Virus record (IMG/VR): IMGVR_UViG_3300037063_000214
DNA length: 64,000 nt
Source: a virus
Direction: 5' to 3' (one strand)
In this document: positions 1 through 64,000 of the stretch, in pieces
Position numbering within the stretch: position 1 is the stretch's first letter
How the letters are laid out: each line of letters begins with the position of its first letter
Notes under the pieces: model-generated
What the model saw: the letters and a program-made list of their open reading frames with translations, nothing else
What the model was told of the DNA's origin: nothing
The model's database searches: none
Translations under genes and position numbers: made by a program

Positions 1-9191: not shown

Positions 9192-9492
9192 CCGTACATG
9201 TATAACATGTACCGTTTAATTCCAGCGCATCTCCACAAGAAGGGCAGCGGTCAGATTCATCGAGATCTGATGGTTCGGTGGTATCTTCTAGAACTCTATC
9301 CAGATAGCAATAATCCATCATATCCTGGTGGGCCTTAATGTACGCTTTTCGCAAACTATTGAATTTTTTATCTTTGAATTCTTTAAAATCCCAGTTCTGC
9401 AAAACATAATCCAAACTTCCTTCCCACTCTATTTTGGCGTTAAATTCTCGTGCGTTCTCAATGGACAACAGTGGTTTATTTTTTCTCTTCAT
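9172..9492 (-). CDS. hypothetical protein with C-terminal zinc ribbon
   Basis: 106-aa ORF containing CPSCG...CYTC. Confidence 0.4.
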   Translation of the reverse strand: MKRKNKPLLSIENAREFNAKIEWEGSLDYVLQNWDFKEFKDKKFNSLRKAYIKAHQDMMDYCYLDRVLEDTTEPSDLDESDRCPSCGDALELNGTCYTCTGEQNEN

Positions 9493-9521
9493 CGTAACTC
9501 CTTACGATAATACCATAAAGT

Positions 9522-9610
9522 TGGCCGAGAGAAAGGGATTCGAACCCTTGATACCTTACGGTATACCAGTTTTCAAGACTGGCGGCATAATCCATCTCGC
9601 CCATCTCTCG
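9522..9610 (-). tRNA. tRNA-Ser (anticodon UGA)
   Basis: Manual fold: acceptor CGAGAGA/TCTCTCG, discriminator G and CCA. Anticodon stem CCAGT/ACTGG with loop CTTGAAA. 16-nt variable arm. T-arm AAGGG-TTCGAAT-CCCTT. Confidence 0.85.
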
Positions 9611-9617
9611 GTAAAGG

Positions 9618-9704
9618 CAGAGAGTACCGGACTCGAACCGGTGTGCCCTATTTCTAGAAGCAGTCGCTTTCGAGGCGACCTACCATGCCCACTGGTTACT
9701 CTCT
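9618..9704 (-). tRNA. tRNA-Ser (anticodon CGA)
   Basis: Acceptor AGAGAGT/ACTCTCT. Anticodon stem GTCGC/GCGAC with loop CTCGAAA. Long variable arm. T-arm ACCGG-TTCGAGT-CCGGT. CCA not fully encoded. Confidence 0.8.
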
Positions 9705-9709
9705 AAACT

Positions 9710-9798
9710 TGGCGATGACAGACCGATTCGAACGATCGATACCTTGCGGTATGGTAGCTTTCCAAGCTACTGGGTTAATCCATCTCCCCCATGTCATC
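9710..9798 (-). tRNA. tRNA-Ser (anticodon GGA)
   Basis: Acceptor GATGACA/TGTCATC, discriminator G and CCA. Anticodon stem GTAGC/GCTAC with loop TTGGAAA. Long variable arm. T-arm GATCG-TTCGAAT-CGGTC. Confidence 0.8.
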
Positions 9799-9897
9799 AA
9801 ATCGCAGGGAACATAAAACATACAGTTGGTACAACTCCACTGCCGGGTTTCCCCCAGTGGGTATCGAAGTAACTGTACGCAACACCGCTGCGAATTT

Positions 9898-10347
9898 TTA
9901 CTCTTCTGGACCTTCACCGACTTCGATGAAGTCCATTAAATCTTCCCCACCAGCATATTTACTAGTGTTACCGCCTAGCCATCCGTTAAAAGCTCCCTGC
10001 TCTGTGGCTTTACGAATACCTTCAACTAAAAACAACCAGGCATCGTATGGCATGTCCCTGCGTAGATAGTTGCATCGCATACATGCTGGATTGACATTCG
10101 TCTTTAAATGACCTAAGCTATTATCTATTCTATCCAAGGTCATCCTTATTTTTGTCTCTCCGCAGTAAAAACATCCATTGCTAATTTTATCCTTAATAAA
10201 GTCTTTGTCAAGATCATTTTCCCGAAGCAATTTTTTATCTGAGCTACGAGAATCTCGCCAAATAATGCTAGGTAAAAATTTAGGATCTTGCCTACGCCTT
10301 TTAGCCCAACGATGCCGTTTTTCCCTACAAACTATTTTAGTGTCCAT
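9898..10347 (-). CDS. HNH endonuclease
   Basis: CFYCGE...LDRIDN..GH...NVNPACMRCN motif. Confidence 0.7.
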   Translation of the reverse strand: MDTKIVCREKRHRWAKRRRQDPKFLPSIIWRDSRSSDKKLLRENDLDKDFIKDKISNGCFYCGETKIRMTLDRIDNSLGHLKTNVNPACMRCNYLRRDMPYDAWLFLVEGIRKATEQGAFNGWLGGNTSKYAGGEDLMDFIEVGEGPEE

Positions 10348-10379
10348 GCTAAGAACACAGAAAGTTTGTTTTGATGTTA

Positions 10380-10469
10380 TGGCGGAAGTGCCGAGGCTCG
10401 AACTCGGATAGCCCTTTCAGGCTTCGGCGGCTTAGCAAACCGCTGGTTTAACCATTCACCCACACTTCC
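10380..10469 (-). tRNA. tRNA-Ser (anticodon GCU)
   Basis: Acceptor GGAAGTG/CACTTCC, discriminator G and CCA. Anticodon stem GCGGT/GCCGC with loop TTGCTAA. 20-nt variable arm. T-arm CCGAG-TTCGAGC-CTCGG. Confidence 0.85.
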
Positions 10470-10476
10470 TTAAAAT

Positions 10477-10510
10477 AAAAAAGCCGCCTTAATCGGCGGC
10501 TATCAGTGTT
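10477..10510 (-). terminator. rho-independent terminator on the minus strand (GCCGCC-GATTAA-GGCGGC followed by TTTTTTATTTT)
   Basis: Perfect 6-bp GC stem and U-run read on the reverse complement. Confidence 0.65.
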
Positions 10511-10663
10511 TCTTTAATTGCTTTACGCAAACACACCCCGTTGGAGCTACTAGTTGAACTTCTTTTTTAAATGCGGGTTCTCCCCCACATAAAGATTCTC
10601 AGGCTACGCTTGAATTTAATACTTCTACGTTAACGCCTGATGGCTCGTTCCGAACCAACTACT
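10478..10663 (-). ncRNA. candidate small RNA, about 185 nt, running from the repeat-borne promoter to the terminator
   Basis: TTGACA-N17-TATTAT (minus-strand -35 at 10693-10698, -10 at 10670-10675). No ORF between the promoter and the terminator. Confidence 0.35.
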
Positions 10664-10699
10664 CTTTATATAATACTGATAGTTGGAAAATTTGTCAAG
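10556..10699 (-). repeat. Copy 2 of the 143-bp direct repeat, carrying the same near-consensus minus-strand promoter
   Basis: Sequence identity to 31-173. Confidence 0.8.
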
Positions 10700-10706
10700 A
10701 CTTATT

Positions 10707-11009
10707 TTAACTGGACACAATTCCATACAACAAAAATCCAATTATGGTTTTGTCTTCCAAGCTGGCGCAAAGGGGAATGGCGAAAGCAGAACCCCATTTA
10801 TCGTTATTTTCGATGTCTTCTTCCGCGAAAACCTCAGCGTCACCCATCAACATAGGCTCCTTCTTCCGAAGTTCAACACTGGGTTTTTCAGCGATAGTCC
10901 CGCTGTACCCGCCGTGTCCATGTTCCCAAGCGGCTTGATCTACTGCTTCACTGAACGCTTTGTTTAAATCGTTCCCGTTCACTTTAAACATAAAATCGCA
11001 ACCACCCAT
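10707..11009 (-). CDS. hypothetical protein
   Basis: 100-aa ORF. Confidence 0.4.
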   Translation of the reverse strand: MGGCDFMFKVNGNDLNKAFSEAVDQAAWEHGHGGYSGTIAEKPSVELRKKEPMLMGDAEVFAEEDIENNDKWGSAFAIPLCASLEDKTIIGFLLYGIVSS

Positions 11010-11018
11010 AATTCCTCC

Positions 11019-11747
11019 TTAATTCCTGGTCAATTGGGTTTCTAATGCTATGATACGGTCTAAAATCTCCTGTTTTTCAGCTAGTCGTATCTGCTCCTTC
11101 ATCCGCTCAATTGCAGCCCTGTGGTCAGGCGTTTGAGTCTGTGGTGCTGGTTTGGGTGCATTAGCGGGGATGTGCTCTCCAATCGAATCTCTGTGTCGAT
11201 AGATAAAAATGAACTTTTCTGACCATCTGCCGTGATTGAAATTTTTGCAGCATTCATAGCATGCGGTGGGGCTACTTTTAGTGGAACGACGATGATAATG
11301 AACCACCTTACCACAATTCGGGCAAGTAGCTGTCCAGTTGCCTTTGGGTGCTACAACAACAGCGCCATCGTAGCAGCGCTCCGGTTTAGCACCGGTAATA
11401 AGGCACTTTGCTTTCCAATCCGCCCCGTGGATGTCTCTACGCGATATGCTTCTGCGCCCGAAATCACTGGAAAAAGGGTTTTTTGCGTGGAAAGTTAATT
11501 TATCTTCTGTTACCAGAGCATGGGCGATTTCGTGACGGATGGTATCTTCAACATCTATTTGGGAGTTGAGTTGAACAATATGACGGCTGAGAGTAATCAA
11601 TTTTTTTCTAGTATGACAGCATCCGAAGCGACTTTTAGAATTATCAAACTCGAATCTCCAGCAGCGCGGGAAGAGATTGAATTCGTGCATCAGTTTCTTG
11701 GCAAGCACTTCTGCTACGCTGAGTTCCATTAGCGGTGTCCCCTCCAC
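11019..11747 (-). CDS. SprT-like zinc metalloprotease with C-terminal zinc ribbon
   Basis: HEIAH (HExxH) within a SprT-like context (WRFEFDNSKSRFGCCHTRKKLITLS...IRHEIAHALV), followed by CPNCG...CYECC. Confidence 0.55.
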   Translation of the reverse strand: MEGTPLMELSVAEVLAKKLMHEFNLFPRCWRFEFDNSKSRFGCCHTRKKLITLSRHIVQLNSQIDVEDTIRHEIAHALVTEDKLTFHAKNPFSSDFGRRSISRRDIHGADWKAKCLITGAKPERCYDGAVVVAPKGNWTATCPNCGKVVHYHRRSTKSSPTACYECCKNFNHGRWSEKFIFIYRHRDSIGEHIPANAPKPAPQTQTPDHRAAIERMKEQIRLAEKQEILDRIIALETQLTRN

Positions 11748-11813
11748 CTATAGTATACATTGAGAACACCTATTTTGTGTATTTTTAAACCTTTTAAAAT
11801 CAACATATTGCAA

Positions 11814-12320
11814 CTATTTTCGCTTGGTTTTGGGCTTCGCTTTCATTTTTATCGGATATAGTCTGATCTTTTGCGAGACATAATTTTTAAGATCGCAAGA
11901 GTCTGACACACTACCATCAGTTCCAATAGTTGTGATATCCATTATCTCCACGGGAATAATTTTACATGTACCATATGCATCATCCGAATTCTTGTTCCAA
12001 GAATTCAAAGCTTCTTGAGCTGCTTCCTTAGTGAAGTAAGTATGGAATCCTGTTTTATAAGTTTTCCAACCACCTACGAAGAGCGTAGCCTCGTCGCCGC
12101 CGGTTCCGGCGCGAATTTCGAGGACGACGGTCAAGCCTTTTTCATCCCACTCCCAAGAAGCGATTCTATCACCTGGCGTATCTGTTTGCCAGGTGATCGT
12201 TATAGAATTGTTCTTAAAACAGGAGAGTGCTTTCTTACCCCGTAAGACAATCTTCCAAGCTTTTATAGGACCTGGGATTGGCTGATCTTCATGATTTTCA
12301 AGTATGCGAGCGAGACACAT
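11814..12320 (-). CDS. member of the MCL-AWKIV / Lys-tail paralog family (P1)
   Basis: Shares N-terminal MCL...AWKIV, central GFH.Y.T, IPVEI..ITT.G.DG and a C-terminal NYV.QKIRL.P..K-rich tail with 12324-12746, 34235-34669 and the fragments at 33131-33370 and 34093-34266. Confidence 0.5.
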   Translation of the reverse strand: MCLARILENHEDQPIPGPIKAWKIVLRGKKALSCFKNNSITITWQTDTPGDRIASWEWDEKGLTVVLEIRAGTGGDEATLFVGGWKTYKTGFHTYFTKEAAQEALNSWNKNSDDAYGTCKIIPVEIMDITTIGTDGSVSDSCDLKNYVSQKIRLYPIKMKAKPKTKRK

Positions 12321-12323
12321 AAC

Positions 12324-12746
12324 TTATCCTCTCTTCAGTTTATTTTTCTTTTTCTTTGCTGGTTGGGGCATCAATCGAATTTTTTGAGCAACATAGTTTT
12401 TTAGCATCGCTTGCTTAATTTCGTAAGTTGTGCCATCAATGCCGGTAGTTGTAATTTCATCGATTTGAACTGGGATCACTTTTTTTGTTTTCATATACAT
12501 ATACAATACACGCGCCTTTGCAGCATCTTGTTGTGTAGTATAACAGTGAAACCCACTTTTGTAGCGAGTGCAGCAACTATCATTTGCGGCCAGGTAGCCT
12601 TTCCAAGCAGACTTCCATTTTTTAGTTATGCGGAACTGTTGAAACGGGGTAAAAACTTTACCCGATATTACTTCAACTATCTTCCAAGCGATAATAGGTC
12701 CCTTGATTGGGTTACGATGATTTTTTGTAACGCTTAGTAAACACAT
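12324..12746 (-). CDS. member of the MCL-AWKIV / Lys-tail paralog family (P2)
   Basis: Same shared motifs as 11814-12320. Confidence 0.5.
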   Translation of the reverse strand: MCLLSVTKNHRNPIKGPIIAWKIVEVISGKVFTPFQQFRITKKWKSAWKGYLAANDSCCTRYKSGFHCYTTQQDAAKARVLYMYMKTKKVIPVQIDEITTTGIDGTTYEIKQAMLKNYVAQKIRLMPQPAKKKKNKLKRG

Positions 12747-12755
12747 AAATTTTCC

Positions 12756-13031
12756 TTATTCGTGACTTGAGTCTCCGTTGTCAGATTGCATCTGGTTAAT
12801 TGCTTTTTCATACTCTTCAGTAGCTACTTTTTCTACCCAACAGCGTAGGCAGTCTAAATCGAACACTTTACTTCCAAATATCGTTGTTTTGTGGTTTTCA
12901 TCATGAATCGGCCAGGTAGCTAAAGGCTCATGCCAACGATTCCTGGCGATGATTTCCAAACTCATGTTATTCTCTCCCAAAATACTTTGCGTTGATAGCG
13001 GTAAAATGCTTCCATTGTTCGGGTAAATCAT
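12756..13031 (-). CDS. hypothetical protein
   Basis: 91-aa ORF. Confidence 0.35.
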   Translation of the reverse strand: MIYPNNGSILPLSTQSILGENNMSLEIIARNRWHEPLATWPIHDENHKTTIFGSKVFDLDCLRCWVEKVATEEYEKAINQMQSDNGDSSHE

Positions 13032-13230
13032 CTACTGGAAAGATAGCGGATACAGGACACACAGGAACACACGCTCCGCAGTCAATACACTCCACAGGAT
13101 CAATGTAAAGTTGGGGATTCTGATCAAACTCAGGAGTCCCCTTCTTGGGGTGTATGCAGTCTACAGGGCAAGAGTCCACGCATGCGGTATCCTTTACCCC
13201 TATGCATGGCTCAGCAATTACATATGCCAT
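12967..13230 (-). CDS. bacterial-type ferredoxin (2x[4Fe-4S] / 7Fe type)
   Basis: CIGVKDTACVDSCPVDC and CIDCGACVPVCP cysteine clusters. Confidence 0.75.
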   Translation of the reverse strand: MAYVIAEPCIGVKDTACVDSCPVDCIHPKKGTPEFDQNPQLYIDPVECIDCGACVPVCPVSAIFPVDDLPEQWKHFTAINAKYFGRE

Positions 13231-13309
13231 GACTTACTTCTCCTCTTGGGTTTTACTGACTTTTTAGATGCCATTTTATTTACTCCTGTTTTAGTATACC
13301 ACAAAAATT

Positions 13310-14176
13310 TCACAGTGTGTAGAAATCGTTTTTTACCTCTTTAATAAAATCTGTCAAAGCGGGGCGCAATGCCGCCATATTTTGCCATTGTTCCCAGCAC
13401 AATCCCCGTTCAATCAAATCATATGTCTTTACTATGCTAGAAGATTTATCCCCACCTGGGGTCCACCCCAAAGCCCAAATATGGTCACACACTGATGCCG
13501 CTGCTGTTACATCGTGGGTTACAACTATCACACAGTTTAAATCATCCATATTGGCTATCTTCATGATCAGTTGTAACATCTTATCTTCCATGATAATATC
13601 GAGACCTGAAAAAGGTTCGTCCATAAGTAAGAAATATGATGATGATAAAATTTGCTGGATTATTGCTACTCTTTGTTTTTGCCCCCCTGATAATTGAGCA
13701 GGGTACAAATTTATTTTATCTGCAATGCCGAATTCATTAAGAAAGGTCATGATTTTTTCATGAGCGGTTTTTGCATCTTTTTCTTTTTTCTCTGCCGCCA
13801 ACGTTAAATTACCCATAACTGTGCGATGCGCAAACAACGGATAATCTTGTGCTACTACTCCTACCTCTCCGGCGACCACGGGAACCGCTTTCCCGTTTAT
13901 CAAAACTTGTCCGGATGTGGGTTTATTAAGACCTGAAATAATACGAAATAGCTGTGTTTTTCCCCGTCCGGAAGGCCCCAATAACCCTACCATCTGCCCT
14001 TGAATTTGATTAGGGCGTTTGATCTTCTTGATTTCTGCACAGACATCCGTCAAAATAGCGCGGCTTCCAGGCATAGGCTTCGTTAGCAGGGAATTCCCAT
14101 CCGCGGACGCGCTTAGGTACACATGATCAATCTTTAGGAGAGTATCACCGTAACTGTATGGATAAAGTGCGCTCAT
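13310..14176 (-). CDS. ABC transporter ATP-binding protein
   Basis: Walker A GPSGRGKT, ABC signature LSGGQKQR, Walker B LLMDEP. Confidence 0.8.
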   Translation of the reverse strand: MSALYPYSYGDTLLKIDHVYLSASADGNSLLTKPMPGSRAILTDVCAEIKKIKRPNQIQGQMVGLLGPSGRGKTQLFRIISGLNKPTSGQVLINGKAVPVVAGEVGVVAQDYPLFAHRTVMGNLTLAAEKKEKDAKTAHEKIMTFLNEFGIADKINLYPAQLSGGQKQRVAIIQQILSSSYFLLMDEPFSGLDIIMEDKMLQLIMKIANMDDLNCVIVVTHDVTAAASVCDHIWALGWTPGGDKSSSIVKTYDLIERGLCWEQWQNMAALRPALTDFIKEVKNDFYTL

Positions 14177-14571
14177 TTATTTTTTCCTTTTACATCCGGC
14201 TTAACAGGAACCGGAGGATCTATTTCCTTTCCATTTCTTGCTTTCCATTTCTTAAGCCATGCGTCGTCAACAGTCCAGCTTGTTCTTTGTCCGCGAACTG
14301 TTTTGTATTGAATCAAAATCTCCTTTACTAGTTCAGTCCTTATCTCTATTGTTGGGTTATCACCAAGAGAGATGCCCCGATAAACATAGTAGCCATATCT
14401 GTTAAGATCATCCCATAGATGAACCTGCGGATGATCTTTGGGACTTATCCAAATTTTGATTCCATCTTCTTTGAGAACAACCTTACCGTTCTTGTATGTC
14501 TTTATTGTCATCTGTTCTCCTTCTAATTTGCTCTTTCTCTCCTTTCTTAGATTTAAGCCATGCGTCGTCAT
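14173..14571 (-). CDS. hypothetical protein
   Basis: 132-aa ORF. Confidence 0.4.
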   Translation of the reverse strand: MTTHGLNLRKERKSKLEGEQMTIKTYKNGKVVLKEDGIKIWISPKDHPQVHLWDDLNRYGYYVYRGISLGDNPTIEIRTELVKEILIQYKTVRGQRTSWTVDDAWLKKWKARNGKEIDPPVPVKPDVKGKNK

Positions 14572-14818
14572 ATGGTGATTTTGATTCTACGAGTTGATCC
14601 ATGGCCCAGTCGCCCTTTAACTCGACAATCTTCACAGCGCCACAAATCTTACACCGATGAAGAACTTCGGTATCAACTTGATCTTTACCCACGCAAAACG
14701 CGCCCACAATCTCCCACTCATGTGGGTGCCATTTCGATGCGATTTTGATAAAATACATCAAACAGAAACCCCCAGCAATAATTACGAATAATTCACAAAA
14801 TAACCTGAGTGTATTCAT
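14483..14818 (-). CDS. hypothetical membrane protein
   Basis: ORF with a hydrophobic N-terminus. Confidence 0.35.
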   Translation of the reverse strand: MNTLRLFCELFVIIAGGFCLMYFIKIASKWHPHEWEIVGAFCVGKDQVDTEVLHRCKICGAVKIVELKGDWAMDQLVESKSPYDDAWLKSKKGEKEQIRRRTDDNKDIQER

Positions 14819-15111
14819 CGTGATTTTAGGCGCGGAAACCCAGCAGTTATGCTGGGAGGAGCGCCGTCCTCCATGTGTTGAAACTCAGAAATGTGCAATC
14901 GTCTGGCTTGAAACTTTGTCCCCATCTCTTGCCTCTTCGACGGTTGCCTGCACAGAGGCTTGAGACTAGAGAAGCATCCCAAACATGCTCTGAGGAACCA
15001 CCCTCAGCAGGCTAACTTTGCGGCTATACAAGCCCGACTTGTCTAGTACATAGGTTTAACTTGCTTCCACCTGTTGGTCAGGCTTCCCCAAGCCCAGACT
15101 TTAGTCTGGGT

Positions 15112-15984
15112 CTATGACTTTCTCTCCGATCCAATTTTAGCATACGGGCAGAACATATTTTTAGCCACACCGATGAGGTAATCCTGCCCCAACCCCGTCA
15201 GCAAAATTGTTATTTGAATTGCAAGAACAGCGTCCAAATAGAAATGCTTATTCGCAGTGGCTAACATGGCTCCGATGCCTCCCTCTGACCTCACCATGGA
15301 TTCTATCATACTGAGCATCATCCAGCCAATAGCGGCGTTCTGACGCAGTACATCAAAGGCTTTATCTATCTGCCCCAGTACGACAACTTCCCACATCGTA
15401 CGCCAAGAGCCCATACGCAGCGTACGAGCTAGATCATACTGCTCTTTAGGGATAGATGCTACAACATCTGCCATACCTGTGACATAAAAAACACTAACGC
15501 TAAAAACTAGCAGGGAGATTTTCAATTGATGCTGATTGTGGGCGGCAACTGTAAAAAAGAAACTCAACCCTACCATAGACATATAGCGGAATTTGCTCAA
15601 CACCCCTACTATAGGACGCAGCCCTTCCAAGACTGTGAGGTACGCCAACCCCAGGGAAATGAGCGTGGCGATTGTCAACGCTTCTAAGTTGGCGAAGAGG
15701 CTTATACACAATTCGCCCATCAACCCCTGCCCCCATTGCTCTTTAAATGCCTCCCAAGTAGCGCCAATGGTAGGCAATAGGACAAACGGAGAGAACGCCC
15801 AAAGTAAGAAGAACATAATAACATAACCCGTCACCAGATAGGTAACCGTGGTTTTGCTAATTGCCCGATTGGGGATAAACGCTGATAGAATCTCGTTCAT
15901 ATATTTAAGATGCGAATAAAAAGAATTAGGGTCAGAATTTCTTCTGACCCTAAGTAGGTCTACTCCCACTCCCACCACCCACAT
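15112..15984 (-). CDS. ABC transporter permease (TauC/SsuC-like binding-protein-dependent family)
   Basis: Multi-TM protein with an EAA-like loop (DLARTLRMGSWRTMWEVVVL). Confidence 0.65.
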   Translation of the reverse strand: MWVVGVGVDLLRVRRNSDPNSFYSHLKYMNEILSAFIPNRAISKTTVTYLVTGYVIMFFLLWAFSPFVLLPTIGATWEAFKEQWGQGLMGELCISLFANLEALTIATLISLGLAYLTVLEGLRPIVGVLSKFRYMSMVGLSFFFTVAAHNQHQLKISLLVFSVSVFYVTGMADVVASIPKEQYDLARTLRMGSWRTMWEVVVLGQIDKAFDVLRQNAAIGWMMLSMIESMVRSEGGIGAMLATANKHFYLDAVLAIQITILLTGLGQDYLIGVAKNMFCPYAKIGSERKS

Positions 15985-16005
15985 ATTTTCAGTTGTGGGA
16001 CTGTT

Positions 16006-17937
16006 TTACTTGCCTAGCAGGGTAATCGTAACCCTACGATTTTGAGCCTTCCCTTCGGCTGTAGCGTTAGAAGCTACGGGGTCTTGAGAACCGTGACCCG
16101 TGGCTTTGAAACGCTTTGCCGGGAAGTTTGTCGGCCAGTTTGTGTGCAGGTATGTAACCACAGCGGCCGCACGTCCCTTTGATAGTTCAAGGTTGTGATC
16201 TTCATTGCCTGTGCTGTCTGTATAGCCATCGACCTGAATAAACGCTCCGGTGATTGCCCAGCCATCCTTCAATTGCTTCAACTGTGCCTCACCAGCCTCG
16301 GTAAGTTTCGCTTCATTCGTCTTGAAGTTGATATCATAGGCACGCTGACCAATGACACTTCCCGTAGCTTGCTGTTCATACGCTGGTTCCGCTGCTTCGG
16401 AGCCGGTGTTGTTATCCCCGCTGAGTATATCCTTCGCTCCCTGGATGAAAGACTTATCTTCCACAAGCTTCACATCAGGAATTGGAGTCTCTTTGAACAA
16501 AGTTGGGTATTGCTGTACATCAATGTTCGCAAAGAGCGTATAAGTTGAGCGGAAGTTGTCATTCCCCTTATCCTTCATACCAAACAAGATAAGGTTATCA
16601 TCCAAGTTGTTCACAGACGAACCGCCTAGTTCGACTATCTGCCCCGTGGTGGGATCCTTGTACGGAACACCCTTGTAATAACGGTACCAGTAGTCTCCGT
16701 TTTCGTTTGGAGCATCACCCTTATCGTCATAAACATCGGATGAAATAGCTGCCGCCTTGTGCAGAGCCAAGTCAAACGCCTTCACTTGGTCGCCACCTTC
16801 GAAAGTAGCAGCGAGCATGTTAGTGATTTCTTCCCGATTGTCTTGGAAAAACTTTGCCGGACCAATAATCACAGCGGGCATCTGACTGCGATTTTGTTTG
16901 GAAGAAACAACCTTCACTACGCCGCCCTTCTTCGTCACGGCTACAACATCTCCGGGTGTCCAAGTCACAAGGGAGTTTACACAGACATGCACCATATCCC
17001 CTGTAGGACGCCCCGCATGCACGAGTTTACGATCTTCGCACTTACCGGCGACATAATCTGTAGCGGCGGTGTTGTAATCCGGAGCATTGATCCAGTTAAC
17101 TGCATCTGGATCGAAAGTCTTTTCGTCCGGGTTATTGGGGATGGCGTTATCACCAGCCCACTTTAAGGCGATGTTCCAATCACCATCACGAAGAACGCCT
17201 TCAACCAATAGGCCAGTAATTTCCTGACCCTTGGAATCTTGCGACCCAGGCATAGGGGATTGATTGAAAGACTTGGAATCTTTCTTTACATTCGGAGGGG
17301 CCAAAAAGGCATCTTCTCCGCGGCTATATCCAGTTGCGGCGATAACCTTGAGCGTATACTTCGAAACGCAGCCCTTTGGCTTTCCCTTGCAGTCCAAGTC
17401 ATAAAGCTTTGGATTGGTAGCAGCTGCAAATTGCCCCGCACCGTCGCCCATGATAATAACATAGTTCGCTCCGGTGGAACAATCCGTAGACCCCCCCGCT
17501 AGCTGGCTGGCACAAGCGATCAAATCCAATTGCATTTGATCGGTGAGATCTTGCCTCTTAAGTGTCAGATTAACATTACGCTTTGCCATCAGGGAACCAG
17601 CGGTTGTATGTTTACCGCCGTTTGCCAATAGATGACCTAACATAGCATTCCATTCCCAAACTTCTCCGATGATAGGCGTATTAGAAACGGTTGCCGGTGT
17701 GCTTTGTGGTAGGGGTGCCGGTACAACATTCGCAACCTGTGCATCTTTCACTTCTGGAAGTGAAATGTGGGATGGGACAATCGCCTTCATGATGTTGGGA
17801 GTTGGCATCCAGCCCCGTTCCATCGCTGTCTTACCTAAGAAACAGAGTCCTACAACTCCAACAATAACCAAAAGAACCTTCGCTTGTGGGGTAACATGTC
17901 CAGCCATAAATTTTTCTCCTCGTAAATTAAGATGCAA
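16006..17937 (-). CDS. membrane-anchored periplasmic protein with a C-terminal OmpA-like peptidoglycan-binding domain; the middle region may be an ABC substrate-binding domain
   Basis: N-terminal TM helix. C-terminal motif QVDGYTDSTGNEDHNLELSKGRAAAV is the classic OmpA_C signature. Confidence 0.55.
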   Translation of the reverse strand: MHLNLRGEKFMAGHVTPQAKVLLVIVGVVGLCFLGKTAMERGWMPTPNIMKAIVPSHISLPEVKDAQVANVVPAPLPQSTPATVSNTPIIGEVWEWNAMLGHLLANGGKHTTAGSLMAKRNVNLTLKRQDLTDQMQLDLIACASQLAGGSTDCSTGANYVIIMGDGAGQFAAATNPKLYDLDCKGKPKGCVSKYTLKVIAATGYSRGEDAFLAPPNVKKDSKSFNQSPMPGSQDSKGQEITGLLVEGVLRDGDWNIALKWAGDNAIPNNPDEKTFDPDAVNWINAPDYNTAATDYVAGKCEDRKLVHAGRPTGDMVHVCVNSLVTWTPGDVVAVTKKGGVVKVVSSKQNRSQMPAVIIGPAKFFQDNREEITNMLAATFEGGDQVKAFDLALHKAAAISSDVYDDKGDAPNENGDYWYRYYKGVPYKDPTTGQIVELGGSSVNNLDDNLILFGMKDKGNDNFRSTYTLFANIDVQQYPTLFKETPIPDVKLVEDKSFIQGAKDILSGDNNTGSEAAEPAYEQQATGSVIGQRAYDINFKTNEAKLTEAGEAQLKQLKDGWAITGAFIQVDGYTDSTGNEDHNLELSKGRAAAVVTYLHTNWPTNFPAKRFKATGHGSQDPVASNATAEGKAQNRRVTITLLGK

Positions 17938-17956
17938 ACATTTAACAAATTAAATT

Positions 17957-19051
17957 TTATTTGTTAAACAAATCGTTGTAATCAGAGCCCGTTGTTCCGT
18001 TAGCTCCTACCCCAACACCGCGACCAAGGATCGGAGAATTTGGGAGTGTGGGTGATGGTGCTGCATTAATAGCCGCCTGTAAAGCATCCGCCGCCGTGGG
18101 GCGACTCGCGTCTGCATCCAACTTTGCGCCAAATTCTGTAAATTTCTCCTTAGCCCTAGTAGCATTGGCATCATTTTCAACATCGAAATCTGTAAGCATT
18201 TTTTCAGAGAAACGGTTAAAATCTTCAATTTCGCCTACAGTTCGTGCAGCATCATCGGCCATAAATTCAATTGCACTGTTTACCAGCTTCAACTGTTCTG
18301 GGTCTCCCTTAAGAATTCGGTCGGCAAATTTGAGCGCTTTCTGAGCATCCAGAATAGTTTCTCGTTGATCAGACCAGTAACTTACTTGGAAATCTGTTCG
18401 CTCAATCTTAGCATCAGTTGCCACTTCCCAGCGTCGAAATTTATCCAAGAGACTTTTAGTTTGCACTTCCAATTGGGACAACTGGTCAACTCCAGACATT
18501 AGGAATCCGGCTTTCTGCTGATTAGTAGTCGTCTTCATTTTGAAGCGATCAGCATCTAGTTGAGTTTTAGCTGCTGCTGCCATACGCTCAGCAGATTGGG
18601 CTTCTGCCATCAACTGCTTAATTGCCTCTTTGCGGTCGGATATCTTTCTAAGTAGTTTGCTATCACTGCCAGCCATCCGGCGAATTGTGGCACTTAATTT
18701 TTCTTTGCCCTTTTTCATATCATCGAGATTATTTTTTAAAATTCCGATGGGGTCAATTGTTACCAGGATACCGGCTACCCCACGACAAAAAGATTGGAAC
18801 ATGTTCTTGACAACACACTGAACTGTAGGGTTCAGAGCGAGCATTATCATCCCGATCAAAACCGCACCGAGTACACCCAGATATATCATGTTTGTAAAGG
18901 CGATTAGCAGGAAAGGGAGAGCTTGAAAAAACCCGTAAATACCAACCGCGGCTAGAGCGAGTAAAACGGGTATTCCAAACCATTTACCCTCTGGCCGACT
19001 GAAGAAAGACTTCGGGGAGAAATTGCTTAGATTCAAAGGTGTTGTGCTCAT
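17957..19051 (-). CDS. membrane protein with N-terminal TM helices and a long coiled-coil (TelA/PspA-like?)
   Basis: TM segments followed by a heptad-rich region. No specific motif identified. Confidence 0.35.
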   Translation of the reverse strand: MSTTPLNLSNFSPKSFFSRPEGKWFGIPVLLALAAVGIYGFFQALPFLLIAFTNMIYLGVLGAVLIGMIMLALNPTVQCVVKNMFQSFCRGVAGILVTIDPIGILKNNLDDMKKGKEKLSATIRRMAGSDSKLLRKISDRKEAIKQLMAEAQSAERMAAAAKTQLDADRFKMKTTTNQQKAGFLMSGVDQLSQLEVQTKSLLDKFRRWEVATDAKIERTDFQVSYWSDQRETILDAQKALKFADRILKGDPEQLKLVNSAIEFMADDAARTVGEIEDFNRFSEKMLTDFDVENDANATRAKEKFTEFGAKLDADASRPTAADALQAAINAAPSPTLPNSPILGRGVGVGANGTTGSDYNDLFNK

Positions 19052-19087
19052 ATATGTTTCGCTCCGTGGTTGGATTTTATTCCTGAT

Positions 19088-19741
19088 CTAGTGCGATAGC
19101 AGGGCCGCAAATTCCGCCTTCTGTTGATCAATTTCTGTCGCTCGGCGTTGTTGTGCCAAGGCGTATTGCGTTGTACCAGCAACGTGTTTATTCTGTTCAT
19201 CCGCTAACTCAGCGGCGAGCTGGGTATGTTGAGTTTCCAGGGCGGTAATTTGATCAGTGATTTGCTGTATTTTTGTCTGCCGGGATGTAATTTGAGTTTT
19301 TTCTCGTTCCTCGGCAAACTTAGCGAAATTATTCGCATCTGCTGCCAGAGCGGTTTTCAAGCCATCAAATGTGGCGAGGATTTTATCTGCCGTCAGACCG
19401 TCAAGCTTGGCGGCTTGCGCTATTGCCATCTTGAACTTAGTTTTAATGTCCATCGGCATACCTTCCATAGCGTCATAATACTTATGAATGGAGATACAAG
19501 CCGGTGTGGTTTCAAAGTTTGTTTTAGCGAGTACTTTCTGGTATACGCCCTCGTCTAGAGCCACGGAACCAGGTACCAAAAATGGAGATGGTGCTGCTGT
19601 AGGTGCAGTACCTGAATTACCTAAACCCGGAAAAGTAAAACTTGGAGTTGCACCTTTAGCTGGGGCAGCAGTTGAAAGTTTTTCATCTCCGGGTACCCAT
19701 ACCGCATGTGCCGCACTTTCCAACATTTCTTTAATTGACAT
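19088..19741 (-). CDS. hypothetical coiled-coil protein
   Basis: 217-aa ORF. Confidence 0.4.
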   Translation of the reverse strand: MSIKEMLESAAHAVWVPGDEKLSTAAPAKGATPSFTFPGLGNSGTAPTAAPSPFLVPGSVALDEGVYQKVLAKTNFETTPACISIHKYYDAMEGMPMDIKTKFKMAIAQAAKLDGLTADKILATFDGLKTALAADANNFAKFAEEREKTQITSRQTKIQQITDQITALETQHTQLAAELADEQNKHVAGTTQYALAQQRRATEIDQQKAEFAALLSH

Positions 19742-20160
19742 AAATCATCTCCATTGTGTATGATGTGGGTTTTTGCCGTATTGAACAAAATATTTTTTGA
19801 GTGTTGTTCCAGCGATTCTTTCGCTAATTTCGCCGCCAAGATTTTCTGTTGAGGCGTCATTGTGGATTCAGCGCTCATCTCCCTGACCCTCCAATTTTCG
19901 TCCGCTCCTTTACGGAGTCCACCCAGAATTTCCACAGCAGGTCGAGCAGCGGCTCTCCATTAACCGTATCTTCGGCATGGTGGCCGTGCCTCAGCAACCA
20001 ATCCTGAATCGACTCAATCTTCTGCGTCATGCTCTCCCCTCCGCTAAAACTCTTGTGCGGGCCGGATTGGAACCGATTAGCGTAAGGATTCGTAACCTAA
20101 ACCTTACCCCTTCATCCGGAGCGACCTAAATCGTTCCGCGTTAACGCCGCACCTAAAAGT

Positions 20161-20529
20161 TTATTGTTCTTGTGTAGCCAAGGCTGTAGGTGGCGTAGGC
20201 GGAATCTGTGACGGGGGAGGAATATTCGACATTCCTGATTCAGCTGCACCAACCAGAGCTGTAACTCCGTAGCAATAATCCCCCAAAGAGGCTACCGTTG
20301 TATCCGTATAAGTCTTTGCTGTACCGGTGAGTGATGTGGTTGTCAGGAGTGCGAAAGTTCCACAAGCTCCAGACGAATAAGTTGTTCTGTAGACATTAAT
20401 ACCTGTAGCCCCAGATGGGGGAGTCCAAGTCAAAACTACAGAATACGGATAAGAAACACCCTGTGCTTGGGAATTAACTCCCAAAACGAAGAAAAGTGCG
20501 ATAAACATAGTAACGATTTTCATTTTCAT
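20161..20529 (-). CDS. secreted small protein with an FN3-like segment
   Basis: Signal peptide MKMKIVTMFIALFFVLGVNSQA. Contains LTWTPPSGATGINVYR. Confidence 0.4.
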   Translation of the reverse strand: MKMKIVTMFIALFFVLGVNSQAQGVSYPYSVVLTWTPPSGATGINVYRTTYSSGACGTFALLTTTSLTGTAKTYTDTTVASLGDYCYGVTALVGAAESGMSNIPPPSQIPPTPPTALATQEQ

Positions 20530-20540
20530 ATTTTCACTCC

Positions 20541-22637
20541 TTACGCCTGCTCTGGAACAAAGTTATTTTGCGACATTTTAATGCCGCTATCGGACAAAGT
20601 TTTAACGAGCCAATCTTTCCCTACTTGTTTTATACCTAATTCTGCGGCTTTAGTCAACTTAGTTTTTCCCGCGTCATCACCAACGATCAAAAGATTTATT
20701 TTTTTGGTTACACCAGTTTTAGATTCGGCCCCTAAGCTAACAAGTTTCTTGATAAGAGAGTTTCTATCTTCGTCAAACTCCCCTGTAATGCAGAAAATAA
20801 TACCACTTAGAGGTGCCCCAGCTACTATTTTAGGCGTTTCCGGAGGAGTAGGACGCACACCTAAATTGAATAATGACAAACACAAAACTTTGTTGTCAGG
20901 GTTCGCCCCCCATTCAGATAAAGCTTTTATTTTCTGCGGCCCTATACCCTCAATTTTGTTCTCTTCCAAGTTTTGGGTAATTTGCCATAAATCTTTGAAG
21001 CTCTCTGGGGTGAGCTTAAAAAATGTCACCAAAGCTTTACCATGAGTTTCCCCAATCATAGGAATCCCCAAAGCTTTGATCCAACGCTCCCAAGGAGCGG
21101 TTTTAGCCTTCTCTAAGGAATCCAACATTTTGGGAAGAGTGGCATCAAATCCTATCATTCGAGCATAGGCGATAAATTCTTTATTTGTATCCATGGAGAG
21201 TCTTTTATCTTGGCATCTATTATAAAAATTAAAAAGCCCAGCCAGATCATGGATCCCTTCCTCTTTCACTAGTGTTCTTGCTGCTTCTGGACCCAACCCA
21301 TCGATTTCTAGTACATCCCTACTACCAATAAAAGCCAAATACCCCCGTAGAATACCGGGGCATGCTTGATTGGTACAAAAATGTTGAATGATGCCTACTC
21401 CGCCCTCATCCATCTCCACAACTTTTCCAGCGCATTCCGGACATTTTGTTGGTGGAATGATTTCATCATCCCCTTCGTCAATCACACGAACGATTTGAGG
21501 GATCACATCCCCGGATCGCAGCATTTCTACCTTTGCCCCCAGTTTCAAACCTTTTTCTTTAATCCAGGAGATGTTGTTAAGACTGGCGTGTTCGACCTTC
21601 GCGGAAGCCAGTATCACGGGGTCACATTCCGCAACAGGAGACAATTTTCCTGTTCGTCCTACCTGCCATTCGATGCTGCGTAGATACGTAGTACCAGAGG
21701 CAGATTGGGGTTTGAAGCAGGTTTGCCAGTTGGTATATTTAGAAGCAACTCCTAACTGTGTGCGTAAAGCATTCGAATCTACTTTAATGACTACGCCATC
21801 AGTTTCCAAGGAAAGAATATCACGAAGTTTAGTTGTGCGCTCCTTAAGTTTCTTCGCTAAAACAGCTCGTAGTGAAGCTTCATCTTCTACCAGTTCTCCC
21901 AAGGGAGCGACAAACCCCGCATCAACAAGCATATCCAAGCGGGCAAACCCACTATCATTTAAATCTGAACCTGTCACTTCCCAAGGTCTATATTCAAGGT
22001 CACGACTAGCTACAATTTTAGCGTCTTGCTTTTTCATGGTACCCGCTGTTAGATTACGGGTGGACTGATAAATTTTACCCCCATATTTTTGGGCCTCAGC
22101 GTTGAGACGTTCAAGGGTGTCATTCCGCATGACCATTTCTCCCCGAATGTCAAACACATTTGGAAAACTATTAGGTACTGTTTTTGGAATGGATTTGATC
22201 GCCATTACCTGTAAAGTGCAATCTTCTCCTTCACTGCCCGTACCGCGGGAAACGGCTTGATGCAATTTTCCATGCCTATACCTTAATTCTACGCTCACAC
22301 CATCAAATTTTGGCTCTAAGCAGAATTTGGCGTCGGGATATCCTGCCCATATTTTCTTAGCCCATTCCACAAAGTCATCAACAGTGTATTTGTTCTCAAT
22401 GCTGAGCATGGGACGGCTGTGCTTCACTCTTCCAGAGGCCGTTACATCGGAACCCACTGTATGGAGTACAGGGGCGAACACCTTCAATTGAGGATTAGCC
22501 GATATTATATCCGCCAACTCTTTTTCCTGAGCGTCATATTCAGCATCGGACATCACGGGTTCGCCCTTCTTGTAATAAGCGTCCCGTGCTTTTTCTAGTT
22601 TCGCGTTTAGCGCTGTGGTGTATTCTTGAAGACCCAT
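20541..22637 (-). CDS. ligA: NAD-dependent DNA ligase
   Basis: KxDG adenylation motif (EPKFDGVSVELRY), zinc-finger cysteines, C-terminal BRCT (FCITGEF...LLIVGDDAGKTKLTKAAELGI). Confidence 0.9.
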   Translation of the reverse strand: MGLQEYTTALNAKLEKARDAYYKKGEPVMSDAEYDAQEKELADIISANPQLKVFAPVLHTVGSDVTASGRVKHSRPMLSIENKYTVDDFVEWAKKIWAGYPDAKFCLEPKFDGVSVELRYRHGKLHQAVSRGTGSEGEDCTLQVMAIKSIPKTVPNSFPNVFDIRGEMVMRNDTLERLNAEAQKYGGKIYQSTRNLTAGTMKKQDAKIVASRDLEYRPWEVTGSDLNDSGFARLDMLVDAGFVAPLGELVEDEASLRAVLAKKLKERTTKLRDILSLETDGVVIKVDSNALRTQLGVASKYTNWQTCFKPQSASGTTYLRSIEWQVGRTGKLSPVAECDPVILASAKVEHASLNNISWIKEKGLKLGAKVEMLRSGDVIPQIVRVIDEGDDEIIPPTKCPECAGKVVEMDEGGVGIIQHFCTNQACPGILRGYLAFIGSRDVLEIDGLGPEAARTLVKEEGIHDLAGLFNFYNRCQDKRLSMDTNKEFIAYARMIGFDATLPKMLDSLEKAKTAPWERWIKALGIPMIGETHGKALVTFFKLTPESFKDLWQITQNLEENKIEGIGPQKIKALSEWGANPDNKVLCLSLFNLGVRPTPPETPKIVAGAPLSGIIFCITGEFDEDRNSLIKKLVSLGAESKTGVTKKINLLIVGDDAGKTKLTKAAELGIKQVGKDWLVKTLSDSGIKMSQNNFVPEQA

Positions 22638-22642
22638 AATTA

Positions 22643-22978
22643 TTAGTCCATAGACTTGTATATTGAGTATACCAGCTTAACGGTGACAGACGCAAGTGCA
22701 GCCATCACTAAAATTGATACAAAATAGTCAATTGGAGCCCAACAAGAGATCACGATTGGGTGATAAATACACACCAAAATAGCCGCAATCCACTGACTTG
22801 TACACCATGGGCAGGAAAGCAATTCGTCCAGCCAAGGGCTACGTAAACGTAACGCAGCATGTAGAGGGTTAAATATCGCCCCTTGGGTGATCAATGCACT
22901 CAGAGCACCACACGGGATGCTAAGGTATACCAGTTGGAATAAAGCGGATAAATTCATGGCTCTATGTGTCCGATACAA
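22643..22978 (-). CDS. small membrane protein (CPWCxSxW motif)
   Basis: 111-aa hydrophobic ORF. Confidence 0.4.
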   Translation of the reverse strand: MYRTHRAMNLSALFQLVYLSIPCGALSALITQGAIFNPLHAALRLRSPWLDELLSCPWCTSQWIAAILVCIYHPIVISCWAPIDYFVSILVMAALASVTVKLVYSIYKSMD

Positions 22979-23262
22979 TTATTGTAAAGACAGGCGTGGC
23001 AAGAACAACCCACTCTACAAGCTTGAATACGAGGTTTTTCAGCGCTAAATGATAAATCGGTGTACTGCCCAGTGTTAGGGCAAACACCCCTTGTGGAACG
23101 TATATCAATTTCAGTGTACTGAATTTCGAATCGCTGACGGGGATTTGAGATCTCATACAATTCACCCACAATGTCGCCTACAGGGTCAAGATGGATATTG
23201 ATCGGAGAAATACCTTTTCCTTTCTTTACAGGAATTGCCGGTTTTGTTTTCTTTTCCTGCAT
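22954..23262 (-). CDS. hypothetical Cys-rich protein
   Basis: 102-aa ORF. Confidence 0.3.
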   Translation of the reverse strand: MQEKKTKPAIPVKKGKGISPINIHLDPVGDIVGELYEISNPRQRFEIQYTEIDIRSTRGVCPNTGQYTDLSFSAEKPRIQACRVGCSCHACLYNNCIGHIEP

Positions 23263-23471
23263 TAGCGAACCGATTTCTTTTTAGCTATTGCTACACAACA
23301 GGGTGCTCTAAAATATTCTGGTATATTCTGGTTCGGGTGTTCAATTTCTTCAAGCTCCTTCAAAATATCATCCGCATCCCCTATGTCAATATTTGCATCG
23401 AGAGTTGGACCATGATTTTCTTGAGGGCGAGGTTTCTTTTCTTGTGGTCTTTCTTTTTGTACTTGAGACAT
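23262..23471 (-). CDS. Pup-like small protein lacking the C-terminal GGQ/GGE (possible Pup mimic or ARC-binding adaptor)
   Basis: MSQVQKER...DIGDADDILKELEEIE...EYFRA resembles M. tuberculosis Pup (MAQEQTKR...TDDLLDEIDDVLEENAEDFVRAYVQKGGQ), but ends ...APCCVAIAKKKSVR. Its start abuts the stop of the ARC-like ATPase. Confidence 0.45.
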   Translation of the reverse strand: MSQVQKERPQEKKPRPQENHGPTLDANIDIGDADDILKELEEIEHPNQNIPEYFRAPCCVAIAKKKSVR

Positions 23472-24983
23472 TTAGGAATCATACCTCTGTTTTGAACTTG
23501 GAATTGGAACAGCTACCAGTTGTGCCGTAGGTGAAGATGGAGAACGAACATCGATCTTCACCCCGTTATGGTACTGCTCCATAGCTGTTACTTGCAATTT
23601 TTGATTCTCAACGAACTCTCGTAGCTCATCCATGTGATTCATACCATACTGCTCTTTATGCATAGCTGTTAAAGCAATGTCGAAATCTTTTTGACACAAC
23701 CCATCAATATTTTTAGCGTCATTATTACGATCAATAGCAACCGCCGAAGCTCGCTCTACAATACCAGCGATGAGCGCTCCACTGACCAGACTACCTAAAC
23801 TGAAAACCCTAGTTCCTATAGTTGTTTCCAATTTATACAATGGATATTGTTCGCTAAAAAGTCTTTCATTGGTAGTTTTAATCAATTCCTCAGAGCTGAC
23901 CCCCTTGGATAAAGGAACATTCCGCATATGAATATTCCAAATGGATGGCGCATTTTCCTTCGTTGGGGGCGCTACATAAACTGGTCGATCTATACGCCCA
24001 GGACGAATTACAGCGGGATCCAGCGTATCAGCCCGATTGGTTGCCAAAAGCACAAAAGTCCCGCTATCTTCAATTCCATCCATTTCAGAGAGAAATTGGG
24101 GAACAATGGTTTGCTCCATGCCAGCGGATGTGCGGCTTCCCCGGCGCATTAAAATAGCATCTGCTTCATCAATGAATAAAATAGCAGGGTACCCGTATTT
24201 TTTGTAGTGGCGTTTACAAAAATCAAATGCCAAACGAATTTGACTTTCTGACTCACCTACATATTTATCTAAAATCTCCGGCCCTTTAATGTAAACAAAT
24301 CCGGATTCCACTGATTCTTTGCTGTGCATACGAGCCAAGGAACCTGCGGCCGCTCTTCCGATGAGCGTTTTACCGTTCCCTGCGCGACCCCACAAAAGAG
24401 CCCCTTTAACTTCTTTTTTGTGGAAATACTTAAAAATATCTTTTTTAACATAAGGAGTTTCCAGCGCTGCAATAATTGCCTTTTTAGCATCTTCGCATGC
24501 GCCAATATCATCCCAGGTTAAAACTGCATTCGTTTTAAAGGCAAATTTAGAAGTCTGATTTATTTTTTTGATGATGACATGGTTTGTACTGTCCATGATC
24601 ACATGATCCCCAATTTCCACGGGGACGGTAGCGTAATCAGTAGCCAATATACCAGATGGGGTATTAAGTTGGATTGTTTTATCGTCTATTTGGACGACAG
24701 TTCCAGATACCCCGTAAGTAGTGTAGTCGCTTACCCGAACAATTTGTCCCGTTTCGGGATGAACGTCTACTGACATTCCTACTTTTACTGGGATAGAACT
24801 TTCAACTTGATCTAACTCAAAAACTTGATTTGCCGTAACTACAATCACCGATTTATCCAAAACAGCGGTAACGACTCCCACATGATAAGCGGCGGCGGTG
24901 AGGCGTTTTAAAAGATTTTGCTGCTCCGTAATCTTTTCACGAGCATTATTGACAACAGCGATTTCCTTGTCAGTCATCGACAT
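23472..24983 (-). CDS. proteasome-associated AAA+ ATPase, ARC/Mpa-like (N-terminal coiled coil, tandem OB domains, AAA module)
   Basis: Walker A GRAGNGKT, Walker B ILFIDEAD. The AAA region aligns closely with Mpa, including the Mpa-specific inter-domain segment (SLARMHSKESVESGFVYIKGPEILDKYVGESESQIRLAF versus SLAKKM...[30 protein letters not shown]). Confidence 0.8.
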   Translation of the reverse strand: MSMTDKEIAVVNNAREKITEQQNLLKRLTAAAYHVGVVTAVLDKSVIVVTANQVFELDQVESSIPVKVGMSVDVHPETGQIVRVSDYTTYGVSGTVVQIDDKTIQLNTPSGILATDYATVPVEIGDHVIMDSTNHVIIKKINQTSKFAFKTNAVLTWDDIGACEDAKKAIIAALETPYVKKDIFKYFHKKEVKGALLWGRAGNGKTLIGRAAAGSLARMHSKESVESGFVYIKGPEILDKYVGESESQIRLAFDFCKRHYKKYGYPAILFIDEADAILMRRGSRTSAGMEQTIVPQFLSEMDGIEDSGTFVLLATNRADTLDPAVIRPGRIDRPVYVAPPTKENAPSIWNIHMRNVPLSKGVSSEELIKTTNERLFSEQYPLYKLETTIGTRVFSLGSLVSGALIAGIVERASAVAIDRNNDAKNIDGLCQKDFDIALTAMHKEQYGMNHMDELREFVENQKLQVTAMEQYHNGVKIDVRSPSSPTAQLVAVPIPSSKQRYDS

Positions 24984-25051
24984 TTTTGTTCCTCAAATCT
25001 TAGATGCTGAGTTTACCATAAAAGAATAATACTTTTCTAGGTCACAAGCTG

Positions 25052-25822
25052 CTAGTTCGGTTCGGGTAGCTTGGTAGGAAATAAGAATGTAAACTCAGCA
25101 GATGAAATTTCTTTGCGTTTACCATCGGGATCAGCAATAAAATACTGCTTTGGGTCATAACCCCTAATCTCCCCAGAAAGCTTCTCCCAAAGCTTTACCT
25201 GCCGCACTTTTTCGTAGCCTCCGAACTGCTGGCCCACCTTGTAAGCAGCATCATCTTCAGTCTGCACCACGTAGCCTCCGAACTGCGTATACTGACCCAC
25301 CTTGTAAGCAGCATCATCTTCAGTCTGCAACACCCGTTTTGCTAAGTGATATTTATATTGAAGTTTGTCATGCCATTTTGGGTGAGCGATTTTAATATTT
25401 GGAAGGCGTTTAAGATTTGTGAGGAGGTCTGCGATTTTAACTAGTCTTCCGCCTTTCGACGCGCGGGCTCGATAAATAAAATCACGATAAAATTCTTTTA
25501 TTCCATCGGATTCACGTCGGGTAACGGAATCTACGATATCTGCAACCACATCTCCGAATTCTTTACGAACCTGATCAAGAGAAAAATCAGTGTCTTCAAC
25601 CACATCGTGAAGTACAGCCGCTACTAAAAGTTGCTCTTTTGTAGCTCCATATAAAACGGGAAGGCAACAATCTGGAGTTTCATTGGGGGCACATTCCAGT
25701 TCTTTTTTTACAGCAAACATGACCTCTAAGCTGTGAAGAATGTGAGGGTCACCATCCGAGTCTATTTGCCCATGGTGTGCTTTCAGCGCCAGCTCAATAG
25801 CTATTTCGAGTAAACTACTCAT
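25052..25822 (-). CDS. HD-domain (p)ppGpp hydrolase-like protein (small alarmone hydrolase / Mesh1-like), with an internal 16-aa tandem duplication
   Basis: HHGQ...DPHILHSLEV and AAVLHDVVEDTD match the RelA/SpoT HD hydrolase signatures. A 48-bp tandem DNA repeat near 25215-25310 encodes a duplicated ...TEDDAAYKVGQ. Confidence 0.7.
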   Translation of the reverse strand: MSSLLEIAIELALKAHHGQIDSDGDPHILHSLEVMFAVKKELECAPNETPDCCLPVLYGATKEQLLVAAVLHDVVEDTDFSLDQVRKEFGDVVADIVDSVTRRESDGIKEFYRDFIYRARASKGGRLVKIADLLTNLKRLPNIKIAHPKWHDKLQYKYHLAKRVLQTEDDAAYKVGQYTQFGGYVVQTEDDAAYKVGQQFGGYEKVRQVKLWEKLSGEIRGYDPKQYFIADPDGKRKEISSAEFTFLFPTKLPEPN

Positions 25823-25854
25823 GCTATTATTATACAGTTGAAGCAGGGGTTTGT

Positions 25855-28446
25855 CTACTCAAAAATGAGTCTTTTTTGTAATAAGGGATTCCTAAAACTT
25901 GACACTGCAATGCCTTTGCGCACGGCATCTTCATTAGTTTTTGGCTCAGGAAACAGTCTTTTTTGCTTCACATTCCTTGATGGTTTTTTAGAAGGTTCGC
26001 CAAAAAGTTTAGCTACAGCCTTATTTGTTCTTTCGGGGTTCCACTCATCCCAATCATAGGGGAATGACCAGCGAAATTCGGGAGTATCGTAATACCCTCC
26101 CGTGCCTTCAGCGTCTTGGTGGCCTTGGGCATCTTTTACCAGTTTCTTTTCATCCATGAGTTGCAAATAACGACCATCGGTGGTTGTTGTGATTTTGATC
26201 CTATCTTTATCTTTTAAGCCTTCTTGGACTTTCTTTTTAATATTTGCCCTTACCTCTGCTTGGTTTGGTCCCCCAGCCACATATGCAGCATGCAATTTTT
26301 GTAGTACAGGCACAGCATCCCACACTTTATTTTGATCGTAACCCTTTAATTTTTCTTTTATCTCTTGTATAACTTCAGGATTTGCGAATCCTCCCGTTTC
26401 ATTCATCTCATTTTCCTGAGTAGTTAAATATTTTTTGAGTTTGTCAACTTCCTGGTCAAAAACTTTTTGCCCTTTAGCGATGTAAGCATTATATAAATCT
26501 GTAAGCGCCAATTTCACCGCAACTTTATCATTAGGGTTGAAATTTGAATACCATGATTGCATTTCTACTGGAAAATCATAAGTGAGGGATAAACCAATAT
26601 TATGGATTTGCGGATCATTGATTCCGTTAAGCAAGTCCGTGAGTTCATCGATATCCGGGCTGTCATAGTTGTGTTCACCAGTCTGAACAAACATCCACGC
26701 TTTCTTAGCTTCACTGTCACCTGTTTTCTTAATGAACTCTTCTTCATTAGGCCAAGAGGCAACCGCTACTCCGTATTTTGGGTCGTATGTAGCACTTTCT
26801 AAACCCAAAATAGCTTTGATTTTTTTCAACAGCTTTCCATCCATTCCATGTTCTTTATAATATCCTGCGATGGTCATTCCTACGCCTGGATTAATTTTAT
26901 TGACGATGGCTTGTTGTTCAGGGGTAAGATCAGAAAAAGAAAAATTGTGAGACGCTAAGATTCCACCGCCGCCAACGCCTTGTATTCTATGATCTTCCAA
27001 TAATTTCATAATATATGGATGGTATTGAGGAGTAGGTTTTGCATTACCTTTACCCTTCATTTCCCCTAAAGTTCCACTGTCAGCACCTGGTGGGTCTTCA
27101 TGAAGAATGAATGTAAGATGAGGTTCCCACAAAAAATCTTTTCCGTGTTTAACTGGTCTGCGTAAACTGAGTATGCCGATACCTTCTCTACCGGCGAAAG
27201 GGGAATTTCCGCAGTGACCCATGGCTTTAGCTTCTTGGTCACAGGAAGAGCGAGGTAAAAACCACCAAGCCCAACCATCGGGAAACTTAATAAAAACTTT
27301 ATCTTCTGTTTTAGGTTTAAGTCCTCGTTTTGCTGCTTCTGCCCAAGCCTGCTCAATGCTAGAAAATCGTTGTCGTAAATCAGTCCAAGTTTCTACTGTC
27401 GGACTATAATTATTGATCTCCGGTACATTCAAACCATAAAAGTGATCTAAATTTGCATGTATAGTCGATAAATCTCCTATACTCATACTATCAGCATCTG
27501 GATTTCCCCCTTTTGCTGACATGTCTTTTTTGTATTGATCTAGAACATTCTTTACTCGCTCTTTATAAATCTGTTCTCTGGATTTCTCGCCTGGGGATGT
27601 TGGTTCAGCAGGTCTACCAGATCCAGCGGCTCCAGCGGCATGATAAAGTTCTTGCATGATAGCCAAGCGGATCCAGCGCAAAAACCAAATAACTCGATCC
27701 TGTTTTTTGAGACTCCGCTTAGCCCATGTAATTTCTTTATCTATCAAAAACTTGGATTCAGGGTTTAAAGCAAGTATAGACTTAAACATTTCCTCATAAT
27801 TATAGGCTAAAATGATGTGGGAAGTGACACCAAATCTACCTTTGATTTGATTGCTTAAACTTTTAGCCATAAGAGGAGGAAATATCCTAGCTTTTTCGAT
27901 ATTTGGGCTAAAAGAAAATTTCTCTAGAGTAATGCCTTTGTAATCGGCGCTCGTAACATATAAAGTAGCTGGCAAACCCGTACTTCCTGTTTTAACCCCA
28001 CCATCCAAAGCAACAATGGAATCAGCTTCTGCGTAATCTGGGCGTCTATTTAATCCTGGAGTGCCTTTTGCGGCGTTATTAACAGCTGTAGCAGCGGGGT
28101 TAGCCGCTTTTGATATATTCATCTGGTTATCCTCTAGAGCCCTCTGTAGGCTCTTTAATCCCGTTCCCCCGGGGGTATCTTCATAAACCGGCCCGCCCAT
28201 GTCCAAAAACCATTGTTTGGTACCTCGCAGTACATTTAATTCCCCTTTTTGCTTGGGGCGCTTAAAAAGCAAAAATGTATCCGTACCGTACTTCAATTCC
28301 CAGCCGTATTGAGCTACCAGACGAGTTACTTTTGAGTCTTCGGGAGATTTTACCGCTTGTTTCCAGGCGAATCCCTTATCCCCAATGACAAATTGTCTAC
28401 TGGTTTCCGGGTCGAAATAAGTAAGTTTTTGTAAAAGATTAGGCAT
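25855..28446 (-). CDS. large hypothetical protein (863 aa)
   Basis: Uninterrupted ORF. No family recognized by eye. Confidence 0.5.
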   Translation of the reverse strand: MPNLLQKLTYFDPETSRQFVIGDKGFAWKQAVKSPEDSKVTRLVAQYGWELKYGTDTFLLFKRPKQKGELNVLRGTKQWFLDMGGPVYEDTPGGTGLKSLQRALEDNQMNISKAANPAATAVNNAAKGTPGLNRRPDYAEADSIVALDGGVKTGSTGLPATLYVTSADYKGITLEKFSFSPNIEKARIFPPLMAKSLSNQIKGRFGVTSHIILAYNYEEMFKSILALNPESKFLIDKEITWAKRSLKKQDRVIWFLRWIRLAIMQELYHAAGAAGSGRPAEPTSPGEKSREQIYKERVKNVLDQYKKDMSAKGGNPDADSMSIGDLSTIHANLDHFYGLNVPEINNYSPTVETWTDLRQRFSSIEQAWAEAAKRGLKPKTEDKVFIKFPDGWAWWFLPRSSCDQEAKAMGHCGNSPFAGREGIGILSLRRPVKHGKDFLWEPHLTFILHEDPPGADSGTLGEMKGKGNAKPTPQYHPYIMKLLEDHRIQGVGGGGILASHNFSFSDLTPEQQAIVNKINPGVGMTIAGYYKEHGMDGKLLKKIKAILGLESATYDPKYGVAVASWPNEEEFIKKTGDSEAKKAWMFVQTGEHNYDSPDIDELTDLLNGINDPQIHNIGLSLTYDFPVEMQSWYSNFNPNDKVAVKLALTDLYNAYIAKGQKVFDQEVDKLKKYLTTQENEMNETGGFANPEVIQEIKEKLKGYDQNKVWDAVPVLQKLHAAYVAGGPNQAEVRANIKKKVQEGLKDKDRIKITTTTDGRYLQLMDEKKLVKDAQGHQDAEGTGGYYDTPEFRWSFPYDWDEWNPERTNKAVAKLFGEPSKKPSRNVKQKRLFPEPKTNEDAVRKGIAVSSFRNPLLQKRLIFE

Positions 28447-28490
28447 GACGGTTTCTACAGAAGAAGTAGAAAGTCACTGTTTTTATGGAT

Positions 28491-28976
28491 TTACTGAGTT
28501 GTGTTATTTTTTTCTATTCCACGTACTTTCAACCATTCTATTTCTTGGGGACTTAAGGGGCAGGGTGAAGGATCTCCAGGTTTCCAATTGTGGATGTGAT
28601 CGGGAAGATTATTGAAACTAACATCTCTGTAACCAAGCCAAATCCAAACAGACATCATTATGGCGTTAAGAATATTCCAAGCGGCTTGGGGGAGGTGGGG
28701 TTCATTGCGATCTCCTTCTCGATAACGCTGAATGTGGCGTTCGGCGGAACCAAGCAACTCATTAATTGGCATTCCATTTTCCCAATTACGAGTATCCCCA
28801 TTGCCGATGCCGCCGTTGAGTTTATCCCTTTGGATGTTACCGTTCTCGTAAATGCGAGAAACAAGGAAAAGAGCAATAGAAGGCATCCAGTGTGGTGCCC
28901 CTTTCCCTATCGCTGCGTCTCTACTCGCACCGCCCTTAAATACACGTTCCTCACCTGTTTTTTTAAACTCTTCCAT
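28491..28976 (-). CDS. hypothetical protein
   Basis: 161-aa ORF. Confidence 0.4.
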   Translation of the reverse strand: MEEFKKTGEERVFKGGASRDAAIGKGAPHWMPSIALFLVSRIYENGNIQRDKLNGGIGNGDTRNWENGMPINELLGSAERHIQRYREGDRNEPHLPQAAWNILNAIMMSVWIWLGYRDVSFNNLPDHIHNWKPGDPSPCPLSPQEIEWLKVRGIEKNNTTQ

Positions 28977-29024
28977 GTCTCCTAATACTGAACCTAGCGG
29001 TTTATAGATAAGAAAAAAATGGTA

Positions 29025-29465
29025 TTAAGACCAATCCACCACTTTATCTTCATCTTTTAGAGGCTGAGTCCATCGATACCCATTCGTGGTAGTAACAATA
29101 CGCTTCCAGTTGTTACATTCCATGTTGGAGACGAGTATTGCATCGTCTTTAGTTGCGCGAGCTTTCACTTGTTTCAAAGTCTCGACCTTACCGCCCAAGT
29201 AATACATCCCGCTTGTTTTGGTTTCTTTGGAGTCCAAATCATCCACTCCCCTGCTGCGAGTAGAAAACCTAAATCCATAAGGTACAGCGTCATGACGTTC
29301 TTTGATCCCGCGAGCTTTTTTCTTGGCTTCTTCAACATCCCAAGAATCAATAGATAAGCAGCTTGTTTCTGCTACAAATGTACCCGGGCTGAAAAATGTT
29401 ACAAAATGTTTTTCCATAACCACCTTTTTTTGAGTTTTTGCTTTAGCTTTCTTTTTTGTTTTCAT
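29025..29465 (-). CDS. hypothetical protein with a basic N-terminus
   Basis: 146-aa ORF. Confidence 0.4.
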   Translation of the reverse strand: MKTKKKAKAKTQKKVVMEKHFVTFFSPGTFVAETSCLSIDSWDVEEAKKKARGIKERHDAVPYGFRFSTRSRGVDDLDSKETKTSGMYYLGGKVETLKQVKARATKDDAILVSNMECNNWKRIVTTTNGYRWTQPLKDEDKVVDWS

Positions 29466-29493
29466 AAATAGGATACAAGATACCTAAAATTTG

Positions 29494-30042
29494 TCAACCA
29501 CGAGCCTGCGGCGGATTCATCGGCGCATCACCCTGAAGCTGTTCTAGAACTGTTTTTAATCTTTCTTTAATTTCATCGGCTTCTTTTAGTTGAGTTAGTC
29601 CTTCTTTATCAAACTGAGTTGAATCAAGATCTCTGAGCCATTCCTGGAGATATACGATTGTGATATAAGACAGTACAAGAAGATCTTCAAGATCTTCAAC
29701 TTCTGATAGCCGTTTGCTCCGCTTACCAGTGCTTGGATTTCGTTTTCGTCCGGTTGACCCATTTGATTTACTCCGTTGAGGAATGTGACGGTTCGGGTTG
29801 GGTAACTTTGCTACGGCGTCGGCCCACGCTTCTTCGTAAGTGTCGCCCGAGCCGATCACGGGGGCGTCGAGAGCGTCTGATCTGTATACCTCACAGACAC
29901 AGTTTTCGGGATGGGAAAAGTTCTTCTTAGCATCAACGCCAAAGTAGGTCGCTTTGGGGTAGACAGCCCAGACCGCATCCTCATTGGCTCGTGCCTGCTT
30001 CTGTGTGATATTCATATACCAGCCTTTCCGCACCTGCCACAA
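29494..30042 (-). CDS. hypothetical protein
   Basis: 182-aa ORF. Confidence 0.4.
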   Translation of the reverse strand: MWQVRKGWYMNITQKQARANEDAVWAVYPKATYFGVDAKKNFSHPENCVCEVYRSDALDAPVIGSGDTYEEAWADAVAKLPNPNRHIPQRSKSNGSTGRKRNPSTGKRSKRLSEVEDLEDLLVLSYITIVYLQEWLRDLDSTQFDKEGLTQLKEADEIKERLKTVLEQLQGDAPMNPPQARG

Positions 30043-30519
30043 ATGAAACCGTTCGCGGAATCAGTCCCATGTCGGTGCCAATGCGGTTTTATTCGGCCAC
30101 TTCCCCAGCCCAATGCACGGGCAATTTCCGTACCCAACTTGTCCCCTGCACTGGCATACCAGTGATACCATTCTTTTTGATGCCCGAATACCCGGCAAAG
30201 CCAATCCCAAGTAGGGCCGTCCCGCCATCTCCGTTTGTACGGCCATGATCCAGTTCCTATCTTAAGCCTTGGCATTAGACCCACGCTCCGCAATCGTCGC
30301 AGGACGAGTCCATGCCGACTGGATGTGTCTTCTTGTGCGGGCAGCAATTGATATTGAAAACGAAATTGTGCAACTCATCATCAGTGAGACGATTCACCTT
30401 CGCCACGGCCAAACGAAGCAGCCGCTCTTTGGTCATTTTCTTGGGCATCAGAATGTCTTCTTTCCGACCCACGAGATCCACTTTTGGGCCTCGGGTGGGC
30501 TTTCAGCTTTTCTATCATA

Positions 30520-30885
30520 TCACACGAACTTCACTGTGTCCCGCATTTTCTTCGGGTACGTGTGAAACCAAATGTTATTGTCGCCGCAGAGTTCGCAGAT
30601 ACCCTTGACCTGTCCAGCTGGGATTCGTTCTGTCCAGCTAACGAAGCGGAAGGGATGCGGACAAATCACTTGAAGCTCGTGAAGCTGCCGCGTGAGGCTA
30701 TATTCAATTGCCCTCACATCAAACCGCGAGTCGTTGAGACTCTGACTCACGGCCTTGAGTTTGTTGATCTGCGTTGGCGTAAAGCGCCCTCGTTCGCGGG
30801 CAGCTTTAAGCTCTGCGCTGGTCTCGATTCTTTGTTGACTGTTCATTTGGCTAACCTCTTTTCGGCAGTTGGGAGCGAATCGCAT
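30520..30885 (-). CDS. hypothetical protein (GC-rich island)
   Basis: 121-aa ORF. Confidence 0.35.
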   Translation of the reverse strand: MRFAPNCRKEVSQMNSQQRIETSAELKAARERGRFTPTQINKLKAVSQSLNDSRFDVRAIEYSLTRQLHELQVICPHPFRFVSWTERIPAGQVKGICELCGDNNIWFHTYPKKMRDTVKFV

Positions 30886-31267
30886 CTTCCACGAGTCCCA
30901 TAATTTCGCGCTTGATCTTGAGAAGCTGATCGTCGTTGTACTTCTCTATTCCCTGGAGTCGCTTCAGTTCGAGGTCACGCTCCTCAGACTCGAACTTGCG
31001 CCGCACAAGTTCGGTTATTTCGGCGCAGTTAGTGCGAACAAGCAAGTTCATTTTCTTGCAATCGGGGCAGGCAATTACCCTGCCAGAAATATCCCACCAG
31101 CGGTCAGCGTGCTCCGCACCGCACGAGCCACAAGTCCAGTCGTAGAACCCGTCGGCGTGGTGAACATACGAGGCGAGCATCTGCACTTCTGATGCGCCTA
31201 TCTCGTGCCCATTATCATCCTCGTATTTCTCTTGCTGGAGATTTTTCATGCCGTCAATCCCGCCCAT
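30851..31267 (-). CDS. hypothetical zinc-ribbon protein (GC-rich island)
   Basis: CGSCG...CPDC motifs. Confidence 0.35.
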   Translation of the reverse strand: MGGIDGMKNLQQEKYEDDNGHEIGASEVQMLASYVHHADGFYDWTCGSCGAEHADRWWDISGRVIACPDCKKMNLLVRTNCAEITELVRRKFESEERDLELKRLQGIEKYNDDQLLKIKREIMGLVEDAIRSQLPKRG

Positions 31268-31426
31268 ACGATACAGTCTGACGGAACTTCATGGCTATCA
31301 ACTGCTTGACCGCATCGCTCGCAATCTATTGAATAACCGGAAAACCCGTTATGTGCGGCATCCTGCCCAGCACGACAAATAGCGTTGAACATATCTTCGC
31401 CAGGGTAAACAATTGTATGAAATATA

Positions 31427-31843
31427 CTAGTCATCGCCTCCTCCTCCTCCATCACCCCCGCCTGAATCGCCCCCTACATCTCCGCTACCATCGGGAGACG
31501 CGCCAGCGTCATTCGTAGACTCATCTACAGTGGTTTCTTCTTCGTTGGTAGCTTTGTCTATTTCTTCTTCCTCTGCTTTTGTTGCTGCACGCCAGCTGCC
31601 CCCGCTGGGTAATTTCAATTCTCCGCCGGTAAAGGGGATATCTACATCAATATCCATATTTTTTAGTACATACTCCCACCATTTGCCTTGGTCATCTTGC
31701 ATTACAATGTGATGGTTTTTTATTTTATAGATTTTTGCTTTGTGCCTGGTATCACACCCATTACAAGATGCAAAGGTGAGCGTGATTATAGCGATGATGA
31801 TTAAAACAAGCGGATTTTGGGTATCCGATGATACATTGCTCAT
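31427..31843 (-). CDS. putative lipoprotein with an acidic Gly/Asp-rich tail
   Basis: Signal peptide with a lipobox-like LTFASC. Confidence 0.4.
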   Translation of the reverse strand: MSNVSSDTQNPLVLIIIAIITLTFASCNGCDTRHKAKIYKIKNHHIVMQDDQGKWWEYVLKNMDIDVDIPFTGGELKLPSGGSWRAATKAEEEEIDKATNEEETTVDESTNDAGASPDGSGDVGGDSGGGDGGGGGDD

Positions 31844-32370
31844 ACAGGTTCCTTATGCTCATGTGCCCATTGAGGATGCGTCACTCGCCAAATTAACGCC
31901 ATCATTAGGGCTGATATTAATGCTACCACATGAATGATGATTCGGTGTTCCGTAAGCCCCCAATCAGTGCGCTCAATGTGTACAAAGTCTTTTAGAATTT
32001 GAATCAATGTGATTCCGGCGATAGACAAGGAAATTTTTACTTTCAAAATACCGGAGTCAATATGATCCAGCCATTGGGGGCGTTCATCCTTCTCTTCTAA
32101 ATCAAATTTATGGATAAAAATTTGGTGCCCGCCTTGTACCACCATGACAATTAAATTTGCTACCATGCTGGCATCAACGAATCCCAATAACATCACCATT
32201 AGGGATTCCATATCCCATGTAAATTGATGGACAACAAACATGTAATCATTGACTAAGAAAGCGACCACATACAAAGAAAGCGCTACGATCAAGGCCAAGT
32301 TAATGGGAAAAAGCACCCACCTTATGGCGAATATCGCGTCCCCTGCGCGTTTTGTCCAAAATCTAATCAT
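31840..32370 (-). CDS. polytopic membrane protein
   Basis: Multiple hydrophobic helices. Confidence 0.4.
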   Translation of the reverse strand: MIRFWTKRAGDAIFAIRWVLFPINLALIVALSLYVVAFLVNDYMFVVHQFTWDMESLMVMLLGFVDASMVANLIVMVVQGGHQIFIHKFDLEEKDERPQWLDHIDSGILKVKISLSIAGITLIQILKDFVHIERTDWGLTEHRIIIHVVALISALMMALIWRVTHPQWAHEHKEPV

Positions 32371-32693
32371 CTTCCCAGTCTGCGTTTTCGGATTTCCATC
32401 TCATCCCATTGGGACACGACAACCAGTGCAGCTAAAAACAAGTGCCAGCCAAAGCCTAGCAAAAATACCTGGAACATGTCAACCCCGACGCTAAAGACAG
32501 GGGATACTGATTGGTTCATTATGGCTTGAAATTTTTTGTTATCCTCTGTCTGCCCATAGAATAAAACCAATCGACATCCGATACAAGACATAAGCATCAA
32601 CAGACCGTACAGGACATAGGCCCACTGGTACCCAAACATACCCAACAATATCAGTAGAATCAAGCCGATATTATACAAAATATACTGCCCCAT
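32367..32693 (-). CDS. membrane protein
   Basis: Hydrophobic ORF. Confidence 0.35.
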   Translation of the reverse strand: MGQYILYNIGLILLILLGMFGYQWAYVLYGLLMLMSCIGCRLVLFYGQTEDNKKFQAIMNQSVSPVFSVGVDMFQVFLLGFGWHLFLAALVVVSQWDEMEIRKRRLGR

Positions 32694-32724
32694 GTGGACT
32701 TTGTGACTAAGTTAGATGAAAGGG

Positions 32725-33129
32725 TCATAGATTTGTCCCGAAAGTGTTCCTTACTCTTTGAGAGTAGTTAAGATACGGTATCCAAATACACGCAGCGATA
32801 GAAGTTCGTACCAAAGATAAAAAATATAAGGGTACAAACAAACTCTTAGCGGATATACTCCAAAATACCAAGACTGTCGTCACAACCACACTCAAGACTA
32901 AAAAACCCACAGCGAGAAGTATGCCTTCTACTCTTTTTTTTGTTAATAGTATGGCTGAAGCACTCGCCAAGAGAGTTAAAAATATGGGTATGAAAGAATG
33001 AAAGTTTTTAATCCCTCCATTCCCAAGCCAAGGGTCGGAAGAGTCAAAAGACGCTAGAAAATAAACCAGAGCATTACAGTACATCCAGATGACGAACACC
33101 AAGAGCCACCCTCTGATCCCAATTTTCAC
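32725..33129 (-). CDS. membrane protein
   Basis: Hydrophobic ORF. Confidence 0.35.
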   Translation of the reverse strand: MKIGIRGWLLVFVIWMYCNALVYFLASFDSSDPWLGNGGIKNFHSFIPIFLTLLASASAILLTKKRVEGILLAVGFLVLSVVVTTVLVFWSISAKSLFVPLYFLSLVRTSIAACIWIPYLNYSQRVRNTFGTNL

Positions 33130-33130
33130 T

Positions 33131-33370
33131 TTATTTTCCTTTCTTTTTATTTTTCTTTTTCTTGATTGGAAGAAGTCTTATTTTATTTGATACATAATTT
33201 CTTATACTACGCGTCTCTGGAGTGGTGTACCACATAGTACCGTCTGTACCTATGTAAGTTATATCTTTGATCTCAACAGGTACAACTGAATATTGGCCAT
33301 CAACATGGTAAGGAGTAATGGCTTGTACCATAGCATCAGCATCTTTTTTTGAAAAATAAGAGTGAAACCC
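33131..33370 (-). pseudogene. C-terminal fragment of a paralog-family gene (P4-C)
   Basis: The frame extends upstream of the annotated Met as VTGFHSYFSKKDADAMVQAITPYHVDG...NYVSNKIRLLPIKKKKNKKKGK and begins directly after a stop fused to the tRNA-like remnant. Confidence 0.5.
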
Positions 33371-33445
33371 TGTTACTTAGGGGGCGGGAGTCGAACCCGC
33401 CGGTCTTCCGCTTGCGCGGCTGCTCTGCCTAACCTTGAGCTAACC
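33371..33445 (-). other. tRNA-like remnant (good D-arm and T-arm, no anticodon arm)
   Basis: TAGCTCAAGGTTAGGCAGAGC D-arm and GCGGG-TTCGACT-CCCGC T-arm, but the acceptor strands do not pair and a GNRA hairpin replaces the anticodon arm. Confidence 0.35.
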
Positions 33446-33770
33446 CGAACTTTGCTTGATCCCTGAACTTCTGCCACACGCTGTCGCTCGTCTGCCAGCG
33501 CCAGAGCATGTCCACGAAGGACCCACAGTACGTGCAGTAGATTTCGACGGTGCCGTAGAGCGGGTCAAAGTTCCGACCTTCGCGCTTTGCCGCGTCATCG
33601 CCGAGACAACTGGGTTCGTGACCCCTGCGGAACACCCAAGTGCCCGATTCTCTTCCCGGTGGATCAGCCCAAATCATCAGTTCAGGCGGCTCCATGTCGT
33701 GACGAAATATCGCCGCGAAAGCATCCGCGAGATCGTCAACGTTGATATGCCCGTTTCCGTCTATACTCAT
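33429..33770 (-). CDS. hypothetical protein, markedly GC-rich
   Basis: 113-aa ORF. GC content and codon usage differ from flanking genes. Confidence 0.4.
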   Translation of the reverse strand: MSIDGNGHINVDDLADAFAAIFRHDMEPPELMIWADPPGRESGTWVFRRGHEPSCLGDDAAKREGRNFDPLYGTVEIYCTYCGSFVDMLWRWQTSDSVWQKFRDQAKFGLAQG

Positions 33771-33968
33771 AAAGCTTGTAGTCTACCGACGTGCTCGGGA
33801 TACTTCGCTGCAAATCCAACCGAGCTATACGGAGGCCAATGAAAAATTTCCCCGTCTTGCAAATCCTCGATCACGAAGCGGCAAAACTCAACCCATGCTT
33901 GTGACCCCGTTGCTGTGTACGGTCCAATTTTTAGTTCCATACACTACAATACCACAAAACTCAAATTT

Positions 33969-34046
33969 TGGTCGGCGCGGCAGGATTCGAACCTGCACCT
34001 TGCTCCTTAAGAGGGAGATATGCTAACCGTTAAACAACACGCGCCG
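33969..34046 (-). tRNA. tRNA-Lys (anticodon CUU)
   Basis: Acceptor CGGCGCG/CGCGCCG, discriminator A and CCA. Anticodon loop CTCTTAA. 5-nt variable loop. T-arm GCAGG-TTCGAAT-CCTGC. D-arm irregular. Confidence 0.7.
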
Positions 34047-34092
34047 AAACTTCAGTATTCATTAGTATGAAGCAAGCTGGAGCTTACACCGT

Positions 34093-34266
34093 CTACGAGG
34101 GCGACGAGGAGTGCTTCTTTAGAGCCCCACACCATCCGATGCTCCACTTAGAAGTTAGTATAATATGATAAAATGGGGATGAGTTACGACCAGTAACGAT
34201 CTTCCAAGCTTTGCGAACTTTATGATCTGGGGGATTAAGTGTTTGAGTGATTGTGTATAAACACAT
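34093..34266 (-). pseudogene. N-terminal fragment of a paralog-family gene (P4-N)
   Basis: MCLYTITQTLNPPDHKVRKAWKIVTGRNSSPFYHIILTSKWSIGW then stop. Its start lies inside the 3' end of 34235-34669 in another frame. Confidence 0.4.
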
Positions 34267-34669
34267 GGCTATTTCCTCTTTGTGGGATACAGACGAATTT
34301 TATTGCTGACATAGGTTTTATACCCATATCAAGTCCCTGTGTGTGGATTTCATCAATTTCAACTGGAATGAGTTGATAATATGGATATTCTGCATTCCAT
34401 TTGGAAAGTTCTTTCTGGGCGTCTTTTTTGCGGGCAAAGGTATGGAATCCTGCACTATATGAAAAGTTAATGAGGTCTTGCCCCACACTTTCTATCGTCG
34501 TTCCCTCGGCTACTTGCCAAGAAGAAGTAATAAAAGCAGGGTAACAACAAGTTTCATAACTCCCTTTCGGTGCTGGTGGGATGGGTTTATTAAAGCGAAC
34601 TATTTTCCAAGCTTTTTTTGAGCTTCTGGTAGCGATGTCGAATATTTTTTCAACTGAACTTAAACACAT
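34235..34669 (-). CDS. member of the MCL-AWKIV paralog family (P3, divergent C-terminus without the Lys tail)
   Basis: MCLSSVEKIF...KKAWKIV...AGFHTFARKKDAQKELSKWN...IPVEIDEIHTQGLDMG. Confidence 0.5.
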   Translation of the reverse strand: MCLSSVEKIFDIATRSSKKAWKIVRFNKPIPPAPKGSYETCCYPAFITSSWQVAEGTTIESVGQDLINFSYSAGFHTFARKKDAQKELSKWNAEYPYYQLIPVEIDEIHTQGLDMGIKPMSAIKFVCIPQRGNSHVFIHNHSNT

Positions 34670-34672
34670 AAA

Positions 34673-34996
34673 TCACTCCAAGGGAATATTAGCAAAATTA
34701 TCTTCGATCAATTCAGAAAAATATTTGCGTCTTTCCAAAATGTATCTTTTAACATCCGAGGCTTTGATACCGTACTCTACTAGCTCTTCTTGTGCCACGA
34801 CGGAGCGAAGGTATTCTTCTACTGGAACGGACACATATTCTTCCCTGTAGAAAGGCTCTCTGACTCCTTTTATATCCCAATTCGGCACCTTGATGACATG
34901 ATCAAATATGTAAATTTCTGTCTCCAACTGTCGAACACAAAATCGCACTTGAGAATCGAATACTGTAATGGCTCGATAGCCCAGAGATTTACTCAC
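34673..34996 (-). CDS. hypothetical protein
   Basis: 107-aa ORF. Confidence 0.4.
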   Translation of the reverse strand: MSKSLGYRAITVFDSQVRFCVRQLETEIYIFDHVIKVPNWDIKGVREPFYREEYVSVPVEEYLRSVVAQEELVEYGIKASDVKRYILERRKYFSELIEDNFANIPLE

Positions 34997-35834
34997 TCGT
35001 TGCCGCCTTTCTCACCAGTATATCATTTTCCCAAGCATATGGAATTAAATCTCTCAAATAATTCCGATTTCGAGTAAACACCGGCGTATTTTCGTCAATT
35101 ACCCAGTTGGTATTTCCGATGGTTACTGAGTCAATTTTCCGAATTATGCGTCCGTGCTTAAAAGAAGCTGGGTGCTTTGCCCAATTGTCGCCTGCGGCTT
35201 GAATAATTTCGTGTTGCGCTGCACGATTTTTTCCGTGAAGTTGTTTGTGACTGGCGTATGCTTGTGCCAGCATGGTTACGCTATTTCGTTCAGCGTCCTG
35301 TTGTCGCCAAACATAGTAATTTTCGACTTCAACCAGATCAGGAATCGTGAATACCCTAGCGTCAAACATAGCGTTCATGAGTTTTTTACCGCCAAGCAAA
35401 GATGTATCACGGGCAGACGTTACCAGCCAGCCTTCTCCGAAGGAGTCGCGGAGCGCCAGCTTCTGGTAGTAGCCGACTTGAAGGTTAAATGCCGTTGTAG
35501 CGATGGAAGCCCCCACGCTCACCCATTTCTGTATCACACCATCAAACCAGGGCTCAGTTTTGATATCGAGAAAATCCACAGCCAATAAACTGATTTCATC
35601 GGATTGAATGTAGGCGAATTGAGCCCCGCTGATTTGCTCACAAAGTGCCCTTGCTGCGGCATTCATGCAGTCCATAAATTGCTTGTCGTAGGGCTTTGCC
35701 AGTCCTTTAGTCCATGTATGGAAAGCTCTGCCAACGCGAAGAATGGTGTAAGTACGCTTCGGCAGAAGAAAACGGTACACATTTTCATGCCGTTTCATCC
35801 GATCACCCAGGGAATCGGCTTTAGATTTGCTCAT
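34989..35834 (-). CDS. Thg1-like protein (tRNA-His guanylyltransferase / 3'-5' polymerase family)
   Basis: N-terminal region aligns by eye to Thg1 (YTILRVGRAFHTWTKGLAKPYD versus [25 protein letters not shown]) and the AYIQSDEISLL region to the GQSDE motif. The first catalytic Asp (RLDG) appears to be deleted. Confidence 0.65.
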   Translation of the reverse strand: MSKSKADSLGDRMKRHENVYRFLLPKRTYTILRVGRAFHTWTKGLAKPYDKQFMDCMNAAARALCEQISGAQFAYIQSDEISLLAVDFLDIKTEPWFDGVIQKWVSVGASIATTAFNLQVGYYQKLALRDSFGEGWLVTSARDTSLLGGKKLMNAMFDARVFTIPDLVEVENYYVWRQQDAERNSVTMLAQAYASHKQLHGKNRAAQHEIIQAAGDNWAKHPASFKHGRIIRKIDSVTIGNTNWVIDENTPVFTRNRNYLRDLIPYAWENDILVRKAATSE

Positions 35835-35887
35835 ATAAAGTTGGATGCAAATAGATAAGAAATAATACAGTAAAATTTTGGAGTTGT

Positions 35888-36472
35888 CTAGCCCAATAGA
35901 TTGTTGACGATATCGGCTAAAAGGAAAGATGTCTGCTTGGGAATGCCTGGGTTGGTGGGGGAAATTGGTGCTTGAGGAACCGTGGCTTCTTCTGTACGAT
36001 GTACTGCGGGAACAACTTCAGCGGCATTAGGAGTTCCATATTTTTGAAGAAAATCAACTAGTTCATCTTGAGATGAGGCAACGGCCAGTTTGCTGAAATC
36101 CTTGAAAGTGGCTCGCGGCTTAAATGTGGAGAATGTGAAAGACAAAGTTCGTATACCCTCACCACCAGTTCCTCTGTAAACAAAATCATCGTTCCCCAGT
36201 TTCAAACCGCTGCCGTGTAGGTAATAAATAATATCTCCGGAGAGAGGCAATGCAACCGCTACTTCGCTGACTTGTACATCTTCTTCCTGTACATCCTCGC
36301 TATCAGCTACGGCTTCTCTAGCAGCGTCTAAAATATTAGGATTGGTAGTGATCCCGTAGATATGCAACCTCATATCCTTTATGGAGTCAGCATCAAGCAT
36401 CTCCAAAAGATCAAGGGTATCCCGCATTTCAACAATTTTAGATTCTTCGACTTCAACAAAACGTGGTGGCAT
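35888..36472 (-). CDS. hypothetical protein
   Basis: 194-aa ORF. Confidence 0.4.
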   Translation of the reverse strand: MPPRFVEVEESKIVEMRDTLDLLEMLDADSIKDMRLHIYGITTNPNILDAAREAVADSEDVQEEDVQVSEVAVALPLSGDIIYYLHGSGLKLGNDDFVYRGTGGEGIRTLSFTFSTFKPRATFKDFSKLAVASSQDELVDFLQKYGTPNAAEVVPAVHRTEEATVPQAPISPTNPGIPKQTSFLLADIVNNLLG

Positions 36473-36512
36473 TCTGTATCCTGTTCACGAGCAGACCTCT
36501 GATCTACCCTAC

Positions 36513-36716
36513 TTAAGGATCCGATATAGTTTTTTCAGCTTTCGCCATCACTTTATTCCAGGTTTTTGAGAATAGCTTATCAAATTTGGCGAAAACGCCA
36601 TCATCCAGGACAAGTTCAAGCTCAGTCACCCCCGCTGGAACATTGTAAACTAAGGGTTTACCGGACATTAGGCGTTCCATCCGAGCGGGGGTAACTTTCA
36701 CACGAGCTTTCATCAA
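36513..36716 (-). CDS. small hypothetical protein
   Basis: 67-aa ORF. Confidence 0.3.
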   Translation of the reverse strand: MMKARVKVTPARMERLMSGKPLVYNVPAGVTELELVLDDGVFAKFDKLFSKTWNKVMAKAEKTISDP

Positions 36717-36844
36717 AAACTCCTAACACGAAAATCTTTTTCCCTAACACTCACACCAGTCAACATCTCCAGCGGCATCAACCCTGTCCATACAACCCGT
36801 ATCAGTGTGTCTATCGATTGGATGCTTGCAACCGGGACAAAGAG

Positions 36845-37267
36845 TTATATTTTTATATTTTCAAGGATTTTTCGCTCAGTTTTCAAGTCTCGATTCACTG
36901 CCCGATCTTCGGAGAATTTTTCCCCATATCGTGCTTTCAGTTTAGCAATATTGTTTTCCATGATGGTTGGAAAATCAATACCGATTTCATTGCTGAATAT
37001 AGCCAAATACCACAGGCAGTCACCGACCTCTTCTGCAATATTTACTATGTCAAGGGGGGTGCCGTAAAATATATGCTTCTTTAAAGCGTCGGCTATTTCT
37101 CCACCTTCAGTTTGAATGCCTAAAGAACCGTGAAGAAGACGAATCGTTCTTTCATTAGAAAGACGCTTAGCTATGGTTGAAAAATCTGTACTTTCAGTGC
37201 GGGACGCTAATTGTTGGTATTGATGCTCCCAGAGTAAACTCTGGGGATTCCTGTCCGAGTTAGACAT
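36845..37267 (-). CDS. MazG-like nucleotide pyrophosphohydrolase
   Basis: EEVGDCLWYL and the surrounding all-alpha NTP-PPase pattern. The longer upstream extension (to 37351) overlaps the tnpB 3' end and is probably not translated. Confidence 0.55.
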   Translation of the reverse strand: MSNSDRNPQSLLWEHQYQQLASRTESTDFSTIAKRLSNERTIRLLHGSLGIQTEGGEIADALKKHIFYGTPLDIVNIAEEVGDCLWYLAIFSNEIGIDFPTIMENNIAKLKARYGEKFSEDRAVNRDLKTERKILENIKI

Positions 37268-38345
37268 AAGCCAACTCCTCGTGGGCACATCCTGCCCCGG
37301 CGAATAGCGTGTTACGAGCCGCATTGACATCGCGGTCGTACTCTGCTCCACAAGCAGAACATCGCCATTGCCTTACCGACAATTCTGCAAGTCCTGTGGG
37401 TCCTGTCGGATTACCACATTCGTTACAGGTCTTGGTGGAATACTTGGAAGCAACTTCGATAAACGTCCCACCGCTTTTGGGCATCTTGTAGGACAACATC
37501 TGTCGAATTTGTGCGTGAGATGAACTGCTCACGCTCTTCCCGAATCGTTTTGCGATTCCCTTGATTGCATCTTTGCTCCAAACTATGAGCACGTTCTCAG
37601 ATACCAGCTTCGTTGTTAGCTTGTGGTTCCTATCTTTCTTGCGGTTGGCGATGCGCTCCTGAATCCTCGCTGCCAACTGTTTGTTGTGACCACGCTGTGC
37701 TTGTCCAAGACGCTCTGCTGCCGCTTCTAACTCCCGTGGGTGTTCGATGACCTCTCCATCCGAAGTTGTGAGCAGGTTTGAAAATCCGGGATCAATGCCT
37801 ATCGCCCCAAACGCCAAACGCTTAATCGGATTCGGCTCTGCGTCTATGAATAGACACAGATACCATCCAGACGCACGCTTGATCAATCGTCCACACTTGA
37901 TCTTTCCCTCTGATATTTCCTGCTTGTGAAAGCGGACACTGCCCAAACCCGGAAGCGTAATGCGGTTGCCTTTTGGTGCCTTGATGGGATCGGGGAACGG
38001 GATGCTGGACATCTTGTTACGCATCCCTTTGAGTTTTGGTTTGCCTGCGGTCTTCTTAAAGCAACGCTTCCACGCATCGTGGACGGTGCAGAGCACGCCC
38101 TGAATTGTGTGGCTCGGTATACCCAACTTCTCTCCGTGGTTCGCCAACAAGTTTTGAAAATCGTTCTTGGAGAAGTAGATTTTGTCCTTGGCGTTTAGCT
38201 CGATCTTGCGGACGGCAAAGTTGTAAACCGAAGCCAAATTATAGAGCCACTGGTCGTAGATTTGTTCTTGCGCCTTACAAGGTCGAAGTTTGAGTTGGAC
38301 TTGTAGCATAGTGTCTAATACCGCCTAATAAGGTATTCGCTTATC
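37150..38345 (-). mobile_element. solo IS605/IS1341-type insertion (tnpB without tnpA); approximate ends
   Basis: tnpB has compositional contrast with its flanks and no Y1 transposase gene adjacent. Palindromic sequence at 38311-38343. Confidence 0.5.
37260..38309 (-). CDS. tnpB: TnpB (IS200/IS605-family OrfB; RNA-guided nuclease family)
   Basis: N-terminal OrfB_IS605 pattern. C-terminal zinc finger CNECG...CSACG with RuvC-III-like DVNAARN. GC-rich relative to flanks. Confidence 0.8.
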   Translation of the reverse strand: MLQVQLKLRPCKAQEQIYDQWLYNLASVYNFAVRKIELNAKDKIYFSKNDFQNLLANHGEKLGIPSHTIQGVLCTVHDAWKRCFKKTAGKPKLKGMRNKMSSIPFPDPIKAPKGNRITLPGLGSVRFHKQEISEGKIKCGRLIKRASGWYLCLFIDAEPNPIKRLAFGAIGIDPGFSNLLTTSDGEVIEHPRELEAAAERLGQAQRGHNKQLAARIQERIANRKKDRNHKLTTKLVSENVLIVWSKDAIKGIAKRFGKSVSSSSHAQIRQMLSYKMPKSGGTFIEVASKYSTKTCNECGNPTGPTGLAELSVRQWRCSACGAEYDRDVNAARNTLFAGAGCAHEELAYV

Positions 38346-39273
38346 AACGAGTGGCGGTGTATATCAATGTGGCGGCTATAACTATAGCTCCACTAAATAT
38401 GGCAGCCCAAGCCAATACTTGACCGAGATCACGGGGCTGTTGTCCTTCATCTGCGAGTTGGAAACTTGGTTGATTACAGGGAGGTTGATCCGATGCCTGC
38501 TTTTCCAGAGGGTCAGACAGATCTTCTATTTTAGACTTAGATATATCTGTCCAATCAAATACATTATCGTGCCAAGGGTTTTTGCATGATTCAATTTCAG
38601 ATTTACCGGCGTCATTTACAAAATGAATATCTCCGCGTTCTTCTTTTCTGGTGCTACCACATACCGGGCAATAATGAGTTGCAGCTTCAATATCTCGTTC
38701 CGCCTCTACCGGGTCATTCAGCTTAGGCGCTTCTGGGTTAGTGACATGCCAAGAATCTGTACAAGCTGTGAATTCATGAGTTGATATTCCTTCTCGGCTT
38801 GCTAGGCAACTAGCATCTGTGCAACGATGCACATCTTTATCAGTGCTTTGACAAGTTGGACAATCCGCTAAGGTAGATAATTTCATCTCTACCTGATCTC
38901 CGTATCCCAAACCTCGAACAGTTAAAGGTGCAGCAGATGCGCTGTCGGAGGCGAACAGTTCGTCGAACTTCTCTGCAAATGAACCACATTCTTTGATCTT
39001 AGCTAACGCTGGGGTATAAGGCTTCCATACTTTTCTCTTTGAGAGTTTTTTGTAAAAACGATAAGCCCTAATAATAAAACGACCAGGCACACTAAGAAGA
39101 AGTTTCGCGTCTTTAGCCGTTCCGGTCCACACGATTACCGAATGAACAAGTACCGCTGCCTTGGCATCATGATCAACTTGGTTCCATTTAATATTGGGTG
39201 GGTATATGTGACTCTCGTGCTTGTCGAAGTAATCAACTCTGTACGGTCTTTGTTTAGTTGGCATAATCCTCAA
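38344..39273 (-). CDS. hypothetical Cys-rich protein with C-terminal TM helix
   Basis: 309-aa ORF. Confidence 0.4.
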   Translation of the reverse strand: MRIMPTKQRPYRVDYFDKHESHIYPPNIKWNQVDHDAKAAVLVHSVIVWTGTAKDAKLLLSVPGRFIIRAYRFYKKLSKRKVWKPYTPALAKIKECGSFAEKFDELFASDSASAAPLTVRGLGYGDQVEMKLSTLADCPTCQSTDKDVHRCTDASCLASREGISTHEFTACTDSWHVTNPEAPKLNDPVEAERDIEAATHYCPVCGSTRKEERGDIHFVNDAGKSEIESCKNPWHDNVFDWTDISKSKIEDLSDPLEKQASDQPPCNQPSFQLADEGQQPRDLGQVLAWAAIFSGAIVIAATLIYTATR

Positions 39274-39277
39274 TAAA

Positions 39278-39772
39278 CTATTCTACCACAGAATATTCTT
39301 TATGGTCTACCCCAGCCTCTTCATAGTAGCTAAATGTGCGTTTAAAAGCTTCTCCCCATCGTTGTTCCATTTCCGGGGCTGTATAAGCAACAAATCTGGT
39401 TATACCGGCCTGTATCATCTGCACAGCGCACCTATCACAACAAGGGCCGGTGGTGTATAAAGTGCAACCTTGTACCAGCTCATTAGCAAAAAGTAGAGCG
39501 TTTACTTCACCATGGATGACCCTAGAATATTTCACTTCTCGATTGTTGTACAGTTCATCCGCGTCAGACATTTTTTGTGGGAATCCGTTAAATCCAACGG
39601 ATGCTACTGATTTATTTTCTCTTACAATTACGGCCCCACATTTTGTGCTAGTATCTTTACTCCATGTTGATACTAGTTTCGCCATCTCTAGAAATCTCAA
39701 ATCCCATTTTTTCTGGTTGTCTTTTAACGCTTCATCATCAGTATTCCACTTATTATCTACATTGGGTTCCAT
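39278..39772 (-). CDS. dCMP deaminase (cytidine/deoxycytidylate deaminase family)
   Basis: HGEVNAL ... PCCDRC zinc-binding motifs. Confidence 0.75.
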   Translation of the reverse strand: MEPNVDNKWNTDDEALKDNQKKWDLRFLEMAKLVSTWSKDTSTKCGAVIVRENKSVASVGFNGFPQKMSDADELYNNREVKYSRVIHGEVNALLFANELVQGCTLYTTGPCCDRCAVQMIQAGITRFVAYTAPEMEQRWGEAFKRTFSYYEEAGVDHKEYSVVE

Positions 39773-40794
39773 TATCTATCCCCTCCTGCCTCTACTTCAA
39801 ATTCTTTTCGATATTGTTTCCATGATCGAAAATTACCACTGTACTCATCTAATACCATTGGCGTAGCAATATGTTCAAAGGGGGACCAATGTGCAGAGGT
39901 GCTAAGACGATCGCACAACTCAATATCACGATTTATATCTGATCTTTCTCCGCTTTCAGGTAGAAAATAACTAACTCTAGCGCATCTAGCGGTACTTATT
40001 TTCTTAAGGATTTCCATGAGATATAATCCTCGAACTGGCTTGAGATTGTGGATATGCCCATGTCTTTGATTTTCTTCTGCTATTCTATCCTCTCGCTCAA
40101 TACAAACCGCTTTATAAACATCCTCGTTATCAATGAATGGGAGATGCCAATCCATATCCCCTATTTCGTTACCTGTAGCGCGTAATACTTGCAATTTTCC
40201 GGTCTTTACCCCTGAGTTTAGATATGCTGGGGCATTCTCATAACCCCCTCTACACCTAGCGTTAAGATCATGAATTTTAAAAAGACGATTCACATACTCT
40301 ACTTGTTCCTGCATTTGGCGAGCTAATTCATGAAAATGAGGCTCAGCATCGGGATGGTTGCGCAGCTTGAAAACGTTCTTCAGATCGGTACAAGTTACTA
40401 CTTGTTGAGTGAATGTCCATGGTTCTACAATCCGATTCACAACTTGTTTATGGGCTCCTACTTTATCCAGTATCCATGACGCCCCCACCATTGGATAACG
40501 AGCGAACTTCCAGGTTTGAAGGGCTACAAATTTTCTCCAGCCAGCTAGTTCTTCACCTGCTTGCATTCCTTTTTTATTTTGACCGATGGTAAGGGGCACA
40601 AAGGGGTCCGTTAACACTCGTTCCCGTTGCTTACGAGCGGGTATAGCGCGAGATGATGCTGTATTGCGACTCAGCATGCGGTGCGTGTTAACTTCGGCTA
40701 AAATGCAACGAGGATACACAAGAACAAAAGTGTATAAATTTACACCTGTGTGTAGGTTTTTACTTGTAAGAATAAGTTTGGATTCTACTTTCAT
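39772..40794 (-). CDS. thyX: flavin-dependent thymidylate synthase, ThyX-like
   Basis: ThyX-type motif THRMLSRNTASSR (RHR...S.N..S.R). Longer than typical ThyX. Confidence 0.55.
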   Translation of the reverse strand: MKVESKLILTSKNLHTGVNLYTFVLVYPRCILAEVNTHRMLSRNTASSRAIPARKQRERVLTDPFVPLTIGQNKKGMQAGEELAGWRKFVALQTWKFARYPMVGASWILDKVGAHKQVVNRIVEPWTFTQQVVTCTDLKNVFKLRNHPDAEPHFHELARQMQEQVEYVNRLFKIHDLNARCRGGYENAPAYLNSGVKTGKLQVLRATGNEIGDMDWHLPFIDNEDVYKAVCIEREDRIAEENQRHGHIHNLKPVRGLYLMEILKKISTARCARVSYFLPESGERSDINRDIELCDRLSTSAHWSPFEHIATPMVLDEYSGNFRSWKQYRKEFEVEAGGDR

Positions 40795-41303
40795 GGTTTC
40801 ACAACTGCATTTGCTTCAAAATCAAAAGACATTTGATCGTGATCGTGATGTTGATCAGAAAGAGCGTTTTCTGTTACTTCAAACCCCGATGCTCGTTCAC
40901 CAAAATATAAACTTCTCGCCATCTGGATACACCAACGAATATTTGGCATGGTATCACAACGATCCATTACATCTAGAACTTCATAGACGGTCACTTCTTC
41001 ATCAAGTATAGTTGTAACATTGTGAACATTGCCGATAGCGCTGAAAAATTCTAGATGGGAATTGGGGGTGTTTAAGGTGAGATAATGTTTCCAGGGTAGG
41101 TCTGGAATACCCGCTTCTTCAAAAAATTCTCTGTTTATAGCTTGGTAACCAGTTTCTCCTAGTTCTACTTTTCCACCTACGCCATTTAATAAACCGGCCT
41201 GAAAACCGGGGCGTAATTTTCGAATCAAAACAACGAGGGATAGAGTGGGGTCAAATAAAAATCCAACAACATATTTTCTTTTTTCTGGCATAAAATAGGA
41301 CAC
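40791..41303 (-). CDS. NUDIX hydrolase
   Basis: Nudix box GGKVELGETGYQAINREFFEEAGI. Confidence 0.7.
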   Translation of the reverse strand: MSYFMPEKRKYVVGFLFDPTLSLVVLIRKLRPGFQAGLLNGVGGKVELGETGYQAINREFFEEAGIPDLPWKHYLTLNTPNSHLEFFSAIGNVHNVTTILDEEVTVYEVLDVMDRCDTMPNIRWCIQMARSLYFGERASGFEVTENALSDQHHDHDQMSFDFEANAVVKP

Positions 41304-41364
41304 GCATTACCGTGTCCTATTTAATACTTACTCCCAGACCTACATCGAGATTTTCCAAGTGTTA

Positions 41365-42192
41365 TTATATCAATACCAAGGATGTTCCGCAATTTGCACA
41401 GAACTTATCTTGAGGTTTTCCAGTTTTACCGCAAGTAGAACACTGAGGTTTATGCTCTACGGTAATGGGTTTAACTACTTTTTTTCCTTTAACATCCCCT
41501 CTTAGCTTGATAACGATCACATTGCTTTGGGATTCGGTTGGAAAATATTCACCCGCAACAAATTTTTGAGAGCTTTCGCTACCAGGCACAGTGATTCCTG
41601 TGTCATTCAAGGTTTGTCCACTTATTGGAACATCTTGTGAATCAAAACTCATGCTTTGTCCGGTGATTTTAGCCCTACGCATTATCGTCCCACTGGATTT
41701 ATAAAGATCCTTCCAGTATGGGTATGGTTTTTTAGGAATGTTACGCCATGGCCTTTTAGGAAGATTTGGACATTTAGGAATATCTGGAATATCTGGAATA
41801 TTCCAGTCATCATAAAACCTATCAAACCCGCTTTGTTCTGGAACAATTTCGGCTTTGTACTCAATGCGGATCAAACCATCATCGGCTTTAATGCCTCGAA
41901 ATTGTTCAATCTCTGCGGTGCGCTCAATAAATTTGAAGCGATTTCCTTTATCCCAGTTGCCGTTGCGAATGTAGCGCTCCAGTTCTATGCTGCTATTGGG
42001 GTTAACGATCAACCAAGTACCGTCAGTGGCATCAGTACCGTCTACAGACACTTTAACCAGCATACGAACAGATTTAAGGTTTTTGAGTTGGACGCTATAC
42101 TCAGCGCCGAAGGGGATACTTACTGTACCAGAGGTTTCACGAAGAACTTTACCGCCTACTTTGACACAGGCAGCGAATTGATTATTATACAT
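41365..42192 (-). CDS. hypothetical protein with C-terminal zinc ribbon
   Basis: CSTCG...CANCG. Confidence 0.4.
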   Translation of the reverse strand: MYNNQFAACVKVGGKVLRETSGTVSIPFGAEYSVQLKNLKSVRMLVKVSVDGTDATDGTWLIVNPNSSIELERYIRNGNWDKGNRFKFIERTAEIEQFRGIKADDGLIRIEYKAEIVPEQSGFDRFYDDWNIPDIPDIPKCPNLPKRPWRNIPKKPYPYWKDLYKSSGTIMRRAKITGQSMSFDSQDVPISGQTLNDTGITVPGSESSQKFVAGEYFPTESQSNVIVIKLRGDVKGKKVVKPITVEHKPQCSTCGKTGKPQDKFCANCGTSLVLI

Positions 42193-42394
42193 ACTGCTCC
42201 TTTTAAACGGCCCGCAGAATAAAGACCCATTTTTGAAATTCTGCTAGATTTGTACTACTGTTATATGATACTCATAGTTTTTAATTTTTGTCAATACAGA
42301 CCCTACCCTCCTTTGTAAATCATTCGTAGCGCTCTACTTACGGGGGTTCTGAACCCCTTAACGACGGAAGTAGTGACTTAAAAATTTTTAGGCC

Positions 42395-43333
42395 TTAAAG
42401 TGCCTGCATACTTTCACCCACAAGTTTTATCCGCTCGCCAATCCAGCGCATTGCTGGAATGACCATGCTATTTCCCAAAGCATGATATCGCCAGGAGTCA
42501 AGACACTCCGAACTGACTTTACCTTTATGCGGGACACGGGTGTAGTTGTCGGGAAACCCCATCAGGCGTTCACACTCTACGGGTGTAAGTTTGCGGATAC
42601 CATTTTCGTCGATGAATTTCGGTCCATGGGTATTCGTGCCGCCTGAGTTTGCCCCAAAAGTCGCTGCAATGTCTCCCGTAATTGCATAGTTGTAGACATC
42701 CGCCCCCATTACCCGATTGCCTTCTTGAGCGCGGCCTCTAGTTGCGGGACGATTTTGTTGCGTGTTTTCATTCGACGCAATATCCCCTTGCAAGCTCTTC
42801 GACTCAAATAATATTTGAGCGGCAGTGCGCCAGTCTCCGCGATGTCCGACAAGGTAGACTCGACGGCGTTTCTGGGGTACTCCAAAGTATTGAGCGTCAA
42901 ACACCCGGTAGGCGAACCCATACCCGAGTTTTTGAATTTGATAGATAAACTCTTGGAATGACTTACCGCCGTCACTGGATAGAACTCCGGTGACATTTTC
43001 CCACAAGAACCATTCAGGTTTAGCAAGGCTGATAATTCGGATAAATTTGAGGGCAAGGTCTCCCCGAGGATCATCAAAGGCTCGTCGTAGGCCTGCTTGA
43101 GAGAAGGATTGGCACGGGGTGCCCCCGACGAGCAGGTCGATTTTATTTTCTTGGAAAGTTTTGGTTTCATGTATTTTTGTCATGTCTCCCAAGTTTGGAA
43201 TTTTTGGGTAGTGCTGTTCTAATACTGAATTCGGAAAGGGTTCGATTTCGGAAAACCACGCAGGCTTCCAGCCGAGCGGCTCCCACGCCACGGTTGCAGC
43301 CTCAATACCGCTGCACACGCTGCCGTAAATCAT
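42395..43333 (-). CDS. DNA (cytosine-5)-methyltransferase
   Basis: Motif IV GGTPCQSFSQAG, motif VI ENV, motif VIII QKRRRVYLVG, motif X GNSMVIP. Confidence 0.85.
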   Translation of the reverse strand: MIYGSVCSGIEAATVAWEPLGWKPAWFSEIEPFPNSVLEQHYPKIPNLGDMTKIHETKTFQENKIDLLVGGTPCQSFSQAGLRRAFDDPRGDLALKFIRIISLAKPEWFLWENVTGVLSSDGGKSFQEFIYQIQKLGYGFAYRVFDAQYFGVPQKRRRVYLVGHRGDWRTAAQILFESKSLQGDIASNENTQQNRPATRGRAQEGNRVMGADVYNYAITGDIAATFGANSGGTNTHGPKFIDENGIRKLTPVECERLMGFPDNYTRVPHKGKVSSECLDSWRYHALGNSMVIPAMRWIGERIKLVGESMQAL

Positions 43334-44043
43334 GCGATATCCTTGAGAATCTCAAGTATTCTATCACGCTTTTCGACAGAAATGTCAGAGTTTTTAACGA
43401 CCCGCTGTAATCCTTTGGCGGAATAACCAATGGCTCTCGGACGGCTGCCTTCTCCCCAAATCACATTATTTTTATCGGGGCGGTTGCATGAACGGCACTG
43501 ACGAATACTATTTTCATTGGTCAGAGACTTGCGGTAATCTCGATGCCCTTGATCTGTGGCTTTTGGATTTTCGCAAGTTTGGCAACCACCATCTAAGGTG
43601 AAATTTGGGTCCGGGCGGCGGCTTCTGGTCTTTCGTCTGTCGTAAGAATTGGGTGCTCCCATAACCCCGTTATTATCTACATAAAAAACATAGCAATCAT
43701 CGGGCACAACGCCTAAGGCGTTTGGGAGGGTATCGCCGCCCTTGTATACAGGAAGCCCTCTTTCAGCCATATGCCAAGGTTGCTGCTGGCGCGATTGGGG
43801 TTTGTATGTTTTGGCGATGTGTGTGTAATCCGCTATGCTCACGGGTTGATTTTTACACGCAATTGCGACAGCTACTTGAATCTGTATGAGTCGCCAATTT
43901 TCTATTCTGTCGTTCTTTTTAAGCAGAGGGTCGGGTAATTTCACAAACGCGGCTACTCCCATAGTCTGGGCATCATGAGATGCTCCTCGCAACCGAGAGT
44001 CGGTGCAACGTTTTACAACCTCATCGTGTGAAAGACTATTCAT
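43330..44043 (-). CDS. hypothetical protein with an HNH-like Cys/His cluster; possible nuclease partner of the two methyltransferases
   Basis: GGCQTCEN...GH...N...CRSCN. Overlaps both flanking MTase genes by a few nt. Confidence 0.35.
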   Translation of the reverse strand: MNSLSHDEVVKRCTDSRLRGASHDAQTMGVAAFVKLPDPLLKKNDRIENWRLIQIQVAVAIACKNQPVSIADYTHIAKTYKPQSRQQQPWHMAERGLPVYKGGDTLPNALGVVPDDCYVFYVDNNGVMGAPNSYDRRKTRSRRPDPNFTLDGGCQTCENPKATDQGHRDYRKSLTNENSIRQCRSCNRPDKNNVIWGEGSRPRAIGYSAKGLQRVVKNSDISVEKRDRILEILKDIA

Positions 44044-44923
44044 ATGCTTCTTTCAACCGTTGCAACGCTGTAGCGCAGTGTTGCGAGTCTTTTTCAAAAC
44101 CTATAAAACTATGACCTAAGTGCAGTGCGGCTACTCCCGTTGTGCCACTTCCGGTGAAGGGGTCCACAACAACTGAGTGTGGTCCTGCAAACACACCAAG
44201 AATATCCTCGATCAGTTCCAGTGGTTTGATAGTCATGTGGTCAAATTCTCCCCGCGTTCGCGGTTTGGGATGTTGAAAAATCGGTGTTCGATACTTACCG
44301 TCGAGATCATAAGACTTAATCAGCCCGACGCCATATTTAACAAAATTTTGTACCTGCGTACCGTTAGCCGGTTTTTGCGCCACAATAAATGGTTCGTATT
44401 TCGGACGCAGCTGCACAGTAGTTCGGTCGTCTAGTAGAGCTACTATCCTTCTTTTCTCTGCACTAGAAATCTTCATTTGCTGCACCCAGCGAGTATGGCG
44501 TTGGGCTTTCGGTTGTCCGCCCTCGTGCTCCCAGATGGCTTCGTCTCGCAACTCAAAACCAGCCACATGTGCCGCCCATGAAATTGCACCAATTAACCGC
44601 GGACTACCAAAAGAAAGTAAGAACCCGCCGGGGTATAGGATGCGATATGCTTCTTTCCAAACAGGCAGCAAAAAAGAATACAGGTCATCCATTTGTTTTC
44701 GATCAAACTTCTGCACGGGGGGCAACCCGCCAGTCGAAGCGGTTTTAGCACTGGCGGTTTTTTCCCTCGCAAATAGTTTTTCTGAAGACCAGTTTTCTCC
44801 CATACCATCTAGCCCATACGGGGGGTCTGTAAGAACAACATGAGCACTTTCGTCGGGCAAAGATTTGAGACCCTCTCGACAGTCCATATTAATAAGGCTG
44901 TGCATCTGTTTCTCTTTACTCAT
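44036..44923 (-). CDS. N6-adenine or N4-cytosine DNA methyltransferase (beta class)
   Basis: DPPY catalytic motif (VVLTDPPYG) precedes the AdoMet motif DPFTGSGTTG. Confidence 0.8.
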   Translation of the reverse strand: MSKEKQMHSLINMDCREGLKSLPDESAHVVLTDPPYGLDGMGENWSSEKLFAREKTASAKTASTGGLPPVQKFDRKQMDDLYSFLLPVWKEAYRILYPGGFLLSFGSPRLIGAISWAAHVAGFELRDEAIWEHEGGQPKAQRHTRWVQQMKISSAEKRRIVALLDDRTTVQLRPKYEPFIVAQKPANGTQVQNFVKYGVGLIKSYDLDGKYRTPIFQHPKPRTRGEFDHMTIKPLELIEDILGVFAGPHSVVVDPFTGSGTTGVAALHLGHSFIGFEKDSQHCATALQRLKEAYE

Positions 44924-45270
44924 TTTGTCCTCCGTTTTTAAAATAACTATGGCAATATACTAGTTGACAATTAAACAATCCGCGAGAGTATCGAAAAAGA
45001 AGGCGAGGCCACACGCACCGCATATGACAGCAATCAACAACAATATCATGAACAGTGGCGTAGAGTCAATGTCCGATTCGACTATGAGGAAGTAAGAAAG
45101 AATGAGTCCGAGCGCAAGTGCAAAAGCGGAATACAAAAGTCTCATTGTGAGCCTCCGGTGTGTCGAATAGGTTACGCAGCCACCCCGTGCTTCAAATTAC
45201 CTATTGTCTCACAGCCGCCTCCCATTGTCAAGCGTATAATTCCCAAATAAATCAATAGAGATCGGTGAGT

Positions 45271-45531
45271 CTAATATCTCCTGCGCCCCATGCGTTCTTT
45301 TTCATTGTTCGCTCGAAGCCATGCTAAACGCTTCGCAATAGCAGAATTTATTAGTTTATCTGAGAGTCGTTGAATAACAAAATTAGAAAGAAACGGAATA
45401 GGGCATTCTTTATGAATATGAACCTCTAATTGTCCAATACGTTCTTCAAGACTGCGGAGGCGTTGTTTTTTACGAGAAATAACGCTGCGTTTCGGTGCGG
45501 GACTGGCTTTACGTTTACGTTTTTTGGGCAT
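45271..45531 (-). CDS. small highly basic protein
   Basis: MPKKRKRKASPAPKR... Confidence 0.3.
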   Translation of the reverse strand: MPKKRKRKASPAPKRSVISRKKQRLRSLEERIGQLEVHIHKECPIPFLSNFVIQRLSDKLINSAIAKRLAWLRANNEKERMGRRRY

Positions 45532-45749
45532 CTTTCACCTTCATGACGAAAACCAACAGGGTTCCCACCTAAAAAATTTTTTCATACCGTGCAGGTGAAT
45601 AGGGCCATCGCCGGTTCGTAAGCGAAAGACAACGCACACCACGGCTACCACGAAGAGCAGTAAGGACGCCAAACCAAAAATTCTCCTGTACTTGACCAGA
45701 CGTTGAATACCTAGTGATCGTTGGGTGTCGGTATACCTAAAAAATTTTT

Positions 45750-46130
45750 TCATACTTGTTTCTTTTTCCAATCAGCAACCGCTGCTCGAATTGCATCTTC
45801 CGCAAGCACTGAGCAATGGATTTTTACTGGAGGTAAAGCCAGCTCTTTTACAATCTCCATATTCTGAATACTGAGGGCTTCATCAATCGTACGACCTTTC
45901 ACCCACTCTGTAGCCAGAGATGATGAAGCGATAGCGCTACCACAGCCAAAGGTCTTAAATTTTGCATCTTCGATGACATTGGTTTCTTTGTTCACTTTAA
46001 TTTGTAACTTCATCACGTCGCCACATTCGGGTGCGCCGACCAAACCAGTGCCCACATCGGAGCTAGCTTTGTCCATGGAGCCGACATTCCTGGGATGCAG
46101 ATAATGATCAATTACTTTTTCACTGTACAT
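45750..46130 (-). CDS. iscU: Fe-S cluster assembly scaffold IscU/NifU-like
   Basis: GAPECGDVMKLQIK, GCGSAIASSS, PPVKIHCSVLAEDAI. Confidence 0.85.
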   Translation of the reverse strand: MYSEKVIDHYLHPRNVGSMDKASSDVGTGLVGAPECGDVMKLQIKVNKETNVIEDAKFKTFGCGSAIASSSLATEWVKGRTIDEALSIQNMEIVKELALPPVKIHCSVLAEDAIRAAVADWKKKQV

Positions 46131-46144
46131 TTTTACCCCTTCGA

Positions 46145-46477
46145 CTATTTTACATCGAAAGAACTACCACAACCACAGGTTCGACTCACACTGGGATTGT
46201 TGAATTTGAACCCACTGCTCTCCAGTGTCTCCAAATAATCCACTTCACAACCATCCAAGTACATTGCGGATGTTCCATCCACAAGAAGTTTCAATCCATC
46301 AAAATCGTATTCTTTATCCATCATGCCTTTTTCGTTTTCGAACTGCATGGAATATTGAAATCCAGAGCAGCCACCCCCGATCACACTAAGGCGCAAAGCT
46401 ACAGGTTTAGGGTCATCCAAACCAGCAATAATCTCTTTCACTTTCGTAACAGCTTTTGGTGTAAGTGTAACAGCCAT
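46145..46477 (-). CDS. iscA: A-type Fe-S carrier IscA/HesB family
   Basis: GGGCSGFQY ... CGCGSSF. Confidence 0.8.
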   Translation of the reverse strand: MAVTLTPKAVTKVKEIIAGLDDPKPVALRLSVIGGGCSGFQYSMQFENEKGMMDKEYDFDGLKLLVDGTSAMYLDGCEVDYLETLESSGFKFNNPSVSRTCGCGSSFDVK

Positions 46478-46486
46478 ACTTATATA

Positions 46487-46834
46487 CTACTCCTTTTTCT
46501 TCCAAAGGGAAGAGGTCTTTTTTCTTCCCTTCAATTTTGCTTCTAATGCTTCATTTATTTTCAATAAACGTGCGTTAGTGTCCATCAATTTATTCGCTAT
46601 ATCTCTGATTTTCTCTTCGTCGGGCGTGGGGGGCTTGGATTCAAATTGACTTTTTTCTCCGCTAAGTCCAGTCAAACTCAAATCATCAACAATAAAAGAA
46701 ATCCAATCATTATTCCCACCGTGTGCTGCCCATTGATTTGCGGTTTCTTCACTCGAAACAATACCCACCGGTCTCCATTCTGATGGGGTAGTTTCTTCTA
46801 TAAGTGTGGTTAGTACATACAAAGTCTGAGCCAT
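46487..46834 (-). CDS. hypothetical protein
   Basis: 115-aa ORF. Confidence 0.4.
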   Translation of the reverse strand: MAQTLYVLTTLIEETTPSEWRPVGIVSSEETANQWAAHGGNNDWISFIVDDLSLTGLSGEKSQFESKPPTPDEEKIRDIANKLMDTNARLLKINEALEAKLKGRKKTSSLWKKKE

Positions 46835-46944
46835 ACAGTCCCCATCTAAGAGACTGTTAGCTTAAAATGTTATTTCCATTTATTTCCGCTATATTTGATG
46901 CAGCCGACCGGAACCGGGAATGATAGATTTTTCTTTAACTGCTA

Positions 46945-47580
46945 CTACTTCAAACTAGTCACACCGCTTAGTGCGCAAGTACAGTCGATTTCGTGCCTTG
47001 GGGTGTTGTTTTCTTGCTGAGAAAGCAAAAATACGCGCATGGGGCAATTAGGGTCTGGATGTGCGTATGCTGTTCGTTGATTTTGCACCCGTTCAATGAC
47101 TTCATGCCCTGGGGTCTTAAGCAGACTGCCATCGTATGGAAATACCCCCAACAACTTCTTTGCGGACACCAAAACTGCTGGAGATGGACCAATGCTAGGT
47201 CGATTCATGCGAATTGAATCAAGCGCGGTATTGAAATCGGATATTCCCTCATAGTGCATAAAAGCAGCGAGTATAGTCACTGACCTACTGATACCAGCGG
47301 CACAATGGATCAAAATAACATGCCCATTTTCATACATAAACTTGAGCCAGCCTAAAGCGTTGATAAATTGGCGCGGTGGAATAGGTTCCCCATCTTCAAA
47401 CGGTACATGCATGTAAATTATATTGGAGTTTTTTTCATAATCCATTGTTTGGTGAACACAAAGAACAGCGGATATTTTGGCTGGATTTTGCTTTGCGAGT
47501 TCGGCAGCTGGAGCGGTGCCCCCCACAAAAAGTCTATGGTCAACTTGAGTCATTGGAAGAACATCAAACCATTTTCCCAT
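46945..47580 (-). CDS. dual-specificity / tyrosine protein phosphatase
   Basis: CX5R active-site loop HCAAGISRS. Confidence 0.7.
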   Translation of the reverse strand: MGKWFDVLPMTQVDHRLFVGGTAPAAELAKQNPAKISAVLCVHQTMDYEKNSNIIYMHVPFEDGEPIPPRQFINALGWLKFMYENGHVILIHCAAGISRSVTILAAFMHYEGISDFNTALDSIRMNRPSIGPSPAVLVSAKKLLGVFPYDGSLLKTPGHEVIERVQNQRTAYAHPDPNCPMRVFLLSQQENNTPRHEIDCTCALSGVTSLK

Positions 47581-47610
47581 AATATAGAAAAGAAAAGTCT
47601 TAATTCTTAA

Positions 47611-48036
47611 TTATTGTGTGACAGGGATGAAATCGCTACAGGAATATTCGTGTATATGATTATCTCCCGAATGTCCGGGGGTGGAGCAGGTACCTGTTTC
47701 TAGTGCGAGTCCAGCCTGAGATGAAATTTGAGTATCGGGTGTCGGCGCTTTCAATAAAGCGATAACCTCAGCAACAACATCCTCAACGGGTTTTTCCAAA
47801 TCTTTATCGTCTATAAAAAAAGATTGAAAATTTCCATTTACATTCATTTGTAATGTGAGTTTGTTTGTCCATCCTATTTCATCAGAACCATACTTAGTGA
47901 CCATTAAACAATGATGGGTATGGGGAACAATCGGAGGAGCAGCCGCTTCTAGTTGGAGTAATAAATCAAGAATTTTCATTTGGTGGTTTCCTTGTTGATG
48001 ATACATTCCACACGCAGCCATTTGGCTGTATACCAT
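47611..48036 (-). CDS. hypothetical protein
   Basis: 141-aa ORF. Confidence 0.4.
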   Translation of the reverse strand: MVYSQMAACGMYHQQGNHQMKILDLLLQLEAAAPPIVPHTHHCLMVTKYGSDEIGWTNKLTLQMNVNGNFQSFFIDDKDLEKPVEDVVAEVIALLKAPTPDTQISSQAGLALETGTCSTPGHSGDNHIHEYSCSDFIPVTQ

Positions 48037-48289
48037 AGTCCGCCTTGTGTTTTTGGCCTCTGATGCTCATCGAATCTGTGAATTGTTACCTTACACCACA
48101 CGCGCCCTTTGATGGATAAATGCGGCGCATTAGGCTTCTGGCAACAATGCCACCCCGGCCTGTAGACGAAACCCCTGGTGCGAATTGCCTTGGCTTTGAC
48201 CCACTCGCCCACAGGTACACGGATACGCTGTCCAATAAACAGTGGGCCAAGGGTGCCATCCTTGCGTAGACGAAATAGTTTGTAAGCAA

Positions 48290-48610
48290 TTATAGCAACC
48301 TCGTGGAATCTTTGTCTTGATGTAATGTGTGAACGATAGTACCTGCTTGTTGCACAGCAGCTAGACGCTCAGTCAAAATCTTTTTGGATACGCGCCCATA
48401 CCACTCTTCCCGCTCACCATGTAGGCACCATTCACCCTTGCGAATGATTACGGTGTGCGTTGGGTAGTAATCGCGTGAGCCAACACCTGACCAGTCAGTA
48501 TGCCCTGGAGTGCGGATTACAACGAAGTCTGCACTCTGCTTAACGATCACGTTACGCCACTGGTCTGTTGTGCCAGTGCCGTATGCGTGGAGGATTTCTT
48601 GGTTTGTCAT
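48290..48610 (-). CDS. hypothetical protein
   Basis: 106-aa ORF. Confidence 0.35.
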   Translation of the reverse strand: MTNQEILHAYGTGTTDQWRNVIVKQSADFVVIRTPGHTDWSGVGSRDYYPTHTVIIRKGEWCLHGEREEWYGRVSKKILTERLAAVQQAGTIVHTLHQDKDSTRLL

Positions 48611-48645
48611 CGGGATAACTCATCGACCCAAATCGTGCTGCAAAC

Positions 48646-49293
48646 TTAAGAAAAATACTTCCGGCGAAACATTCCAGCGATCCCTACGAGTCCTGTTCCC
48701 AACAGACCTAAAGTCCCTGGTTCAGGGGCGGAAATACTCGTAGAACCAAGCCCAATGTGCCCCACACCGCCATTCAATTGATTCTTGTTGAGTATATTGA
48801 TGGTTTGGGTAGTGTACCCAGTTGTAAAACGCCCATTCCAGAGTGTTCCAGACAACTCACCTGTTAAAGTGTAGGTTCGCTCCTGTTTATTTTGGGAGAT
48901 GAATGTCCAGTCAATAGGACCTACAAAGCTGCCGATAAAAATATTTCCCTTAGGTTGTCCAAATTTACCCTTACCGATAACATCGAAAGTGGACCCGGTA
49001 CTGGAAAATACCCCACCGTTTAGCACGCTTCCGCTTTCTAGCACGCCGGTAGAAAACCCTACATAACCAAGCGAATGCCCATGCGGAGCGGTTATTCCTT
49101 CAAAGTTTGTTAGCTCCGAACCGTGAGATGTAATGGTAGTTGAACCAATCGTGCCCATTCCACCTACGCCGATATCGCTAATACTTATGGTGCCGAATAG
49201 ATTCGTCAGAGTGATGGGATCGGCAGATGCCGCGGAAACAAACGAAAGCAAACTCAAAATTAACGCAAAAATTGTTACCTTACTTATTCTCAT
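48646..49293 (-). CDS. secreted PEP-CTERM domain protein
   Basis: N-terminal signal peptide. C-terminal PEP motif (APEPGTLGLLGTGLVGIAGMFRRKYFS: PEP, TM helix, basic cluster). Confidence 0.7.
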   Translation of the reverse strand: MRISKVTIFALILSLLSFVSAASADPITLTNLFGTISISDIGVGGMGTIGSTTITSHGSELTNFEGITAPHGHSLGYVGFSTGVLESGSVLNGGVFSSTGSTFDVIGKGKFGQPKGNIFIGSFVGPIDWTFISQNKQERTYTLTGELSGTLWNGRFTTGYTTQTINILNKNQLNGGVGHIGLGSTSISAPEPGTLGLLGTGLVGIAGMFRRKYFS

Positions 49294-49323
49294 TTTTAAT
49301 TCCCCCTATATTTTTATAGCAGC

Positions 49324-49372
49324 CAATCCGCTGCATGTCTAGGCTCTCACGAAAAAACATGCAGCGGATTGG
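49324..49372. promoter_or_regulatory. long perfect hairpin (16-bp stem CCAATCCGCTGCATGT, 17-nt loop) between the sigma-factor and PEP-CTERM genes
   Basis: Inverted repeat read directly from the sequence. Confidence 0.6.
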
Positions 49373-49420
49373 TTGGAGCACAACTGCAACGACTGCCACA
49401 CGAAACTAACAGTAAAATGA

Positions 49421-50080
49421 TTATACCCCGGTCATCCTTGTTTGTAAAGGACTATTTGTAGAATTCTTTTTTACCTGTTCCAGCAACATCTTACGACCCT
49501 TAACGATATTCATTCCGACTTTTTTGGGTCTTTTCACTCCCAAGATATTTTCAATTTCCTTCACGGAAAATCCCATCCACAATTTTAAATACACAATATC
49601 ACGGTAAACACTAGGGATACCTTTAAGCGACAAATCAAGCATTTGTCGATCAGCGATACCAGCTAAATTAATGTCCCGTTGTCCAAATTTACCGTCGCTA
49701 GGATTTTCATCCAAAATTTCATTTAGAGAAAGTTCTTTGTCTCGTTGACGACCTACGGATGTTTCTTCACGAATATACATCTTCCATTCGTTGATGGCAA
49801 TGCGTGTAATCCAGGTTTGAAATGTGGATTTCTCATTGAAATTTTTGAGATTTAACCAGGCTTGGGTCATGGCTTTGTTGGCGAGCCAGTCCGCTGTATC
49901 CGGTTGTTGCCCGGGAAGAACGCGCCTTATAGTATTACTCAAATACCGATAAAATTTGTGATATAGAGTTGAAAAAGCCGCTTCATCTCCAGCTTTTGCT
50001 TGTTGAACTAGGGTAATGATATATGGTGTGTCAAACACCTCACACACCTTCTTCGCCTTTGCTGCTCCCGCTACTGCCAT
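49421..50080 (-). CDS. ECF-type RNA polymerase sigma factor (sigma-70 regions 2 and 4)
   Basis: Region 2 pattern (TWITRIAINEW) and region 4 HTH (YRDIVYLKLWMGFSVKEIENILG). Confidence 0.7.
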   Translation of the reverse strand: MAVAGAAKAKKVCEVFDTPYIITLVQQAKAGDEAAFSTLYHKFYRYLSNTIRRVLPGQQPDTADWLANKAMTQAWLNLKNFNEKSTFQTWITRIAINEWKMYIREETSVGRQRDKELSLNEILDENPSDGKFGQRDINLAGIADRQMLDLSLKGIPSVYRDIVYLKLWMGFSVKEIENILGVKRPKKVGMNIVKGRKMLLEQVKKNSTNSPLQTRMTGV

Positions 50081-50112
50081 GTTGTCCCTTTCATATCTTG
50101 GATTTTGACTGG

Positions 50113-50382
50113 TTATTGCCTCCCGAAGTTTACTTCCAAAACAATACCACTACCCCCGCATTCTTTGCAAAATACCGTGGTGGCTTTTTTGGCCGGTACT
50201 GTGTGCTTGTGCCCGTAGTTACAAACCACGGTATGTCGCGGGCGTGCGGGAACTTTTCGTTTCCCACCAGTACCGTGGCAACGCCAGCAAATCATTTTCT
50301 CAAGTGACATTAGTTGCTCCGGTACTGCCCGATTACTTTTTCTCTTTTCGCCGCCAGTAGAGCCAGCAGCCGTACTCATCAA
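50113..50382 (-). CDS. small zinc-finger protein
   Basis: CWRCHG...CKECGG. Confidence 0.35.
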   Translation of the reverse strand: MMSTAAGSTGGEKRKSNRAVPEQLMSLEKMICWRCHGTGGKRKVPARPRHTVVCNYGHKHTVPAKKATTVFCKECGGSGIVLEVNFGRQ

Positions 50383-50623
50383 CTTCTGTCATATCCACAC
50401 TAGCAAGTGTGCTGCGCACTCCCTTGGCAGGAGTATTCCAGCTGGCGGCCTTATAGATGTTGCCGTCTGCATCAAGGAAGCAATAAGCAGAGCCGTACTT
50501 GGTGACCCTAGTAAACTTGCGTCCGTGAGTGCTTAGTTCAAAGTCGCAACCGAATTTTTCACTGAGAGCAGCAACAAATTCCGCATTTGTCATTATTCGC
50601 AGTCTCCAATAAGCGCATCCCAC
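50333..50623 (-). CDS. hypothetical protein
   Basis: 96-aa ORF. Confidence 0.3.
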   Translation of the reverse strand: MGCAYWRLRIMTNAEFVAALSEKFGCDFELSTHGRKFTRVTKYGSAYCFLDADGNIYKAASWNTPAKGVRSTLASVDMTEVDEYGCWLYWRRKEKK

Positions 50624-50844
50624 TCAGGGGTGCAGCGATAAACCTTGTCTTTTTCAAAGCTTTCAAGAGCCTCAAGGCACCGCCGCAACGCGGAGGCATA
50701 CTCGGTCTGATCGTTCGTCAAGAACGCTCTATACGCCAGCATCGTATAAAGTAGGGGCGGTTGGATGTTGTAGGCAATGTCCGCCATTTTGAAATGGGCG
50801 AACAGCTTTATTTCTCTTTCGGAATAAGTCGCATCTCCAAGCAT
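50593..50844 (-). CDS. hypothetical protein immediately downstream of fic
   Basis: 83-aa ORF. Confidence 0.35.
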   Translation of the reverse strand: MLGDATYSEREIKLFAHFKMADIAYNIQPPLLYTMLAYRAFLTNDQTEYASALRRCLEALESFEKDKVYRCTPEWDALIGDCE

Positions 50845-50858
50845 GGGAATCTCCTCAT

Positions 50859-51353
50859 TTATGCGGTCGGTAATTCGGCAGCAACGCGCTGTCCGTCTGG
50901 CAGTTTAGCTACAACATAACCAAACAAGTCGTTCGGCGGAAAGATTGGATCAAATAACGTCCTATTTAACCAGTTGAACAGAATCTTACCCGTTCGCCCA
51001 TTACCGTCAACAAACGGATGAATCATCTCAAACTCTTTGTAAAACTCGATTGGTGTCATACTATCACGGAGATCGAACAGCCTGTTAAGCAGCCGACGAA
51101 GTTCATCTGGTCTTGGGCATATACAATCACCTACTCGGATGTCACAGTTACGCAGTCCGTTAACATTCTTCTTAACTTCCACAAGCATACCCAAACTGAT
51201 TGCATCACCTAGATCAGGCATGCGATCGGAAACGTTAACAAGAGCGTAAGTCCAACCGTCTAACATCCAACCAACTCTCTGAATGCCGTCAAGCAGAGTA
51301 ATATCATGCCCTTGTCTACGCACTTCCTCTGTGCAGTACTCAATTACGTTCAT
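50859..51353 (-). CDS. Fic/Doc family protein
   Basis: Fic motif HPFVDGNGRTGK. Confidence 0.8.
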   Translation of the reverse strand: MNVIEYCTEEVRRQGHDITLLDGIQRVGWMLDGWTYALVNVSDRMPDLGDAISLGMLVEVKKNVNGLRNCDIRVGDCICPRPDELRRLLNRLFDLRDSMTPIEFYKEFEMIHPFVDGNGRTGKILFNWLNRTLFDPIFPPNDLFGYVVAKLPDGQRVAAELPTA

Positions 51354-51444
51354 TTAAATCCTCACTCCCTGTGAATTCCGTTCATATTCCTAGTATACAT
51401 CGGAAACACTGAAAATGGCTAAATTTGATTTCTTCTTTGTTTTG

Positions 51445-51681
51445 TTAGGTTTGAGGAGTTTCTGGAATATCCAACTCATCCGTTTCCGCAACTTCATCTT
51501 CGTAAGCGATGCGAATTAAGACATAATCACCGGACAAGCGTCGGACAACAACAGGGGCACCTTCGTACATTTCAAAGTCTTTACGGCTTAAAACAATCTC
51601 CCCACCTTGTTTATCCAATATAGCGGCGAGAATTTGAAGAAGCGTTTCGATTTGTGCTTCGGGAGTAACAATCTCATCCAT
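51445..51681 (-). CDS. hypothetical acidic protein
   Basis: 78-aa ORF. Confidence 0.35.
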   Translation of the reverse strand: MDEIVTPEAQIETLLQILAAILDKQGGEIVLSRKDFEMYEGAPVVVRRLSGDYVLIRIAYEDEVAETDELDIPETPQT

Positions 51682-52119
51682 AAAGTCCCCCTACTGAAAA
51701 AGGTCAGTAGTCTATATTTTGCTTGAAGGTGAGGTCGTTCTCCAAAAATTGCCCGAAGAAGTTTTTCTTCGGGGGTAATTTTCGACCCATCTTCTTTTAG
51801 CGGATAAAAAAATACATGTAATGTACAACACAATAAAACTGGCTGTCCGTCAACTATACAAACTTCCAGTCCTGATATATCATACCCCGTTTCGTGACAT
51901 AAGGAACAGCATTTTACACCTGTGTATGCAAAATCTTTGATAATCGTTCATTGGTGATCACAAATTTCTGGTTTTCCTGCCCCATCAACTGGAGAGGCAT
52001 CGCACCAAGGATTTTGAACAGCTATAGGTTTTGATAAAGCTTTTTGTTCATGAATCGCCATAAACAACCAGAAAAAAGCTATCAATAAAATCACTATCTT
52101 CCATTCAATCCAAAGGAAA

Positions 52120-52407
52120 TCATTCAAGAGTCACCTGCGGTACTTCCGTAGCATTTGCCAAAACAATCTTCGGTAAAGAACATTCTACCCAATATATTTG
52201 GCTATGGCAAAGCAACCTGTAAACCCCAGGTTCAACTTCTCGTAGCATACCCACGGTAGAATATTGGTTTATCATGGTTTGCATGAGAGCTTTCATTTGT
52301 TTGTCGATGGGGTAATTTGGATCAGCGGGGAGTTGAATATCTTGAGTAACGATTTCCCCGCTAGCGAGAGTAATTTTAAATTCTAGATGTATTTCCATAC
52401 TGTACAA
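52120..52407 (-). CDS. hypothetical protein
   Basis: 95-aa ORF. Confidence 0.4.
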   Translation of the reverse strand: MYSMEIHLEFKITLASGEIVTQDIQLPADPNYPIDKQMKALMQTMINQYSTVGMLREVEPGVYRLLCHSQIYWVECSLPKIVLANATEVPQVTLE

Positions 52408-52426
52408 TACTCATTTTTGGAAATTT

Positions 52427-54343
52427 CTAGGCTTCGCATCCGCCAGCGGAGCAGGCCATTTCATGGGAAGCTGTAGTCATGTCTTCTTTTTCAAAATCTG
52501 GTAATTTCGACCAGTCGATTACCGGTTCTTTTTCTTTCAATTTCACATACTCAGCTTCGGTAATTTCAGTGAATGGGGCCTGACGGTAAATTCCGTTATC
52601 GTAGGGTAAAAAACTAACCCCACCAATAATATCGAAATGTTTGTAAATCCACGCCAATACATCCGTCCATTCAGATTCTCTTACATACACAGTGCAGCTA
52701 GGATTATGTTCAGTCCAATGAAGTTTGTAAGTTTTGTAAATTTCTAATTGTTCGATAGCATTACGATCATTCCTACATATACTAATATCTGGGGATTCTA
52801 AGGCGAAAAAGAAAAGATCAGAGTCTTGTGGTTTGTTCAATTCAGGTTCATACAACCAACCTATAGATTTCAAAAAAGTGTTTACTGGACTCTTAGCATC
52901 TTCTTGCGTACCTCGTTTAATCCAACGCGAGTAACGGCTATGGATGCCTGGGGAGCAGTTTACGAGTTGGGAGACTGTTCCAGATGGTTTGATGCAAGTA
53001 ATCGCCGTAGGGACGTTTATACCCAGCTTCCCAGCCCACTCTGTAGCGACCTCGATTGTGTATTCACGAAGTTCATCTAATAGTTTTGCTAGATCCGCGC
53101 CATTAGTGGACATCATCACATTGTCCATAATTCCTGTGAGACTCACCCCTAATAAACGCTCTTCTTCAGTATTTTTTTGCCACTCTTTGCGAAGATATCG
53201 GAAATCAGTTAAAGTAGATTGTAAGCAGCCGATGATTACAGCGATGCGAACTTTACGTTTAATGGTAGCTTTAGTATCGTGAGGTCTTATAACTACTTCG
53301 GATAGGTTACAAAATTGGTTAGGGCGTAAATTTATTTCACCACAGGGATTTGAACCAAAATTTATACCTTCCCATTTCCGGCGACCTGTTTTCTTTGCGC
53401 TATTGACGGCGGATACTCGATTAAAAATTCCCCGCTCTCCAGATTTTGATTCTATCAAAGTAAGAAACTCTCGAATAAAAATTTCTGGTTCTGGTTTTTC
53501 TGTGTATGCTACAGAATTGTTTGCTAGTCTACGCCAGGGAGCCCCTTGAGGGTTTTTCTCATCCCACCATTGACCGTTTTTGGCGTTACGCATACGCTCA
53601 TCTGAGAGATTGGAAAGAGACAACATAGCGCTACGTCGCACCCCTCCAACAACTACAATATCTGCGACCATACACATCAAATCGTGACATTCAATAGAAT
53701 TTAGTTTACGCCCCGCGGCTTTTTGGAAGAGATTAACGGAGAATTTGAAAAGACGATCTAAGGGTTCGGGACCACTGGACCTACCCCCCATGGTTTTTAA
53801 AAGTGATCCTGCTGGGCGAACAGCACTCATATCCCATGTGGGAATAGAGCCTGAATAAAGTAGACTAAGCAATTGTCGGAACGCATTCGACCAGCCAATT
53901 TTAGAATCACGCACTTTAATACAGGTATCTACTGGATAGAAATTTTCAGCAATAATAGGAAGTTGATTTACATACTGACGTTCAACAGAAAATCCTACAC
54001 CTGTACCGCACATACTGAGGTACATTGCTTCATCAAAAGCACGAGGATCATCTACAGCTAAATAGCTACAATTGAAACCCGCAGCATTGTCTTTGTCCAG
54101 AGCGGGACCTGCGGTCATCATCGCTCGCATTGATGGCATGACATCCATATGAAAAATAGCTTTCTCAATTTCAGCGGATGTTGCTTCACGATCGGATTTC
54201 GGAATACGATGAGCGAAATAAGTAATATATCGATTTACGGTTTCATCCCAATTTTCTCTTCGAGTTTTTTCTTCTAACCAGCGGGCGTAACGGGATTTAT
54301 GAATGAATGTAGAATACGGCGATAACTCAAATTTACTTACCAT
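52427..54343 (-). CDS. ribonucleotide reductase, probably class II (adenosylcobalamin-dependent)
   Basis: Active-site NPCGEI motif. C-terminal redox cysteine pair CSAGGCEA. No small subunit gene nearby. Confidence 0.7.
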   Translation of the reverse strand: MVSKFELSPYSTFIHKSRYARWLEEKTRRENWDETVNRYITYFAHRIPKSDREATSAEIEKAIFHMDVMPSMRAMMTAGPALDKDNAAGFNCSYLAVDDPRAFDEAMYLSMCGTGVGFSVERQYVNQLPIIAENFYPVDTCIKVRDSKIGWSNAFRQLLSLLYSGSIPTWDMSAVRPAGSLLKTMGGRSSGPEPLDRLFKFSVNLFQKAAGRKLNSIECHDLMCMVADIVVVGGVRRSAMLSLSNLSDERMRNAKNGQWWDEKNPQGAPWRRLANNSVAYTEKPEPEIFIREFLTLIESKSGERGIFNRVSAVNSAKKTGRRKWEGINFGSNPCGEINLRPNQFCNLSEVVIRPHDTKATIKRKVRIAVIIGCLQSTLTDFRYLRKEWQKNTEEERLLGVSLTGIMDNVMMSTNGADLAKLLDELREYTIEVATEWAGKLGINVPTAITCIKPSGTVSQLVNCSPGIHSRYSRWIKRGTQEDAKSPVNTFLKSIGWLYEPELNKPQDSDLFFFALESPDISICRNDRNAIEQLEIYKTYKLHWTEHNPSCTVYVRESEWTDVLAWIYKHFDIIGGVSFLPYDNGIYRQAPFTEITEAEYVKLKEKEPVIDWSKLPDFEKEDMTTASHEMACSAGGCEA

Positions 54344-54444
54344 GAAATACTTTCTCTCTTAGGAATGTTCTATGTGTTAATACTGAAGCGGTCATATATA
54401 CTTCGGGGATTGGGAAAAAATTTCACTAGTGATACAGAAAATTT

Positions 54445-55170
54445 TTATGGGGAAGGTGAAGATTTTCCATCGTCTGTGGAATTTCCATACACACAATCAC
54501 AAATAACTTTTTCATGAAGTCTAATAATATTACTTTTAGCGTTTGGGTAAGAAGATATTTCGTAAGTACCAGTCCCCTTACATGTAGCACAGTTCAATTT
54601 GACGAGAAAGGGAATAGTTCCGTTATTTACTCCGTGTCTATTTCTTATTTCCATACGCTCTTCATTATTCTTCGGCATACGAAGTATTTTTGGATGGGTT
54701 TGATCACCAGATGTGAATGATCCAAATAGTGGGTCTACTTCATATCTGTAATCTGGTGGTGTGTCAGCATCAAGCTTGGCCGCGTTCTTAAAAACAAACC
54801 CTGTAGTTAAAGTTCTTATATACCAAGAATTTTTCTTTACATCTAATTGATAGATAATACAATCACGAAGTCTTTCAGCGGAAAATTCTCCAACTTGTTC
54901 ATCCCAGTCTCGTAATCCTTTCAATTTAGTTTTTGGTAATTCTATAGTTACAGGATGGTTAGTACTATTATCACTATTATCTGAAACACTTTTCTGGGCG
55001 GCAATATTTGGATTAATTTTTATAGGAGCATTTGAGACCTTATTTCGCTTTTTTGACATTGACATTAATTCACGATCATGATTATGTCTCATTTCCTCTT
55101 GGTGTTTTGGTTCAAGATTATCCCATTCTTCTTTAGTCATTTTAGACCAGTATGGATTTGTTAATGACAT
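54445..55170 (-). CDS. hypothetical protein
   Basis: 241-aa ORF. Confidence 0.4.
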   Translation of the reverse strand: MSLTNPYWSKMTKEEWDNLEPKHQEEMRHNHDRELMSMSKKRNKVSNAPIKINPNIAAQKSVSDNSDNSTNHPVTIELPKTKLKGLRDWDEQVGEFSAERLRDCIIYQLDVKKNSWYIRTLTTGFVFKNAAKLDADTPPDYRYEVDPLFGSFTSGDQTHPKILRMPKNNEERMEIRNRHGVNNGTIPFLVKLNCATCKGTGTYEISSYPNAKSNIIRLHEKVICDCVYGNSTDDGKSSPSP

Positions 55171-55737
55171 TTATTTACCTACACCTTTAGATAAAGATTT
55201 ATTTTTACAGGTTAATACTACGGCAGTATTATCTCCTTCTAATTCTCCTTCTAGTATCCCTTCTCCTCTCTTCTCCTCTATGATCGGCAGAGATGCAAAT
55301 TTTCCCGTATTTACTTGCAAATTCCATAGCTTGGGATTTACGCGGGCGCTGCGTCCACGCATCCAGGACGCAGCGGGGAAGCAGCGTAGAGGTAACGCGG
55401 GCGCAACGCAGACGCTGCATGTAGGTTGCGGGGACGCAGCGTGGACGCTGCACGGACGCTGCGCCTGCGCAACCATTAAGTCAGGGTCTAGCCCAATAAT
55501 AGGGAAGAGATATCCCCATTTTTTCATCCAACTTTTAACCGATCTATAATCAACACCATTTGCCTGTTTAGCAAGATGACGAAGATCAGCATCAAGTTTT
55601 CCATCGCGTGCTTGAATAATTAGAAGATGGGTATACATTCCCCTATCATTCATATTCATACACTGGACATCTTTACTAGATAACCAACCATCTATATCGA
55701 ATTTAAACCAACTCCATCCGGGCAAAATTTCACTCAT
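55171..55737 (-). CDS. DUF1376-like (YdaU-like) phage replication-associated protein; the reading frame passes through a GC-rich repeat cluster
   Basis: N-terminus WSWFKFDIDGWLSS...RGMYTHLLI fits the DUF1376 pattern. The C-terminal half is low-complexity, encoded by the 55300-55470 repeats. Confidence 0.35.
   Translation of the reverse strand: MSEILPGWSWFKFDIDGWLSSKDVQCMNMNDRGMYTHLLIIQARDGKLDADLRHLAKQANGVDYRSVKSWMKKWGYLFPIIGLDPDLMVAQAQRPCSVHAASPQPTCSVCVAPALPLRCFPAASWMRGRSARVNPKLWNLQVNTGKFASLPIIEEKRGEGILEGELEGDNTAVVLTCKNKSLSKGVGK
55300..55470. repeat. GC-rich cluster of direct and inverted GGACGCAGCG / CGCTGCGTCC-type repeats
   Basis: ACGCGGGCGC x2, GACGCAGCG x2-3, GACGCTGC x3 plus reverse complements. 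Local GC about 65% against about 43% background. Confidence 0.6.
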
Positions 55738-58640
55738 AATTGATCCACCTGTTCCAAATGTACAGGAGCTGAAGATTCAGCTGCTGCTACTTTATAAGAT
55801 CGTTCACGTTTCGATTGCATCATATAATTAGAATCTTTATCTACTTCAAACTCTAATTCCCAATCTCTACCACCCTCACGATCTCTACCTCTCACCATCA
55901 AACCCACATCTCCATTTTTTGTTAATGTGGCAATACCTATACATAAATCACATTTTTGAATGATAGTAGTGAGGGTTTGAATGTTGCTATCTCGACGTAA
56001 CACAGATGCGATAGCATCATCAAACCTATCCGGTCCTACATTCTTTTCCTGTAACCCTTGAATTTCTCTAGCCGCATCTGACTTATATTGGGCGGTAATA
56101 AATACTGCGCAACCTCTTCCACCAAAAGCATTACGACTAAAACGTAATAATCTTTCAATAACTTCTGATTTACGATCCCAGATACTTTGTCCATCACGAT
56201 TACTATCTCCACCTACGGGCATAACTGTATCAATAGGGTCAATTACGATGTAAGTCCATTGATACTTAGACCATGTAGCTTCTGCATAAGCAAGTAACGC
56301 CCCCACCTTATCGTCATCTCCCCGAGAGAGAGCATCAATATTTTGAGGTTCTAAATGCCCAGGTACAATTTTACCTAGACGGAGCTTAGTTAGTAAGGTT
56401 TTAACATGACCAAAATCTTCTTCTGTGGCGGTTCGTTTCAATCCTTCCCAATTATTTAATCCTGGGATATGACCTATTTCTTCATCATCTCTAAAGAAAT
56501 GAGAAAGTTGAAGAGTTAATTTTTTAAGAAGCTTAGGTTTCTGGTGTTCACCAGCAAAAAATAATCCATGGTGTCCTTGTATAGCTAAATTAAGTGCTAT
56601 GGAAAGAACAGCTGTGGTTTTTCGGTTATTTGATGGTCCACATAGACATATGTAACGATCTCCATCTAAACCAATATTTGCTCCAGAATTATCAATAATT
56701 GGGAAACCTAGCATCATTTTCCGGCTATCATCATCTCCTCTAAGATCGCGTTCAAAATCAGCTAAGATAGATTCAGTGTTTTCCTGCCAAGAACCTTGTT
56801 CGAAGGTTGTATCCTGTGCTGTACTTATATTCCAATGTTTTCTTAAAGCTTTTCTCGCCCCTTGTATATCACCTTCGGTAAATAAGAAATGATTGTAAGC
56901 TGCACGCCATGCTTTATATTCATGGCGTAAATCTAGTTTTTTAAGGAATTGTTGTGCTGTATGGTCAAAAGTACTTATCGGACGGTCTGGTAAGTTATTA
57001 ACAAAATGTATAACCTCATCCTTAAATTTGTTATTTTTAACCGTAGGATCATCATTTACTTGAATAAAGTATGTTAAAGCTTCTTTATCTGGAAGTTTTT
57101 GATGAACATCTATAAATTTTAATAGCATAGACATGGTGTCACCTATAGGCATTCCTAATGTAGGCACACCCACCTCACCTAACCCCACTTTTTTTGGTGT
57201 TTTATTGTTAAATCCTAATTTATCTTTTACTCGTTTAACATAAAAAATAAAGCCATCTTCCCATACTTCTGCGGGATGGTGTAATATAATGCTTAGAAGA
57301 TCTGTTGCTTGTTGGTTACACTCTATATCCAAAGCATCACGAGTAGTAGATTTTTCCTCCACTTTATCGGATGGACTATCTTCCATGACTTTATCCATTT
57401 GAATTTCTTGAGCTTGTTCGATAGATGTTTCTGTTTTTTCTAAAACATCAGCGAACTCCAAAATAAATTCTTCTAATCCATCATCTTTAAAAATAGGACC
57501 CAGGTAAGGCTTGTATTTTTGTTTGCCATTTTCATCCAAGGTCTCTCGTAAAATCTTAAAAATTGTTCCGATAGTGACATCAGGACAATCATCGGAGAAG
57601 CAGTGATAACCAAAGCTGTCCCCTACTACAAACCCGCTGTAAGTAGACCCTGTATGCCGATGCCCAGCATTTAAACAGGTATCGGTAACCATGATGTGTA
57701 ATCCACTGGTATCACGCTCTTCTTCAATAGAGAAAGCACCTTGATCTTCGTACCACTTGATCCAATCCGCAGGGTCAAATTTAGGGTCCAATTCAGGAAT
57801 ATCATTAGTTCGACGGCTGGATATTGGAATTTCGCTACCTAAGGAAATGATTTTTTCCAGGGGGACTTCTTCAATCGGACTACTGGGTTCTACAAGTTTG
57901 TTATAGCGGAAAAGTCGTTCAGGGGTATTGGTACCCTTGCGCGTAGTACTACCATAGGCTCTAGTTAAACGAGCAGGATTGAATACAGCGTCATCGATAT
58001 GGGCTGCCTCACAATTGAATTTTTTTGATAACACTTTCAAGCAATCCAGCAACATGTGAGTGTTGGATATCATATTTAGCATTTTTATTTTTGCTAGAAT
58101 ATGGAAACCGTTGCCGGAATCTCCAAATATAGGATTGGGCCATTGTTTTTCATCCAAGAAAGCGAGTACACTTTTCGCTACACCACATGCTGCTGCTTTT
58201 TCTTTTTTGGTAGAGCTTTCATGCTCCATTCCCTTGGCACGTACAGTATCAACATCTATAAATAACCAATTAAGAGAATCTACATCTTCATTTCCGGTGA
58301 GATGTTGTGAGGGGCCAGTTAAAATGGATTCAACTTGAATGTCTGTGGGGTTGTCTACTAATAACCCACCTTTACCTTTAACGCATATTTTACAAGTACA
58401 TTTCGCTCTTTCTACTAATAGATTCGCTTTTACTGGATTGATGACATAATAAATTGAAGTAACACGAGGGTCTTGATCCAGTTGATTTACAACATCCGCT
58501 AAGCGACCATGATCGGTGAAATAAAATCCACGCCAAGGACCAGAGGTGAGACGAACACGACATTCAACGAGTTGATGGGGTTGAAAAAGTAATTTAACGC
58601 CTAATTGGATATTAGCGAATTGCGATTTGTTAGTAGACAA
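55734..58640 (-). CDS. primase-polymerase (AEP / PrimPol) fused to a P-loop (DnaB/SF4-like) helicase
   Basis: AEP motifs (YYVINP, FIDVDTV, GNGFHIL). C-terminal Walker A (LCGPSNNRKTT) and Walker B-like (YIVIDPID). Confidence 0.75.
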   Translation of the reverse strand: MSTNKSQFANIQLGVKLLFQPHQLVECRVRLTSGPWRGFYFTDHGRLADVVNQLDQDPRVTSIYYVINPVKANLLVERAKCTCKICVKGKGGLLVDNPTDIQVESILTGPSQHLTGNEDVDSLNWLFIDVDTVRAKGMEHESSTKKEKAAACGVAKSVLAFLDEKQWPNPIFGDSGNGFHILAKIKMLNMISNTHMLLDCLKVLSKKFNCEAAHIDDAVFNPARLTRAYGSTTRKGTNTPERLFRYNKLVEPSSPIEEVPLEKIISLGSEIPISSRRTNDIPELDPKFDPADWIKWYEDQGAFSIEEERDTSGLHIMVTDTCLNAGHRHTGSTYSGFVVGDSFGYHCFSDDCPDVTIGTIFKILRETLDENGKQKYKPYLGPIFKDDGLEEFILEFADVLEKTETSIEQAQEIQMDKVMEDSPSDKVEEKSTTRDALDIECNQQATDLLSIILHHPAEVWEDGFIFYVKRVKDKLGFNNKTPKKVGLGEVGVPTLGMPIGDTMSMLLKFIDVHQKLPDKEALTYFIQVNDDPTVKNNKFKDEVIHFVNNLPDRPISTFDHTAQQFLKKLDLRHEYKAWRAAYNHFLFTEGDIQGARKALRKHWNISTAQDTTFEQGSWQENTESILADFERDLRGDDDSRKMMLGFPIIDNSGANIGLDGDRYICLCGPSNNRKTTAVLSIALNLAIQGHHGLFFAGEHQKPKLLKKLTLQLSHFFRDDEEIGHIPGLNNWEGLKRTATEEDFGHVKTLLTKLRLGKIVPGHLEPQNIDALSRGDDDKVGALLAYAEATWSKYQWTYIVIDPIDTVMPVGGDSNRDGQSIWDRKSEVIERLLRFSRNAFGGRGCAVFITAQYKSDAAREIQGLQEKNVGPDRFDDAIASVLRRDSNIQTLTTIIQKCDLCIGIATLTKNGDVGLMVRGRDREGGRDWELEFEVDKDSNYMMQSKRERSYKVAAAESSAPVHLEQVDQL

Positions 58641-58722
58641 AATTTCTCCTCAAATCGAGGGGGCATCAGTTGAGGTCTGATGCCCTACCTCAGAACAAAT
58701 CTCGCGGAGCAACCCGGAGACC

Positions 58723-59289
58723 ATGCTACTATTTTCAATACTGCACCCTTCGAGATTTCTTCGTATTTACTATGATAGTGATTTTGGGTATTGGGACTAT
58801 GAGCATCAAAATTGCATGAGTACAATGAAAATTTCGTTGTTGAAGTACGAATTTATTTTTCGTTTGTTGTCCTGGCGAGAAGAGCTTAGTATGAAATTTC
58901 CACCGAAACAAGATAAGCGGCGTGTTCAATTGGCCTACGCTTTGGATGAAATATCGGGTCTCAAAGTTAATACTCCAGAAGAAGGCTTGAAAGTGATGAA
59001 TGCTATACCTTTATCAGTAATCCACAGAGTTTTCATTTTATATCGGGCCGCCTTCCTGGAACCGCGGGTTTTTACAACCATAGGATTGTACAAAGCACCG
59101 GAACCTAATAAATTAGTACGTACGTTTGAGAAAGTAGAAGAGGAACGCGAGCAAATAATGGACAAAGTTGAGAGAGAAATGGAGACAAAATTTGGGCGTA
59201 AAGAATTGGAAGAACAACGTGCTCTGGAGCGAGAGGTTCTCAAAAAATCAGGAATGAGGGGCGCTGTAAAGGCAACCGAGGATAAATAA
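58723..59289 (+). CDS. hypothetical protein (first gene of the plus-strand block)
   Basis: 188-aa ORF. Confidence 0.4.
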   Translation: MLLFSILHPSRFLRIYYDSDFGYWDYEHQNCMSTMKISLLKYEFIFRLLSWREELSMKFPPKQDKRRVQLAYALDEISGLKVNTPEEGLKVMNAIPLSVIHRVFILYRAAFLEPRVFTTIGLYKAPEPNKLVRTFEKVEEEREQIMDKVEREMETKFGRKELEEQRALEREVLKKSGMRGAVKATEDK

Positions 59290-60375
59290 ATGCAGATAAG
59301 CCACGGTAGTCAAAATTCGATGGGCATGGAATTAATGCGTCGAATCGCTGACGGGGATTTGAAAAAAGCTCCCGCTGAGATTGTCGAAAAAGTAAAGCGA
59401 GAAATTACCGATAATTGTGAGGAATTGATTGAAATCGGGGCTCGTATTCGTCCCTTAATGAGCGGGGATAAACAAATCGGCTGGGTGCGTGGTATACACA
59501 CCCAAGAACGCCGAATACTTAAGCGCTGGGTACGAGAACCTAATGATTACATTGCTTTAACCCTACTCCATGCGACTTCCCTCAACAAAGAAGAAATCGA
59601 ATCTATGCAAGGATTTGAAATTCGAAGTTTGACAGAAGTCATACGCCAAATGAGCAATTATGATGTTTCTCTTTTCCCCTATTTGAATGCCTATGTTACA
59701 ACCCAATCATCGGAAACCTTGTGGTATGGGAAGGGAGAGCGATTGGCATCCTTCGAAAATAAAATCATCACTCTTCCGGATAGTAAAATCATCAATCTTA
59801 TGGCACCCCCCGATCATTCCAGTATGTGGGTAACTCTTTGCAATTACAGGGAACAGGCAAAAAAGCGCTTAGAAGAAAATATGAACGCTTTATTTATTGT
59901 CCGTCCATGGGCTGGGAAGAGCGCTGACCCTATAGCCAACGAATTAAAAGGGGTCGCCAGGTCGTTAGAGACGAACTCAGACGAGCTATGGGAGAAAGTT
60001 GTCAGTGTACCCAAGGAAGTGAACAAGAATGACGGCTGGGGGCATGTAGGCGACAGTGTGGAAGATTTAATGCGGGAAATGAAAGGTATGATGGAAGGAG
60101 ATAAACATGAAAAAGTCATAGAAGCATGGCAAAGTCAAATGATTGATGAAGCAGAAGCCAAGAAGCAGGAGATTGAGAAGATTCGCAAGGATAGGGGCAT
60201 TACCGCAGCGGGAATAAATTTTGAAACAACGGTGATTATGACGGATCAACAAGTCCGAGAGCGTCAACAAGCATTACGAGAAGGGAGATCGCCAAATCCC
60301 CCACCCTCGAAAAGAGAAAATTTTGAACAGGATGCTACTAACGGAATGCTGAGTAAGCTTAGGTCGTACCGCTAA
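59290..60375 (+). CDS. hypothetical protein
   Basis: 361-aa ORF starting immediately after the previous stop. Confidence 0.45.
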   Translation: MQISHGSQNSMGMELMRRIADGDLKKAPAEIVEKVKREITDNCEELIEIGARIRPLMSGDKQIGWVRGIHTQERRILKRWVREPNDYIALTLLHATSLNKEEIESMQGFEIRSLTEVIRQMSNYDVSLFPYLNAYVTTQSSETLWYGKGERLASFENKIITLPDSKIINLMAPPDHSSMWVTLCNYREQAKKRLEENMNALFIVRPWAGKSADPIANELKGVARSLETNSDELWEKVVSVPKEVNKNDGWGHVGDSVEDLMREMKGMMEGDKHEKVIEAWQSQMIDEAEAKKQEIEKIRKDRGITAAGINFETTVIMTDQQVRERQQALREGRSPNPPPSKRENFEQDATNGMLSKLRSYR

Positions 60376-60986
60376 TCAATCCAAGGTTTTGGGGTGTAGC
60401 CATGTTTAATAGCCCAGTTCCATGCTTCGCTACCTTCTCGAAACTCCCCTCCATTTTCCGCCATAAATTTCATATCGTTATCCCATTCTCGATTTTTTAG
60501 CCAGTTGTGCCAAGGGTCTCGAAGTATCCAACCTAAAAATACAGGGGAGAAAGCAGCAAAAGGAGCGGCAGCAAACCATAATATCCACCCGATGGTATCG
60601 CCAGTCTTTGGGAAATGAAATACCCACACAAAAAGAAATTCAAAAAAAGCGGATAAAAGGAGACCAGCAATCATCCAGCCACACGCAATAAACATACCCT
60701 TGAAACTGCGATGATATGGCGAACCATCAGCGGTAAGGCGCTGGTGCCGACTACACATGCGCGTGATGACCATCCAAAAACTGGCAACAAGGGGTCCAAA
60801 CAACAAGTAAACGAAGGCTAAACCACCCAACAAATCGCCGTCGGAGGTCACTGCTAAGGCAATTATTGGAACCACGATGTATAACACAGGGGCAATCAGC
60901 AGGAGACTAAATATCAGCAACTGCTCAAGTATAATTCGAATAAGTGTTTTCATCTTCCCTCCACTCTTAGTATACATCAAAAACAC
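60372..60986 (-). CDS. polytopic membrane protein
   Basis: Multiple TM helices. Confidence 0.45.
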   Translation of the reverse strand: MFLMYTKSGGKMKTLIRIILEQLLIFSLLLIAPVLYIVVPIIALAVTSDGDLLGGLAFVYLLFGPLVASFWMVITRMCSRHQRLTADGSPYHRSFKGMFIACGWMIAGLLLSAFFEFLFVWVFHFPKTGDTIGWILWFAAAPFAAFSPVFLGWILRDPWHNWLKNREWDNDMKFMAENGGEFREGSEAWNWAIKHGYTPKPWID

Positions 60987-61061
60987 TGGTTTTGGCTAAT
61001 TGTAAAGACCATATTTTCAACATTTTAGAGATAATTTTCAAATAAAGAGTATTAACCGTTA

Positions 61062-61736
61062 GTGATTTCGGCTTTTTTAACTGCAACCCCACTTAACAGG
61101 AGCTTTATGGATAATGTAGAAAGAGCACAAAGTGAATTACAAGAAATAGCCCCACCAACCCCAGAGATTGAGAAACCTAAATCCTTGGATGATGTAATCG
61201 CAGGACTTCGGGGATTTGGTCTAGAGGATTTTGAAGAAATTCTCACTGTCAAAAGTGGAAGCCATATTCTACAATTAAAAATTTCAAACATCCCAACATC
61301 AGATGAAATGTTGGCTATCCAAGCAGCGGATGAATTTAAAGGCTATCTTTGGATTAAACGAGTCAAGGTAGAACTTCTTTCTCGATCCATTTCTTGGATT
61401 AATGGAATAAACCTTCGTAACCTTCCCCTAGACCAAAGATTTGTCTCCGACCCCACAGATAAGAGTCTATCAAAAGATTATTTAGTAGTGCTGCGAAACA
61501 TCATCATGGGTTGGGGGCAAGAAGTTGTAGAAACTCTTTGGAAAGTAGTAATGAATCATTCCCAAAATGTTGAAGATCGCTTGAAGGAGCAGTTCCCTAA
61601 TACCGCAATCATGACGGAAGCAGAAGCGCGTTTGATTGAGCGAGCCAAGAAACAAATGGATGATATACAAAAAGTTATTCTAGAAGATCAAGTCTCAGAC
61701 TTATATAAAGAAGAAGAAAAGGAAAAAACTAACTAA
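61062..61736 (+). CDS. hypothetical protein
   Basis: 224-aa ORF. Confidence 0.45.
   Translation: MISAFLTATPLNRSFMDNVERAQSELQEIAPPTPEIEKPKSLDDVIAGLRGFGLEDFEEILTVKSGSHILQLKISNIPTSDEMLAIQAADEFKGYLWIKRVKVELLSRSISWINGINLRNLPLDQRFVSDPTDKSLSKDYLVVLRNIIMGWGQEVVETLWKVVMNHSQNVEDRLKEQFPNTAIMTEAEARLIERAKKQMDDIQKVILEDQVSDLYKEEEKEKTN

Positions 61737-64000: not shown

Follow-up and report, generated by a model that had tools for sequence, protein, structure and literature searches.

To our knowledge, the unfoldase Mpa/ARC and Pup characterise Actinobacteria and a small number of further phyla, and they are always tied to the ligase chemistry of Dop and PafA and usually to the 20S proteasome. Mpa and PAN dock through their C-terminal tails, and Mpa attaches to the 20S proteasome by its GQYL tail. 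In corynebacteria, pupylation operates without a proteasome, and ARC disassembles pupylated ferritin.

The window analysed here, a 64-kb stretch of DNA from a huge phage with a genome of ~450 kb, carries a four-gene operon in the order ATPase, 69-aa protein, 102-aa Cys-rich paralogue and DUF1360 membrane protein (Table 1). The ATPase is an Mpa/ARC-type AAA+ unfoldase, the genes of the small-protein family occur, with hardly an exception, directly after Mpa-type ATPase genes, and the Cys tail of this family is a conserved feature that tracks DUF1360. The best reading, which we consider quite possible though short of probable, is that the small protein provides the unfoldase with a Pup-like handle that works independently of a ligase and is probably tethered to the membrane; the mechanism is one that we infer.

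Table 1. Positions of the operon genes, selected elements within them and the adjacent HD gene in the 64-kb window
Feature	Position	Strand	Basis
Mpa/ARC-type AAA+ unfoldase, 503 aa	23472..24983	-	TIGR03689, AF2, Foldseek
ATPase N-terminal helix, residues 5-28, presumed short coiled-coil arm	24900..24971	-	AF2 secondary structure, alignment of N-termini
69-aa Pup-like intrinsically disordered protein	23262..23471	-	family HMM, orthologues, HHalign, AF2
Cys-Cys pair C58-C59 of the 69-aa protein	23295..23300	-	columns invariant in family alignment
102-aa Cys-rich paralogue of the small protein	22954..23262	-	overlapping start codon, orthologues, HHalign
DUF1360 membrane protein, 104 aa	22643..22957	-	Pfam PF07098
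SpoT/Mesh1-type HD hydrolase-like protein, 256 aa	25052..25822	-	HD_4, spoT_relA, phrog_990

The three open reading frames named in the initial annotation (ATPase, 69-aa protein and HD protein) are all present on the minus strand at the positions in Table 1. The ATPase/69-aa pair was thus correctly delimited, but the extent of the unit was not, since the 102-aa paralogue and the DUF1360 gene downstream had been overlooked. Translational coupling is evident at each junction of the operon (TAAATG, TAATG and ATGA, in order): the 69-aa gene abuts the ATPase stop codon in the same frame, the start codon of the 102-aa gene overlaps the 69-aa stop codon, and the ATG of the DUF1360 gene overlaps the stop codon before it. 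The comparison set comprised 101 related loci with flanks of ≤10 kb per locus and 12,422 six-frame ORFs. The loci in which the small gene follows the ATPase gene come from huge phages, CPR MAGs, one gammaproteobacterial MAG and Bacteroidales chromosomes, with ATPase identities of 33‒100%.

The best NCBIfam model for the ATPase is TIGR03689 (pup_AAA, 246.3 bits), which aligns residues 6‒446 with model positions 19‒483 of 512; the competing scores are 171 bits for CDC48 and 153 bits for PAN. The TIGR03689 score is about half the equivalog cutoff of 504.75 bits. Since the authentic non-actinobacterial Mpa of control locus L095, with the gene order Mpa-Dop-Pup-PafA, likewise reaches only 255.9 bits, this cutoff appears to be tuned to Actinobacteria. 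The AF2 model of the ATPase (pLDDT 82) shows a helix (residues 5‒28), two β-barrels (34‒84 and 90‒141) and an AAA module (155‒445), and its top 30 Foldseek matches in the PDB are all Mtb Mpa, over ~470‒500 columns. By sequence alone, the N-domain had no match in the PDB. The profile, the model and the fold search together bear out the layout originally proposed, namely an N-terminal helix, two OB domains and an AAA module. A generic FtsH/CDC48 identity was dropped, given the lead of TIGR03689 over CDC48 and PAN and the matches to the Mpa fold.

The phage ATPase shares with Mpa/ARC (PDB 5KZF, 5KWA, 7PX9) the N-terminal helix, the tandem OB domains, the single AAA module and the conserved motor residues. 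It also has the ARC-type insertion after Walker A that had been noticed at the outset, which amounts to ~9 residues in the alignment with CDC48-type ATPases. Walker A (GxxGxGKT), Walker B (DE), the pore loop (K-[YFW]-V-G), sensor-1 (TN) and the Arg fingers (RxxR) are invariant in 30 homologues. On the other hand, the N-terminal helix, which closes with a conserved LTAPAY hinge in the homologues, is ~25 aa and far shorter than the coiled coil of Mpa.

The 69-aa gene next to the ATPase is real, conserved and essentially ATPase-specific, since 55 of the 56 matches of the family HMM among the ORFs of the comparison set lie directly after an ATPase gene. Orthologues occur in sampled relatives whose ATPases are 60‒70% identical, and the conservation of the gene is well above chance expectation. 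In an exhaustive search with HMMER, which covered 1.84 billion representatives, the family was linked to nothing else, Pup included. The small protein has ~30 disordered N-terminal residues followed by an acidic amphipathic helix. In the phage protein, the N-terminus is basic (MSQVQKERPQEKKPRP), the acidic helix spans residues 32‒45 (DADDILKELEEIEH), and the Cys pair is followed by a basic tail with a final Arg. The GGQ/GGE ligation end is missing, as first reported, and the C-terminus reads ...APCCVAIAKKKSVR (likewise given as ...CCVAIAKKKSVR). In relatives, the sequence finishes with CxC, CCCC, ...GG[FWL]R or an acidic tail. The Cys pair of the phage protein corresponds to the CxC or CCCC at the C-terminus across the family, and both Cys columns are invariant in family alignment A2. 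The initial annotation had suggested predicting the structure of the small protein with the ATPase. In the AF2 model of a natural in-frame fusion of the two, the small protein is modelled at pLDDT 29‒39 with a helix only at residues 34‒42, and no confident docking was obtained, a result that is weak either way, as the model is monomeric and the alignment shallow.

The 102-aa paralogue has the N-terminal module of the small protein; HHalign aligns the two families over 36 N-terminal columns (87%, P = 3.7e-6). At its C-terminus, it carries a C-x3-C-x-C-x2-C-x4-C-x-G-H cluster (CRVGCSCHACLYNNCIGH), and orthologues are found in loci L004, L005 and L038‒L040. The last gene of the operon encodes a protein that passes Pfam PF07098 (27.2 bits, cutoff 21), as does its homologue in locus L108. 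Three TM helices are predicted, and the motif CPWCTSQW (residues 49‒56, nt 22790‒22813) lies where TM2 is predicted to begin on the cytoplasmic side. CxxCxSHW is kept across 25 DUF1360 homologues, which are ~105‒145 aa long. Since the loop before the motif is K/R-rich in these proteins, the positive-inside rule predicts a cytoplasmic location for it.

A DUF1360 gene lies 3' of the ATPase in 29 of 65 loci, on the same strand every time. CxC-tailed small proteins occur together with DUF1360 in 30/30 informative loci, a correlation that may trace back to only two or three separate events in evolution. Only two loci have a CxC tail and no DUF1360, and in both the contig breaks off just beyond the small gene. 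DUF1360 is likewise absent from 17 loci with Cys-free small proteins and from 2 loci with self-contained 3-Cys motifs. The small proteins of Bacteroidales are entirely Cys-free and keep their pairing with the ATPase. Our search of the literature found no report linking DUF1360 to an Mpa-type ATPase and Cys-tailed small proteins. One Saccharibacteria locus adjoins CopA-like, HMA-DsbD_2, thioredoxin and DsbB genes, a neighbourhood that is not repeated at any other locus examined.

The strict coupling of the Cys tails to a membrane protein bearing CxxC would also fit small proteins that are cargo, namely metal-binding or redox-active peptides or precursors resembling those of RiPPs, which would be unfolded by the ATPase, stripped of metal or passed on to DUF1360. 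DUF1360 would then serve their insertion or export, and the Pup-like helix would be a mere recognition element or leader. We regard this explanation as unlikely. It agrees with an N-terminal module that is conserved next to Cys-rich C-termini that vary, including those of paralogues with 3‒6 Cys/His, and the genes around the Saccharibacteria locus point the same way. However, the neighbourhood has no conserved gene for a modifying enzyme, a transporter or a peptidase, and the metal/redox setting is confined to that one locus. Moreover, Bacteroidales members lack Cys and are nevertheless paired with the ATPase, and DUF1360, with its three TM helices, is small for a channel.

The likeness of the small protein to Pup is confined to the acidic Mpa-binding helix. 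Its segment DADDILKELEEIE aligns with TDDLLDEIDDVLEE of Pup, and in the family, the helix follows the motif (V/I)DD(I/L)LxE(L/I)(D/E), which begins near residue 32 and is matched to TDDLLDEIDD of Pup in the alignment. HHalign of the family against Pup gave 78% (P = 1.8e-5), pairing family columns 32‒51 with Pup columns 33‒52, and all 200 column-shuffled Pup profiles scored below the real one. A reversed Pup profile, on the other hand, scored 20.2 against 26.4 for the real one, which indicates that much of the signal is that of a generic acidic amphipathic helix and leaves homology to Pup unproven. Among 177,635 PDB sequences, Pup was the top match of both versions of the family profile, and three Pup constructs were in the top five of the second version. 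All of these matches align the start of the Mpa-binding helix, and individually they are not significant (E = 0.12‒1; top match E = 0.12‒0.32). The profile search proposed in the initial annotation gave no match of the curated Pup or UBact models to the window protein or to 21 family members at E ≤ 10; NCBIfam likewise fails to detect the divergent but genuine Pup-like protein of L095. Of the resemblance to Pup first described, the alignment over the acidic helix is retained, but the pairing of EYFRA with DFVRAY is not. Since the closest relatives carry ...EHPEKYTQEQRDCGC... at the EYFRA site, this match is probably due to chance.

The small protein thus resembles Pup (PF05639) and UBact-like tags in its size class (60‒80 aa), its predicted disorder, the position of its acidic helix and the sharing of an operon with an Mpa-type ATPase. 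It differs from Pup in having neither a GGQ/GGE end nor a ligase or deamidase, in its basic rather than acidic N-terminus (mean net charge of +2.4 in the family versus -3 in Pup), and in its terminal Cys cluster, which is coupled to a membrane protein. In addition, the small gene directly follows the ATPase gene, whereas the Pup gene of L095 lies between Dop and PafA.

A further explanation is that the likeness to Pup is convergent or coincidental. The small protein would then regulate the ATPase, for instance as an inhibitor, an assembly factor or a lid, and would bind elsewhere than the coiled coil or the pore; DUF1360 would be a mere membrane anchor or an unrelated neighbour. The score of the reversed profile, close to that of the real one, the silence of the Pup models, the lack of docking in AF2 and the opposite N-terminal charge all agree with a regulator. 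Nevertheless, Pup is repeatedly the single best PDB match, the helix lies at a Pup-like distance from the N-terminus, and the complete co-occurrence of CxC tails with DUF1360 argues against an unrelated neighbour. We therefore judge this explanation, including the minor role for DUF1360, to be distinctly unlikely.

The phage ATPase differs from Mpa/ARC in its C-terminus and its neighbours, as it has no GQYL/HbYX tail and no Pup, Dop, PafA or PrcAB next to it. The tail is predicted to be disordered and ends in ...IPSSKQRYDS, which lacks the 20S-docking motif. In 38 of 105 full-length homologues, the tail follows a clade motif, [YF]-D-[AS] (...VVAIPIP..K[YF]D[AS]), with ...SK[LIV]N as an alternative, and tails of other clades differ. 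The aromatic residue of the phage tail is at position -3, and a penultimate aromatic (Y/F), the HbYX position, is present in just 2 of the 105. Pfam detected no PafA/Dop or 20S subunit in 47 ORFs of the window, including every ORF >400 aa, and tblastn searches of the window with authentic Dop and PafA sequences were likewise negative, in agreement with what had been noted initially. Across ~100 fetched loci, with flanks of ≤10 kb, the same queries found only L095 itself.

An ATPase with a conserved C-terminal tail on a disordered linker could still cap and regulate a protease whose gene is elsewhere in the phage or in the host (20S-like, HslV/ClpP-like or other). This tail would be its docking element, much as in Mpa and PAN, and the small proteins would act as tags or adaptors for degradation, an arrangement compatible with the handle model. 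We consider such a cap improbable. The aromatic residue is not at the HbYX position, and the tail is not the same in other clades. A comparison of 65 loci showed no conserved protease gene in the vicinity of the ATPase, and the Pfam scan of 47 ORFs of the window found none either. Highly improbable is a non-conjugatable Pup mimic that the phage would use, with or without its own ARC, to block, saturate or redirect the Pup-Mpa-proteasome pathway of the host, as the initial annotation had suggested: the phage setting, the missing ligation end and a likeness to Pup exactly in the Mpa-binding helix would suit a decoy, but the small protein is never seen apart from its own ATPase and keeps it where no Dop/PafA is nearby, on Bacteroidales chromosomal contigs (0.2‒1.1 Mb) and in CPR MAGs, while a decoy gives no role to the conserved Cys tail and DUF1360, and the GQYL tail required for use of a host 20S is absent from the phage ATPase.

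In the handle reading that we favour, the small proteins would serve the ATPase as Pup serves Mpa, independently of a ligase. The acidic helix may dock on the N-terminal coiled coil or the OB entrance of the ATPase, and the basic disordered N-terminus may enter the pore. The Cys tails would tie the small proteins to DUF1360 in the inner membrane, replacing the GGE ligation to targets. This tie could be a disulfide or a shared metal ion bound by CxC and CxxC, as in the zinc clasp of CD4/Lck. In the CD4/CD8-Lck zinc clasp and the Rad50 zinc hook, Zn sites are formed from Cys pairs of two chains. The phage proteins are similar in that CxC is on the small protein, CxxC is on the membrane protein, and the two strictly co-occur; the analogy is mechanistic and does not extend to homology. 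The unfoldase would thereby be recruited to the membrane or pull on a membrane complex, and the result would be remodelling or extraction, not proteasomal degradation. Corynebacterial ARC is a precedent for an ARC and a Pup handle that act without a protease, with unfolding or disassembly as the outcome, although pupylation there is covalent and carried out by PafA/Dop, whereas no ligase is evident at the phage locus. A further step, which we regard as doubtful, would be to see in the module a ligase-free counterpart, possibly a forerunner, of Pup-Mpa, with handles coupled to DUF1360 by a cysteine/metal clasp.

An Mpa-type ATPase with a conserved Pup-like small protein that has no ligation end is present at ~55 related loci, in huge phages, CPR bacteria and, in the Cys-free form, Bacteroidales. 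Recognition of a disordered handle by ARC-type unfoldases may thus predate covalent pupylation or exist apart from it. If the handle reading is true, Mpa-type recognition of a disordered tag would extend beyond pupylation, which bears on the origin of Pup. The CxC tail and the CxxCxSHW motif of DUF1360 may be a new way of coupling a handle to a membrane target. DUF1360 is, as far as we know, a family without known function, and the pairing would be a first functional lead for it as well as a new candidate function for accessory genes of huge phages. With four small genes, the system is compact, and reconstitution in vitro may be feasible.

Upstream of the ATPase, the HD protein matches HD_4 (PF13328) at 36.1 bits, against a cutoff of 27.2, as well as the hydrolase portion at the N-terminus of spoT_relA (1.3e-13), and it contains the HD and ED catalytic motifs (...AAVLHDVVEDT...). 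These matches uphold its original description as a (p)ppGpp-hydrolase-like protein. It had also been singled out as an unusual adjacent cargo gene. The adjacency is confirmed, as the gene lies 5' of the ATPase in 6/6 close-clade loci that reach that far, but the linkage does not hold in more distant loci, and the protein belongs to a common phage family (phrog_990, 3.7e-32). The internal tandem duplication reported for the protein is real at the DNA level, where a 42-nt repeat with 95% identity (25229‒25270 and 25292‒25333) is accompanied by a 17-nt exact repeat. The C-terminal extension of the HD protein carries this recent in-frame duplication of ~57‒63 nt (25213‒25333).

The genes of the region are all on the (-) strand of the window. 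The ATPase and the 69-aa gene were correctly delimited in the initial annotation, but the unit does not end with them, and the operon extends to the 102-aa and DUF1360 genes.

Features of the ATPase region
Feature	Position	Strand	Remarks
AAA ATPase, 503 aa	23472-24983	(-)	
Conserved ATPase tail on disordered linker	23472-23560	(-)	homologues P0001-P0120
HD protein, 256 aa	25052-25822	(-)	
69-aa protein	23262-23471	(-)	ATG right behind the ATPase stop (TAAATG), frame shared with the ATPase
102-aa Cys-rich gene	22954-23262	(-)	start overlaps the stop of the 69-aa gene (TAATG)
DUF1360 membrane protein	22643-22957	(-)	start overlaps the stop of the 102-aa gene (ATGA)

The ATPase is of the Mpa/ARC type, as initially proposed. 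Its top NCBIfam model is TIGR03689 (pup_AAA; 246 bits, residues 6-446), ahead of CDC48 (171 bits) and PAN (153 bits). The equivalog cutoff of TIGR03689 (504.75) is not reached. Since the non-actinobacterial Mpa of a control locus with the gene order Mpa-Dop-Pup-like(...RQRGGQ)-PafA also reaches only 256 bits, the window ATPase is as Mpa-like as that protein. An AF2 model built with 30 homologues (pLDDT 82) consists of an N-terminal helix (5-28), two small β-barrels (34-84 and 90-141), and the AAA module. In a Foldseek search of the PDB with this model, M. tuberculosis Mpa fills the top 30 (~470‒500 columns, E = 1e-34 to 1e-27), followed by proteasomal Rpt subunits. A PDB sequence search with the N-terminal 154 residues gave no match, and the likeness of the N-domain to Mpa is seen at the profile and fold levels only. 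The motor motifs (Walker A and B, pore loop K-[YFW]-V-G, sensor-1, and Arg fingers) do not vary within the family, and the ATPase should therefore be an active translocase. The annotated "proteasome-associated ATPase" of Brevundimonas phages has the AAA core alone in common with it, and the small-protein/DUF1360 module is absent there. The control locus (L095, 7263-12456, uncultured bacterium), which served as the positive control, holds a divergent full Pup-type cassette of an Mpa-like protein, a Dop-like protein, a 66-aa protein ending in ...EFLRATRQRGGQ, and a PafA-like protein, every one of which scores under its NCBIfam cutoff.

In contrast to Mpa, the N-terminal helix of the window ATPase is short (~25 aa), and the GQYL/HbYX docking tail is missing; a penultimate aromatic residue occurs in 2 of 105 ATPase homologues. 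In the close clade, the tail ends in ...VVAIPIP..K[YF]D[AS] or ...SK[LIV]N. The pattern ...Q-V-V-A-I-P-I-P-x3-5-K-[YF]-D-[AS] was found in 38 of the 105 homologues, with ...SK[LIV]N as the alternative. This conserved tail looks like a docking motif, though not an HbYX motif, and a protease partner of the ATPase may be encoded elsewhere in the genome.

The 69-aa gene is genuine, and its product is a member of a protein family linked to this ATPase. Only five close relatives were recovered by a word-based search. When the DNA 3′ of the ATPase homologues was read in 32 IMG/VR, 12 metagenome, and 58 genome loci, a small ORF (55‒105 aa) was present in nearly all of them. Common to these ORFs are an N-terminus of basic character, a stretch rich in Gly and Pro, and an acidic helix, (V/I)P-x-(V/I)DD(I/L)L-x-E(L/I)D. 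An HMM of the N-terminal part of the family matched 56 (E ≤ 1) of 12,422 six-frame ORFs from 101 loci, and 55 of these lie right after the ATPase gene, including six that had been scored as lying elsewhere merely due to long ORF calls running over the end of the ATPase gene; the sole true outlier has E = 0.9. The 102-aa Cys-rich protein has its N-terminal module in common with the family (HHalign 87%, P = 3.7e-6) and is, judged from its sequence, a paralogue of the small protein. Three loci in which the small protein is absent (L008, L016, and L074) encode a ~385‒490 aa protein 3′ of the ATPase, starting with ...LSEA.EAL.GHDEFA.K.YDG..., which may be an alternative partner of the ATPase.

The resemblance of the 69-aa protein to Pup, which the initial annotation had noted, stands for the acidic region corresponding to the Mpa-binding helix. 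The specific "EYFRA / DFVRAY" match is not kept in the orthologues. HHalign between the family and a profile built from 24 Pup sequences together with the control-locus Pup-like ORF gave 78% probability (P = 1.8e-5), aligning family residues 32-51 with Pup residues 33-52. All of 200 column-shuffled Pup profiles scored at most 13.4, against 26.4 for the real profile, and the reversed profile scored 20.2; a second control, in which the columns of the small-protein alignment were shuffled, gave erratic outliers due to gap-rich columns and was not used. In searches of 177,635 PDB sequences with two versions of the family profile, Pup was the top match each time (E = 0.12‒1), with the start of the Mpa-binding helix aligned, and three Pup constructs were within the top five for the second version. 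On the other side, the Pfam, NCBIfam, and PHROG models do not match the 69-aa protein, and the Pup and UBact models match none of 21 scanned family members at E ≤ 10. When 1.84 billion representatives were searched exhaustively by HMMER with the close-clade profile, four clusters were returned, all of the same family, with Pup absent. Since the curated models also fail to detect the genuine divergent Pup-like protein of the control locus, the absence of a model match is weak evidence against Pup likeness. The 69-aa protein differs from Pup in lacking the GGQ/GGE end, as was noticed initially, and in its basic N-terminus, which is acidic in Pup. Taken together, the similarity to Pup lies in an acidic amphipathic helix at a matched position, which is compatible with distant homology or convergence. 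When the natural in-frame fusion of the ATPase and the small protein was modeled with AF2 as a monomer, the small protein had pLDDT values of 29‒39, with a helix at 34-42 only and no confident docking on the ATPase in that monomer; the small protein is predicted to be disordered, as in Pup.

The C-termini of the small-protein family vary, and in phage and CPR loci they carry CxC, CCCC, or CC(GG)n, for example in the tails CTCW, CGCF, CGCG, PCGC, and ACGCFGG. In the clade of the window, ~8‒10 residues follow the CxC, with Arg last. The DUF1360 gene lies just 3′ in all 30 loci with a Cys tail and a continuing contig; it is absent in the 17 Bacteroidales loci whose small proteins have no Cys and in two loci where they have self-contained 3-Cys motifs. 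Leaving aside antisense shadow ORFs within the ATPase gene, phage and CPR loci have just one further gene family in common, DUF1360, and the remaining recurrent neighbors are clade-specific, chiefly those of the Bacteroidales operon. In DUF1360 proteins, the second of three hydrophobic segments opens with an invariant CxxCxSHW. The conserved K/R-rich loop preceding this motif would be cytoplasmic according to the positive-inside rule. In the zinc clasp of CD4 and Lck, a CxC of one chain combines with a CxxC of another, and by analogy, a clasp of this type may form between the Cys tail and DUF1360.

The module was found on huge-phage contigs of up to ~450‒530 kb (IMG/VR, ENA), and a JGI contig of 894 kb is listed for one homologue. 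It is also present in MAGs of Saccharibacteria, Woesebacteria, and Parcubacteria, where one CPR locus is apparently chromosomal, with RNase III and TrmB alongside, and in one gammaproteobacterial MAG. A conserved 96-aa protein (MNPKRTNGFVVGFDTPSKGRTVWKV..., 60‒74% identity) is encoded directly 5′ of the ATPase in Saccharibacteria-type loci (L108, 9533-9823; L048, L051, L069, and L082). The metal/thiol-redox neighborhood of the Saccharibacteria module (CopA-like, HMA-DsbD_2, cupredoxin, VIT1, Trx, and DsbB) was seen again at no other locus and was treated as coincidence.

In Bacteroidales, many chromosomal contigs of 0.2‒1.1 Mb carry an operon whose last two genes encode the ATPase and a small protein devoid of Cys, preceded by genes for an OmpA-domain protein, a 285-aa protein, TelA, an NMT1-like binding protein, an ABC permease, and an ABC ATPase. 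This operon, an uncharacterized envelope-associated system holding a Cys-free version of the pair, was located in L052 (530-9433) and 16 other loci (L053-L072), and its last gene encodes a 55-aa acidic-helix protein (MKRRFRQKQD...IDIDDVIxEID...). Single-linkage clustering also linked it to ABC-transporter genes of the window (13310-17937); since the generic ABC ATPase alone matches in pairwise comparison, the link was dropped.

These observations favor a conserved module of an Mpa-type unfoldase and dedicated, unligatable, Pup-like disordered partners, which in phages and CPR would be coupled to a small membrane protein by their Cys tails. The data show the ATPase fold, the linkage of the genes, and the co-occurrence of the motifs, and we give slightly less than an even chance to a mechanism in which the small protein acts as a membrane-tethered handle. 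Its helix would dock on the ATPase, the chain would enter the pore, a metal clasp would join the Cys tail and DUF1360, and the outcome would be remodeling or extraction. The proposal that the small protein is a decoy against host pupylation is disfavored, since chromosomal contigs of Bacteroidales and MAGs of CPR carry the pair as well, without Dop/PafA in the vicinity, and the small protein is never found without its own ATPase. The homologue search found no Dop/PafA in the window, in agreement with the initial annotation, nor in any family locus. The module was not described in the searchable literature on phage proteasome-associated ATPases, DUF1360, Pup/Mpa/UBact, huge phages, and Bacteroidetes, and as far as this literature shows, it is a new variation on the Mpa/ARC-Pup theme. 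Should the proposed clasp prove correct, it would be a new route for coupling a degradation-type handle to a target.

The HD protein has a SpoT/Mesh1-type HD domain (HD_4; N-terminal part of spoT_relA) and belongs to phrog_990, a family common in phages. A direct-repeat search verified its tandem duplication, which is recent and was overlooked by Tandem Repeats Finder. In each of the six close-clade loci that extend far enough, the HD gene is directly 5′ of the ATPase (37‒45% identity), and in more distant loci it is not upstream of the ATPase; the HD protein is a syntenic neighbor and no core component. On its upstream side, the HD gene adjoins a gene for an 863-aa protein (25855-28446, -), which, like a 968-aa ORF (55734-58640, -), has no Pfam, PHROG, or PADLOC match.

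By its gene content, the window appears to derive from a huge phage, with ORFs including ThyX, RNR, NAD-ligase, TnpB, Thg1, methylases, and a sigma factor, and a syntenic relative was found on a 458-kb contig. Megablast against sequenced phages gave no close DNA relative of the window, tblastn of the ATPase gave no phage record with ≥80% coverage, and tblastn of the DUF1360 protein against sequenced phages gave no match. Among the PADLOC defense-system models, the ATPase matches generic AAA entries only (IetA, TRIP13), and the other genes are unmatched.

Several other genes of the window were noted. An 826-aa ORF (2708-5188, -) has Major Vault Protein domains (MVP_shoulder, 3.6e-26; Vault_3, 1.8e-8); such a vault-shell-like protein is unusual for a huge phage and may form a protein compartment. 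A 161-aa protein (28491-28976, -), kept in the syntenic 458-kb relative, matches the N-terminal domain of dATP/dGTP diphosphohydrolase (PF18909, MazZ-like) and may serve nucleotide-pool manipulation or a modified genome. A TnpB/Cas12f-like protein lies within the phage genome at 37260-38309 (-) (Cas12f1-like_TNB, 4.4e-21; OrfB_IS605). A protein with a C-terminal PEP-CTERM motif is encoded near a sigma-70 family factor and a dual-specificity protein phosphatase (48646-49293, 49421-50080, and 46945-47580, all -), and the presence of this sorting signal is a hint that the host is Gram-negative and has an exosortase. The phage is equipped with genes for RNA repair or editing, since both a Thg1-like tRNA-His guanylyltransferase (34989-35834, -; 2.8e-23) and an RlaP-type nucleotidyltransferase (1598-2431) are encoded in the window.

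Follow-up and report, generated by a model that had tools for sequence, protein, structure and literature searches.

A gene of a large phage is destroyed by foreign DNA, and what happened was very probably the replacement of 50 nt of the gene by a piece of a foreign tRNA island, through illegitimate joining between co-infecting phages, followed by erosion of the captured DNA. The sequence analyzed, here called the window, is 64,000 nt long (IMG/VR record IMGVR_UViG_3300037063_000214); it comes from a large phage, with a near-identical contig of 178 kb, and carries four paralogues of a small "MCL...AWKIV...GFH" family. The fourth paralogue, P4, is split and has lost 17 codons, including that of an invariant tyrosine. 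The three intact paralogues are located as follows:

11814-12320, minus strand: P2, intact paralogue (family alignments and HMM)
12324-12746, minus strand: P1, intact paralogue (family alignments and HMM)
34235-34669, minus strand: P3, intact paralogue of 144 aa (ORF list, family alignments, HMM E = 4.7e-30)

The alignments and the HMM bear out P1 to P3 as a family of three intact copies, as first suggested from the sequence. P1 and P2 form a tandem pair (11814..12746, minus strand); the tRNA cluster of the phage itself (8645-10469) is ~1.3 kb away. Family genes adjoin a Thg1-like gene and this tRNA cluster. Members are 120 to 160 aa long and are marked by Met-Cys-Leu at the N terminus together with K22, W41, Y58, and GFH63; the conserved residues are C2, K22, W41, Y58, H63, and G98. 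The family is widespread and unannotated. There was no Pfam match among 55 members, Pfam and PHROG scans of family members gave nothing significant, a PDB sequence-profile search with the family gave chance-level matches only, and a scan of viral contigs with the family profile gave no match. A profile search yielded 1350 cluster representatives, so the family described as "novel" in the original prediction is indeed unannotated but is not rare.

The split gene consists of the following parts:

34142..34266, minus strand: family-derived 5′ part of P4, codons 1 to 42 (MCLYTITQ...ILTSKWS), with 100% identity to L008 and matching residues 1 to 42 of P0010
34093..34141, minus strand: foreign tail of the N-fragment ORF (IGWCGALKKHSSSPS plus stop codon), missing from the intact allele and with antisense homology to a donor 63-aa gene
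33376..34141, no strand: inserted foreign DNA, 766 nt (blastn against empty-site alleles)
33131..33375, minus strand: family-derived 3′ part of P4 (TGFHSYF...KKKGK plus stop codon), corresponding to L008 1508-1743 (HMM E = 6.3e-20)

A fourth copy present as N- and C-terminal fragments had been foreseen, and the family HMM recognizes both pieces (E = 1e-12 for the N-piece and 6e-20 for the C-piece, the latter being the ORF at 33131-33370), in agreement with the alignments. In the N-terminal fragment, originally drawn at 34093-34266, only 34142-34266 (to residue 42) is family sequence. The rest is foreign antisense DNA, and the tail IGWCGALKKHSSSPS is insert DNA that happens to be read through. 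The stop codon of this fragment lies 46 nt from tRNA-Lys, where ~45 nt had been estimated, and the TAA that opens the frame of the C-terminal fragment ends the tRNA-like sequence at 33377-33449, as had been noticed. The residual 66-aa C-terminal ORF opens at the ATG at 33331, a methionine codon internal to the intact gene. The 3′ end of P3 and the start of P4 overlap by 32 nt, and the overlap is also found in the uninterrupted allele L008 (P3, 930-1364; P4, 1333-1743).

Relatives without the insert have one intact gene in place of the two pieces, as expected if a family member was split by inserted DNA. The intact protein is P0010 (136 aa) in L008, L009, L013, and L017 and a 139-aa form in L014 and L021; the empty site is found in all of these and in the more distant L011. 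L008 and L009 have 100% identity to window positions 34142-35598, also match 33131-33375, and carry 50 nt instead of the insert. Positions 1-1457 of L008 are 100% identical to the window, with identity ending at 34142. The 3′ part of P4 is identical to L008 1508-1743 except for a 9-nt indel, which is variable among intact alleles too. Since uninterrupted relatives have a 100% identical left flank, 33376-34141 replaced 50 nt of coding sequence, and the breakpoints mapped by blastn against empty-site alleles delimit the same interval. The insertion is thus not clean, as 50 nt of P4 were lost in exchange. The lost segment corresponds to L008 1458-1507, which encodes TANNLEINSGKCEDKYI; in the empty alleles, it is 50 to 51 nt of family coding sequence (TACCGCC...AAATATAT). 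The intact form of P4 is ancestral because it aligns to the paralogues across the junction, invariant Tyr58 included.

The anchor-to-anchor distance across contigs is 51, 767, 945, or 960 nt. Most insert-bearing relatives have the 960-nt version, which contains two tRNA-Lys(CUU) genes. This full insert, with the same junctions, was found in at least eight independent contigs (JGI and ENA), and 13 further similar places were matched; L004 has 945 nt between the anchors. Three contigs have their ends precisely at the left junction. The two allele types, interrupted and intact, circulate side by side within samples. L008 belongs to sample SAMN07124892, L019 to SAMN07125048, and L022 to ERZ27254043. 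L019, considered as a third allele with a short insert, was rejected, since it is a scaffold that joins both alleles over a gap of 10 N. L010 carries the insert; its frameshifts were disregarded, as 3.1 kb of alignment contain 63 gap openings, which give it the look of an error-rich long-read contig. The GC content of the insert is 0.53 to 0.54, that of the donor loci described below is 0.52 to 0.54, and that of the recipient and the flanks is 0.435 to 0.45. When 32700-35900 was compared by blastn to 50,697 phage records, the sole match was a 38-nt tRNA of Gordonia phage GodonK; hence, there is no isolate relative among these records.

The insert contains the following elements:

34051..34141, plus strand: 5′ stub of a donor 63-aa gene (MKQAGAYT..EECF, start codon 34067), antisense to the surrounding genes (DNA and protein comparison)
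33969-34046, minus strand: tRNA-Lys(CUU) copy 1, with encoded CCA (ARAGORN; Rfam RF00005, 37.6 bits versus a gathering score of 29)
33767..33940, minus strand: ORF57, 57 aa (ORF list)
33429..33770, minus strand: GC-rich 113-aa ORF, apparently chimeric (half-only homologues)
33611..33614, no strand: junction of a window-specific 193-nt deletion, with CCC microhomology at 33612-33614 (alignment with L004)
33377..33449, minus strand: pseudo-tRNA, 73 nt (read from the sequence and aligned to donors)

The stub of the 63-aa gene has 88 to 91% DNA identity to L001, L007, L029, L030, and L031 and is degenerate beyond 34120. "GGGGCTCTAA" is a variant of the 63-aa gene that is relevant to the true donor. 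Close to the left junction, a match of 9 nt (GGATGGTGT) was considered as family sequence or microhomology and rejected: it is diverged donor sequence, and family sequence ends at 34142. The cloverleaf of tRNA-Lys(CUU) copy 1, found by two independent methods (ARAGORN and Rfam), combines a fully paired acceptor stem of 7 bp with a weak D stem; its homologue in L002 scores 54 bits. A homologue search with ORF57 recovered only ORF57 itself and nothing outside insert-bearing phages, and its coding status is uncertain. Pfam and PHROG gave no matches for the insert ORFs ORF57 and ORF113, and a promoter and terminator scan of the insert revealed no excess over shuffled controls.

The 113-aa ORF drew attention as strikingly GC-rich, and it is: GC content around it is 55 to 60%, versus 35 to 45% in its neighbors. 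As a gene in its own right, it does not hold up. Its homologues cover one half each (P0004-P0006 the first half, P0001-P0003 the second): residues 1 to 53 (33612-33770) come from an 81-aa gene and residues 54 to 113 (33429-33611) from a 66-aa gene. In L022, the 81-aa and 66-aa genes are separate, on either side of tRNA-Lys copy 2, and ORF57, ORF81, and ORF66 are the only ORFs of the full insert. Judged from these alignments, the 113-aa ORF is an in-frame fusion of the unrelated ORF81 and ORF66 made by a deletion. The 193-nt deletion, known from the assembled sequence of the window alone, took tRNA-Lys(CUU) copy 2 together with the 3′ end of ORF81 and the 5′ end of ORF66, and the chimeric ORF is seen in the window only. 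Copy 2 is present in L004 and L022, and copy 1 in L004 has a 15-nt deletion in the T arm. Both deletion derivatives, the window and L004, keep one tRNA-Lys copy each.

The pseudo-tRNA has D and T arms, a 4-bp stem with a GCAA tetraloop in place of the anticodon arm, and two acceptor-stem mismatches; in the window, it lacks the ACCA tail present in donors. The loop is the GCAA tetraloop in the window type and 6 to 8 nt long in the other donor type. ARAGORN did not call the pseudo-tRNA in the window or in donors, the Rfam tRNA model did not match the window copy, and a donor variant scored 25.6 bits, under the gathering score of 29. Scans of viral contigs with two pseudo-tRNA patterns returned nothing, and minimum free energy folding of the pseudo-tRNA and tRNA regions was uninformative (z-scores of −1.65 and −1.23). 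The distinct variants are few, and their anticodon-arm region is out of register in the alignment. The element is thus tRNA-like, as originally described, but not a remnant: it is a complete copy, minus ACCA, of a pseudo-tRNA that is conserved in donors.

Counterparts of the insert were found in tRNA islands of other phages (donor loci L001-L003, L005-L007, and L029-L033 were compared), the longer of which contain 9 to 18 tRNA genes each. Every insert module but ORF57 has donor homologues, 75 to 97% identical and in the same order. The insert is one unbroken piece of a GC-richer tRNA island of the kind found in unrelated large phages. Neither ORF57 nor the first ~22 nt of the insert is cleanly matched in the donor loci, and the true donor lies outside the sampled loci. 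Versus these loci, which do not include the exact donor, the left junction shows 0 to 1 nt of microhomology and the right junction 1 to 2 filler bases; with a donor that continues ...CCCCCTAA-G, no filler bases would be needed. The window region 29715-30798 has 75 to 89% identity to donor loci and represents other DNA common to both phage groups.

On the right side, donor homology always ends at window position 33377, the last acceptor-stem base of the pseudo-tRNA (base 72). In all donors, the acceptor stem of the pseudo-tRNA is followed by ACCA and then by an HNH endonuclease gene, located ~35 to 110 nt past the pseudo-tRNA in all donor loci examined (in L007, for example, the HNH gene is at 6770-7324). 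The donors diverge among themselves right after ...CCCCCTAAACCAT, which therefore is a recurrent mosaic boundary.

These data point to the following course of events. One lineage exchanged 50 nt midway along P4 for ~960 nt from the tRNA island of a different, GC-richer group of large phages. The captured order was the 5′ stub of the 63-aa gene, tRNA-Lys(CUU) copy 1, ORF57, ORF81, tRNA-Lys(CUU) copy 2, ORF66, and the pseudo-tRNA. We infer that the joining was illegitimate and non-homologous and took place during co-infection; there is no target duplication. The donor end may have come from a nuclease cut after the pseudo-tRNA acceptor stem, because the right end falls exactly there and the HNH gene follows in donors; this nuclease link is circumstantial. 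The phage thereby lost P4 and gained tRNA-Lys(CUU). Microhomology-mediated deletions have since eroded the insert, by 193 nt in the window and by 15 nt in copy 1 of L004. There is no obvious translational gain from tRNA-Lys(CUU), since AAG makes up just 33% of the Lys codons of the recipient.

A special case of this explanation, possible if on balance unlikely, is that an HNH homing endonuclease cut the donor directly at the pseudo-tRNA 3′ end or close to it and that ectopic repair of the broken donor end, or of a cut recipient, carried the cassette along without the HNH gene. The position of the gene behind the pseudo-tRNA, the end of donor homology exactly at base 72, and the parting of the donors' own sequences at the same place agree with such a cut. 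Nuclease genes have been described at boundaries of phage genetic exchange (PMC10448857), and SegB acts in the tRNA gene region of T4 (PMC2330249). As in the T4 region, the donor tRNA cluster is mixed with small ORFs and a free-standing endonuclease gene, and the recombination boundary adjoins a nuclease gene. SegB-type homing, however, moves DNA from one related phage to another at homologous tRNA regions, and the endonuclease gene travels with it, whereas the cassette studied here left the HNH gene behind and entered another phage at a site with no homology. That gene is absent from the 960-nt insert and lies just outside the transferred block in donors. The empty site of the recipient has no evident similarity to the donor site; therefore, this is not classical homing. 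A single coincidence at one junction may also be due to chance.

The original prediction proposed integrase-type site-specific integration at a tRNA-like site, with tRNA-Lys and the tRNA-like remnant as the products of an att duplication. As with integrative elements that target tRNA genes and duplicate the tRNA 3′ end, tRNA-type sequences lie near both ends of the block, and the T arms of tRNA-Lys and the pseudo-tRNA match at 15 of 18 nt (repeat D5). The common 18-mer, however, is a generic T loop located inside the insert, and the two tRNA elements are different genes that occur in the same order in donor islands; both are cargo. At the empty site, there is ordinary coding sequence that shows no resemblance to a tRNA, and the left junction lies 95 nt past tRNA-Lys, within a protein-coding gene stub. 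Fifty nucleotides of target were lost, a repeat search revealed no flanking direct repeats, and the junction sequences are unrelated. Pfam and PHROG detected no integrase domain in or beside the insert. We therefore consider such integration highly improbable. Recombination between tRNA-like sequences, also proposed originally, fails on the same grounds, since the left junction is in the coding-gene stub and both tRNA elements arrived together.

It is scarcely more than a formal possibility that the two pieces are independent small genes or that the arrangement is an assembly artifact. Gene callers do annotate the 66-aa C-terminal ORF in many contigs, but the start codon of this ORF is an internal Met codon of the intact gene. 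An intact single gene on each side of the insert was looked for in relatives; instead, the sequences on both sides are identical to those of the intact 136-aa and 139-aa genes, and the pieces are fragments. The insertion is not an assembly artifact, because the same junctions recur in more than 20 contigs, which come from different samples and assemblers. Group I introns are known in phage genes, and the N- and C-terminal pieces are on the same strand in the right order, but a self-splicing intron or programmed intervening sequence that leaves the family protein still made is next to inconceivable: Rfam, searched with 32500-35500 at an E-value limit of 10, gave tRNA and chance-level matches only and no intron family, 50 nt of exon including the Tyr58 codon are missing, 50 is not a multiple of 3, and the insert is composed of ordinary donor genes.

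Illegitimate joining of a foreign tRNA-island piece falls within ordinary phage genome mosaicism, which is well documented here by presence/absence polymorphism, sharp breakpoints, foreign composition, and homologues in unrelated genomes. In tailed phages, mosaicism by illegitimate recombination includes the acquisition of accessory DNA of the "moron" type. Our case resembles it in that genomes otherwise almost identical differ by having or lacking a compositionally foreign block, whose boundaries are sharp and, versus the sampled donor loci, nearly devoid of homology, and which carries accessory cargo, here tRNA genes. Unlike moron-type DNA, the insert interrupts a gene, from which 50 nt were deleted, instead of occupying an intergenic position; the scan revealed no promoter or terminator belonging to it, and the donor context, a tRNA island, is identifiable.

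The predicted fold of the disrupted family is ADP-ribosyltransferase-like. Compared to the BC2332-like/ADP-ribosyltransferase fold (SCOP d.166.1.6; PDB 2aua), the family is much smaller (120 to 160 aa), its sequence profile matches neither Pfam families nor PDB chains, and it has no established canonical H-Y-E or R-S-E triad. The DNA-binding role guessed at originally loses ground, as the predicted fold would suit an enzyme better than a DNA-binding protein.

Phage tRNAs can serve as counter-defense against tRNA-cleaving immunity (PMC11464382, on PARIS and T5 tRNA-Lys; PMC11555353). The tRNA-Lys of the insert is likewise acquired accessory cargo that is polymorphic in the population; the isoacceptor, unlike in the PARIS/T5 case, is CUU, and the likeness is pure analogy. 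A broader scenario, which we regard as distinctly doubtful, is that the pseudo-tRNA/HNH boundary of donor islands is a break point set by a nuclease, from which tRNA cassettes reach ectopic sites in unrelated phages during co-infection, that tRNA-Lys(CUU) is kept against a tRNA-Lys-targeting defense, and that the disrupted family may act on tRNA.

Overall, the locus provides an unusually complete natural case of tRNA gene pickup by a phage: public metagenomes contain the unoccupied site, the whole insert, two independent decay products, and the donor context. It also demonstrates that a "novel GC-rich ORF" can be a deletion by-product that fuses two genes and has no history of its own, and that finding tRNA-like sequence next to a junction is no proof of att-site integration. 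Two subjects are worth following: the conserved, anticodon-less tRNA-like element that is always found ahead of an HNH endonuclease gene in large tRNA islands and the unannotated, widespread family of small proteins with a predicted ADP-ribosyltransferase-like fold that is present in multiple copies in large phages.

P1, P2, and P3, the intact paralogues of the family, are alignable over their whole length and have in common the motifs MCL, AWKIV, GFH, IPVEI, G.DG, and NYV..KIRL.P and a Lys-rich tail, in agreement with the original prediction. A fourth copy (P4) was expected to lie in two pieces, and this was borne out: the ORF at 34093-34266 (N-fragment) aligns with the N-terminal part of the family, the frame opening at 33370-33375 (C-fragment) aligns with the family from GFH to the end, and the family HMM matches the two pieces with E=1e-12 and E=6e-20, respectively. 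The tRNA-Lys gene, the GC-rich 113-aa ORF, and the tRNA-like sequence reported between the pieces are all present.

Features of the window
8645-10469: the phage's own cluster of five tRNA genes (Leu-UAA and four Ser isoacceptors)
11814-12320: P2, intact family paralogue
12324-12746: P1, intact family paralogue
33377-33449: tRNA-like sequence (pseudo-tRNA), conserved in donor phages
33429-33770: GC-rich 113-aa ORF, local GC 0.55-0.60
33969-34046: tRNA-Lys(CUU), the sole tRNA gene called outside the 8645-10469 cluster
34235-34669: P3, intact family paralogue
34989-35834: Thg1-like tRNA-His guanylyltransferase (Pfam E=2.8e-23, PHROG E=1e-70)

Searching 5.8 billion proteins with a profile yielded P0010, a 136-aa protein that follows the N-fragment through '...ILTSKWS', continues with 'TANNLEINSGKCEDKYI', and goes on as the C-fragment from 'TGFHSYF...'. 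The contigs that encode it, L008 and L009, show 100% identity to window 34142-35598; after the 34142 edge they contain 50 nt absent from the window and then match window 33131-33375. Therefore, the 766 nt at window 33376-34141 took the place of 50 nt of P4, and the breakpoints of the original prediction are corrected to 33376/34141, while the observation itself is confirmed. Intact P4 is the ancestral form, since it aligns across the junction both to the paralogues and to 55 distant members of the family and keeps an invariant Tyr58 that is lost from the interrupted allele. The distance between two fixed anchors was measured in the window and in 22 related contigs, 23 sequences in all.

Distance between the anchors, sequences, and state of P4
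51 nt: L008, L009, L013, L014, L017, L021; uninterrupted
54 nt: L011 (89-94% relative); uninterrupted
960 nt: L012 and L022-L028 among the places listed, with at least 13 more similar places; full insert
945 nt: L004; insert lacking 15 nt
767 nt: the window alone; insert lacking 193 nt through deletion

The left junction is the exact end of three contigs, and in scaffold L019 the empty and inserted alleles are joined across 10 N; therefore, both alleles co-occur within samples. The sole difference between the C-fragment and L008 is a 9-nt indel, in which intact alleles also differ from one another (136 versus 139 aa). Since the P4 fragments are undecayed, either the insertion is recent or the alleles are still recombining.

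The full insert, as seen in L022, has the order N-fragment, tRNA-Lys(CUU) copy 1, ORF57, ORF81, tRNA-Lys(CUU) copy 2, ORF66, pseudo-tRNA, C-fragment. The 193 nt missing from the window lie between ...CGAACCC and ...GTGCCCC, with CCC microhomology (33611-33614 versus L004 3046-3235). This deletion took the end of ORF81, the entire tRNA-Lys copy 2, and the first part of ORF66, and the rest was joined in frame, which makes the 113-aa ORF a chimera created by deletion. Its homologues span one half only: P0004-P0006 (77-81 aa) cover residues 1-53, and P0001-P0003 (66-84 aa) cover residues 54-113. The chimera in that form was not found in the protein database searched. A separate 15-nt deletion in L004, between TGC repeats (2626-2690 versus window 33969-34046), has destroyed the copy 1 T arm and spared copy 2; both later deletions thus occurred at 3-nt microhomologies. 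Erosion of the cassette is reciprocal, with L004 keeping tRNA-Lys copy 2 and the window keeping copy 1.

The insert modules were also found, in the same order and with 75-97% identity, in donor-type loci of another phage group than the recipient (L001-L003, L005-L007, and L029-L033; these are the contigs of P0001-P0003, P0005, and P0006 and five more fetched by the pseudo-tRNA pattern). In this group (one contig of 133 kb; GC 52-54%), tRNA islands are long (9-18 tRNA genes in each locus), with small ORFs and an HNH endonuclease gene lying between the tRNA genes. The donor modules run as an oppositely oriented 63-aa gene, tRNA-Lys(CUU), the ORF81 homologue, tRNA-Lys(CUU), the ORF66 homologue, and the pseudo-tRNA; in L003, the ORF81 end, tRNA-Lys copy 2, ORF66, and the pseudo-tRNA are contiguous. 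The insert's share of the 63-aa gene is limited to the first ~18 codons and a degenerate stretch, and the last 15 residues of the N-fragment ORF are an antisense reading of this stub, not family sequence. ORF57 is the sole module without a counterpart outside recipients. The GC content of the insert (0.53-0.54) is at the donor level and above that of the recipient (0.435-0.45). DNA evidently passes between the two phage groups, judging from a second common segment, window 29715-30798 (nucleotide identity of 75-89% with L001, L007, and L029). This segment is a locally GC-richer stretch and in donors is not syntenic with the tRNA island.

The pseudo-tRNA had been taken for the leftover of an att duplication, which was rejected since the element is conserved in donors (L001 10183-10258, L007 6655-6729, L029 4330-4401, L030 3037-3109, and L006 1526-1598). 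It has canonical D and T arms and two conserved acceptor-stem mismatches, and its anticodon arm is replaced by a 4-bp stem with a GCAA tetraloop (window, L029-L033) or a 6-8-nt loop (L001-L003, L007). The donor element scores 25.6 bits against Rfam tRNA, under the threshold of 29, and ARAGORN did not call the pseudo-tRNA. Between the two types, a T-stem pair changes from G:C to A:T on both strands together; the tetraloops and this compensatory change suggest that the pseudo-tRNA may work as an RNA. In every donor, it ends in ...CCCCCTAA-ACCA, and an HNH gene lies within about 35-110 nt. The encoded ACCA end belongs to the main form and not to the L006 variant, where a different pseudo-tRNA with a CUUCGA-type hairpin occupies the same place, with the HNH gene again directly after. 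The large tRNA islands of the donor loci always have an anticodon-less tRNA-like element directly upstream of an HNH gene. In the recipient, donor homology extends to the last A of CCCCCTAA (window 33377) and stops there; the family gene then resumes after an unmatched G or GT. Donors compared with one another also diverge directly after ACCAT, which makes the pseudo-tRNA 3′ end a recurrent mosaic boundary.

The foreign block that replaced the 50 nt is contiguous and probably entered by illegitimate end-joining during co-infection. Its right end falls on the pseudo-tRNA/HNH boundary; the donor end might therefore have been made by the HNH nuclease, but the HNH gene was not carried along with the insert, and we consider this origin of the end unlikely. 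An endonuclease gene (SegB) is found inside a phage tRNA region (PMC2330249), and such genes lie at boundaries of exchanged phage blocks (PMC10448857); in these cases, however, transfer was between homologous regions. The original prediction was correct in that P4 is split by an insertion, but the att-type integration it proposed was rejected, as no target duplication, flanking repeats, or recombinase gene was found at the P4 insert. An intron was rejected because there was no Rfam match and splicing cannot restore the missing 50 nt; independent small genes and an assembly artefact were rejected as well.

A search of 1.84 billion cluster representatives with the family profile matched 1350 proteins at E<=1e-3, of which 118 reached E<=1e-10; nearly all have lengths of 120-160 aa and align from residue 1. 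Conserved residues are M1-C2-L3, K22, W41, Y58, G61-F62-H63, A71, G98, and V117. Searches with the family gave no matching Pfam family and one weak, unannotated PHROG match; the modeled fold is probably ADP-ribosyltransferase (ART)-like, making the family a putative member. In the viral structure library BFVD, five of the top nine matches to the model (A0A292GJF4, A0A292GDT5, A0A292GJ11, A0A292GJ49, and A0A292GA32) share a UniProt accession prefix and may belong to the proteome of one phage, which would suggest that the family is multi-copy in another phage too. No members were found in the fetched donor loci. The 3′ end of P3 (34235-34320) is without the NYV..KIRL.P motif and Lys-rich tail and ends in ...KFVCIPQRGNSHVFIHNHSNT; P0012, the P3 orthologue on the more distant relative L011, keeps the canonical tail (KTYVSNKIRLYPTKRK). 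Window 47979-48368 (minus strand) gave a weak family-HMM match (E=4e-4, 17.5 bits; AYKLF...W..A...Y.PGWHC) without the MCL start or an obvious start codon and may represent a fifth relative, distant or decayed.

Nearly all long ORFs of the window are on the minus strand, and PHROG matches include NAD-dependent DNA ligase, ribonucleotide reductase, thymidylate synthase, DnaB-like helicase, and TnpB-type transposase. This gene content and the tRNA genes indicate that the window belongs to the genome of a large phage; one metagenomic contig that is nearly identical measures 178,295 nt. No GenBank isolate phage resembles the insert region. The Thg1-like gene, conserved in all relatives, is two genes upstream of the P3/P4 pair, and phage Thg1-like proteins could have a role in repair of tRNA 5′ ends. 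The P1/P2 tandem pair (11814-12746) is ~1.3 kb from the phage's own tRNA cluster; both family pairs therefore adjoin tRNA-related genes. Between the TnpB/IS605 OrfB-type (Cas12f-like) gene at 37260-38309 and a 194-aa gene, a MazG gene occurs in L022 and L023 but not in L013 and L024, indicating another variable spot.

P4 is inactivated with the other three paralogues intact, and the phage has gained a tRNA-Lys(CUU). A translational benefit is not obvious, since AAG is the minor Lys codon (33%) in the recipient; among the three donor loci whose codons were counted, it predominates in L001 and L007, and AAA ~ AAG in L005. By analogy with other phage tRNAs (PMC11464382, PMC11555353), a counter-defence role is possible. 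Each of the two deletion derivatives kept one tRNA-Lys copy, a weak sign of selection from two cases only. The event exemplifies, at good resolution, an already known process, mosaicism of phage genomes with capture of tRNA genes, and offers the pseudo-tRNA/HNH module and the ART-like family as side leads.

Follow-up and report, generated by a model that had tools for sequence, protein, structure and literature searches.

The 64-kb stretch of viral DNA analysed here (hereafter the window) encodes a Thg1-like protein (TLP) in which the first metal-binding aspartate of the active site has been deleted, and the gene is probably a recently inactivated loss-of-function allele of a dispensable accessory phage tRNA-repair gene. 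Enzymes of the TLP family repair 5'-truncated tRNAs: the 5' phosphate is activated with ATP or GTP, after which 3'-to-5' polymerisation replaces the missing nucleotides, with the 3' strand of the acceptor stem as template. The reaction uses two Mg2+ ions, which a pair of aspartates coordinates.

Results

A phage-borne Thg1-like protein of the bacterial type

The gene (34989–35834, minus strand) starts with ATG and forms an unbroken open reading frame of 281 amino acids. The encoded protein matched PF04446 with 82.7 bits (cutoff 29.2; E 2.8e-23; model positions 2–130 of 130) and PHROG 4717, 'tRNA-His guanylyltransferase', with E 1.1e-70 (residues 6–264 on profile positions 2–239 of 250). When PDB was searched with phmmer, the TLP of Bacillus thuringiensis (BtTLP, 4kgk) matched with E 9.9e-47, and the eukaryotic Thg1 enzymes of Candida, yeast and human were far weaker (E 2.3e-9 to 1.6e-4). 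PF14413 (Thg1C) gave no match at E ≤ 1 in the Pfam search; the C-terminal half (residues 155–263) aligns to BtTLP 126–236 with 62.8 bits, and the structural model superposes over approximately 260 columns. The AF2 model (pLDDT 83.8, pTM 0.81) led in Foldseek to 4kgm and 4kgk, with 4kgm_B as best match (E 3.5e-20, target TM 0.83), and all 32 PDB matches at E ≤ 0.001 were Thg1/TLP structures, in an order that again placed bacterial TLP nearer than eukaryotic Thg1. The window protein is a true Thg1-like protein, carried by a phage and of the bacterial TLP type. An earlier reading made from the sequence only had also taken it for a Thg1-like protein, and two of the checks proposed there, alignment to PF04446 and structure prediction, gave the Thg1/TLP assignment. 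The annotation supplied by JGI already labels the gene 'tRNA(His) guanylyltransferase'.

The best solved relative is BtTLP (4kgk, 4kgm; 34–36% identity), which is not phage-encoded, repairs 5'-truncated tRNAs, whatever their identity, in preference to adding G-1 (PMC3061083) and has a shorter loop joining the palm to the C-terminal half (115–125, compared with 119–154 in the window protein, which is about 25 amino acids longer there). Eukaryotic Thg1 (human THG1 3otb, yeast 5xox, Candida 3wbz) has the same two-metal active site in the palm domain but is a remote relative (E 2e-9 to 1e-4; identity about 20%) and adds a non-templated G-1 to tRNA-His via anticodon recognition. The much closer match to BtTLP (E 1e-46, against 2e-9 or weaker for Thg1) speaks for 5'-end repair rather than G-1 addition (PMC3061083), and by homology we infer a preference for 5'-truncated tRNA for the intact ancestors of the window protein.

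Relatives among phages are closer still. The TLPs of PHROG 4717, which include those of the Bacillus phages Eldridge, Bc431v3 and G and of Xanthomonas phage XacN1, are 37–41% identical to the window protein, and those on three huge-phage contigs from IMG/VR (L023–L025, 455–463 kb) are 61–66% identical. The phages that carry these TLPs are all large or jumbo and have tRNA genes along with further genes for RNA repair; the window likewise encodes an RlaP nucleotidyltransferase. We know of no phage TLP that has been characterised biochemically. The family has its own PHROG, matches 162 phage records in INPHARED and is encoded by at least 580 IMG/VR contigs, and a review of jumbo phages lists Thg1 as a sporadic phage enzyme for tRNA 5'-end restoration (PMC7824862), which contradicts the earlier view that such proteins are uncommon in viral genomes.

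Loss of the first metal-binding aspartate

In the window, codon 34, GTT (Val, 35735–35733), directly abuts codon 35, GGC (Gly, 35732–35730), and the GAT codon for Asp, which alignments with the DNA of a sister locus and with relatives place between them, is gone (35730–35735, minus strand; junction between 35733 and 35732). The sister locus (L011) reads CGC GTT GAT GGC where the window reads CGC GTT GGC. In the phmmer alignment with 4kgk, a one-residue gap stands opposite BtTLP D30 ('ilrv.grafh' versus 'ivrIdGahFH'), and alignment to an HMM of 119 homologues, built with the query left out, likewise gave ILRV-GRAFH. Putting the Asp back into the query raised its score against this HMM by 10.2 bits. 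By these alignments, the lost residue is the first Mg2+-binding Asp (D30 in BtTLP, D29 in the human enzyme, D21 in the TLP of Methanosarcina acetivorans, MaTLP), and it is deleted, not shifted. The deletion suspected from a hand alignment in the sequence-only reading is borne out by pairwise and profile alignments and by the sister DNA; the profile alignment, in which a shifted Asp could have surfaced, has none. Around 35725–35745, the GAT-bearing form of the site is GTTGATGGC and the deletion allele has GTTGGC; the ancestral gtTGATGgc contains a TG..TG microhomology, and which exact three nucleotides were lost is ambiguous.

The remaining catalytic positions are kept (residue numbering mapped via the 4kgk alignment and PMC3701042). 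The S78-D79-E80 motif (35595–35603, minus strand), with the second metal-binding Asp and a conserved Glu, corresponds to S74-D75-E76 of BtTLP and S75-D76-E77 of the human enzyme, and its columns are conserved in 119/119, 119/119 and 118/119 homologues. The intact SDE motif reported earlier is thus found at codons 35603–35595; the motifs quoted with it were roughly right, and the actual letters are AKPYD at 46–50 and IQSDE at 76–80. E17, R33, H39, S78, D79, E80, R160, R177 and N184 occupy invariant columns of a 59-sequence alignment and are all kept in the query, and K47, the Lys of A-K-P, is present in a column that is not invariant in this alignment. In terms of BtTLP, E12, R28, S74, D75, E76, R131 and R147 are represented by E17, R33, S78, D79, E80, R160 and R177, and only D30, the ligand of both Mg2+ ions, is without a counterpart because the residue is deleted. 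At columns conserved to at least 95%, the query matches 92 of 95, and the other two mismatches are shared with the sister. No compensating carboxylate was found near motif 1 among the lineage-specific substitutions (A105V, H212Q, K255R, N262D and A279T), none of which lies near this motif in the sequence.

How much such a loss may matter can be judged from relatives. Both Mg2+ ions of BtTLP have D30 and D75 as ligands, D75A dramatically decreased the activity of this enzyme, and its E76 points away from the metals (PMC3701042). In MaTLP (5axk–5axn; about 25% identity), Mg-A and Mg-B are held by D21, D69 and the carbonyl of G22, the basis of templated 3'-5' addition (PMC4820378); the window protein keeps the equivalents of D69 and G22 and lacks that of D21. 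Substitution of D29 is cited in PMC4820378 as markedly decreasing G-1 addition, and for either metal-binding Asp a substitution in relatives has been described to reduce activity markedly or dramatically (PMC4820378, PMC3701042). The published mutants of the metal-binding Asp residues, such as those of D29 and D76, are substitutions, and the window allele, in effect a natural D29 knockout, arose by deletion.

One nearly clonal lineage without the aspartate

The Asp is kept in 119/119 of the closest homologues (118/118 in the column of the multiple alignment), as R-x-D-G in all 80 IMG/VR viral loci and in 147/148 diverse representatives at 50% identity whose sequence spans the site, which adds up to 346/347 other sequences examined; the exception, P0230, has a changed first carboxylate and reads R-L-N-G. 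The deletion is confined to a single, nearly clonal lineage and does not characterise a clade. Within this lineage, contigs from about 146 sample blocks (JGI, ENA, Logan) carry it, 100 with the exact window protein and 46 with a derivative carrying W41R; wherever a cluster member covers the site, the Asp is missing, and no Asp-restored version of either haplotype was found among approximately 15 billion proteins. No frameshift or stop codon was detected in the gene in these approximately 146 sample blocks. The population that carries the deletion is of peat/bog type, nearly clonal and widely sampled. A megablast search of INPHARED with 12 kb around the gene gave no match, so the phage is without a sequenced isolate relative. 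A second, intact TLP copy was not found within the 64-kb window of this phage of at least 178 kb, as searched with tblastn and with an HMM on the six-frame translation.

Compared with the sister locus, which keeps GAT, the window allele is 92% identical in protein and 95% in nucleotide sequence. The dN/dS ratio between the two of 0.089 attests past purifying selection and indicates that the loss is recent or that the protein is still constrained; together with the lack of frameshifts and stop codons, it also fits constraint after the deletion. Among the amino-acid changes that could be polarised, about five fell on the deletion branch, including H212Q at a column with 91% His, and none on the sister branch, an asymmetry whose one-sided p is no better than about 0.03 and which rests on outgroups of about 65% identity. 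Codon 41 (TGG, Trp; 35712–35714, minus strand) is polymorphic, with W41R in 11 of the 21 sampled deletion-allele loci and, as protein P0121, in the 46 sample blocks mentioned above, corresponding to a frequency of about one third to one half. Of the close homologues, 119/119 have W or F in this column, whose BtTLP counterpart is Y37, a neighbour of the nucleotide-stacking T38; the change costs 5.9 bits against the family profile. Two rarer variants, G70V and N172T, affect columns that are conserved to 98% and 100%, respectively. The 5:0 distribution of changes, W41R, G70V and N172T may be hints of decay.

Polymorphism within the lineage was compared over about 20 kb in the 21 deletion-allele loci. 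The TLP gene had two nonsynonymous and no synonymous SNPs, the flanking genes 15 and 7, and a further 14 SNPs were intergenic. Although the two SNPs of the gene are the only ones within the 3.7 kb around it, this does not hold over about 20 kb, where its density of 2.4 per kb is about the regional mean; there was no gene-specific signal of selection, and the TLP gene is indistinguishable from the background in a test that has no power. The backgrounds of the deletion haplotype vary in TnpB insertions and alleles, in indels and at 38 SNP sites per approximately 20 kb, which indicates that the lineage persisted and diversified without the Asp.

The sister allele also lacks a 15-amino-acid segment, K125–T139 (35418–35462, minus strand; KLALRDSFGEGWLVT), which belongs to the low-confidence loop of variable length that connects the palm with the C-terminal half (pLDDT 62 for the block 131–140). 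AF2 predicted the same fold for the deletion allele and the Asp-bearing sister, with pLDDT at the site of 84 and 83. In the N-terminal helix, the blocks 11–30 reached 61 and 65 in the deletion allele versus 81 and 80 in the sister, a difference within the variation between runs or alignments from a program that is insensitive to such lesions.

Gene neighbourhood and tRNA genes

The TLP gene is flanked by g194 upstream (35888–36472, minus strand; 194 amino acids) and g107 downstream (34673–34996, minus strand; 107 amino acids), and tblastn revealed the same order, g194-TLP-g107, in the related phage contigs L023–L025. The start of g107 overlaps the TLP stop by 8 nt, and translational coupling of the two genes is likely. 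Neither g194 and g107 nor g144, likewise a conserved neighbour, had a Pfam match at E ≤ 0.1 or a PHROG match. A promoter-like site, TAGACA-17-TATTAT (35862–35890, minus strand), is located 28 nt upstream of the TLP start as a consensus match; the promoter and terminator scan did not exceed chance, with 3 promoter-like sites in the region versus 5.3 in shuffled sequences.

A role of the protein in connection with the tRNA island of the window had been suggested by the sequence-only reading, but the link is weak. The cluster of five tRNA genes is 24.5 kb away, and a tRNA-Lys(CTT) gene alone is near (33969–34046, minus strand; 0.9 kb downstream; ARAGORN, Rfam 37.6 bits). Read by eye, this tRNA has a normal, fully paired 7-bp acceptor stem (C1-G72) and an encoded CCA, with no sign of needing 5' editing. 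ARAGORN and Rfam found no tRNA-His in the 64-kb window, and among viral TLP loci about 9 of 60 have any tRNA within 6 kb, four of them a tRNA-His. We therefore rejected the tRNA genes as support for a functional link with the TLP.

Discussion

Published mutagenesis and structures of relatives suggest that the catalytic activity of the window protein is most likely lost or severely reduced. A single in-frame 3-nt deletion has removed the first metal-binding Asp at the end of palm strand β1, and at this place it both eliminates a ligand of the two metals and shifts the register. The shift by one residue displaces R33, which binds the phosphate of the incoming NTP, relative to the G35-x-x-F-H segment, and the enzyme would be dead or severely crippled in activation as well as in nucleotidyl transfer. 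The deletion is fixed in the population and uncompensated and appears to be recent, and the open reading frame may still be intact because too little time has elapsed, possibly also because translation of the downstream gene is coupled to it. Since the deletion is private to a nearly clonal lineage and absent from all close relatives, a loss-of-function allele is a more economical explanation than the changed mechanism or binding-only role considered in the sequence-only reading; that the gene is dispensable and at an early stage of pseudogenisation is what we infer.

Alternatively, the protein may have been retained as a pseudoenzyme that does not polymerise but is selected for binding the acceptor stem or 5' end of tRNAs, which we consider rather unlikely. 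Such a protein might protect the 5' ends of tRNAs, serve as a chaperone or decoy, or poison a host TLP via mixed tetramers. An open reading frame intact in every sample, the dN/dS of 0.089, the preservation of the other checked catalytic and substrate-contact positions with 92/95 conserved columns, the unchanged predicted fold and the place of the gene within the conserved g194-TLP-g107 block with coupling to g107 would all fit. However, an intact reading frame and a low dN/dS over the whole branch are equally expected from a very recent deletion, and a variant private to one nearly clonal lineage bears no trace of evolution as a binding protein. W41R, a radical change at an always-aromatic site by the nucleotide pocket, is unexpected under continued constraint. 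Moreover, no non-catalytic Thg1 or TLP is reported in the literature covered by our full-text search. A binding-only role is possible but has no support, and its most elaborate form appears quite improbable to us, namely that the Asp-less TLP is a selected pseudoenzyme that binds tRNA 5' ends or acceptor stems or joins a host TLP tetramer, for example to protect tRNAs of phage or host against attack at the 5' end or to block tRNA quality control or defence of the host, with W41R as an adaptation and not a sign of decay.

A still catalytic enzyme with altered metal coordination, in which D79, the main-chain carbonyl of G35 and perhaps E80 or water hold one or two metals sufficiently for useful 3'-5' addition, possibly with another metal or NTP preference, is similarly hard to credit. 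In its favour, the protein has kept the second Asp and the Glu as well as the Gly that in MaTLP contributes a backbone oxygen as metal ligand, and the lineage is ecologically successful. Against this stand the marked or dramatic losses of activity after Asp substitution in relatives (PMC4820378, PMC3701042), the orientation of BtTLP E76 away from the metals, the additional shift of the strand register by the deletion and the lack of a new acidic residue nearby, and an Asp kept by 346 of the 347 other sequences examined is, by that token, unlikely to be replaceable. A sequencing or assembly artefact that conceals a GAT in the real phage has next to no probability, because, small as a 3-nt difference is, nothing was found to support it, contigs that different pipelines and assemblers built from approximately 146 sample blocks show the identical deletion, the site is neither a homopolymer nor a repeat, and no Asp-bearing copy of either haplotype occurs among approximately 15 billion proteins.

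With recent loss of function as our preferred reading, the gene provides a lesson for annotation: any pipeline would call it 'tRNA(His) guanylyltransferase', yet catalysis is most likely lost. Here nature has knocked out the first metal-binding Asp of a 3'-5' polymerase, a change that appears to be seen soon after its origin and is fixed in an abundant environmental phage. If a non-catalytic role had been retained, the protein would to our knowledge give the Thg1 family its first pseudoenzyme and would offer a handle on the purpose of phage TLPs, but ordinary early-stage gene loss is more likely. TLP catalysis would accordingly seem dispensable for this phage where it lives, in keeping with the scattered occurrence of TLPs across large phages.

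Identity and prevalence of the Thg1-like protein

The Thg1-like protein (TLP) of the window is encoded by an intact 281-aa ORF with ATG start (34989..35834, minus strand). Pfam PF04446 (Thg1 catalytic domain) covers it over the entire model (82.7 bits, E 2.8e-23; gathering cutoff 29.2 bits), PHROG 4717 ('tRNA-His guanylyltransferase') matches with E 1.1e-70, and the best solved-structure match in phmmer was the Bacillus thuringiensis TLP (BtTLP, 4kgk; E 9.9e-47), with much weaker matches to eukaryotic Thg1 structures (E 2e-9 to 1e-4). An AlphaFold2 model based on an alignment of 59 homologues was confident (pLDDT 83.8, pTM 0.81), and all 32 Foldseek hits in the PDB with E≤0.001 were Thg1/TLP structures, headed by 4kgm/4kgk (E 3.5e-20, target TM 0.83). 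Together, these family, structure-sequence and Foldseek matches show a bacterial-type TLP by descent and predicted fold, in agreement with the family assignment in the sequence-only reading. Searches with Pfam Thg1C (PF14413), as well as with the NCBIfam models, gave no match, although residues 126-236 of BtTLP can be aligned with the C-terminal half. The protein is a variant form within a well-studied enzyme family rather than a system of a new kind. The view that such proteins are uncommon in viral genomes had to be abandoned, since TLPs form a PHROG family and occur in 162 INPHARED phage records, mostly of large Bacillus, Caulobacter, Xanthomonas and Prevotella phages, and on at least 580 IMG/VR contigs; the wider family comprises 6,671 clusters at 50% identity.

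Deletion of the first catalytic aspartate

In the phmmer alignment to 4kgk, a one-residue gap lies opposite BtTLP D30 ('ilrv.grafh' vs 'ivrIdGahFH'). A family HMM built from the 119 other closest homologues, with the query excluded, gave ILRV-GRAFH, and putting the Asp back raised the HMM score by 10.2 bits. The nearest relative (L011, protein P0002; hereafter the sister) is 92% identical at the aa and 95% at the nt level; it has CGC GTT GAT GGC where the window has CGC GTT GGC. A single codon was thus cleanly lost, within a microhomology (TG..TG), between codons 34 (GTT, 35735-35733) and 35 (GGC, 35732-35730) on the minus strand. The deletion suspected from the hand alignment is therefore real: an Asp present but shifted was found in neither the phmmer, the profile nor the DNA alignment, and this alternative fails because the query-free profile itself places the gap and rewards restoration of the residue. 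The S78-D79-E80 motif (35603-35595, minus strand) is intact, as originally read.

The conserved carboxylates of BtTLP are D30, D75 and E76 (human D29, D76 and E77); D30 and D75 coordinate two Mg2+ ions in contact with the nucleotide triphosphate, E76 is directed away from the metals, and the D75A exchange dramatically decreased activity (PMC3701042). In the tRNA complex of the Methanosarcina acetivorans TLP, the ligands of the two metals are D21, D69 and the G22 main-chain oxygen, and mutants of human D29 or D76 showed markedly decreased G-1 addition (PMC4820378). Given these structural roles, the deleted Asp is one of only two side chains holding both catalytic metals. Because it is located at the end of strand beta-1, we infer that its deletion shifts by one the register between the G-x-x-F-H segment that comes next and R33, the counterpart of BtTLP R28, which binds the incoming GTP phosphate.

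Across the family, this Asp was kept in each of the 119 proteins that, besides the query, make up the 120 best homologues (D in 118/118 of the aligned column), in 80/80 IMG/VR viral loci examined and in 147/148 diverse 50%-identity representatives covering the site, three sets that possibly overlap. The sole other changed first carboxylate among the 148 representatives was found in P0230, a 303-aa protein from outside the window with Asn in place of the Asp (R-L-N-G-R-S-F-H) and an intact SDE motif, possibly another active-site variant of natural origin. From 95 alignment columns with ≥95% conservation, the window TLP departs in three: the Asp, V76I and F174Y, the latter two being conservative and common to the sister. 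A 45-nt (15-aa) segment (35418-35462, minus strand) is absent from the sister; it lies in a loop of family-wide variable length, which is longer here than in most members.

Genomic context and tRNA genes

The genes of the window lie nearly all on the minus strand (~44% GC; minus strand for all coordinates in this section). The TLP gene is flanked by ORFs for 107 aa (g107, 34673-34996, whose start lies 8 nt ahead of the TLP stop) and 194 aa (g194, 35888-36472), which match no Pfam or PHROG family and may be functional partners. The closest TLPs (61-66% identity) are encoded on viral contigs from IMG/VR (L023-L025; 455-463 kb) with the same g194-TLP-g107 order, and the window phage is a member of a huge-phage clade. 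No isolate relative was found in INPHARED with 12 kb around the TLP gene, nor a second TLP copy within the 64-kb window.

Further genes encode SprT-like, ABC ATPase, NAD-dependent DNA ligase, AAA ATPase, ribonucleotide reductase, DnaB-like helicase, dual-specificity phosphatase and sigma-70-like proteins, and on matching contigs methylases, NUDIX, ThyX-like, dCMP deaminase, TnpB and MazG were called in addition. A PEP-CTERM protein (48646-49293; PF07589, E 4.7e-6) and a 643-aa protein with C-terminal OmpA domain (16006-17937) point tentatively to a Gram-negative host that has an exosortase system. The TnpB/IS605 OrfB gene (37260-38309) abuts MazG (36845-37351), and the region 37230-38340 is hypervariable among otherwise near-identical phage contigs, with several divergent TnpB alleles and MazG called in some loci only, which suggests that the element is active, moving or recombining within the population. 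An RlaP-family Pol-beta nucleotidyltransferase (1598-2431; PF10127, E 2.4e-18; PHROG 388, E 4.7e-46) belongs to a family described in jumbo phages as RNA-ligase-associated RNA-end repair enzymes (PMC7824862). None of the window ORFs that were scanned was recognised as an RNA ligase. The RlaP gene adjoins one for an 826-aa major-vault-protein-like protein (2708-5188; PF11978 shoulder, E 3.6e-26; PF17795 repeat, E 1.8e-8), unusual in a phage genome and without PHROG match.

The six tRNA genes comprise an ARAGORN-predicted cluster of Leu(TAA) and Ser(TGA, CGA, GGA, GCT) at 8645-10469, the latter a complete serine-decoding set, and Lys(CTT) at 33969-34046; tRNA-His was not among them. Rfam confirmed 4/5 cluster tRNAs, with Ser-CGA (9616-9704) called by ARAGORN only. 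A 168-aa ORF near the cluster (11814-12320) has a short PCRF release-factor match below cutoff (E 4e-4, 20.6 vs 24 bits), which may be without meaning. Partly similar Ser/Thr/Ile arrays, plus tRNA-His, accompany three viral TLP loci (L026, L027, L086). The tRNA-Lys, 0.9 kb downstream of the TLP gene, has a normal seven-pair acceptor stem without sign of a need for 5' editing, and its CCA is encoded. A tRNA gene lies within 6 kb of the TLP in only ~9/60 viral loci, tRNA-His in 4/60. Repair of tRNA 5' ends, as proposed from the tRNA island, is reasonable by homology for intact ancestors of the window TLP (PMC3061083) and is assumed for phage TLPs in the jumbo-phage literature (PMC7824862), an inference to which the tRNA genes nearby contribute little.

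Selection and interpretation

Between window and sister, the TLP genes differ by 21.5 synonymous and 7.5 nonsynonymous changes. The resulting dN/dS is 0.089 (Nei-Gojobori), similar to two neighbouring genes (0.050 and 0.042). Strong purifying selection has therefore acted on the gene over most of the period since the two lineages separated, so that the deletion either is recent or was followed by continued constraint. When polarised by the wider family, whose outgroups are distant, ~5 amino acid differences are assigned to the deletion branch, 2 are ambiguous and the sister branch has no clear one, a suggestive excess (one-sided p ~0.03 at best). H212Q, in a column with His in 91% of homologues, lies on the deletion branch. 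W41R, in a column of W or F in 119/119, is present in 11/21 deletion-clade loci and costs a further 5.9 bits against the family profile; G70V (G in 117/119) and N172T (N in 119/119) each occur in one contig. Across ~20 kb of 21 deletion-allele loci, leaving out the hypervariable TnpB element, there were 7 synonymous, 17 nonsynonymous (2 in the TLP) and 14 intergenic polymorphic sites. The TLP lies within this regional pattern, and TLP-specific relaxed selection is not claimed. The HD_4-domain gene (25052-25822, minus strand) carries a SNP cluster and an indel, with Q199* in L001 and L009 (187-aa vs 256-aa product), and is a second gene of this population in which a polymorphism is probably truncating.

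The evidence is best fitted by a recent in-frame deletion, private to the lineage and fixed, that would have caused loss of function in an accessory phage tRNA-repair gene; the ORF is still intact and probably moving toward pseudogene status. We consider this course of events, as a whole, fairly likely. A non-catalytic binding role kept by selection is a minor possibility, sustained because the intact ORF, the conserved contact residues and the low dN/dS would be expected under binding and loss of function alike. Residual catalysis with altered metal binding seems improbable; no compensating carboxylate near motif 1 is found among the lineage-specific substitutions (A105V, H212Q, K255R, N262D, A279T). 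A sequencing or assembly artefact can practically be dismissed, as the same deletion occurs on contigs from JGI, ENA and Logan assemblies and exact look-up among ~15 billion proteins retrieved no Asp-restored version of either haplotype.

Contigs as long as 178 kb encode the exact 281-aa protein, which is indexed in 100 sample blocks; its W41R derivative occurs in 46 further blocks. Going by labels such as 'WOOD18' and several JGI Ga03... sets, the samples may be metagenomes of peat or bog. The Asp is missing from all members of the 90% cluster that span the site, and the site is not repetitive. The allele is fixed in the lineage. Since the deletion haplotype persisted on backgrounds differing by TnpB insertions or alleles, indels and SNPs, this phage lineage does well without the Asp. 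The original interpretation needs narrowing; the window TLP is a helpful warning for gene annotation and supplies a mutant made by nature.
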